Assembly: GCF_000195755.1 (NCBI RefSeq)
Contig: NC_002937.3
Span: 1,770,001 to 1,802,000 of the forward strand
Length of the DNA stretch: 32,000 nucleotides
Source of the DNA: Nitratidesulfovibrio vulgaris str. Hildenborough
Lineage (GTDB): Bacteria > Desulfobacterota > Desulfovibrionia > Desulfovibrionales > Desulfovibrionaceae
Direction of reading: 5' to 3'
Shown: positions 1-32,000 of the stretch, piece by piece
Layout: each line of letters opens with the position of its first letter
Numbering within the stretch: position 1 is the first letter of the stretch
Translations under genes and position numbers: made by a program
Notes under the pieces: generated by a model
Databases searched by the model: none
Told to the model about the DNA's origin: nothing
The model's input: the letters and a program-made list of their open reading frames with translations, nothing else

Positions 1-615
1 AAGCTGGTAGGCAAAAACGCCATCGGAACGGCGAAGCGCAAAATCGCCACCACAAGACTCCCCGCCCGCCTGTTGTGGGCCGAACAATCCGTCGTCGAAG
101 GCAAAGACACCATCCGGCCACCGCAGACGCATGGCTGGCCTACGTCCTTCCTTCTCCTTGCGGCTGCACTCTTCGATGGTAAGGTTGCGACATGTACCCG
201 GATACGGGGCCCCGAGGTCGCCGGGATGGGGAGCCCCGGCCAGCGTTCGCAACTCCTTGCGTGTGCAGTAGCAGGGGTACACTGCCCCAAGGGTGGCAAG
301 AACATCAAGGACTCTCGCGTAGTCCTGTACACGGCGACTCTGCACGTAAGGACCGCATGGTCCCCCGATATCAGGCCCTTCGTCCCAATCAAGCCCGAGC
401 CATCTCAAATCGGCCATGATGCCTTCTGCGTATTCGGGCCGTGCCCTGTCCGGGTCGATATCCTCCATGCGCAGGAGGACCTTCCCGCCCGCCTGACGGG
501 CGGCCAGCCATGCGAGCATGAATGCCCAGGCATTGCCGAGATGGATGTTCCCCGTGGGACTCGGGGCAAGGCGCCCCCTGATCACGCCGTCACGAGACAA
601 AACTGAAAGTGACAT
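1..615 (-). CDS. gluQ: glutamyl-Q tRNA(Asp) synthetase (GluQRS/YadB family), first 205 codons; C-terminus lies beyond the left edge
   Basis: Absent from the ORF track because there is no stop codon in the window. My minus-strand translation from ATG 615-613 reads MSLSVLSRDGVIRGRLAPSPTGNIHLGNAWAFMLAWLAARQAGGKVLLRMEDIDPDR...YPCYCTRKEL...YPGTCR...GDFALRRSDGVFAYQL. It shows a class-I HIGH-type motif, RxEDxD and a Cys cluster. The DG-x-FAYQL signature is typical of GluQRS, whereas GluRS has DG-x-PTYNFA. Confidence 0.85.
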   Translation of the reverse strand, partial: MSLSVLSRDGVIRGRLAPSPTGNIHLGNAWAFMLAWLAARQAGGKVLLRMEDIDPDRARPEYAEGIMADLRWLGLDWDEGPDIGGPCGPYVQSRRVQDYARVLDVLATLGAVYPCYCTRKELRTLAGAPHPGDLGAPYPGTCRNLTIEECSRKEKEGRRPAMRLRWPDGVFAFDDGLFGPQQAGGESCGGDFALRRSDGVFAYQL

Positions 616-664
616 GGCAAAGGGCAAACACCAACCACGGAAAATGTCAATCGAAGGCACAGAC

Positions 665-693
665 TTGACACTGACAGAGGCTTGGAATAGAAG
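665..693 (+). promoter_or_regulatory. sigma70-like promoter for tRNA-Arg
   Basis: TTGACA at 665-670, a 17-nt spacer, then TAGAAG at 688-693. The tRNA 5' end at 704 lies about 10 nt downstream. Confidence 0.4.
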
Positions 694-703
694 AATCACC
701 CTC

Positions 704-780
704 GCGCCTGTAGCTCAGTTGGATAGAGCGAGCGCCTCCTAAGCGCTAGGCCACAAGTTCGATTCTTGTCAGGCGCACCA
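704..780 (+). tRNA. tRNA-Arg (anticodon CCT), 77 nt with encoded CCA
   Basis: Hand-folded cloverleaf. Acceptor GCGCCTG/CAGGCGC; D arm GCTC-AGTTGGATA-GAGC; anticodon arm AGCGC-CTCCTAA-GCGCT (anticodon CCT); 5-nt variable loop; T arm ACAAG-TTCGATT-CTTGT; discriminator A followed by CCA. Confidence 0.92.
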
Positions 781-788
781 TAGAAAAC

Positions 789-826
789 AACGGGTTACGC
801 GAAATGCGCAGCCCGTTATTTTTTGT
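789..826 (+). terminator. rho-independent terminator after tRNA-Arg
   Basis: Hairpin AACGGG...CCCGTT (789-817) followed by ATTTTTTGTTG. Confidence 0.6.
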
Positions 827-878
827 TGTGCTACCATTTTGCTACCACAACAGTTTTTCGCCTTCTCCTCCCCTTGGT

Positions 879-1088
879 CTATTCGGCGCAGTCCACACAC
901 AGCCCCACACCCGGCAAAGCCTTTAGCCTCGCCTCGGGCAGGGGTTCCCCACACTCGGCGCAGCAGGGTACGCCGTCGATGATATCAGGTGATGGCCCAG
1001 ACCATGTTGCCCGTCCCGCCGCAGCGCTGATGGCGGCCTCACGGTCTTTGGCTTCGTAGTCCGAGGCTTGGTCGAAGATGTCTGCCAT
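879..1088 (-). CDS. TraR/DksA-family C4 zinc-finger protein (phage type)
   Basis: 69 aa ending ...CCAECGEPLPEARLKALPGVGLCVDCAE. This is the CxxC-x17-CxxC pattern with the IP-x-x-R-x-x-A-x-P core typical of phage TraR-like proteins. Confidence 0.8.
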   Translation of the reverse strand: MADIFDQASDYEAKDREAAISAAAGRATWSGPSPDIIDGVPCCAECGEPLPEARLKALPGVGLCVDCAE

Positions 1089-1103
1089 ACCGCTGCCCTC
1101 CCC

Positions 1104-1613
1104 CTACACCGGATAGCTCACGACCACGGCATCCAGCACCTCGACGGTAGTCGCGGCTTCAACCATCGCTTCAAGCTCTGCCCTGCGCGTGGCCAGCTTC
1201 TGCCGGGCATATTCAAGCCCGGTGAGGTCGGTCGCAGCGAGCAACGCGGCCTCCACGGCCACCGTGGTGGGGGTGGGGTCGGAGATGGCGACCACTCCAG
1301 CAAGGGCCGCATCGTGCCCTGCCCGGATGGCAGCCAGCTTCGCAGCCTTGGCCTGTTCCAGCGTCAGGGGCGGGGGCGGTGCATCGGCAGCGGCACGGGC
1401 CGACTCCCACGCGGCGAGGGCTGGCACCACCAGTGCGTCGTACTCGGCTTGGGTCATCGGAGTGTTCGGCGTGCCGTCGCTGTGTTCCACCCATCCGGTG
1501 AGGCCGTCCCACTGGATGGCGTGTACGTGTCCCGGCAGGGTGAGGCTCACGTTGAGGCCCCGTCCGTCCACGATGACGAGGCTGTCGGCGGGAACGATGG
1601 TCACTCTAGGCAT
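1104..1613 (-). CDS. hypothetical phage protein (possible tail-fibre accessory/chaperone)
   Basis: 169-aa ORF co-oriented with the tail fibre and overlapping the upstream gene by 8 nt. The Ala-rich central segment LTLEQAKAAKLAAIRAGHDAAL resembles domains seen in tail-fibre-associated proteins. The function call is weak. Confidence 0.55.
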   Translation of the reverse strand: MPRVTIVPADSLVIVDGRGLNVSLTLPGHVHAIQWDGLTGWVEHSDGTPNTPMTQAEYDALVVPALAAWESARAAADAPPPPLTLEQAKAAKLAAIRAGHDAALAGVVAISDPTPTTVAVEAALLAATDLTGLEYARQKLATRRAELEAMVEAATTVEVLDAVVVSYPV

Positions 1614-1974
1614 GGGGCCCTCCTATGGAGTTCTTGAACGCGCCAGCCTTCACGCTGGCGGCAATGTCGTCCTGCTCAATCTGCGCCTTTGTGCGTGACG
1701 CGAGTGCAACGATTGTTCCCAGCCGAGCCGCTGTTTCCTCTGTCGTGCGCACCATCTCATTGCGAAGAGACTCGGTAGCCGCCGCGCCCTGCCGCACCTG
1801 CTGTGCGTTCTCGATGAGCAGCACGGGCAGCCACGCCAGCGAGCATCCCCACTCGTCGATATCCGCCCCGGTCTGCGGGTGCGTGCCGCGCAACTGTGTG
1901 AACAGGGCGCAGTCAAGTTGTCTGCATTCAGCAAAGCCCGCGAAGGGGCACAGGTTCTTGCGTTGCATCTGCAT
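1606..1974 (-). CDS. hypothetical phage protein
   Basis: 122-aa ORF packed tightly between the tail fibre stop (1977) and the next gene. Protein-like composition (CPFAGFAEC...DEWGCSLAWLPVLLIENAQQ). No family recognised. Confidence 0.55.
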   Translation of the reverse strand: MQMQRKNLCPFAGFAECRQLDCALFTQLRGTHPQTGADIDEWGCSLAWLPVLLIENAQQVRQGAAATESLRNEMVRTTEETAARLGTIVALASRTKAQIEQDDIAASVKAGAFKNSIGGPHA

Positions 1975-1976
1975 GG

Positions 1977-3051
1977 CTAGGCCTTTGTTGCGATGATGAT
2001 GTCGACGTAGGCGAGGCGCAGGTCGAGGCCGTGGGTGTGTGAACCGTTGCTACCCTGCGTGCCGGTGACGAGTTGCGTCGAGTTGGTGGCCCCGGTGCCG
2101 TTGTCGGTGGTGCGGATGACCTGAATGCCGCCGCCTGCGTTACCGGCCCTCCTCACATAGGTGCCTACAGAGTCGATGACCTCGTGTGCGTGCCCCGGCA
2201 TCTGCGAGGCGACCAGCGTCGTCGAGTCGACCATCGTACGGCTAAAAATTGAAGAGAAACCCGTGATGCCACCGCTCCCCACAGCCCCGGAAACCACGCG
2301 CAACGCCCTGTCGTTCATGGTCGTGTCCTTCGTCCATCCCGTGGGGGCCGTCGACTGCTGAAACAGCAGGCGAGTTCCGGCAGGAAAGGGCTTCACGCCT
2401 TCCAGCCCGTACCCGCCGCCCACCGATACAACCACGGCCTTGCCTGCGGCCTCGGCGACAGGGATGGGCAGGATGCGGCTTGCCGCCTTGTCCCGTGCTG
2501 CCTCCGCCCCCCGCCTTCGCCGCTTCCGCCCCAGCCCGCGCAACCTCTGCGCCATCCTTGGCGACACCTGCCGCCGTCGCGCTTCCTGCCGCAGCCCCGA
2601 CAGACGCCTGCGCTACGGCCAGCGCGGAGTTGATGTCATCCATTATCTGGTCGGGCCGCGTGGTCGAATCCATGCGCACCTGCACGCAGCGGCCCACGGC
2701 CTCGCGCAGTTGCTGCGCCATGACGGTGAGCCTGTCCATGCCACGTTCCACCACGCGCACGTCGAACAGCCCCGTATTGGTGTACCTGTCGAGTTGCTCG
2801 AAGGGCACGTCGCGCCAGATGAGCAGCTTCGCACCCGCCGCCAGCGGCGCGGTAAGGGTCAGCGTGCCGCCCACGTCCACGCCCTGCTGCAGGGTGTAGT
2901 CCGTGCCGTTGGCAAGGTCGGTCGCCACACCGTCGACGATGCGCTGTGCCCGCACCCACGCCGGGTCGTGGAACACCCACCGCACCGGAAACGCCGTCTG
3001 CGCCCCGTCGCCGCTGTAGGTATGCGGCGTGTAGTCTCGTGATACGCTCAT
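1977..3051 (-). pseudogene. T7-type tail fibre protein with a collar-like C-terminal domain, split into two frames at a C6/G6 homopolymer
   Basis: The N-terminal frame (3051 down to about 2510) reads MSVSRDYTPHTYSGDGAQTAFPVRW...DYTL...LLIWRDVPFEQLDRYTNTGLFDVRVVERGMDRL. This matches the T7 gp17 N-terminal pattern Y..DG....F.IPF...DY...I.RR......D. The C-terminal frame (about 2506 down to 1977) reads AEAARDKAAS...PTGWTKD...QMPGHAHEV...GSHTHGLDL...IIATKA, which is tail-collar-like. The frames meet at CCCCCC 2507-2512. An AGGAGG RBS precedes ATG 3051. Confidence 0.7.
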
Positions 3052-3085
3052 GTTGCCTCCTGCTTACGGGCCTGTGTCGGCCCGC

Positions 3086-3626
3086 CTATCTGGAAAGACT
3101 CTTCGGACGAGGAGCGATGGGCGACAGGAAGTTGCCCTCGCCTGTTTCGAACTGCTCGTAGCCCCTGATGAAATCGCGCGTCACACGCGAGGCCGGCACA
3201 TGCACCCACAGCGAGATGATGTCGGCCACAGACCCTGCAAGGCGAGCCTGTGCCTGTGCGTCATCAAGGCCGTATTCGTGTGCGGTGCGCACCGCCTTGG
3301 CGAAGCCCAGCGTCACCTTCGAGACAGGCTCGAACACGGTACGGAAAGCCGCGTGTGGTGAACTCGTTACCGAAATCCCCACCAAGCACAGAGGCCGCCA
3401 CCTCCATGCCCATGTCACCCACGACAGGCGCCAAGGGCGAAAGCGAGAACGCAACGCACCGCCGTAATGCGGACGGCATCTCACCTTCAGCAAAGACATG
3501 GCCTCGCATAGGCAATGTAGCGATGGATTGTGTAGCGGATGACATCGCGCCCGTGCTCTGTGATAACGCATGTATCCAGCTACAGAACAAAATGGACACA
3601 CCTTGCGCCATACCCTTGGGCATCAA
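3086..3626 (-). pseudogene. phage structural gene remnant: 5'-truncated at the island edge, with an internal frame break
   Basis: Two overlapping minus-strand ORFs, 3264-3626 and 3086-3601. Each is protein-like in only one half (...SPLAPVVGDMGMEVAASVLGGDFGNEF, then ...AAFRTVFEPVSKVTLGFAKAVRTAHEYGLDDAQAQARLAG...). It lies directly upstream of the tail fibre. The total span is 541 nt, which is 3n+1. Confidence 0.35.
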
Positions 3627-4324
3627 GCTTTGCGCGCTCGCACAACGTTATGGGATACCAACCAAATACAGTATTACAATAAACATATCCGGCCTACTAT
3701 TTCAAAATTCAAGATATACATTGCATCATGCCACAACTTGACGCCTATATAAAACGATACAAGTCTATTTTTGCAAGACACAAAAATACTTTTGTTCATA
3801 GCAATATGTAAAAATACAGACATAATGGTGCCAAAGAAAACAAGGTACGAAAGAAAAGTTTCGATCTTTGATAATAATTGATCACGCAAAGAAAGAGTAT
3901 ATATCAGTGTAAAACCAGCAATGCTGCTTCTGGAAAGATGCAAAATCGCATGAGCAAAGATAAGACAACGGTGTTGTGTTGCGTGAAGAATAAGACGGTA
4001 ACGACGATGAGGAATATGTTGACGCTATCAACAGCCCAAACCCAGGGGGGGCATTGAGAAAGCCGTATCAGTCGCGTTGGCCTATTCCAAACCTACGCTT
4101 CATAGAGTATGTGATATTCCAAATGCAGTGGCCGACTAGGCAGAAGACCACCGGGCGACGGCAGAATAGATAGCCTCTGTTTTCATCTGTCATTGAGCGG
4201 AGAATGCGAAATGTCTTACGCGTGCAAGCAGGTTCCGTTGCCCTGTGTCTGATGCCCCCACTACACAACATCAGCAACCGAGACAGACCAACTGCGCGGA
4301 TGATTGGCAAAAAGGGGTAGCTGC

Positions 4325-5572
4325 ATGGAAATAACCATCCACCGTGGAACGCAAGAAATCGGCGGAAGCTGTGTGCAGCTTTCTTCAGGGGGCCGATCAA
4401 TATTGATTGATGCTGGCTCCCCCCTCAGAGAAAGCCAATGCGAGGTCAAGCTTTCTGATATCAGCTTTGAAGCAGTGTTGGTGAGCCACCCGCATCAGGA
4501 TCATTACGGACTGATCGACAGCCTTGATCCTGCCACGCCGGTCTATATTGGCGAAATCGCCTGTAAGATGATTGCCGCAGCCAGAACCTTTACGTCCAGA
4601 CCTCCCCTTGCAAACAACTTCAGGCATTTCAAGGCATGGACCCAGTTTGAAATAGGCCCTTTCCGTATCACTCCGTATCTGATGGATCATTCATCTACCG
4701 ACGCCTTTGGCTTTCTGGTCGAAGCCGAAGGTAAAAGACTTTTCTACAGCGGAGATTTCAGAGCGCATGGCAGCAAAGAAAAAACATTCGATGCCCTTCT
4801 TGCAAGACCCCCTCAAAAGGTCGATGTATTGCTGATGGAAGGCACCATGCTGGGCCGTGAAAGTGCAGCATACAGGCGGGAAAAAAATATTGAAAACGAA
4901 ATGCTAGAGGTACTGAGCGAAGAAAAAGGACCAGCTTTTCTGATTTGTTCAGGACAACATGTTGATCGTTTGTGTGCCGCCTTCAGAGCATGTAGAAAAG
5001 CTGGGCGAATCTATGTCGTTGACATCTATACAGCCTGGATTCTGCAAATTCTATCCGAGCACTTCGACACGACACCTCACTTCCGCCTGAAAGACATCCG
5101 CGTATTGGCGCATGGCCCCACCGCAAAAAACCACTACATGGCCATCAAGAACAACGCAAAGTTCACAAGATTCATACGGGAAATCTACAAAACCGATACG
5201 GCCATTAAAGAGTCTCAAATCGCCGAATCCCCAAGCCGCTATTTCATCAAAAATACTCGGATTGATCATTTGCTGAATGCGCTAAATCCACCACAGTGCA
5301 GTCTCATATATTCACAATGGAGTGGATATCTTGAAAGCCAATACAACCCTCAAAGCTGGAAACTGACGAATCTCAGAGATGACCCGAGAGTCTCATTCCA
5401 TGAAATCCACACCAGTGGACATGCTTTCCGGCAAGACCTTAAGCGTTATGCCAACGCAATTAACCCAAAGCTTCTGGTGCCGATTCATACAGAAAAAAAA
5501 CAAGACTATGCAAAGCACTTCCAGCCCATTCAGGTGAAGGCCGTTGCAGACGGCGAGTTGTTTGAAGTTTGA
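4325..5572 (+). CDS. metallo-beta-lactamase fold nuclease of the beta-CASP family
   Basis: MEITIHRGTQEIGGSCVQL start with AAGGGG 9 nt upstream of ATG 4325; the track start at 4304 is a TTG. MBL motif HPHQDH at 4487-4504, then MDHS and YSGDF. Beta-CASP-like motifs follow: A (LLMEGT), B (HTSGHA), C (LVPIHTE). Confidence 0.85.
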   Translation: MEITIHRGTQEIGGSCVQLSSGGRSILIDAGSPLRESQCEVKLSDISFEAVLVSHPHQDHYGLIDSLDPATPVYIGEIACKMIAAARTFTSRPPLANNFRHFKAWTQFEIGPFRITPYLMDHSSTDAFGFLVEAEGKRLFYSGDFRAHGSKEKTFDALLARPPQKVDVLLMEGTMLGRESAAYRREKNIENEMLEVLSEEKGPAFLICSGQHVDRLCAAFRACRKAGRIYVVDIYTAWILQILSEHFDTTPHFRLKDIRVLAHGPTAKNHYMAIKNNAKFTRFIREIYKTDTAIKESQIAESPSRYFIKNTRIDHLLNALNPPQCSLIYSQWSGYLESQYNPQSWKLTNLRDDPRVSFHEIHTSGHAFRQDLKRYANAINPKLLVPIHTEKKQDYAKHFQPIQVKAVADGELFEV

Positions 5573-5652
5573 AAAGTGCGTACAGCATAAGGCAAATTAG
5601 CATTTGCTACAACACTCTGCCCCATTCGCACAAATACTCAGGAGGTAGAAAG

Positions 5653-6639
5653 GTGTCCGATAACATGTTGCGCACATTCAAACGAGGAATACGCGATACG
5701 CAAACGCTCGAAGCTGCGAAATCCTTTTTCTGTTCCCCCTTGGGACAGCTCATACTCAATGGAAATTCAAACAACAGAAGCCCATTCCAAATCTGCATAA
5801 GAGACAACTACTTCAATGTTTATTGGAATGGCTGTTCCGTAATGAAGTATCGCCCAAAGGCAACACATAATGAATTTACAATTCATCACAAGTATATTCA
5901 TGGAAAAGAAGGGAAAAAAGACTATCTGAATATGCTTCCTCAAAGAGATACAAACGTCTGCGACCTGAAAACGAATACAGATTATGCCTGGTCTTTCAGA
6001 AAAAACATTGTCGAACCAGCAATAAATGGATGCCATGTACCCGTGCTCAGCGAGTATGTAGACAGCAGCAAAGGCAACATGCAAAAAGAGAAAGCCTTGC
6101 TCAAGAGGTATATTGAAAGCTCAGAAAGCTTTCTTTTGATAGACCTTGAAGTAGCTTTTTCACGGCTGAACGAAAACAATAAACACGCTGCCCACCGCAT
6201 CGACATGGCAGAGATTGACTATGATGACAATAATACTCCTACCTTGCGCCTTGTCGAGGTCAAGGCATCCAGCGACAACAGACTAAGAGCGCAACTCAAG
6301 AGCGCGCTAATGGAACACAGCGATAAAATCATGTATCAAATGAATATATATCAAAACTTTTTAAACAATGAGATTGCTGGCATTACTGAAAGCTACAGGC
6401 TCATTGCATCTAACATGCTTGAACTGGGCTTCGATCGGCACATGAAAGGCACGGCTGGCAAGTCGGCAACTGAGGTTCTTCAAGATTTCGCAGCAAGAGG
6501 CATTGTCGACCCACAACCGCACCTGCTTGTGTTGTATTCCGAGCAAAACAGATACGTTGAAGACGATCATTTCCGGCTACTGCAAGACGTAATCGCTCAA
6601 ATGTATCCACGGCTAAGGCTTGTTCGTGTTGCTGGATAG
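5653..6639 (+). CDS. hypothetical protein with a PD-(D/E)xK-like nuclease core in the C-terminal half
   Basis: AGGAGG lies 7 nt upstream of GTG 5653; the track start at 5569 is a TTG that overlaps the upstream stop. The putative catalytic pattern is HRIDMAEID...LRLVEVK (D 6202-6204, E 6256-6258, K 6262-6264). No family recognised. The gene is very AT-rich. Confidence 0.7.
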   Translation: MSDNMLRTFKRGIRDTQTLEAAKSFFCSPLGQLILNGNSNNRSPFQICIRDNYFNVYWNGCSVMKYRPKATHNEFTIHHKYIHGKEGKKDYLNMLPQRDTNVCDLKTNTDYAWSFRKNIVEPAINGCHVPVLSEYVDSSKGNMQKEKALLKRYIESSESFLLIDLEVAFSRLNENNKHAAHRIDMAEIDYDDNNTPTLRLVEVKASSDNRLRAQLKSALMEHSDKIMYQMNIYQNFLNNEIAGITESYRLIASNMLELGFDRHMKGTAGKSATEVLQDFAARGIVDPQPHLLVLYSEQNRYVEDDHFRLLQDVIAQMYPRLRLVRVAG

Positions 6640-6730
6640 CAGTTGCTACGCGTTCGCCCTACCCCGCACGGCTAGGCTTGCCGAGACAACAGCGCGACAC
6701 ACGGTTGTGGGACGTTGCATCGTAAAGTCC

Positions 6731-6758
6731 TTGACACGCACGCTCACCGGTATATGAC
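6731..6758 (+). promoter_or_regulatory. candidate orphan sigma70-like promoter
   Basis: TTGACA at 6731-6736, a 16-nt spacer, then TATGAC at 6753-6758. No credible CDS lies downstream before the terminator at 6894. Confidence 0.3.
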
Positions 6759-6893
6759 AGCCAACGAGTGTTACCTGTCGCTGTCAAGTCGCGAGCACAT
6801 CTCGACAACCACGCCCCAAATCTCGAAGCCCTTTATGCGCTACTGGTTTCTTTCCAGCTTGGCAGCATGGCGGGTGCGCAGGGCACCCCGAAC

Positions 6894-6920
6894 AAAGCCG
6901 CTTTCAAAGCGGCTTTTTTT
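6894..6920 (+). terminator. rho-independent terminator between convergent genes (possibly bidirectional)
   Basis: AAAGCCGCTT / AAGCGGCTTT hairpin (6894-6916) followed by a T7 run. An A-rich stretch upstream allows some function on the other strand. Confidence 0.65.
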
Positions 6921-6997
6921 GTCTATACCTCCAGAGGCTCCATATTTATCATCACATACGCAACATGGCAGGATACTTGAATATAATGCCGCCCCAG

Positions 6998-7741
6998 CTA
7001 TTCATTCAGCAGCAGCTCCGACATACCGTCCAGCTTCGCCTTGACGGACTTCCAGTCCGGCATCCGGTCCGCCAGCAGGCGGTAGAAGCGGGGGCTGTGG
7101 TTGTGCTCCTGAAGGTGGCACAGCTCATGCGTCAGCACGTAATCGATACACTCTCGCGGCGCTTTGATAAGGTGCGGATTTATGGAGAGTGTGCCGTTTG
7201 GTGAGCAGCTTCCCCATTGCTTTTTCATGGTCAGCAGTTGCCACGGTGGCACATCATCCTTCCACGGGGTTCTCTCCACAATGGCTTCCAGACGCTGCGT
7301 AAAGTATTCCTTGGCGCGTTGCCTATACCAGTCCTGCAAGAGGCTTCTGACGCGTTCCGGTAAGCTGTCTTCCGTGCTTACTTCCAGCCTTCCGCGATAG
7401 AGCCGCACCTGCGCCTTTTGCCCCTGTGTCTTGATGACTTTGAGCTGGTGGCGGCGGCCTTGATAGAAGTAGCTTTCGCCGCTCACGTATTCGCGTGGCA
7501 GTACGTACCTGCGAAGCTCCCGCGCGCGGAGCATGTGGTCCAGAACCCATCTGGCGCGTTTCTGCACGGCCTCTTTTATTTGCACGAGGTCGGCGTCCTG
7601 CGGCGCATCGACCTGAACGGAACCGTCCGGATGCACATGGATGGCGACTTTCGCCTTCCGCCCCGGCACGTGACACACTTGATAGCGAATGCGTTCATCG
7701 CCATAGGTGAGTGTTTGCATGATTGTCTTATCTGTTTCCAT
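6998..7741 (-). CDS. M48-family / DUF45 (YgjP-like) zinc metallohydrolase
   Basis: The HELCHLQEHNHSPRFY motif (HExxH followed by NHS..FW-like) is typical of the DUF45 proteins found beside type I hsdR. The start is uncertain: ATG 7741 overlaps the hsdR 3' end, ATG 7720 lies 7 nt after the hsdR stop, and the track start at 7801 is unlikely. Confidence 0.8.
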   Translation of the reverse strand: METDKTIMQTLTYGDERIRYQVCHVPGRKAKVAIHVHPDGSVQVDAPQDADLVQIKEAVQKRARWVLDHMLRARELRRYVLPREYVSGESYFYQGRRHQLKVIKTQGQKAQVRLYRGRLEVSTEDSLPERVRSLLQDWYRQRAKEYFTQRLEAIVERTPWKDDVPPWQLLTMKKQWGSCSPNGTLSINPHLIKAPRECIDYVLTHELCHLQEHNHSPRFYRLLADRMPDWKSVKAKLDGMSELLLNE

Positions 7742-10700
7742 GGGCCAGACGCACTCTGGTAATCTGAATAACGTGTTCGATGACATCCTTTGCTTTTTCA
7801 AGCCCGATGAGCTTGAACAGACGCGGCAGGATGCCCTTGTGAATGGTGGATTCCATCGCCTGCGGACTTAGTGAGTGCTCTACAACGGCGGTGCCGACGA
7901 TGGAGTCGATGGCCTTGGCTTCCTCAATGAGCTTCTTTTCTTCATCCGGCGGGATGGCTTTGAAGTGGTCTTCGCCCAGCACCAGCCGGAATGTGCCGTA
8001 GTACGCCTTGGCAGTCTCGCTGCCATCAAGCTCGTCCGGTATGCCTGACACGGCGCGGTTGTTCAGCTGGTCCTCGAATTCCTTGAAAAGGGCGTATTGC
8101 TTGAAGGGATGTTCGAACATCTTTTCGGCTTGCGAAATGGCGTCCTTCAGCAGTTCGGAAAAGACCTTCTGGGCATACGGGTCGTCGCTGAGTTCCTGCT
8201 CGATGGTCTTTCGGACGCGTGTGCGGATGATGTCCGTCTCGTTACGCGTCTTCTCCTTTGACCAGTCTTCCGGCTTTTCCTTGCCGATATCGTCCACCAG
8301 CACAACGCCCTCTGGGTCTTCGATGGATTCTCCGACCACGTGCTTGTCCACGAGTCGGCGTATCTGCTCCTCGTAGGCGCTGTAGTCAACCGTTTCCTGT
8401 GCGTCCTGACGCGCTATCTTGCGCAGGTTCGTGAAGAATCGCAGATCGCTTTTGTACTTGGCGATGTCCTTTTCGCTGAAGCTGCCATCCTCAAAGAACG
8501 AGCGTGACGAAAGCGCCACCTTGAGACACAGGCCGAACTCCGTGAGCGCCTGGTAGAAGTCCTCTCGCACCTTCTGGCGCAGGTCGATGCTGGTTCCGTC
8601 GTCATCCTCCGTGTACTGCGGCATGAGGATTTGTCGGTACTGCTCAAGGTCCTGCCTGTTCTTGACGTCCCTGAATATTCCCCACAGGCGTTTGTGCTGC
8701 TCCGGCAGGCGTTTGTATTCGGTGCCGACCTGATGATACAGCCCCTCGATGTCGTCCACGTCAAAGCCGCTTTGCGTGCGTTCCTGAAGGTCCTGATATT
8801 CCTTGAGTGTCGTATCCAGTTCCTTGAGGATGCCGCGATAGTCGATGAGCAGGCCGTATTCCTTGGCCTCGTGCAGGCGGTTCACGCGTGCGATTGCCTG
8901 AAGCAGGTTGTGCTCTTTCAGCGGCTTGTCGATGTACAGAACCGTGTTCCTCGGTTCGTCAAAGCCCGTCAGCAGTTTGTCCACTACGATAAGGATGTCC
9001 ACGCCGTCGTCGGTGGCAAAGTCCTCGATGACGCGTTGCTCGTATTGCTTGTACTGTTCGGCGCTGGCGCTCTTGCCCACGGTCTTCTCGGCCCACTGCT
9101 GCACCTCCGGCAAAGCGGATTCGTCCACGTCTGCGTGGCCTTCGCGAGTGTCCGGCGGCGAGATGACCACGGCACTTGTTACCAGTCCTGTGGCATCGAG
9201 ATGCTTCTTGTAGCGGACTGCGGAGAGCTTGGAATCTGCGGCGAGTTGGCCCTTGAGTCCCATGCCGAGGGTTTTGATGTGGTCCGAGAAATGGGTGGCA
9301 ATGTCCCACGCGATGAGTTCAATGCGGTTCTCGGAGCCGTACACCGCGCCCTTGTTGGCGAATTTCTTTTTGAGGTCGGTCTTCTGCTCTTCGGTCAGCC
9401 GCGCCGTGATCTTGTCGAACCAGTTGTCAATGGCGGCTTCGTTCACGGCCAGTTCAGGGCGGCGCTCTTCGTAGAGCAGTGGCGTGACCGTTCCATCCTC
9501 CACGGCGCGCTGCATGGTGTAGGCGTGAATGATGGGACCGAACTTGTTCTGCGTCTTGTCGTCCTTGAGAAGCGGCGTTCCGGTAAAGGCGATGTACGCC
9601 GCATTGGGCAGCGCCTTGCGCATACGCTCGTGGGTTTCACCGCCGTGGCTGCGGTGGCCCTCGTCTACCAGCACGATGATCTTGTCGCTGGGGTTGTAGC
9701 ACTCCGGCAGCTTGGACGCTGTGTTGAACTTGTCGATGATGGAAAAGATGATGCGGTCATCGCCCTTGCCGATGCGCTGGGCGAGGTCACGACCGGACCC
9801 CGCTCTTGCCCGTTCGCCTTCCTTCTTGGTGGCAACGGCAGAGCCGAACGCGCCACCCGTGAGGAACGTTCTGGAGAGCTGTTTTTCAAGGTCAACGCGG
9901 TCCGTGACGATGATGACGCGGCAGTCCCTGAGGTCCGGTTCCAGCAGAAGCGCCTTGCTAAGGAAGACCATGGTGAAGGACTTGCCGGAACCTGTGGTGT
10001 GCCAGATAACGCCGCCCTCGCGGCTTCCGGCCTTGTCCAGCCGCTTCACGCGCTCCAGCATGGCTCTGATGCCGAATGCCTGCTGATACCGCGCCACAAT
10101 CTTGCCGACGCGCTTATCGAAGAGAATGTAATACTGCACCAGCTTCAGCAGGCGGTCCTTTCGCAATAGGCTGACAAGCAGCTTGTCCTGCTGTGTGGGC
10201 AGAACGTCGCCGGACCACAGCGATTCAAAGTAGTTCCGCATGGCCTTGGGGCGGTCCTGAAAAAGCGCGTCCTTGGCATCCGCTGAAAGCGGCGTGTTCT
10301 TGATGGTGTGGAAGGTGACGTCGTCGAAGATTTCCTCGCGCCACGTGGCCCAGAACTTCTTGGGCGTCTTGGTGGTGGCGTAGCGTCCTTCGGTGTTGCT
10401 GATGGCCATGAGCAGTTGCGCATAGCAGAAGAGGTGCGGAATTTCGTCCTTCTTCTGATTGCGGATGGACTGGCTGACGCCTTCCTCCAGCATGGACTTG
10501 TTCGGATTGCCGGATTCAGGCCGCTTTGCCTCGATGACCACAAAAGGGATGCCGTTGACGAAGCACACAATGTCAGGGATGCGCCTATGCGTGCCAGCCG
10601 AAGACAGCACGTCCATCTCTTCGGTGACGTGGAACAGGTTGTTTTCGGGGTGCTCCCAGTCGATGATGGGGATGGTCGGCTGAACGGGCTTGCCGTCAAT

Positions 10701-11027
10701 GAATTCCTTGACCGTGATGCCGAGGGTCAGCTTGTCGTAGATGCGCTCGTTGGCGGTGAGTAGCCCCTCGTGCAGCCCCGGCGATGACAGTTCGCGCACA
10801 ATATGCTCGATGGCATTGGGCGAAAGCGCGTGCCCCCTGCCGTCCCATTCAAAGCGCCGTGCCTGGAGTGAACGGATGAGTTCATCCTTCAGCAAAACCT
10901 CACGGTTCGTGCCGCGCTTGGTCAGGCACTGCGAAGGCGATATATACGTCCAGCCGAGATTCATGAGAACCTGCAAGGCCGGAATCTTGGCGCTGTATTC
11001 TTCCTTGGTTTCTGGTAGGTGGTGCAT
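7728..11027 (-). CDS. hsdR: type I restriction enzyme R subunit
   Basis: 1099 aa. N-terminal PD-(D/E)xK region (PDIVCFVNGIPFVVIEAKRP), helicase motif I (TTGSGKS), DEAH-type motif (LVDEGHRSH) and motif VI-like (LLQAIARVNR). Confidence 0.95.
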   Translation of the reverse strand: MHHLPETKEEYSAKIPALQVLMNLGWTYISPSQCLTKRGTNREVLLKDELIRSLQARRFEWDGRGHALSPNAIEHIVRELSSPGLHEGLLTANERIYDKLTLGITVKEFIDGKPVQPTIPIIDWEHPENNLFHVTEEMDVLSSAGTHRRIPDIVCFVNGIPFVVIEAKRPESGNPNKSMLEEGVSQSIRNQKKDEIPHLFCYAQLLMAISNTEGRYATTKTPKKFWATWREEIFDDVTFHTIKNTPLSADAKDALFQDRPKAMRNYFESLWSGDVLPTQQDKLLVSLLRKDRLLKLVQYYILFDKRVGKIVARYQQAFGIRAMLERVKRLDKAGSREGGVIWHTTGSGKSFTMVFLSKALLLEPDLRDCRVIIVTDRVDLEKQLSRTFLTGGAFGSAVATKKEGERARAGSGRDLAQRIGKGDDRIIFSIIDKFNTASKLPECYNPSDKIIVLVDEGHRSHGGETHERMRKALPNAAYIAFTGTPLLKDDKTQNKFGPIIHAYTMQRAVEDGTVTPLLYEERRPELAVNEAAIDNWFDKITARLTEEQKTDLKKKFANKGAVYGSENRIELIAWDIATHFSDHIKTLGMGLKGQLAADSKLSAVRYKKHLDATGLVTSAVVISPPDTREGHADVDESALPEVQQWAEKTVGKSASAEQYKQYEQRVIEDFATDDGVDILIVVDKLLTGFDEPRNTVLYIDKPLKEHNLLQAIARVNRLHEAKEYGLLIDYRGILKELDTTLKEYQDLQERTQSGFDVDDIEGLYHQVGTEYKRLPEQHKRLWGIFRDVKNRQDLEQYRQILMPQYTEDDDGTSIDLRQKVREDFYQALTEFGLCLKVALSSRSFFEDGSFSEKDIAKYKSDLRFFTNLRKIARQDAQETVDYSAYEEQIRRLVDKHVVGESIEDPEGVVLVDDIGKEKPEDWSKEKTRNETDIIRTRVRKTIEQELSDDPYAQKVFSELLKDAISQAEKMFEHPFKQYALFKEFEDQLNNRAVSGIPDELDGSETAKAYYGTFRLVLGEDHFKAIPPDEEKKLIEEAKAIDSIVGTAVVEHSLSPQAMESTIHKGILPRLFKLIGLEKAKDVIEHVIQITRVRLAHGNR

Positions 11028-11205
11028 GATACTCTTCTAATGGGAGTCGCCTTGAAATCGAGGGCGTTTTCGCATAAGTCGCGACGACTTGTTGGCCCCT
11101 TGCGCCTGCAACGACTCCCGTTGGCAGGCTGGCTACAAAGCACGGTTTGATGTTGCAGCATCGAGCCGTGTTTTTCTTTGTGCCCTCAACTTGGTTTGTC
11201 TGCCA

Positions 11206-11433
11206 CTAACCTTTCGGTGGGTGGGGATCATTGCCGTGGCTGTCAGATTGGCGAATCTGTCCGTTTGGACGATGAATCTGAAGCTCGGTCCCTTGGTTCC
11301 GGCTGATCTCCCGTGCGGTGTCGATAAGCCCGCTTTGTGTATCCCCTCTGTGGGAAGCGCGCTGGTCGCCATCACGTTTGATCTGCCAACCACCGTCTGG
11401 ATGTGGCATTACGCGGTGAGTGTCCCTGCTCAT
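11206..11433 (-). CDS. DUF2188-family small protein
   Basis: MSRDTHRVMPHPDGGWQIKRDG..RASH..DTQSGLIDTAREISRNQGTELQIHRPNGQIRQSDSHGNDPHPPKG matches my recollection of the DUF2188 pattern (V.P...GW.vk..g..ra...f.t...Ai..ar.iA......El.IH...G.I......ygnDp.PpkG). Alternative starts exist at 11439 and 11442. Confidence 0.7.
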   Translation of the reverse strand: MSRDTHRVMPHPDGGWQIKRDGDQRASHRGDTQSGLIDTAREISRNQGTELQIHRPNGQIRQSDSHGNDPHPPKG

Positions 11434-11459
11434 GGGCATCACCTCCTCTGCCGCTGTAT

Positions 11460-12710
11460 TTATCCGACCTGAGCCGGAGAGCGGTCATCATCAACCTTCA
11501 CGCGGCGTTTTCCTGTAAGGAGTTGTTGCATGAGGGCTTGTTTCTCTTTGACCAAAAAAATACGCGTTTTTAAATAGTCCTCTTGTTGCAAGTCGAAGGC
11601 TTCAATTCGTTGGGCTATTGCTATCTGTTCAAGGAGATTGGGGAGTTTAGTCCTAATCTTCATTATTTTTGATTTGTTAATAGTTTTTCCTTTTACGGCT
11701 TGGTCAACATCTTGAACTAAGTCAATGATGCCAAGATGGTGATAAAAGAAGTTTGTATCTATCTCATTTTTATGCTTAGGTATGAACGCACATATTGCTT
11801 CGTTTGTGTAGCATTGTGTTTTTGTTATGGCTCGTTTGCCGATAGTCAATTTAAAACTCATTATAACAGTAAGTCTTGGTATTAATTTAACGTTGCTGTT
11901 GGCTGCGCCAGCATCTGTAATATACTCATTTGTTTCTACGAGAAATTTATTTTTTAAATCAGAAATCGCTACCCATTTATTGCCACTTGCTTTTAGCTGG
12001 TCCCAGTAGGCGTTGTTTTTTCTGGATGGCGTGCCTCCAATGGTAACTTGAAATAGATCCCCCAGCCGAACCTCTTTCCACTCCCCACTGAACCCCGGCA
12101 GGCGTTTTTTGCCTGTCAGCAGTTGCTGCATGAGCGCCTTTTTCTGCTGTTTGCTGTTTTCTATCAGCTTGTCCACGGTCTCTATCGCCTTGTCCCACGT
12201 GGACAGGATGCGGGCGATTTTCTTTTGTTCGGTGAGAGGGGGGAGAAGGATAGGGAACTCTTTAATTTGCTGCGCGCTAATGTGCGGAACTGCTGTTTCT
12301 GTTTGAACACTTTTAACATACTGCTCAAATCGAAAAGAATTGAATATTTGCTTTAATAATTCTTGCACAAAGCTATCTTTAGATCTTAGGCGAGAGACAC
12401 GTTGAACTAAAAGACTTGGGCAGTCTTCGTGTCTGATTTCTGAGATTTTAAGACCACTGGAAACCCATGTGCGGTCCATTGCAATAACCAGATCGGCTGG
12501 TTTTAAAGCAAAACGTTCTACATTTATTTTGTCCTTATTGATCCATCTTTTGCATCCAGACCACCTAATATAACCCTGAGCAATGTTGTCGCCACGTAGA
12601 AGCCGAATCCCATCGGAATTGTCTGTGTATTCATGGCTCTTAAAAGGGTAACCAGATACTATTGAGATGTGATTGCCAATAATATCCGCCCTCCACCCCT
12701 CAGGCACCAT
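11460..12710 (-). CDS. hsdS: type I restriction-modification specificity subunit, full length with two TRDs
   Basis: VPEGWR... start at ATG 12710. The conserved central and C-terminal repeats are KALMQQLLTGKKRLPGF and QALMQQLLTGKRRVKV. The two variable TRDs are very AT-rich. Confidence 0.9.
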   Translation of the reverse strand: MVPEGWRADIIGNHISIVSGYPFKSHEYTDNSDGIRLLRGDNIAQGYIRWSGCKRWINKDKINVERFALKPADLVIAMDRTWVSSGLKISEIRHEDCPSLLVQRVSRLRSKDSFVQELLKQIFNSFRFEQYVKSVQTETAVPHISAQQIKEFPILLPPLTEQKKIARILSTWDKAIETVDKLIENSKQQKKALMQQLLTGKKRLPGFSGEWKEVRLGDLFQVTIGGTPSRKNNAYWDQLKASGNKWVAISDLKNKFLVETNEYITDAGAANSNVKLIPRLTVIMSFKLTIGKRAITKTQCYTNEAICAFIPKHKNEIDTNFFYHHLGIIDLVQDVDQAVKGKTINKSKIMKIRTKLPNLLEQIAIAQRIEAFDLQQEDYLKTRIFLVKEKQALMQQLLTGKRRVKVDDDRSPAQVG

Positions 12711-12759
12711 AACCCCACCCCAGCACAATATATTTCATCATCGTTGTATACCCTGTTCG

Positions 12760-12969
12760 CTACTTTCCGGCGCGTTTCAGCGCCTTCACCTGTCGGTCAA
12801 AGTCCGACTCGATGTGTTGCGTGCGATTGAATTTTTCGTATTCGGCATACGCCTTGGCTTCGGCCTGCTTGCGCGAGATGAAGCCGTAGCCTTTAAGAAT
12901 GCGGTATTCGGAGCGAGTTGTTTCCATAATGGAAAGAACTCCACAGGACGCATCCTGTTGAGCCTTCAC
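12760..12969 (-). CDS. small ORF resembling a detached RhuM-type C-terminal tail (55-69 aa)
   Basis: ...ISRKQAEAKAYAEYEKFNRTQHIESDFDRQVKALKRAGK. Possible starts are GTG 12969, 2 nt after the rhuM stop, or ATG 12927. The A..EYEKF...Q....SDFD pattern is what I recall at the C-terminus of RhuM-family proteins. Confidence 0.4.
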   Translation of the reverse strand: MKAQQDASCGVLSIMETTRSEYRILKGYGFISRKQAEAKAYAEYEKFNRTQHIESDFDRQVKALKRAGK

Positions 12970-12971
12970 CG

Positions 12972-13985
12972 CTAGTGTTCATTTTTGCTGACTTGCTTTT
13001 CCATTTCTTCCAACGCCTTAAGATCAGCGGCATCGGCCTCAAGCGCGTCCTGAGCTTTGCGTTTTTGGTCGAATGCAGAGAAGCGTTCGTGTGCGATAGT
13101 CTCCATCGCCTTGTGGCTCATCGCTCCTCGCCCATTAAGAAGAGGGCGTTCATTGAAGGTGATAAACCTGTCAACGTTAGCCCGCCAGTCTGTAAGCGTC
13201 AGGTGCTTACGCTGAGAAACGCGGTCTTCGGCATAGTCGAGGAACATGGTTACAAAGCGATTGAGGTGGGCAACCTCGTCTTGCGCAAGGTAGTTCTTGG
13301 CCACAATGACATCACTTTTGCGGACCACGTTCCCTTTCCAGCTTGTCAGGCCCATATTGGGCTGATCAGGATTTGCACGTTCCACGACGAGTTCGGCGGC
13401 TGTATGTCCTGTTACGGCATGAAGCAGCTTGTTTTGCACTTCTGCAAAGAAGCTCTGGGCGAGCTTTGGGTCGTCTTTGTAATCCTGAGACAGGGCAAAA
13501 AGGTCGCGTACCTTCTGATAGAACCGCTTCTCCGAAGCTCGAATGTCGCGTATGCGTTCAAGCAGTTCATCAAAGTAGTCCCACGCGGGTTCTTTCAGGC
13601 GTTCATCATTCATCACGAACCCTTTTACGAGGTATTCGCGAAGCGTTGTAGATGCCCACTGCCTGAACTCGACGCCGCGCGGAGAGCGCACCCGGTAGCC
13701 GACCGCGAGGATGGCATCAAGGTTGTAATGCTTGGTTTTGTAGTTTTTCCCATCGGCGGCAGTTATTAAGAAATCCTTAATAACTGAATCGGGAAGGAGT
13801 TCGCCTTCTTCGAATATCTTTTTCAGGTGCTGGTTGATATTGGCCGGAGTTACCTGAAACAACTCGGCCATTTCCTTTTGACTCAGCCACGCGGTGTCGC
13901 CGTGAATCTTGAGGTCGAGCTTGCTTCTGCCGTCTTCGGTTGAATACAGGACAATATCTGTTTTGGGCGCCAGTTCATCGCTCAC
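12972..13985 (-). CDS. rhuM: RhuM-family protein inserted between hsdM and hsdS
   Basis: 337 aa: ...LYSTEDGRSKLDLKIHGDTAWLSQKEMAELFQVTPANINQHLKKIFEEGEL...KHYNLDAILAVGYRVRSPRGVEFRQWASTTLREYLVKGFVMNDERLK. This is the canonical RhuM core as I recall it. The GTG start at 13985 lies 2 nt after the hsdM stop. Confidence 0.85.
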   Translation of the reverse strand: MSDELAPKTDIVLYSTEDGRSKLDLKIHGDTAWLSQKEMAELFQVTPANINQHLKKIFEEGELLPDSVIKDFLITAADGKNYKTKHYNLDAILAVGYRVRSPRGVEFRQWASTTLREYLVKGFVMNDERLKEPAWDYFDELLERIRDIRASEKRFYQKVRDLFALSQDYKDDPKLAQSFFAEVQNKLLHAVTGHTAAELVVERANPDQPNMGLTSWKGNVVRKSDVIVAKNYLAQDEVAHLNRFVTMFLDYAEDRVSQRKHLTLTDWRANVDRFITFNERPLLNGRGAMSHKAMETIAHERFSAFDQKRKAQDALEADAADLKALEEMEKQVSKNEH

Positions 13986-13987
13986 AG

Positions 13988-15508
13988 CTATTCCTCTCCG
14001 GTCAGGTAGCCCAGTTCCTTCAGGTAGCCTTCCATCTCCACTTCGAGCTTGGCGAGGTCTGCCTTCAGTTCCTTGCGCTCTTTCAGAACGGCCTCAAGGT
14101 CGATTTCTTCTTCTTCCTCGAAGGTATCCACGTAGCGGGGAATGTTCAGGTTGAAGTCGTTTTCGCGGATTTCCTCAAGAGTTGCGAGGTAGGCGTACTT
14201 GTCTACGCTTTCGCGTGCCTTGGCGGTATCCAGAACCTTCTGGATGTCTTCGTCACGAAGGAAGTTCTGGTTCTTGCCGTCCTGATACTCGCGCGAGGCG
14301 TCGATGAAGAGAACGTTGTTGTCCTTCTTGTTTTTGCGGAACACGAGGATGGCGGCGGGGATGCCCGTGCCGTAGAAGAGCTTTTCTGGCAGGCCGATGA
14401 CCATATCCAGCAGGTTTTCCTTGATGAGCTGCTTGCGGATTTCCCCTTCGGAGGATGCGCGGAACAGGACGCCATGCGGAACAACAACGCCCATGCGTCC
14501 GGTTCCTGGCTTCAGGGTCTCGATCATGTGCAGGATGAACGCGTAGTCGCCCTTGGTCTTGGGCGGAATGCCGCGACGAAAACGCCCGAAACGGTCGGCC
14601 TCTGCTGCCTCATGCCCCCACTTGTCCAGAGAAAAAGGCGGGTTGGCCACCACTATATCAAAGTGCTTGAGATGGTCGTCACCGTCCAGAAGTAGCGGGT
14701 TGCGCAGTGTGTCGCCCCATTCAATGCGGTGGTTGTCCTCGCTGTGCAGGAACATGTTCATCTTGGCGAGCGACCACGTCGAGCCGATGGCTTCCTGTCC
14801 GTACAGGGCATATTTCCGGTTGCCGAAGCGGTCCTTGATAAGCTTGGCGCATTTCATCAAAAGGGATGCGGAGCCGCACGCAGGGTCGCAGATTTCATCT
14901 CCTTCCTGCGGATTCACAAGCTCAGCGATGAGCTGGGAGACCTCGGGCGGAGTGTAGAATTCGCCAGCCTTCTTGCCGGAAGAGGCGGCAAAGTGCTTGA
15001 TGAGAAATTCGTAGGCGTTGCCGATGATATCCAGATTGCCGATGCGCGAGGGGCGCAGGTTCAATTCCGGCTTGCTGAAGTCCTCCAGCATGTGGCGCAG
15101 GATGTCGTTCTTCTGCTTGTCGTCACCGAGCTTCGTGGAGTTGAAGCTGATGTCCTGAAAGACGTCGTTCAGCTTGCCCATGTTGGCTTCTTCAATGGCG
15201 TGCAGAGCCTTGTCGATGCGCTCGCCGTTGCCTGCCTCGAAACGGCGTTCGTAGAGAGCATAGAAGCTGGCATCCTTTGGGAGCACAAAGCGCTCGTTCT
15301 TCATCATTTCTTCGATGAGTTCTGGCGCGTCGCCGTATTCGGCCTTGTAGGTGTCGTAATTGTCCTGCCATACGTCGCTGATGTATTTCAGGAAGAGCAT
15401 GGTCAGCACATAATCCTTATAGGCACTGGCATCGACCACGCCTCGGAACGTATCGCAGGCGTTCCATACGGCGTCGTTGACTTCTTTTTGACTTATGCGG
15501 GGTGTCAC
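13988..15508 (-). CDS. hsdM: type I restriction-modification N6-adenine DNA methyltransferase subunit
   Basis: 506 aa. N-terminal HsdM domain (LWNACDTFRG...YKDYVLTMLFLKYISD), AdoMet motif (ICDPACGSASLL) and catalytic NPPF (VVANPPFS). GTG start at 15508 with GAGG upstream. Confidence 0.95.
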   Translation of the reverse strand: MTPRISQKEVNDAVWNACDTFRGVVDASAYKDYVLTMLFLKYISDVWQDNYDTYKAEYGDAPELIEEMMKNERFVLPKDASFYALYERRFEAGNGERIDKALHAIEEANMGKLNDVFQDISFNSTKLGDDKQKNDILRHMLEDFSKPELNLRPSRIGNLDIIGNAYEFLIKHFAASSGKKAGEFYTPPEVSQLIAELVNPQEGDEICDPACGSASLLMKCAKLIKDRFGNRKYALYGQEAIGSTWSLAKMNMFLHSEDNHRIEWGDTLRNPLLLDGDDHLKHFDIVVANPPFSLDKWGHEAAEADRFGRFRRGIPPKTKGDYAFILHMIETLKPGTGRMGVVVPHGVLFRASSEGEIRKQLIKENLLDMVIGLPEKLFYGTGIPAAILVFRKNKKDNNVLFIDASREYQDGKNQNFLRDEDIQKVLDTAKARESVDKYAYLATLEEIRENDFNLNIPRYVDTFEEEEEIDLEAVLKERKELKADLAKLEVEMEGYLKELGYLTGEE

Positions 15509-15520
15509 GTTGTTACCTCA

Positions 15521-16099
15521 TTAAAGGGCTTTCCGGTTGAGTATCGTTGATGCCACGGCGCGAAGCTCCTGCTCGCGGTTGGCAATGAGTTTCCTGTAGG
15601 TCTCGGCTTCCTGCCGTGCTGCGGCGGCAAGGCGGACAACGGCGTGCTGTGTGCTTTTGGGCGGGATAACAAGCGGCAGGTCCGCGAGTACCGCCTTGCG
15701 GATGCTTCGCTGTACGGAACCTTCTGCCGACGCCTCGAAGTAGCGCTGTGCGGGAAGCTGATTCATCTGCCACGCCACAAACGCAGGCAGGACGCCTGCA
15801 CCGGGCGCGACTCTCAGAAGCAGAAAATGGGGAGAGATGACGGCGGGGAATGGGACGGAATCGAGGAGCACGGCAATGTTTCTGCTGCCACGGACCAGAA
15901 ACAGAATGTCCTGCGGCTGAAGCCAGTTCGGTTCACGCCGTCCGGAAAGCTCCGTCCGGACCAGCGAATGCCACGCAACGGCTCCGTCGTCCTCAATGTC
16001 CTTCATCTGGACAGCTCTGGCCGTGCCGTCGGCAACTTCCTCAATGCTTCCACGAAAGGGGTGGGCTGGGAGTATGTTGACAACATCGGACAGCTTCAT
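15521..16099 (-). CDS. hsdS: half-size type I specificity subunit (single TRD)
   Basis: MKLSDVVNILPAHPFRG... carries one TRD, then a conserved helical tail (...LPLVIPPKSTQHAVVRLAAAARQEAETYRKLIANREQELRAV). GGAG lies 8 nt upstream of ATG 16099; the track start at 16120 has no SD. The gene ends 12 nt before hsdM. Confidence 0.8.
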   Translation of the reverse strand: MKLSDVVNILPAHPFRGSIEEVADGTARAVQMKDIEDDGAVAWHSLVRTELSGRREPNWLQPQDILFLVRGSRNIAVLLDSVPFPAVISPHFLLLRVAPGAGVLPAFVAWQMNQLPAQRYFEASAEGSVQRSIRKAVLADLPLVIPPKSTQHAVVRLAAAARQEAETYRKLIANREQELRAVASTILNRKAL

Positions 16100-16127
16100 G
16101 ATTTTGTCTCCATTGGGCATGATGAAG

Positions 16128-16186
16128 ACAGTATCGGATTGCCTAAGAAGGTCAAGAGAAAACGATGCTCATCATTACAAATGATG
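16128..16186 (-). promoter_or_regulatory. candidate hsd operon promoter with an upstream 7-3-7 palindrome
   Basis: On the minus strand: TTGACC (16155-16150), a 16-nt spacer, TACTGT (16133-16128). A perfect inverted repeat CATCATT-aca-AATGATG lies at 16170-16186. Confidence 0.35.
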
Positions 16187-16468
16187 CAGAAAAAATTAGA
16201 GGAAACAGGCTCCGACCGTGAGGCCAAAGCCAACCCCCTCAAGAGATCAGGGCGTTGTCTTTCATATTTCGCTTTTAAGGCGCGCTTTGCCTCGCCCATA
16301 TGAAATCCATCATGACGACCTCAAAAAGACGCTCTAACGGCTTTTAATCGATTGCTTTCAATGCGGCGCTAGGGCGTCAAGCGTGATTTCCCTGTCCCAG
16401 TCCACAGGCTGGATGACATCGCGGAAGAGCGTGGATGCTGGGTAGCTGCCTTCATAGATTGACGCTGT

Positions 16469-16622
16469 TTACTGTCGGTTTGTGGCCCAGACGTTCGCCG
16501 GGTTGAAGACATCACGGAAGTGGTGCAGAAACTGCGCACCATGCGGCTTGAAAAGGCATCCCGGCTTCGGCCTGCTTGAGAATCCCAATGATCTTTTCCT
16601 CGGTGAACCTGCTCATTCTCAT
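16469..16622 (-). mobile_element. degraded IS3-family transposase orfA remnant
   Basis: The minus strand from ATG 16622/16616 reads M(R)MSRFTEEKIIGILKQAEAGMP, the typical IS3/IS407-type OrfA N-terminus. The frame then breaks, leaving only weak resemblance (LFKPHGAQFLHHFRDVF against L.RKHGIS..TFY.WR.KF), and a stop follows at 16471-16469. No orfB is present. Confidence 0.55.
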
Positions 16623-16745
16623 GACGATGGACTCCTTGGCCTGCGTCACGAACTAATAGCTGGGATACCTAGAGGGGAAAAGATCCCCCCCCCTGCTCCC
16701 GCCGGATTCGCTCTCCCATACGCCCGCATCCCCCCTCCCGCACCT

Positions 16746-18295
16746 TCAACCCCTCCGCGGCTTTGGCCCGATGCTGCGCCGCCATGCAAGGGCGAATTGC
16801 CGAGTCGTCCTCTTCCATCGCGTCCTCATGTGGTCTTTCTCGGCATCACCGCCAAACTGCATGCCCCTGCCCACCACCTTGCGGCCCAGCGTACCGAACA
16901 GCCATGCGTCGACCTGCTCACGGGTCTTGGTCGCGGGGTCGAGCATGAACTCCGTGAACTCTGCCTCTGCCCGCTCCGAGAAGGCCTTGCGTTCCTCCGC
17001 AGTACCCCGCAACTTGGCGTCGGCCATGTACTGGTCGAACCTCTTCTTGCTCCATGCACCAAGACGCTTACGGTCGAGATTCCCAGAAAGCTCATGTAAC
17101 ACTTCAAGGTCTGCATCGTTGATGAACGGCCTGTAGTCGTCGAAGTCCACCGCATCCCCTTCCACGATGCGTCGGTGCGCCTCCCTCACCTTCGCCTTGC
17201 CCGAAATGAAGAACTCGTCGGCACTGCGACGGCTTGCGGCCATGAGCCAGCCCTGATTCTCCGGCGAGGCCGAGGCGATGATGCGAGCCTTGTCCTGCGG
17301 CGTCTGGGCGGCATCGAGCGCGGTCTTCAGCGTCGTGCGTTCCGCCTTCAGGGCCTCACGTTCCGCACGCGCCTCCATCGACTCGCGGAACGACCATTCG
17401 CTCTTCACATAGCTTTCAAGGGCCTGCCTCCTGTCGGTGTCTGCCTCCGTCTCGCGGATGTGGCGCACAGCCCCTACGATGTCGCCACCGAACCGTTGTG
17501 CCAGCGTCTGGCCATGCTCCAGCACATAGAGCTTGTCGGCCTGCTGTCGCACCTGCCCTGCGACCTCGTCGTACCTGTCGCCCAGCTGGGCACGGTACTC
17601 GGTGAGCAGCCCTTCCGCCCCGGCCACATCGCCATTGACGATGCGGGTGCGTATGGCGTTCTCCGCAAGGCTCCTGTCCACCCCGGCGAGATGCGCGGAG
17701 AGGTCGCGCCCCGGCATCAGGGCATGGGCTTCGCGGGCATACTCGTCGCGCCGGGCACGCACCGCGCCCATGTCGTCGGTAGAGGCGGCGAACTGCACAA
17801 GCTCCGTCTCTCGCGCCGCGAGGGTGTCCTTGCGGTACAGTTCGTCCTGCTGCTGCCCATAGGCGAACCCGCGTGCGATGCTGCCTTCAGCCGCCCGCCC
17901 CGAATACCGGTCGAACATGAACAGGGCCTTGTCGTTGCCCGCGAACCGTTCGCGGTAGCGGCCCCGGTTCTCGTTGTGCCACTGCTCGAAGGCAGCCCCG
18001 GCTTCGCGGGCGTCTGCGCCCTTGTTCTTCTCGGTGAACTCGCGCTCGAAGGCGCGGGCCTCGCGTTCGTACTGGTCAGACGCGGCAAGGACGTCGGTGG
18101 CCAGCCGCAGTTCGCTGCGTTCGCGCTCCTCGCGGGCGGCCTGTTCACCAAGCTGCATCCCGCCACGCAGGGCGGATGCCGCAAGCGAGTGCCCGCCGTG
18201 CGCGTGGTGTCGAGGCTGGCGCGCTGCAAGGCCGGGCCGCCGATGTCGGGCACGCCCCCCTGTGCCTTCTGGGTGTAGATGACGAGTTGCGGCAT
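16746..18295 (-). pseudogene. internal virion (ejection) protein, gp15-like by position; apparent frame break near the 5' end and a possibly truncated 3' end
   Basis: GGAGGGAG RBS plus ATG 18295 gives MPQLVIYTQKAQGGVPDIGGPALQRASLDTT.... The protein-like sequence then continues in another frame (...SLAASALRGGMQLGEQAAREERERSELRLATDVLAASDQYEREARAFE...) down to 16746. The span is 1550 nt, which is 3n+2. The gene is coiled-coil and charged-rich, as ejection proteins are. An alternative intact CDS would start at ATG 18158. Confidence 0.5.
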
Positions 18296-18316
18296 GGTGC
18301 TCCCTCCTGGTTCTGA

Positions 18317-18952
18317 CTAGCGGGTGCCGAGGGCTACCCGGTTCCATCCGCCCCCGACGCCGCCCGAGCGGTTGCCGTCGAAGACGTGGCCCATGCCCCC
18401 GCCTCCCTGCGCACCGCCGAACCCGCCCGCCATGGCGTAGGTGCTGAGTCCGGCCATCGTGCCCGTCACGGCCCCGGTGAGCAGACTGGTGCCAAGGCTC
18501 CCCGCCGTGCGTTTCAGCCAGTTCGCCTGCGAGTCCTGCACGTCGGCCTGCCAGTTCGAGAGTTGCGCCTTGCGTCGCGCCTCCCACCCCACCACCTCGT
18601 GGCGGTAGCGGTTCTCGCCCATGTCGTCGGCGAAGAGGTCGGCGTTGCCCAGAAGCGTGTCGAGCGCGCTGCCGCTGTCCAAGGCCACATTGCCCGACGA
18701 GAGCAGCGAGCGGTTCCGGCCTGACGTGGCCTCGTAATCGCGGCGCAGACGCGCACGCTCGCGGTCGACCTCCTCCTGTGCGGCGATGCCCTGCCTCTTC
18801 TCAAGGTCGGCCTGCTGGCGCATGGCTTCGGCATTGGCGCGGGCGACCTTGGCCTCGTAGTTCTTCTGGCCGCGTTCGGCCTCTGCCCCCATGAACGATT
18901 GCGCCCCGGCGAGAGCACCCACGGTCAGGGCGATGACGGTTGCTGCACCCAT
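18317..18952 (-). CDS. internal virion protein (gp14-like by position), N-terminal TM and Gly-rich C-terminus
   Basis: 211 aa. AGGAGG RBS before ATG 18952. Hydrophobic N-terminus (MGAATVIALTVGALAGAQSF), a coiled-coil middle and a Gly-rich tail. It follows tail tubular B, as in T7-like gene order. Confidence 0.65.
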   Translation of the reverse strand: MGAATVIALTVGALAGAQSFMGAEAERGQKNYEAKVARANAEAMRQQADLEKRQGIAAQEEVDRERARLRRDYEATSGRNRSLLSSGNVALDSGSALDTLLGNADLFADDMGENRYRHEVVGWEARRKAQLSNWQADVQDSQANWLKRTAGSLGTSLLTGAVTGTMAGLSTYAMAGGFGGAQGGGGMGHVFDGNRSGGVGGGWNRVALGTR

Positions 18953-18960
18953 CTTGCCTC

Positions 18961-21054
18961 CTAGATTTGCCCGCCCGAGGTCGCGCTCGGGTCTACGTCG
19001 TAGACGATGGCCAGCATGGTCATGGGCGTGGGGTCTGCCACACGCACCAGAACCGTGGCCTCGTCAGTCCATCCGCCGTCGATGGTCACGTCCCTGTCTC
19101 CGGTCACGAAGGCAGGGCGCGTGGGGTCTGCCGCGTCGTGGGCCAGCACGTCCCACAGGTGGTCGGGGTCTGCCCCGGCGAGCACACCCATGCTTCGGTA
19201 CAGGCGCAGACGCGCCCCCACGATCTTGCGCACGCGCGTGAGCGTCGAACCGTTCTGGGCCGGAATCTCGGGTCGGGTCGGGATGATGTCGGTGATGTAC
19301 GGCAAGCCCACATGGATGACGGAGGCCGCCCGGTCGAGGGTGATGCCCCCGCCCGTGACCGTGCGCGGTGGCATGACGTAGCCGTCGGCGAGGATGGCGA
19401 CCTCGCGCCCTTCGAGGTGTTCAAGCCCCGTCACCTGCGTGACCGGTGCGCCAGCATACGAAAGGCCGGCGTCCACGAAGAAGGCGTTCCCGGGCGTGGC
19501 CTCGTCGAAGAAAGGGGCCATGCGTTCGACGTAACGCCTCTCCTGACCGCCCACGGTACGCCGCACGAGCATCCACACGGTGTCCGTGCCGCCTGCCGTG
19601 GCATCGCCGCCGGGAATGACGGTCACGTCCTCCACGACGCCGTCGGTATCGTGCCGGTGCCAGCCCACCACGTCGTGCTCACGCAAGAAGGTGAGCGCCG
19701 CTAGCGTGCCGTCGTCGAGCACGCACCACACGATGGAATGCGGCGACTGCTGATAGGCCCACGCACGAACCTTGCGCCCGCGCAATACGCCCGTGAGCAG
19801 CGTGAGGTCGGGGGCCACATAGCCGTCACGCTCGAAGCTGTAGGTGAACTCGCGCACCACGCCGCCCCCGCGCTGCACATACAGCAGCGAATCGCCCGCA
19901 CGTACGGCGGGCACGCCCTCGCTACCGCGCACCCCGTGCGACTGGAATTGCAGCGACGTGGGCGTGACAGGCCCGCCCTCCTGTCCGGAGAGTGTCCACT
20001 CGCCACCCTCCGTGCCAAGGCAGAGGGTGCGGTCGCCCTCTATCCACACGAAGCGGTTCTGGCGCTGCCCGGCGAGGGTGGCCTCGATGCCGTCGTCATC
20101 CTGCGGCGGACGCGAGGCCGCGAGGTTCTCGAACGCCGCCGACTGCGAAAGCCACACCGTGAGCGGTCGCTTGTCAGACCCGGCGAAGCCTAGCCGCTGT
20201 TGCCAGAAGAAGACCAGGCCGGGGTACTCGCCCGCAGCCGTGAACGGGTTCTTCGCTTCGGGCACGGTGTCTTCGGTGTCGGCCCCTATGTTGCGGTCGT
20301 CGAAGAAGGTGTCGCCCCCCACGGCCCGCCCGATGAAGCCGAAGACGCCATAACGCCGCTTGTACACCCGGTATTCGACGGCCCCCGGCACGGCGGCCCA
20401 TGAGACACGCACCCAATAGGTCGAACTCATGGCCGTGGTGGTGATGGTGCCTTCAGGCGAGGCAAGCGACTCCTCGCCCGTGGTGGCGGAGACGGCGGTC
20501 ACCTTGTAGCTGTAGGTCTCGTTGCCGGGGCCGGGCGTCGTGCCCAACGTGCCCAGCGTCAACGCGCCGGGCGCGGCCTGCGTGGGCATGAAGGTGGGCG
20601 TGATGAAACGCCAGTCGTCGTCGGCATGACGCGAGAGCTTGCGCGGCGGATGGTTGCGGCTGGCGATGTAGATGACGTCCGCCGACTGCGCGAACCGAAG
20701 CCCCGCGATGTCCGCTGCCCCGTAGGGTGAGGCGACTTCATAGGGCTGACCGTTCTTGCTCACCAGTCCGGCGTCCATCCACACCCGCACATAGCCGGGG
20801 CCGAACTCCAGCGCGCGCGACTGCGCAGCGGAGAAGACGAACGACACAAGGCGCACCGGCCCTGCGCCCTGCTCCTTGGCTGCCCCCATGAAGCGCAGCC
20901 CCGGCCTGCGGGTGACCGGCCCCTGTGCCAGCGGCACGGCGTTGCGCATGGTGAGCGCACCGGTCTGGTAGCGTATCTGGTCGGCCCGCGCCGTGAGCAA
21001 GGGCGAAATCTCGCCGCCGTTGAAGGCTTGCTGGACAGGATAGATGGTGCCCAT
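18961..21054 (-). CDS. tail tubular protein B (T7 gp12-like)
   Basis: 697 aa. The N-terminus MGTIYPVQQAFNGGEISPLLTARADQIRYQTGALTMRNAVPLAQGPVTRRPG parallels T7 gp12 (...NLKGGISQQPDILRYPDQGSRQVNGWSSETEGLQKRP). Size and position also fit. Confidence 0.75.
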   Translation of the reverse strand: MGTIYPVQQAFNGGEISPLLTARADQIRYQTGALTMRNAVPLAQGPVTRRPGLRFMGAAKEQGAGPVRLVSFVFSAAQSRALEFGPGYVRVWMDAGLVSKNGQPYEVASPYGAADIAGLRFAQSADVIYIASRNHPPRKLSRHADDDWRFITPTFMPTQAAPGALTLGTLGTTPGPGNETYSYKVTAVSATTGEESLASPEGTITTTAMSSTYWVRVSWAAVPGAVEYRVYKRRYGVFGFIGRAVGGDTFFDDRNIGADTEDTVPEAKNPFTAAGEYPGLVFFWQQRLGFAGSDKRPLTVWLSQSAAFENLAASRPPQDDDGIEATLAGQRQNRFVWIEGDRTLCLGTEGGEWTLSGQEGGPVTPTSLQFQSHGVRGSEGVPAVRAGDSLLYVQRGGGVVREFTYSFERDGYVAPDLTLLTGVLRGRKVRAWAYQQSPHSIVWCVLDDGTLAALTFLREHDVVGWHRHDTDGVVEDVTVIPGGDATAGGTDTVWMLVRRTVGGQERRYVERMAPFFDEATPGNAFFVDAGLSYAGAPVTQVTGLEHLEGREVAILADGYVMPPRTVTGGGITLDRAASVIHVGLPYITDIIPTRPEIPAQNGSTLTRVRKIVGARLRLYRSMGVLAGADPDHLWDVLAHDAADPTRPAFVTGDRDVTIDGGWTDEATVLVRVADPTPMTMLAIVYDVDPSATSGGQI

Positions 21055-21226
21055 GGTTCTTTTCCTGAATGCGGTGGTTTGAGGTTGTGTTCATCCACCC
21101 ACGGCGCGGAAGTTTGTGTTCCGGCAAGGAAGCAGGCGTCGTTCGCGACGGGAGCGTACTCTCACGGTACGTGACCGGAGCGAACGGAACGGCTGACGCA
21201 GCCCGAAGGCGAAATCCCGCGCCGTG

Positions 21227-21814
21227 CTACCCTCGCGCATTGATGAAGCAGCACTCGGCCCCCTCATCCAGTTCCACTTCACGACTCGTAGCCGCGTCAT
21301 TGAGGCGTGCGGCGTCAACCACCCACTGGTACCGGTCGAGCATGGCGCGCATCATGGCCCCGCCATCGCGGGCCAGCGGCAACGCCACTTCGGCAGCCAG
21401 CTTCGCGGCCACAGCGTCGTAGAAGTCAGGGGGCCAGAAGGTGGGGTCGGCATCGCGGGCCACGTAACGGGTGTTGCAGGGGGCGGCATCGGTGTAGATG
21501 TTCCCGCGCACCACCTCGAAGGGCAGCCCCTGTCGTGCAAGGTTCCCGTCTGCCCGCACGTCGATGACGCGCACGCAGTCGGCAGGCAGCACATAGGCGT
21601 GGGCGAAACCGAACGGGGGCGGCGTGTCACTCTTCGAAAGTGCGGCCCACACCGTGGCGTGCGCCCACGGGTGCGCCCGTAGCACCTCGTCCACCACGTC
21701 GCGCCACGCTGCGGAACAGCGCACGGCGGAGGGTGTCTGCTGCTCGGGGCTGGCTATCTCCGTCTGACCGATGAGCCGCAGGGCCTTGTTCATGATGCCG
21801 ACGATGCTGGGCAT
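21227..21814 (-). CDS. tail tubular protein A (T7 gp11-like)
   Basis: 195 aa; T7 gp11 is 196 aa. The N-terminus IMNKALRLIGQTEIASPEQQTPSAVRCSAAWRDVVDEVLRAHPW follows the gp11 pattern VN.IL..IGE.PV..LE....A..A..IL......IQ..GW. Confidence 0.7.
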   Translation of the reverse strand: MPSIVGIMNKALRLIGQTEIASPEQQTPSAVRCSAAWRDVVDEVLRAHPWAHATVWAALSKSDTPPPFGFAHAYVLPADCVRVIDVRADGNLARQGLPFEVVRGNIYTDAAPCNTRYVARDADPTFWPPDFYDAVAAKLAAEVALPLARDGGAMMRAMLDRYQWVVDAARLNDAATSREVELDEGAECCFINARG

Positions 21815-21855
21815 GTCTTCTCCGAAAGGGCCGGGTCACCCCGGCCCCGTTGCTG

Positions 21856-22200
21856 TTACTTCTTGCTGGAACCCTTGGGCCCGGACTTGCCGCCCTTGTC
21901 TGCGGCTTCCTGCCCGGCGTCCTGTCCTGCGTCGGGCTTGCCAGCGTCGTCGCCAGCCCCGGCGTCGTTTCCGGCATCGGGCACGGTGGCTGCCCCGTCT
22001 TCGGCCAGCTTCAAGGCAGCGGTCACGGGGTCGGCGGCATCGCCAACCGCATCGGCCTCCGGCACCACCACGGGCGGGCCGTCCACGAGTTCGAACAGTG
22101 CAGGGTCGAGCGTTTCGGTGTCCGAGGTCTGGATGTCGCTACCGCGCAGCACGAACGTGCCGTGGCGCGTGGTGTCGACACGTGCTTTCCATATGCGCAT
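21856..22200 (-). CDS. hypothetical virion-module protein with an acidic, low-complexity C-terminus
   Basis: 114-aa ORF co-oriented and tightly packed between structural genes. No family recognised. Confidence 0.5.
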   Translation of the reverse strand: MRIWKARVDTTRHGTFVLRGSDIQTSDTETLDPALFELVDGPPVVVPEADAVGDAADPVTAALKLAEDGAATVPDAGNDAGAGDDAGKPDAGQDAGQEAADKGGKSGPKGSSKK

Positions 22201-22211
22201 GTCGGCCTCCC

Positions 22212-22613
22212 CTAGCGCGGCAGGTAGGTGGTGAACACGTCCACGGTGCCCGTGGGCGCGGTGTCGTCGGTGGTCAGCTTCACCTTGACGAAAGGCCGCA
22301 CGTCAGAGGCCAGAGGCAGTACGCCGATGACCTCCCCGGCCTTGATGGTGGTCGCCCCGGCGAAGGTCTTCTTGAAGAGGACGGGCACATCGGCATAGCT
22401 GCCGTTCTGCGTGTCGCAGTCCTGCACGGTGACGGTGAGGCTCTTGCCCGACGAGAAGCTCACCTGCGTGGCGGCCACGATGGCAAGCTCAAGCGCGCCC
22501 TGCGTGTTGTGGGCGCGGATGGGGCCGCCGTTGCCGGGGGCCGAGGTGTTCACCGGAACGGCCTGCGCCTTGGCGAGGTATTCACCGTTCACGCGGAGGA
22601 TGTTCTTGTACAT
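22212..22613 (-). CDS. hypothetical structural protein (possible head decoration/cement protein by position)
   Basis: 133 aa, with AAGGAG RBS before ATG 22613. It lies immediately downstream of the major capsid gene and has a beta-rich composition. Confidence 0.6.
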   Translation of the reverse strand: MYKNILRVNGEYLAKAQAVPVNTSAPGNGGPIRAHNTQGALELAIVAATQVSFSSGKSLTVTVQDCDTQNGSYADVPVLFKKTFAGATTIKAGEVIGVLPLASDVRPFVKVKLTTDDTAPTGTVDVFTTYLPR

Positions 22614-22628
22614 GGTTGCTCCTTTACT

Positions 22629-22661
22629 GCCCCGGCGCGGCGTCCCCGCACACGCCGGGGC
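22629..22661 (-). terminator. strong stem-loop immediately after the major capsid gene (attenuator or RNA stabiliser; no U-tract)
   Basis: 9-bp GC stem GCCCCGGCG / CGCCGGGGC (22629-22637 and 22653-22661) lying between the capsid stop (22670) and the next RBS. Confidence 0.4.
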
Positions 22662-22669
22662 GTTGCGGG

Positions 22670-23602
22670 TTAGGCGTAGGCGGGCAGGCCCGTGACGACA
22701 GCGTCGGTGCCGTCATTGAAGTTGTACGAGGTGACGATTTCGATGCCGTTCCAGTGGGTGAAGGTGCGGTCGATGTCCTTGTCCTTGGTGCCCACCTGCA
22801 GCGAGTTGCCCTTGTACTGGTGGTTGAGCAGGTTCTTGCAGCGTTCGTGGCAGAAGAGCAGCGTGTTGCCGTTGCTCGACCCGCGCACCATGGCGATGAG
22901 GTCGTCCACCATGGCCTCGGTGGGCTTCTTGCCCTTCTGGATGTTGACGATGGCGCCCACGGTGTTGGGGTTGGCAATCTGGATGCCGAGATAGGCCTTG
23001 AGGCGCAGCCCGTAGACCAGCACGCCCTGATAGGTGCCGCCGCTGGCCTTGTAGAGGGTGCCACCGGCAATGGGCTGCACGTCGAGCATGGTGCCCTGCT
23101 TGAAGCCCTCGGGGCTGTAGAGGCCGCAGGTCTCGCCCTTCACGAAGCGCACGGCCACGAGGGAGTAGCTCCCGCCGGAGGTTCCGCCCGCGTCGATGGC
23201 CTTGCCCTTGTCGAGGGCGTAGCGCAGGAAGTTGTCATAGATGATGCGCTGTTCGGCGGTCTGTCCGCTCTTGCGCAGCACCTTGTCGATCTTCTTGGCG
23301 AAGTACTTCTCCTTGCCGCCGAACATCTGGGCGGTGTCTTCAGGGCATTCGATTTCACCGCCGAGAATGCCGAGGTCGACCTTCGTCAGCTTGGTCGCGG
23401 CATCGACCACGGGCAGGGGGGCGTTCATCTCCACAAAGCCCGCGCCCTGCACGTCCACCACTTCCTCGTAGTTGTTCCACATGGCGTGGGATGCCGCGTC
23501 GAACGGGATGCGCTTCATGATGGGGGCTTCCTCGGTGAGGGCGTCCACCTGATGCGGCTGCTTCCTGGCGAACTGCTGCGAGAGTTCATGCAACGTCTTC
23601 AT
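22670..23602 (-). CDS. major capsid protein
   Basis: 310 aa, located between scaffold and tail tubular genes. No low-complexity sequence. The call rests on position and size in a T7/BPP-1-like module; the sequence family is not firmly recognised. Confidence 0.7.
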   Translation of the reverse strand: MKTLHELSQQFARKQPHQVDALTEEAPIMKRIPFDAASHAMWNNYEEVVDVQGAGFVEMNAPLPVVDAATKLTKVDLGILGGEIECPEDTAQMFGGKEKYFAKKIDKVLRKSGQTAEQRIIYDNFLRYALDKGKAIDAGGTSGGSYSLVAVRFVKGETCGLYSPEGFKQGTMLDVQPIAGGTLYKASGGTYQGVLVYGLRLKAYLGIQIANPNTVGAIVNIQKGKKPTEAMVDDLIAMVRGSSNGNTLLFCHERCKNLLNHQYKGNSLQVGTKDKDIDRTFTHWNGIEIVTSYNFNDGTDAVVTGLPAYA

Positions 23603-23606
23603 GCGA

Positions 23607-24446
23607 TTACTCCTTGCCTCCGAACACTTCCTTCATCAGGAACTGTTCAGTGCTCATGGGTTTGGTTCCACCGCCCGACGGAGAGGCCCCGCCGAGCGAA
23701 TCCTCGGAGACCAGCGTGGAGAGCGCGTGCAACGCCTCGATGATGACGGGGTCGTCCGCCGCACCTATGGCGGCGAAGGCCGGGGCCAGACGTCCCTCCA
23801 TCTTGCGGTCGAGCATGGTCAGCGCGCCCAGTGCGGCGTTGCGGTTGGCTTCGAAGCGGTTGCCCCATCGCCCGCGAAGGTCGGCTTCACCTGTGCGGAT
23901 GAGGTCCGCCTTGGCGTCAGCCACTTCCTTCAGTTGCCAGTGGGCCAGAGCCTTCGCCTGTTCCGCCGTGACGCCAAGGCGCACGCACTCCTGCTTGAAG
24001 CGGCCCTCCTGCGCGGTGTCCACCTGCATCCCTTCAGGCCAGCCGAGGTCGATGTCCTCGGGCTTCGCCGCCGGGTTGATGCCGCTACCGCGCTGGAGTG
24101 CCTGCAACGCCTCTTCCGGAGTGCCGAACCCCTTCACCGCCTCGCGCCATGCCTCGGGCATGGACTGCGACCAATGCGCCCCCTGCCCTTCGGCCCCTGC
24201 TGCCTCCGTCCCTGCTGCTTGGGCCCCGGCCTGTGTCCCGGTCGCCTGCTGTCCGCCTGCGGCCTCGCCAGATGCGGGTGTGCCAGATGCTCCCGCGCCA
24301 GCCCCGGCCCCTGCGCCAGTCTCCGTTCCGGTGCCTTGTGCACCAGACTGTCCGGCAGCCATTGCCACCTGTTCCGTCTGGCTCGTCTCAACGCCCTGCG
24401 CACCGGTGTCGGTGGTTCCCTGCCCGGCTGCTGCGTTCATGGTCAT
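23607..24446 (-). CDS. capsid scaffolding protein
   Basis: 279 aa. Ala/Gly/Gln/Thr-rich low-complexity N-terminal half and a helical, charged C-terminal half. It lies between portal and capsid, ending 4 nt before the capsid start. Confidence 0.65.
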   Translation of the reverse strand: MTMNAAAGQGTTDTGAQGVETSQTEQVAMAAGQSGAQGTGTETGAGAGAGAGASGTPASGEAAGGQQATGTQAGAQAAGTEAAGAEGQGAHWSQSMPEAWREAVKGFGTPEEALQALQRGSGINPAAKPEDIDLGWPEGMQVDTAQEGRFKQECVRLGVTAEQAKALAHWQLKEVADAKADLIRTGEADLRGRWGNRFEANRNAALGALTMLDRKMEGRLAPAFAAIGAADDPVIIEALHALSTLVSEDSLGGASPSGGGTKPMSTEQFLMKEVFGGKE

Positions 24447-24775
24447 GGTCTGTCCTCCGTGGCCACGGCACGCATGGCCCGTGAAAGGTTCAAGAAGGCA
24501 TCCTCGTCCGCGAGGGCGAGGTCATTCAGCACGTCGTCGGCAAAATCCTTGAGGGCACACTCGCGATGGATGGAACTGTTGCCGCGCCACGCGGGGCGAT
24601 GCGCACCCAACCTGTCGAGCAGCACCACCAGCACCCGCTTGCCCGCCGGGGTACGCGCCACGTCGCGCAGGTCTTCGAGGTACTGGCGCTCCCGCTGGTC
24701 GGCCATGCGCCGTGCGCGAAGCTCGTCAGGGTCGGCCAACAGGTCGCCAAAGGGCGAGATGTCATCCAAAGGCAT
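24443..24775 (-). CDS. hypothetical phage protein
   Basis: 110-aa ORF with start/stop overlaps to both the portal and the scaffold. Acidic. No family recognised. Confidence 0.55.
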   Translation of the reverse strand: MPLDDISPFGDLLADPDELRARRMADQRERQYLEDLRDVARTPAGKRVLVVLLDRLGAHRPAWRGNSSIHRECALKDFADDVLNDLALADEDAFLNLSRAMRAVATEDRP

Positions 24776-26427
24776 CAGGCTCCACCTCCTGCAAGGTCAT
24801 GGGCCAGCGTCCCCGGCCCGGTTCGCGTGCCCGCGACCTTGGCAAGGCCCTGCATGGCGGTGATGGCCTCTTGCGCCTGCGCCTCGCGAGCCTTGGCCTC
24901 GTCGCGCTGCTGGCGCATGGCGGCCACGTCCTCGTCACTGCGCACCACGCGGCCCGGTGCGCCGATGCCCTTCGCCAGTTCATCCACGGCCTGGTCCATA
25001 TCCACCTTGTCGAGAACGCCGGGGTCGGCCTCGGCCAGCTGCATCACGTCCATCAGCAAGGCGCGGGTGCTCTCGGCCCCGGTCTGCCGCAACGCCTGCG
25101 CCAACGGGCTGATGTAGGAGATGTCCACCACGGCCACCTCACCAAGGGCGTCGGGCGGTGGCGGCAGCATCCCCGCCCTGTCCAGCAGGGCGAAGGTGCG
25201 GAAGATGACAGGGGTCAGCACCTTGGCCTCGTAGGCTTCGAGACTCGGCCCCATGAGTTGCAGCCGTTCGCGCTTGCGTTCGAGGTATTCGCCGTAGGTC
25301 ATGTCCTTGGGGCGCAGTTCCAGCGGCATGTCGGCGAAGTAGCTGGCCATGGTCGTCTGCCTGATGCGGTCGACCACGGTCGCTATCTCCTCGCGCACCT
25401 GATTCAGGTCGATGCGCACCTCGTACAGCGGCCCTATGCCGTGCGGGTCGCCCCCCGAGACGGCGTTCTCGCCGCCGGGGTTGACGTTCAAGCGTTGCTT
25501 GAAGGATGCAGGTTTGCGCGTGGGCGGGTTGATGACCTTCTGAAGGCCCACCAGCTTCTGTTTCTCCAGTTCCTGCAACTGCTTCACGTCGGGCAGGCAG
25601 TCGTCACCGGGGGCAGAACCGTAGAGGTCGAGCGTGTCGTCATAGGCCGCGAAGAAGTACGGCATCTCGTGGTAGCCGCTCTCCGAGAGCACGTCGTCGG
25701 CCCCGGTCGCCTCGTACATGTATGAGGCGAAGGGCATGTTCCGCGCGTCGATGCGCCCGTGCTGGCGTTCCGTGCGGGGCCGCACCACATGCACCACCTC
25801 CACGCGCTCGTGCCCCTTGTTCGTTTCGAGCAACTTCACCGTGGCGGGTGTCAGCCTGTCGCGCCCGAAGCGTTGCTCCATCTGGCGGGCGGTCAGCTTG
25901 AGGCGACGCACCACGGTATCCAGCCCTCCGTCGGCATCGAGTGCCACGGCCCATGTGCCCACAGTGCAACTCTCGAAGCGGCACAGCGCCCCCTGCGAGT
26001 TGTCCTGAAAGAGCAAGAGCGGCCCGAAGGCGAGAAACTCCATGTTGCAGGCGTGGATGGCCTGATAGAAGCCGCAGGCACGCAACACGCTGTTGATGCT
26101 GGCCTCCACCGTGTCGAGCCATGCCCGCGCCCCGGTGCGTTCGTTCTGCACGTCGTCGCGCAGACTCCAGCGGAACCACGGCAGAGCCGCAGGCGTCATG
26201 CCACCGGTCATGCCAGTGGCAGCCACCTTGAGGGCGCGTGTCCCTTCGCGGTTGAGCAGCCCCTTGCCGCGCGAAGCTATGACGTCCGCACCATCCTGCC
26301 CCTCGTAGATGCCGCGCATGGGCATCAGCCATTCCGAGATGTCGCGCCATTGCGCCTCACGGCGCTTGCGCAACCCCTCGACGTGCTCCGCCACCTCGGA
26401 AAGTTCCTTGAGCAGTGCCGAGCGCAT
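24775..26427 (-). CDS. portal (head-tail connector) protein, podovirus type
   Basis: 550 aa, downstream of terL and upstream of the scaffold and capsid. Size and order are typical. The N-terminus ...QWRDISEWLMPMRG... resembles podovirus connector proteins as I recall them. Confidence 0.8.
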   Translation of the reverse strand: MRSALLKELSEVAEHVEGLRKRREAQWRDISEWLMPMRGIYEGQDGADVIASRGKGLLNREGTRALKVAATGMTGGMTPAALPWFRWSLRDDVQNERTGARAWLDTVEASINSVLRACGFYQAIHACNMEFLAFGPLLLFQDNSQGALCRFESCTVGTWAVALDADGGLDTVVRRLKLTARQMEQRFGRDRLTPATVKLLETNKGHERVEVVHVVRPRTERQHGRIDARNMPFASYMYEATGADDVLSESGYHEMPYFFAAYDDTLDLYGSAPGDDCLPDVKQLQELEKQKLVGLQKVINPPTRKPASFKQRLNVNPGGENAVSGGDPHGIGPLYEVRIDLNQVREEIATVVDRIRQTTMASYFADMPLELRPKDMTYGEYLERKRERLQLMGPSLEAYEAKVLTPVIFRTFALLDRAGMLPPPPDALGEVAVVDISYISPLAQALRQTGAESTRALLMDVMQLAEADPGVLDKVDMDQAVDELAKGIGAPGRVVRSDEDVAAMRQQRDEAKAREAQAQEAITAMQGLAKVAGTRTGPGTLAHDLAGGGA

Positions 26428-26781
26428 CTAGCCCCCCACCCGACCGAGCAGGCTGTTGCCGATGGTCGATGTGCTCCCCGTGGCCCCGAGGGGCGAGGTC
26501 AGCACCGTGCCCCCCGAACCCATGCGGGCACGCAGACGCCGCGCCTCATCGTCGCGCACGCGCTTCGATTCGGGTTCGGCCTCCTTCTCGCGGATGGGCG
26601 TAGGTTCCGGTGTCGGCACGTCGGGAACCGAGGGCTTGGCTTTGCCTATGCCTCCGGTCTTCCCCCCCGCGCGACAGAGGCGCACGGGGCCGAGGATGCA
26701 GACGAACAGCAGCACGCCAAGCATGGCGCAGACCATGACGAGACGCCCGAACAGGCGACGCAACGAACGGAGCACCTTCAT
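26428..26781 (-). CDS. small membrane-anchored protein (N-terminal TM, Pro/Glu-rich linker)
   Basis: AGGAGG RBS and ATG 26781 in an ATGA overlap with the GNAT stop: MKVLRSLRRLFGRLVMVCAMLGVLLFVCILGP.... The 241-aa track ORF extends upstream in a frame that overlaps the GNAT gene and looks non-coding there. Confidence 0.55.
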   Translation of the reverse strand: MKVLRSLRRLFGRLVMVCAMLGVLLFVCILGPVRLCRAGGKTGGIGKAKPSVPDVPTPEPTPIREKEAEPESKRVRDDEARRLRARMGSGGTVLTSPLGATGSTSTIGNSLLGRVGG

Positions 26782-27332
26782 GCGGTCTCCTCCTGTGTGA
26801 GGTCGTGAGGTGTGATGACGGAGATGATGCCGGGCACGCACCGCCCGCCGGGATGTGCGGCATTGGCCCTGTTCACAAGGCGGCACGCCCCCGGCAGACG
26901 CCCCTGCACCGTGAAGCCCAGCGCGGTGATGTACCGCAGCGCATGGCGGTAGGTCGCCGGGGTGATGCCCGCCAGCGAATCGAAGTGCCCCGTGTCGAAG
27001 GCCCAACGCACGAAGGCCAGCCCGATGCGCACGGCATCCGGCTGCCCGGCGCGGAACACACAGAAATGGGTAAGGGCACAACGCCCCGTGAATCCGGTGA
27101 GCCATGCCACGGCCACAAGGTCGCCCGCTTCGGTCTCGATGCGCACCAGCCACGCCACATCCGGCCCGGTCACGGCGTGCCAGTGGACGATGGCCGGGGC
27201 TGCCACGTCATAGAAGACCGTGGTGGCCAGCCCTTCGTCCTGCATCCGCCAGAAGGGTTCGGCGCGCAGCGCGGGCGGGTCGTCCCGCGTGACGACGCGG
27301 CAACGGTAGGAGCCAGTCATAAGGCCGGTCAC
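26778..27332 (-). CDS. GNAT-like acetyltransferase
   Basis: 184 aa. The C-terminal half ...GQPDAVRIGLAFVRWAFDTGHFDSLAGITPATYRHALRYITALGFTVQGRLPGA fits the GNAT motif A/B layout (L.G.....N..A......lGF...G..P.A). The start overlaps the terL stop. Confidence 0.55.
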   Translation of the reverse strand: MTGLMTGSYRCRVVTRDDPPALRAEPFWRMQDEGLATTVFYDVAAPAIVHWHAVTGPDVAWLVRIETEAGDLVAVAWLTGFTGRCALTHFCVFRAGQPDAVRIGLAFVRWAFDTGHFDSLAGITPATYRHALRYITALGFTVQGRLPGACRLVNRANAAHPGGRCVPGIISVITPHDLTQEETA

Positions 27333-28933
27333 GACGAGGCCCTCATGTGCCCGAGCGGGTCGTAGTCGTCGAAGCCGAGCGAGGTGAGCGCGCCCGCATG
27401 GGGGTCGTTGGGCATCCCGCCCACGCTGGCGGCGTAGTCGTCCTCGTCGGGGAAGACGGCCCCGAGCGCCTCGTCCACCTGCCGGGCGAGGCAGTCGAGC
27501 ATGTCGTCATGCCCGCACACCGGAAAGGCGAGATACTCCTCCTGCACGAACTCCCCGGTCAGGTCACGCCACCGCCCTTCCACATCGCGGTACGACATGC
27601 GCCCCGGCAGGAAGATGCGCCCCTGTTCGAACAGAGGCACCAGACGCCGGATGCGGTCGGCCTTGGGCATGGCCCCGCCAAGTTCCACGATGTCGAAGTG
27701 GTAGCCCGTCCTGTCCTGCTCACCCCTGATGTGCTCCACGTCTGCCTGAAGGCCGTACCGCTCGTACCCCACGCACAGCGGACGATGCGCCCGCACCAGC
27801 CGGAACAGTTCGCGCGTGCGTTCGGCGAGGTTCAGCCTGTCGCGCACCCCTTCGATGACGTAGCGGTACCCGTCCGCGCCGAAGCCCACTACCCACATGA
27901 CGGTGTAGTCCGCAGCGGCCTTCTTGCTGTGGGCCGGGTCGACGATGATGTAGCGGTTCATGCGCTCGCACAGGTCGCGCGAAGGCTCCCAGTAGCGCAG
28001 CCATTCGGCCTTGAAGCCTGCCGCATCGTCGGCCTTGGGGTTCTGGAGCATCTGGCAGCCGAAGATGTACGGCCCCATGTCGCGCCGTTTCGCCGCCAAT
28101 GCTTCCGGAGAGAGAAAGTGAGGTAGCCCCGTGACCGAACCGTCCACGGTGGCGGGATAGATACGCGGCACCGCCGTCTCGCGGTCGAGGATGTCCTTGT
28201 AGGTGTCGCTGAAGTGGTAGCGCGTGCCGATGAAACGCCTGCGGCCGCCATGCGCCCCGAGGTTGTACGACACCGCAAGGGCGTCTGTGGTCTTCCTTAT
28301 CTGGTCAGGCGTGGTCACGGACTCGGGCGTCACCACGTCGTCATAGACCAGCAGCGAGAAGTGCTTGCCGATGGGCTGCCCGTCCACCAGCCCCCACGCC
28401 TCGACGGTGGCCTCCTTGGGGTTGCTCGCACGCTTCACCACGATGCCGCCGTCCAGCGACCATTGCGGTGCATCGGTGCGCGGGTTGTCCCACAGCACGT
28501 CGGGGTAGGCAGCGCGAAGCACCGGGTTCTCTTCGAACTCGCGCTTTATCTGCTGCAAGAAGGCCTTCGCCCCTGGCCTGCTATGCGAGAAGATGCCCAC
28601 CGTGATGTCCGGCGTGCAGAGGATGTCCTGAATGGTCAGGGCGAAGGTGATGATGGTCGACTTGTAGTGCTCGCGTGCCCACAGGTCGAGATGCCCGTCG
28701 GGCGAGGCCGCCACCTCGCGGCATCGGGCGAAGCACCAGTCGTTGTCAGCGTCCTTGCGCTTGAGAAGCACCACAAGCAGAAAGAACAGGTCTAGCCTGC
28801 CCAACTCCGCCAGCGTGGCAAGCACCACCTGTGCCCCATGCCTGTTGGCTTCGGTCAGTATGGCGCCATACCGGGCATGTGCTTCGGCCCTGCTGGCGAA
28901 TGGCACCCGTCTCCTGTGCTTATCGCCCTGCAT
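27329..28933 (-). CDS. terL: terminase large subunit
   Basis: About 534 aa from ATG 28933: MQGDKHRRRV...DLWAREHYKSTIITFALTIQDIL...LLVYDDVVT (Walker B-like)...IIVDPAHS...YERYGLQADVEHI (nuclease domain). The track start at 29113 lies in a frame that overlaps terS and looks non-coding. Confidence 0.85.
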   Translation of the reverse strand: MQGDKHRRRVPFASRAEAHARYGAILTEANRHGAQVVLATLAELGRLDLFFLLVVLLKRKDADNDWCFARCREVAASPDGHLDLWAREHYKSTIITFALTIQDILCTPDITVGIFSHSRPGAKAFLQQIKREFEENPVLRAAYPDVLWDNPRTDAPQWSLDGGIVVKRASNPKEATVEAWGLVDGQPIGKHFSLLVYDDVVTPESVTTPDQIRKTTDALAVSYNLGAHGGRRRFIGTRYHFSDTYKDILDRETAVPRIYPATVDGSVTGLPHFLSPEALAAKRRDMGPYIFGCQMLQNPKADDAAGFKAEWLRYWEPSRDLCERMNRYIIVDPAHSKKAAADYTVMWVVGFGADGYRYVIEGVRDRLNLAERTRELFRLVRAHRPLCVGYERYGLQADVEHIRGEQDRTGYHFDIVELGGAMPKADRIRRLVPLFEQGRIFLPGRMSYRDVEGRWRDLTGEFVQEEYLAFPVCGHDDMLDCLARQVDEALGAVFPDEDDYAASVGGMPNDPHAGALTSLGFDDYDPLGHMRASS

Positions 28934-29528
28934 CGTCTCCCTCCGACACGCCCTCGCTGGGCATATACCCGCTGATGGCCTCCACCACGGCAGGCGGCAG
29001 GGTGTGGCGCACGTCCACCTCTCCTGTGTGACGCACCTCCTGCCTGTCGCGCCAGCGTTCCGGGTCGCGGTTGGCAAGCCAGTAGCGGGCGGCCCCGGTG
29101 TCGGGGGCCACATGCTTCGTCACCGCCTTGGTCACACGCAGTTCAGGCCCCACCAGACGCGGGGCACCCTCTCCAGGCACCACCACGAGCACAGGTTCCT
29201 TCGTCACCTCCACCACCTTGTAGCCCTTGGCCCGCTTGAGTAACGCGGCCTCCACCTCGCACGAGTCGTAGGCATCGCGCCCCTTGCGGCACGCCTCCGC
29301 GAACTCCGGGTGTTCCTTGCGCCACCGCGTGAGGGTCGAACCGTCCACGCCGAAGAGCCGCGCCAGCTGGCGGTCGGTCATGCCGCTCATGGCGATGGCC
29401 TCGCGTGCCTGCATGGCATAGGCGGCGTTGTAGCGACTGGGCCGACCACGACGCACCGCGACACGCGCAGAAGCCTGCGCCCCTGCCGTGTCTGCCTTGG
29501 TCTTGCGTGTGGTCTTGGTGGTGGTCAT
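28920..29528 (-). CDS. terS: terminase small subunit (HTH)
   Basis: 202 aa: ...GRPSRYNAAYAMQAREAIAMSGMTDRQLARLFGVDGSTLTRWRKEHPEFAEACRKGRD...YWLANRDPERWRD. This is a typical small-terminase HTH plus oligomerisation layout. It overlaps terL by 14 nt. Confidence 0.75.
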   Translation of the reverse strand: MTTTKTTRKTKADTAGAQASARVAVRRGRPSRYNAAYAMQAREAIAMSGMTDRQLARLFGVDGSTLTRWRKEHPEFAEACRKGRDAYDSCEVEAALLKRAKGYKVVEVTKEPVLVVVPGEGAPRLVGPELRVTKAVTKHVAPDTGAARYWLANRDPERWRDRQEVRHTGEVDVRHTLPPAVVEAISGYMPSEGVSEGDDAGR

Positions 29529-29663
29529 GGTCTCCTCGTTTCATCCCGTGCCCCGCACCGGGGGCCACTGAAAGTCCGGTTGCCGCCGCCCGCCGTGGAG
29601 CGGACGAGGCGGGAGCTACCCGCCGGGTGAACCGGCCCCGGCAACCGAGGTTCGACTATCGGG

Positions 29664-29912
29664 CTACCGTGCCCCCATGAAGGGAAGGAGTTTCGCAGCA
29701 AGCCCACCGGCGACTCCGGCGGCTGCCATGAGCGCGGTCAGCACCAGCTTGCCGCCCTTGCGCTGCTGTTCGGCGTCTTCGAGGGCACTCACGCGCACGT
29801 CCAGCGCATCGAGCCGCTGGCCCCTGATGACGCACCGCTCGGCAAGCATGGCCTTGATGACGGCGATGTCGGCCTCTATGCGGGCCAGCCTCTGCTCGTC
29901 GGTCACGTTCAT
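29664..29912 (-). CDS. lysis-cassette accessory protein (coiled coil plus C-terminal TM; spanin- or antiholin-like)
   Basis: 82 aa from ATG 29912, in an ATGA overlap with the holin stop: MNVTDEQRLARIEADIAVIKAML...KLVLTALMAAAGVAGGLAAKLLPF. Confidence 0.5.
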   Translation of the reverse strand: MNVTDEQRLARIEADIAVIKAMLAERCVIRGQRLDALDVRVSALEDAEQQRKGGKLVLTALMAAAGVAGGLAAKLLPFMGAR

Positions 29913-30259
29913 ATCCCCAGCCCGAGCATCCCCAGCAGGATGCGGCCGATGAGGGCCATCTCCTCCGAGGCGTAGCCGAACCAGCCCACCGAGGGGAAAA
30001 GGGCCACGAGAATGGGGCGCACGATGACCTGCCACGCCAGCGCCACGCCGCACAGAAGCCCCACCACCGACCGCCACGAACGGACGAAGCCGATGACGCC
30101 GCCTTGCGACGACTGCACTTCGGCGGTGTTGGTCGCCTGCTGGCCCATGAGCCGCTCGTGCTCCTGCTGCCGTTCGGCGCGGCGATTGGGCAGCATGTCG
30201 GCCACACGGTCGACCACGCGGCCCGCAAACCCTCCGGTGAGAATGTCGAGCCAGCCCAT
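29909..30259 (-). CDS. holin (3-TM, DUF3154-like)
   Basis: MGWLDILTGGFAGRVVDRVADMLPNRRAERQQEHERL...GFVRSWRSVVGLLCGVALAWQVIVRPILVALFP matches my recollection of the 'holin of 3 TMs' family layout. ATG 30259 is in an ATGA overlap with the endolysin stop. Confidence 0.6.
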   Translation of the reverse strand: MGWLDILTGGFAGRVVDRVADMLPNRRAERQQEHERLMGQQATNTAEVQSSQGGVIGFVRSWRSVVGLLCGVALAWQVIVRPILVALFPSVGWFGYASEEMALIGRILLGMLGLGI

Positions 30260-30675
30260 CACGCCCGCCCGAGGGCCATGTCGCAGCCCCGGCCCACCGT
30301 CGCGGAGTCGTAGGGGTGCTGCCCGTTCTCGTGCCTGATGATGCAGGCCACCAGCGCAGGCAGCACACGTGCCACGTCCACGGCTTCGTCAGGTCGCACG
30401 CCAAGCCTGTCGGCCACGTGCATGACGTAGGCGTCGGTGTCGTTCTCGGAAGGTGGTGCCCAGCGCGTGATGATCTGGCGTATGGTCTTGAGACCGTGCT
30501 TGCGCTGGTAGTTCAGCAGAATGACGCCCATGGCACGGATGCCGTACTCAGGGGTCGAGAAGGTGCAGAAGTCGGGGTCTTGCTGCTCCGGCGTCAGTCC
30601 CTTCCACGAGTCGCCGTGTCGGATGTTGCCGGGGTTGTTGTTCCTGATGCCTCTGGGGATTCGCTGGATGGCCAT
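30259..30675 (-). CDS. putative endolysin / peptidoglycan hydrolase (RNNNPGNIR-motif family)
   Basis: 138 aa from ATG 30675: MAIQRIPRGIRNNNPGNIRHGDSWKGL...EYGIRAMGVILLNYQRKHGLKTIRQIITRWAPPSENDT. It is the first gene of a three-gene ATGA-coupled cassette with a holin. The family assignment is from memory only. Confidence 0.55.
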   Translation of the reverse strand: MAIQRIPRGIRNNNPGNIRHGDSWKGLTPEQQDPDFCTFSTPEYGIRAMGVILLNYQRKHGLKTIRQIITRWAPPSENDTDAYVMHVADRLGVRPDEAVDVARVLPALVACIIRHENGQHPYDSATVGRGCDMALGRA

Positions 30676-30823
30676 GCGCACTGCTCCGCGTTGTCCCCTC
30701 CGGCGCGGGAGGCCGCCGCCCGGCCCACCCGGTAAGCGACCTCCCACGCACTGCCTTGGCGCATCTGAGGGGAGGACTCCGATACGCGAACACCCTACCC
30801 CCGGCTTTTCTGCCAATCCGTCA

Positions 30824-30862
30824 GGGGATAGGCAGGGCACGTCTGGGGATAGGCAGGGCACG
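30824..30862. repeat. two perfect 18-bp tandem direct repeats with 21-bp periodicity
   Basis: GGGGATAGGCAGGGCACG occurs at 30824-30841 and again at 30845-30862, separated by TCT. The repeats lie in the divergent region between the lysis cassette and higB. Confidence 0.9.
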
Positions 30863-30873
30863 CCTACAGCTAC

Positions 30874-30902
30874 TTGACAGGGTTCGACCGACCGCCTAGT
30901 TT
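30874..30902 (+). promoter_or_regulatory. candidate higBA promoter
   Basis: TTGACA at 30874-30879, a 17-nt spacer, then TAGTTT at 30897-30902, about 45 nt upstream of the higB ATG. Confidence 0.4.
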
Positions 30903-30945
30903 AACGGATAACAGTAGATGCAAAACGGTAAACGCAGGACGGTAG

Positions 30946-31224
30946 ATGATAGCGTCATTCCGCTGTAAGGAGACCCGCAGCCTTTTCGACGGCGGCACGA
31001 GCCGTCGCTTTCAGGCGTTCTCCGCAGTGGCCCTGCGCAAGCTCGACATGCTCGATGCGGCGGTAAGCCTGGACGACCTGCGCATTCCCCCCGCGAACCG
31101 GCTCGAAGCCCTCAAGGGCGACAGGCAAGGGCAACACAGCATCCGCATCAACGACCAGTGGCGTGTGTGCTTTGTCTGGCGCGATGGCGCACCGCATGAC
31201 GTGGAAATCGTCGACTACCACTAG
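30946..31224 (+). CDS. higB: HigB-type toxin (RelE/ParE superfamily, plasmid maintenance system killer)
   Basis: MIASFRCKETRSLFDG...FQAFSAVALRKLDMLDAAVSLDDLRIPPANRLEALKGDRQGQHSIRINDQWRVCFVWRDGAPHDVEIVDYH is the canonical HigB pattern. Confidence 0.85.
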   Translation: MIASFRCKETRSLFDGGTSRRFQAFSAVALRKLDMLDAAVSLDDLRIPPANRLEALKGDRQGQHSIRINDQWRVCFVWRDGAPHDVEIVDYH

Positions 31225-31233
31225 GAGGCCCCC

Positions 31234-31539
31234 ATGCGCATTCGCACCCACCCGGGCGAAGTCCTGAACGAAGAGTTCCTCAAGCCGCTTGGCGTCACCG
31301 CCCATGCTCTGGCAGTGGCCCTTGGCGTACCGGCCACCCGCATCGCAGACATCGTGCACCAGCGGCGCGGCGTCTCTGCGGATACGGCAGCCCGCCTCGC
31401 GCGCTTCTTCGGCACCAGTGCGGCATTCTGGATGAACCTTCAGTCGGCCTATGACCTTTCCATCGTCGAGCGCGACAAGGGGGCCGACCTCTCGCACATC
31501 CGCCCGCACGCCAGCGTGGGCACTTCCCTCTCGTGCTGA
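31234..31539 (+). CDS. higA: HigA-type antitoxin (XRE-family HTH)
   Basis: MRIRTHPGEVLNEEFLKPLGVTAHALAVALGVPATRIADIVHQRRGVSADTAARLARFFGTSAAFWMNLQSAYDL is the canonical HigA pattern. It starts 9 nt after higB. Confidence 0.85.
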   Translation: MRIRTHPGEVLNEEFLKPLGVTAHALAVALGVPATRIADIVHQRRGVSADTAARLARFFGTSAAFWMNLQSAYDLSIVERDKGADLSHIRPHASVGTSLSC

Positions 31540-31613
31540 GGCCTCTCTTCCACGCCCTCTGCTGACGCCTCGTGCTGGCGCTCCCGACGCCCGCCTTTCT
31601 CCCCGTTCCAATG

Positions 31614-31640
31614 CCCCGTCTCCACGGGGCTTTTCTTCAC
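31614..31640 (+). terminator. rho-independent terminator after higA
   Basis: CCCCG-tctcca-CGGGG hairpin (31614-31629) followed by CTTTTCTT. Confidence 0.5.
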
Positions 31641-31925
31641 CCGCCCTCATCCCCCTAGATTTCCATTTTGCACGCAATACAGCGCAACAGTCTGAAATAA
31701 TTGAAATAAAACCGCAGAAAAATTGCTGAATAATTGCATATCACAACAGCTTGATATGCTTGGCCCTCGTGCCTCTTTGTCACCCTTCAAGCGGTCGCGT
31801 CGTCCTTCCAGCCTCACGAGCGTGAACTTTCCGTGGAATGTGGCCCTCGCAGTCCCTGACCGCTACGCGCCTCCTGCCCCTTCACGCCGGGCACAACGCA
31901 TCCCCAGACTCACGCCACAAACACA

Positions 31926-31955
31926 AAACCATCCGCATGGCGGATGGTTTCTTTT
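31926..31955 (+). terminator. rho-independent terminator with no annotated upstream gene
   Basis: 10-11 bp stem AAACCATCCGC / GCGGATGGTTT (31926-31950) followed by CTTTT. Confidence 0.55.
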
Positions 31956-32000
31956 GGCGAAGGCCTTCACCTTGACGGCGCACAGCCCATCTATATAGAA

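Follow-up and report, generated by a model that had tools for sequence, protein, structure and literature searches.

Background

What do two adjacent, co-oriented genes in a low-GC island of the Nitratidesulfovibrio vulgaris str. Hildenborough chromosome do, and do they do it together? The genes lie within a 32,000-nucleotide stretch of contig NC_002937.3 (positions 1,770,001 to 1,802,000 of the forward strand; assembly GCF_000195755.1), which is termed here the window and from whose first letter all positions are counted. A first-pass annotation, made from the DNA letters without database searches, described the upstream gene (gene 1) as encoding an MBL-fold nuclease of the beta-CASP group and the downstream gene (gene 2) as encoding a protein with an unplaceable N-terminal half and a PD-(D/E)xK-like C-terminal half, and it proposed that the two constitute a self-contained nuclease pair acting in anti-phage or anti-plasmid defence. 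Enzymes of the beta-CASP group, RNase J, SNM1 and Apollo among them, act both as 5'->3' exonucleases that depend on a 5'-phosphate and as endonucleases. N. vulgaris (Desulfovibrio vulgaris in the older naming) is a genetically tractable model organism.

Two other classes of proteins, which are encoded beside relatives of the pair, bear on the question. WYL repressors of the CapW/BrxR type are known to govern immune operons, and this class of WYL regulator responds to ssDNA or DNA damage (PMC11662680); IetAS entered the literature as a toxin-antitoxin (TA) system that stabilises plasmids (PMC13069673).

Here profile searches, predicted structures and gene neighbourhoods are used to characterize the pair. 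We hold, with somewhat more confidence than doubt, that the two genes form one operon encoding a two-nuclease machine, carried as prophage cargo, which is most probably an innate anti-phage/anti-plasmid system.

Results

Genomic setting

The window is a prophage integrated at tRNA-Arg. Within it a low-GC cargo island (Table 1) lies between the tail-fibre genes (879-3545, minus strand) and the tail/internal-virion genes (16746-21054, minus strand) of the prophage, as recognized by PHROG; the GC content of the island, 0.42-0.58 versus 0.64-0.70 for the prophage that hosts it, indicates horizontal transfer. Neither flanking repeats nor an integrase or transposase convincingly delimit the 13-kb island. 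In nucleotide searches the island matched no plasmid and the prophage no phage, and Rfam reported no RNA above threshold over positions 3000-7200. Within the island, the pair had been taken for the stretch richest in AT; this is not so, its GC content being 0.43-0.47 versus 0.416 for the HsdS region (11501-12500).

The convergent type I restriction-modification (R-M) operon, annotated as lying about 360 bp away, is separated from the pair by 359 bp (6639 to 6998), the YgjP-like and HsdR genes being at its near end. In this gap a terminator-like hairpin followed by a T-run is present, as annotated, and probably ends both the pair and the R-M operon; as a prediction from sequence it is weak when taken alone, since the region holds no more such sites than shuffled sequences do. 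That the R-M operon serves as an accessory to the pair was considered and rejected: the combination occurs only in the window and in the identical island L042, and no type I R-M operon was seen beside the relatives in other organisms.

Table 1. Positions of features within the window.
Feature	Position	Strand	Basis
Low-GC cargo island, ~13 kb (approximate boundaries)	3600..16500		composition profile, PHROG matches
Gene 1, MBL-fold/beta-CASP hydrolase, 415 aa (ATG 4325, stop 5572)	4325..5572	+	ORF, Pfam, PDB relatives, family invariants
Gene 1 catalytic codon D29	4409-4411	+	family-invariant
Gene 1 H55xH57xD59H60 (HPHQDH)	4487-4504	+	family-invariant
Gene 1 H122 codon	4688-4690	+	family-invariant
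Gene 1 D144 codon	4754-4756	+	family-invariant
Gene 1 beta-CASP motif A, E172 (LLMEGT)	4838-4840	+	family-invariant
Gene 1 beta-CASP motif B, H362 (HTSGHA)	5408-5410	+	family-invariant
Gene 1 beta-CASP motif C, H388 (PIHTE)	5486-5488	+	family-invariant
AGGAGG ribosome-binding site of gene 2	5640..5645	+	read in sequence; 7 nt 5' of GTG
Gene 2 N-terminal domain, residues 1-~142, alpha/beta	5653..6081	+	AlphaFold models, Foldseek, family invariants
Gene 2 C-terminal PD-(D/E)xK-like domain	6082..6639	+	motif conservation, secondary-structure order, weak HamA Pfam match
Gene 2 D184 codon	6202-6204	+	codon checked
Gene 2 E202 codon	6256-6258	+	codon checked
Gene 2 K204 codon	6262-6264	+	codon checked
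Gene 2 Q229 codon	6337-6339	+	
Gene 2 Y233 codon	6349-6351	+	
Gene 2 stop codon	6637-6639	+	
Terminator-like hairpin, 10-bp stem (6894-6916), and T-run	6894..6926	+	between pair and convergent R-M operon
Convergent type I R-M operon	6998..15508	-	Pfam; gene calls of identical island L042
YgjP-like metallopeptidase	6998-7801	-	
HsdR	7728-11027	-	
DUF2188	11206-11442	-	
HsdS	11460-12728	-	
RhuM	12972-13985	-	
HsdM	13988-15508	-	

Gene 1 encodes an MBL/beta-CASP protein

The sequence evidence identifies the product of gene 1 as a catalytically intact MBL/beta-CASP phosphodiesterase (nuclease). Pfam assigns it Lactamase_B_2 (3e-15), Lactamase_B (likewise above its cut-off) and RMMBL (5e-9; 36.4 bits versus a cut-off of 21.6), and its relatives of known structure are 2az4 (EF2904), RNase J and TTHA0252, the last two aligning over both halves of the protein. 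MBL motifs 1-4 (D, HxHxDH, H, D) are all present together with the beta-CASP insertion and its motifs A (D/E), B (H) and C (H or V; here H), and the catalytic residues (D29, H55, H57, D59, H60, H122, D144, E172, H362, H366 and H388) are invariant in a family alignment of 29 sequences. The first-pass annotation was therefore right both in its assignment and in its motifs, HPHQDH standing exactly where it had been placed and YSGDF, LLMEGT, HTSGHA and LVPIHTE all being found. A histidine at motif C is of the RNase J/CPSF73 type; because gene 1 has this histidine and an RMMBL domain, its substrate may be RNA rather than DNA.

Among the matches listed, more than 100 cluster representatives are close to gene 1, which belongs to a large clade of its own; the MBL matches number 4,596 overall. 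No sigma-70 promoter was predicted upstream of the gene, and PADLOC (v2.0.0, 2023) has no model that matches its product, which in UniProt is Q72BD6. The 415-aa start is favoured because the N-terminus that it includes (HRG..IGG) is conserved. Some annotators call a 389-aa version of the gene.

Gene 2 represents an undescribed family

The mechanically derived open reading frame of gene 2 begins with a TTG at 5569; the true start is instead the GTG at 5653, as had been proposed from the ribosome-binding site that precedes it, because the homologues, when aligned, all start there. With this start, the residues first numbered D212, E230 and K232 (according to the longer frame) become D184, E202 and K204; the peptides that the annotation quoted from the protein are all present.

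By its conserved residues, the product belongs to an undescribed family whose members join a conserved core of the nuclease type (D...ExK...QxxxY) to an N-terminal domain that is novel. The family comprises about 350 clusters at 50% identity (352 at E<=1e-3), with members of about 300-330 aa, and gives no match above threshold in Pfam, NCBIfam, PADLOC or PHROG. D184, E202, K204 and Q229 are conserved in at least 90% of the members of two family samples (of 59 and 39 sequences) and Y233 is invariant; also invariant, within the N-terminal domain, are F9, R11, R50, Y57 and G60 (FxRG ... IRDxYxNxYxxG). Scans with each of the 59 members singly (E<=1) returned only scattered noise (HamA for two, Endo_dU for one and Hjc for one), and sequence searches of the PDB with gene 2 alone or with the 59-member profile yielded no meaningful match. 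The QxxxY motif is typical of end-processing nucleases of the RecB/Cas4 type.

The AlphaFold model of the protein is confident (pLDDT 86.5, pTM 0.87) and consists of two parts. In the C-terminal part, DSSP assigns the order H146-156, E161-172, E178-190, E196-205, H226-258 and E290-295, that is, an alpha-beta-beta-beta-alpha-beta core with the acidic D on strand 2 and the (D/E)xK on strand 3, which is the arrangement that defines PD-(D/E)xK enzymes. By motif and topology this part of the model reads as PD-(D/E)xK/RecB-like, with no significant profile or fold match: Pfam HamA reaches E=0.011 over residues 170-240 (16 bits versus a cut-off of 25), the best relevant Foldseek matches in the PDB are to HamA and Cas4 at a sub-threshold E=0.2-0.4, and the best match in BFVD is at E=0.011, many of the named matches there being of PD-(D/E)xK, RecB or RecE types. 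Thus the part of the earlier assignment that stands is the conserved motif on a matching core, whereas searches by sequence and by fold bring it no significant support.

The N-terminal half remains as unplaceable as it first appeared, both within the full model and as a domain in its own right (residues 1 to ~140; a second AlphaFold model covering it has pLDDT 86.8), for which the best Foldseek match in the PDB has E=0.95 and reveals no recognizable fold relative. None of the fold searches, which compared the full model with the PDB and BFVD and the N-domain model with the PDB, returned a match at E<0.01. A likeness of this domain to frataxin/YdhG/YjbR-like folds was dropped as non-significant (TM 0.3-0.39, E>=1.4).

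The two genes are linked across phyla

In about 20 independent loci an MBL gene and a gene-2 relative stand side by side, in both gene orders and down to about 25% identity. These are the window itself, L001, L005, L007, L010, L012, L015, L016, L017, L024, L026, L029, L031-L033, L035, L036 and L038, and the viral contigs L043, L044 and L049; in addition, L018 has a partial MBL match next to a gene-2 relative, L037 has an MBL gene ~1.8 kb away on the opposite strand, and L027 and L039 retain MBL remnants beside intact gene-2 relatives. Two natural fusions (P0184 and P0160) span both proteins within a single polypeptide. The co-oriented pair recognized in the window is thus a genuine, conserved one, beyond what chance would produce. 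Because the linkage spans phyla, holds in both orders and occasionally takes the form of a fusion, the two genes are expected to act together, and their products probably form a physical complex, judging from these genomic arrangements; P0160 and P0184 would place the N-domain of gene 2 near the C-terminus of the MBL protein in it. The linkage is not absolute: distant gene-2 relatives occur without an MBL gene (L040, L041), and MBL relatives occur on viral contigs with other partners or with none (L045-L048, L050).

The spread of the pair is patchy, including Desulfovibrio, Shewanella, Desulfuromonadaceae, Nitrospirota, a CPR bacterium, Brevundimonas and Acidobacteria. A scan of 185,579 species-representative genomes with alignment A3 found only 5 loci; viral contigs gave none when scanned for gene 2, and three that carry the pair when scanned with the MBL protein. 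Identities to the window pair (MBL/gene 2) are 80/68, 71/53, 61/44, 50/39 and 45/31%, and in L010 and L012 the MBL proteins are 70% and 64% identical to gene 1 while their partners are recognizable only by HMM. This faster divergence of gene 2 fits a recognition role for its product. The pair displays the genomic characteristics generic to defence systems: a conserved operon, a patchy, horizontally transferred distribution and a location among the cargo of mobile elements.

Accessory genes and neighbours

The pair had been called self-contained. This is apt for the window, which has the minimal two-gene core, but not for many of the relatives, which carry further conserved genes that the window does not have: a wHTH-WYL-WCX regulator, a 123-aa protein, an IetA-like AAA+ ATPase, and a HEAT-like protein of 87-181 aa between the two genes. 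L001 and L010 are examples of the fuller version, with WYL, 123-aa, MBL, HEAT-like and gene-2 proteins. The WYL-WCX regulators, which have the domain architecture of CapW/BrxR, are adjacent in about 6 loci. Among 145 neighbouring ORFs, PADLOC recognized WYL proteins in 6 and IetA-like proteins in 4, besides PDC-S48, DEDDh, DolB, PbeA, PsyrT, DrmA/D/MI and PDC-M26.

Judged from the neighbour lists alone, the surroundings of gene-2 relatives appear rich in defence genes, as the defence proposal would have it: McrBC lies next to the Brevundimonas locus, a RADAR-like pair and DISARM flank L039, PIN-TPR-GreABC and T5orf172 adjoin L001, and NERD adjoins L010. Other surroundings are of different kinds, L040 lying within a TA-rich region, L012 and L038 having 'Swiss-army-knife' RNA-repair domains as neighbours (HAD_SAK_2 and PTP-SAK, respectively), and L007 and L037 having ordinary metabolic neighbours.

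Discussion

We infer a defence role for the pair, which is a credible candidate for a new defence module. In such a system recognition and initiation would fall to gene 2: its N-terminal domain, which evolves fast and is rich in invariant Arg and Tyr, would bind a nucleic-acid feature or ligand, and its PD-(D/E)xK site would then cut endonucleolytically so as to leave a 5'-phosphate. The beta-CASP enzyme, which is the more conserved partner, would then degrade from this point of entry. The nucleic acid attacked would be that of the invader or, in an abortive-infection mode, that of the host. Many relatives would have their operon under the control of a WYL repressor of the CapW/BrxR type, there being no such regulator at the window copy. 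In its full form, namely an unnamed innate system in which gene 2, having a novel N-terminal sensor and complexed with a dedicated beta-CASP nuclease, nicks invader nucleic acid that the beta-CASP enzyme destroys processively from the 5'-phosphate end, with a WYL repressor and an IetA-like AAA+ ATPase as optional components, this model is tentative, and we would put more doubt than trust in its details taken jointly. If RNA were the substrate, the proposed scheme of endonucleolytic and then exonucleolytic attack on DNA would change.

Other functions need to be weighed against defence, one of them arising from the neighbours themselves, since those of the WYL, DEDDh, UDG, Ku and UvrD types are equally compatible with a role in DNA damage or repair. 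The pair could accordingly be a DNA-damage-inducible module of mobile elements for repair, recombination or end processing (Artemis/SNM1-like), placed by WYL proteins under the control of ssDNA and benefiting the element or host repair instead of attacking invaders. The class of regulator found in about 6 loci, the RNase_T/DEDDh exonucleases, UDG, Ku and UvrD fragments, DUF2779 and YAcAr among the neighbours, and the QxxxY motif all agree with this. Nevertheless it seems unlikely, though worth keeping in mind: the pair occurs rarely and in patches instead of being conserved by lineage (again, only 5 loci in 185,579 genomes), it is variable low-GC cargo next to R-M, McrBC, DISARM and RADAR-like genes, its WYL regulators have the architecture seen in immune operons, and the window copy is devoid of a regulator. 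That the adjacency reflects chance, or that the genes are decayed, has a negligible probability, inasmuch as neither ORF is disrupted and the catalytic residues of both are conserved, and the synteny of about 20 independent loci to ~25% identity in both orders, together with the fusions, refutes chance adjacency.

A TA-like function, in which one nuclease is toxic and restrained by its partner so as to stabilise the island or prophage, with no specific anti-phage role, draws on the tight two-gene linkage and the fusions, on the TA-rich surroundings of L040, on the association with IetA-like ATPases, given the original description of IetAS, and on the decay of the MBL gene beside an intact gene 2 in L027 and L039. 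We judge it improbable. Catalytic sites are intact in both families, unlike in a typical antitoxin; and since gene 2 persists with a degraded or absent MBL gene, and the MBL gene occurs without gene 2, neither is obligatorily neutralised by the other. Nor would addiction and defence be mutually exclusive, many TA systems acting also in defence. There is likewise only a slight chance that the pair serves the house-keeping or RNA-repair metabolism of its element, with an RNase J-like enzyme and an RNA-binding or RNA-cleaving partner jointly processing or degrading RNA. The motif C histidine and the RMMBL 'RNA specificity' domain, the identity of the best named gene 1 relatives (RNase J and TTHA0252) and the occasional SAK neighbours fit such a role, but gene 1 falls far under the RNase J cut-offs and is without the RNase J C-terminal domain, and an accessory, patchy, island-borne distribution speaks against house-keeping. 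Moreover, RNA targeting would still be compatible with defence, in which event this explanation would merge with the preferred one, an innate defence system, differing from it in substrate.

Should the pair prove protective, about 350 sequence clusters and an unrecognized fold would be added to the bacterial immune repertoire, as would a beta-CASP nuclease acting as a stand-alone innate effector. To our knowledge, beta-CASP chemistry in immunity has so far been seen only with Cas14 of type VII CRISPR; an RNA target would make the pair the first case, outside that type, of an RNase J-like beta-CASP enzyme in the role of immune effector. The window copy, being the minimal two-gene form beside a type I R-M operon, may constitute a second barrier to DNA uptake in N. 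vulgaris, while the fusions and modular accessory genes of its relatives (WYL, HEAT-like, 123-aa protein and AAA+) provide handles for dissecting the mechanism.

Comparison with known systems

As the first-pass annotation had supposed, the pair corresponds to no named system: PADLOC (v2.0.0, 2023) is silent on both proteins, and a literature search on beta-CASP, MBL, WYL and defence found neither a named system nor a description of this pair. Gene 1 shares MBL motifs 1-4, beta-CASP motifs A, B and C (His) and the RMMBL domain with RNase J, T. thermophilus TTHA0252, E. faecalis EF2904 (2az4) and CPSF73. It differs from RNase J in its scores (TIGR00649, 49.7 bits versus 400; NF047419, 49.9 versus 820) and in being compact, with 415 aa versus chains of ~550 aa that include the C-terminal domain; it is also far below the family cut-offs for aCPSF1 and RNase Z. 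Unlike the RNase J/CPSF73 group, its clade is paired with PD-(D/E)xK-like partners.

MBL-fold nucleases also serve as immune effectors in trypsin-MBL/HamMAB, in '6A-MBL' and, with a beta-CASP enzyme, in Cas14. The former two were rejected as matches, there being no trypsin-like protease or E1/E2/JAB ORFs within 3000-7000 or beside the relatives. Type VII CRISPR-Cas was rejected likewise: the Cas14 model NF045584 scores 29.3 bits versus 800, Cas5, Cas7 and a CRISPR array are absent, and the sole tandem repeat in the window consists of 2 copies of 21 nt at 30819.

With Hachiman, which consists of a HamA (DUF1837) nuclease and a HamB helicase, the pair has in common a two-gene composition and the combination of a PD-(D/E)xK nuclease with a second enzyme; moreover, HamA is the only Pfam hint for the gene 2 core, and 8zue_A is among its top non-significant Foldseek matches. 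However, the partner in the window is an MBL/beta-CASP nuclease, with no helicase gene beside the pair, the N-terminal domain of gene 2 is unrelated, HamA stays below its cut-off, and the PADLOC models for HamA and HamB give no match. Shedu (SduA, DUF4263) resembles gene 2 in concept, in that a variable N-terminal sensing domain is joined to a C-terminal PD-(D/E)xK nuclease encoded in defence islands. Gene 2 differs from it in giving no DUF4263/SduA match (Pfam, PADLOC and the 59 family members, E<=1) and in that the clade to which the window copy belongs is closely tied to a second nuclease, of the MBL fold.

Linkage and fusion of the two genes

To examine how gene 1 (the MBL/beta-CASP hydrolase) pairs with gene 2 (its PD-(D/E)xK-like partner), all fetched loci were scanned by tblastn and with HMMs. 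An MBL of the gene 1 clade directly adjoins a gene 2 relative in the window and at loci L001, L005, L007, L010, L012, L015, L016, L017, L024, L026, L029, L035, L036 and L038; the order is reversed, with gene 2 preceding the MBL and stop and start codons often overlapping, at L031-L033, L036 and viral contigs L043, L044 and L049. At L018 a partial MBL match is adjacent to the gene 2 relative, at L037 the two genes are about 1.8 kb apart on opposite strands, and at L027 and L039 remnants of an MBL persist; an MBL is absent only at the most distant gene 2 relatives, L040 and L041. The first-pass annotation had asked whether the genes are conserved as neighbours elsewhere: adjacency recurs over many loci, in both gene orders. 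Moreover, in two database proteins, P0184 (624 aa) and P0160 (492 aa), each truncated by its contig, the MBL C-terminus is joined directly to the gene 2 N-terminus within a single polypeptide, a Rosetta-stone fusion that argues for a physical complex of the two proteins.

In most pairs gene 2 has diverged faster than its MBL partner. At L010 and L012, for example, the MBL is 64-70% identical to that of the window, and its partner belongs to a gene 2 subfamily recognisable by HMM only, which retains IRDGYxNIYY and D...ExK. In viral contigs L045 and L048, members of this MBL clade are translationally coupled to other upstream partners, of 210 aa with GEPD...IEVE and of 271 aa with VDLV...LVELK respectively, which suggests that PD-(D/E)xK-like partners have been exchanged.

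The MBL/beta-CASP enzyme

The ORF list and raw sequence bear out that the two genes are co-oriented. Gene 1 runs from an ATG to its stop (415 aa) and contains the full motif set ascribed to it (HPHQDH at 4487-4504, YSGDF, LLMEGT, HTSGHA and LVPIHTE). It matches Pfam Lactamase_B_2 (3e-15) and RMMBL (5e-9); among solved structures it is closest to E. faecalis EF2904 (2az4, function unknown), RNase J, TTHA0252 and CPSF73. Its scores against the NCBIfam models of RNase J, aCPSF1, RNase Z and Cas14 are all far under the cut-offs, which places it among beta-CASP enzymes outside those named families. Every MBL motif, as well as E172 (beta-CASP motif A), H362 (motif B) and H388 (motif C), is unchanged across 29 family members that reach down to 35% identity; judged from these sequences, the enzyme is under selection to remain active. 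The 90%-identity cluster containing a protein identical to gene 1 also holds Nitratidesulfovibrio (Desulfovibrio) vulgaris AAS96177.1, WP_010938989.1 and UniProt Q72BD6.

The partner protein

Gene 2 (328 aa) starts, as first proposed, at a GTG, seven bases after AGGAGG (5640-5645); the mechanical ORF start at TTG 5569 was rejected, since 9/9 close homologues begin at the GTG column. Residues first numbered D212/E230/K232 are D184/E202/K204. The 90%-identity cluster with a protein identical to gene 2 also holds N. vulgaris ADP86747.1 and WP_014524401.1 ('hypothetical protein'). A word-indexed search returned only 10 relatives; an exhaustive profile search yielded 352 clusters (E<=1e-3), with lengths almost always of 290-350 aa. 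No Pfam or PADLOC family matches any member, and the family profile found nothing among PDB sequences.

The AlphaFold model is confident (pLDDT 86.5, pTM 0.87) and has two domains. The C-terminal part comprises, in order, a helix, three long strands, a long helix and a strand, with D184 on strand 2, E202-x-K204 on strand 3 and Q229xxxY233 at the start of the long helix; across the family, conservation is at least 90% for D184, E202 and K204 and complete for Y233. On this predicted core, D...ExK...QxxxY reads as a PD-(D/E)xK/RecB-like signature. The first-pass assignment of this half to PD-(D/E)xK-like proteins therefore stands as to conserved motif and strand order, but reaches significance in no Pfam, Foldseek or BFVD comparison: Pfam HamA gives E=0.011; Foldseek PDB matches to Hachiman, Cas4/ACE1 and SSO0001 give E=0.2-0.4; and BFVD matches, of which many named ones are PD-(D/E)xK, RecB, RecE or UL24 proteins, give E>=0.011. 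The N-terminal domain, whose invariants are F9, R11, R50, Y57 and G60, had been called unplaceable, and so it proved: modelled alone (pLDDT 86.8), it has no structural neighbour in the PDB (best E=0.95).

At L007-L009 the MBL shares 80% identity with that of the window; the 307-aa gene 2 homologue next to it adjoins a DDE transposase and has a C-terminal end that diverges past residue ~280, perhaps through a frameshift or decay.

Genomic setting

The window is a prophage integrated adjoining tRNA-Arg(CCT), with terminase, portal/adaptor, tail-tubular, tail, internal-virion and tail-fibre genes; its structural genes, downstream of the tRNA (879-3545 and 16746-32000), are podovirus-like, and at the nucleotide level it has no match in the phage collection. 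A low-GC island some 13 kb long (approximately 3600-16500; GC 0.42-0.58, against 0.64-0.70 for the prophage) interrupts these genes, lying inside the late gene block rather than at a prophage end; flanking repeats, integrase and transposase were sought around it and none was found. Besides the pair, the island carries a type I R-M operon (YgjP-like, HsdR, DUF2188, HsdS, RhuM, HsdM). The YgjP-like (PF01863) metallopeptidase gene overlaps the hsdR 3' end by 74 nt, and the DUF2188 and RhuM genes are embedded within the operon. The operon is convergent with the pair as described (about 360 bp; measured, 359 bp past gene 2), and the terminator placed at 6894 is a 10-bp hairpin with T-run at 6894-6926. 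The pair is not, as had been claimed, the most AT-rich part of the island: GC is 0.416 in the HsdS region versus 0.43-0.47 in the pair.

Judged qualitatively, the neighbourhoods of pair relatives are enriched in defence genes: McrBC, PIN-TPR-GreABC with T5orf172, NERD and many TA pairs. When 145 neighbour ORFs were scanned with PADLOC, 141 models matched, among them WYL (6 ORFs), IetA (4), TRIP13-like, PDC-S48, DEDDh, DolB, PbeA, PsyrT, DrmA/D/MI and PDC-M26A/B. At L039 a gene 2 relative and decayed MBL lie between a RADAR-resembling pair (a 702-aa adenosine-deaminase and an 882-aa protein) and DISARM-like genes (SNF2 helicase and MmeI-type methyltransferase).

The pair had been described as self-contained, which is only partly right: the window has the minimal core, and many relatives carry further conserved genes absent from the window, namely a wHTH-WYL-WCX regulator; a 123-125-aa protein without Pfam or PHROG match, located upstream, downstream or between the two genes (L024); and a 155-aa protein. 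In several relatives a HEAT-repeat-like protein (87-181 aa) is encoded between MBL and gene 2, where the window has only an 80-bp spacer; L019 has a HEAT-like remnant upstream of gene 2. An IetA-like double-AAA+ ATPase (~660-750 aa; PADLOC IetA models up to 1.5e-34) lies beside the WYL regulator and the pair in five loci; no IetS protease was seen, and the ATPase may belong to a larger form of the system.

Positions of the pair, prophage genes and features of related loci
Feature	Sequence	Position	Strand
tRNA-Arg(CCT)	window	704-780	
TraR/DksA zinc-finger protein	window	879-1088	
Tail-fibre genes	window	1104-3051	
Gene 1	window	4325-5572	+
Gene 2	window	5653-6639	+
YgjP-like gene	window	6998-7801	-
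hsdR	window	7728-11027	-
DUF2188 gene	window	11206-11442	
RhuM gene	window	12972-13985	
Tail and internal-virion proteins	window	16746-21054	
Tail tubular protein	window	21227-21814	
Portal/adaptor	window	24775-26427	
Terminase	window	27329-29113	
123-125-aa protein	L001; L005; L007; L010; L012; L028	7804-8175; 5750-6142; 7606-7977; 7615-7989; 6235-6612; 691-1056	
HEAT-like protein	L001; L010; L012; L015	9454-9987; 9257-9520; 9247-9783; 2188-2718	
IetA-like ATPase	L010; L012; L015; L027; L038	3650-5731; 1-141; 103-738; 5132-7375; 6138-8129	
Gene 2 homologue, 307 aa	L007-L009	9339-10262	
RADAR-resembling to DISARM-like region	L039	4242-9168, 13508-20258	
Upstream partner, 210 aa	L045	5372-6004	
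Upstream partner, 271 aa	L048	915-1730	

Proposed mechanism and alternatives

The pair has two intact nuclease-type active sites, its genes are linked and sometimes fused, and it is located in mobile, defence-rich cargo. In the proposed mechanism gene 2, the faster-evolving of the two and the one with the conserved, novel domain rich in Arg and Tyr, would provide both recognition and the initiating nuclease. PD-(D/E)xK cleavage produces 5'-phosphate ends, and at these the conserved beta-CASP enzyme would enter as a processive degrader, because RNase J and SNM1/Apollo have known 5'-P-dependent 5'->3' activity. In fuller versions of the system, expression would be tuned by CapW/BrxR-type WYL repressors, a class responsive to ssDNA (PMC11662680).

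Possible alternatives are a role in repairing DNA damage or processing ends, one as an addiction module, or an RNA-directed one. Motif C bears on the last of these: its His is the state of RNA-acting beta-CASP members (RNase J, CPSF73), whereas DNA-acting SNM1 and Artemis carry Val, and by this analogy H388 hints at an RNA-type substrate.

Comparison with known systems

Comparative genomics supports, as a candidate function of the pair, innate defence by nucleases, one known fold being combined with a new family. The pair was at first recognised as no named system, and this still holds: tested for membership, it does not qualify as a Hachiman, Shedu or Cas14-type system, and a full-text literature search found no description of it. 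Trypsin-MBL/HamMAB and 6A-MBL are MBL systems with protease or ubiquitin-like partners, and in this the pair differs from them. It would share a beta-CASP effector with Cas14-type immunity, and may work somewhat like Hachiman or Shedu, whose PD-(D/E)xK nuclease is under the control of a partner or of an N-terminal sensor.
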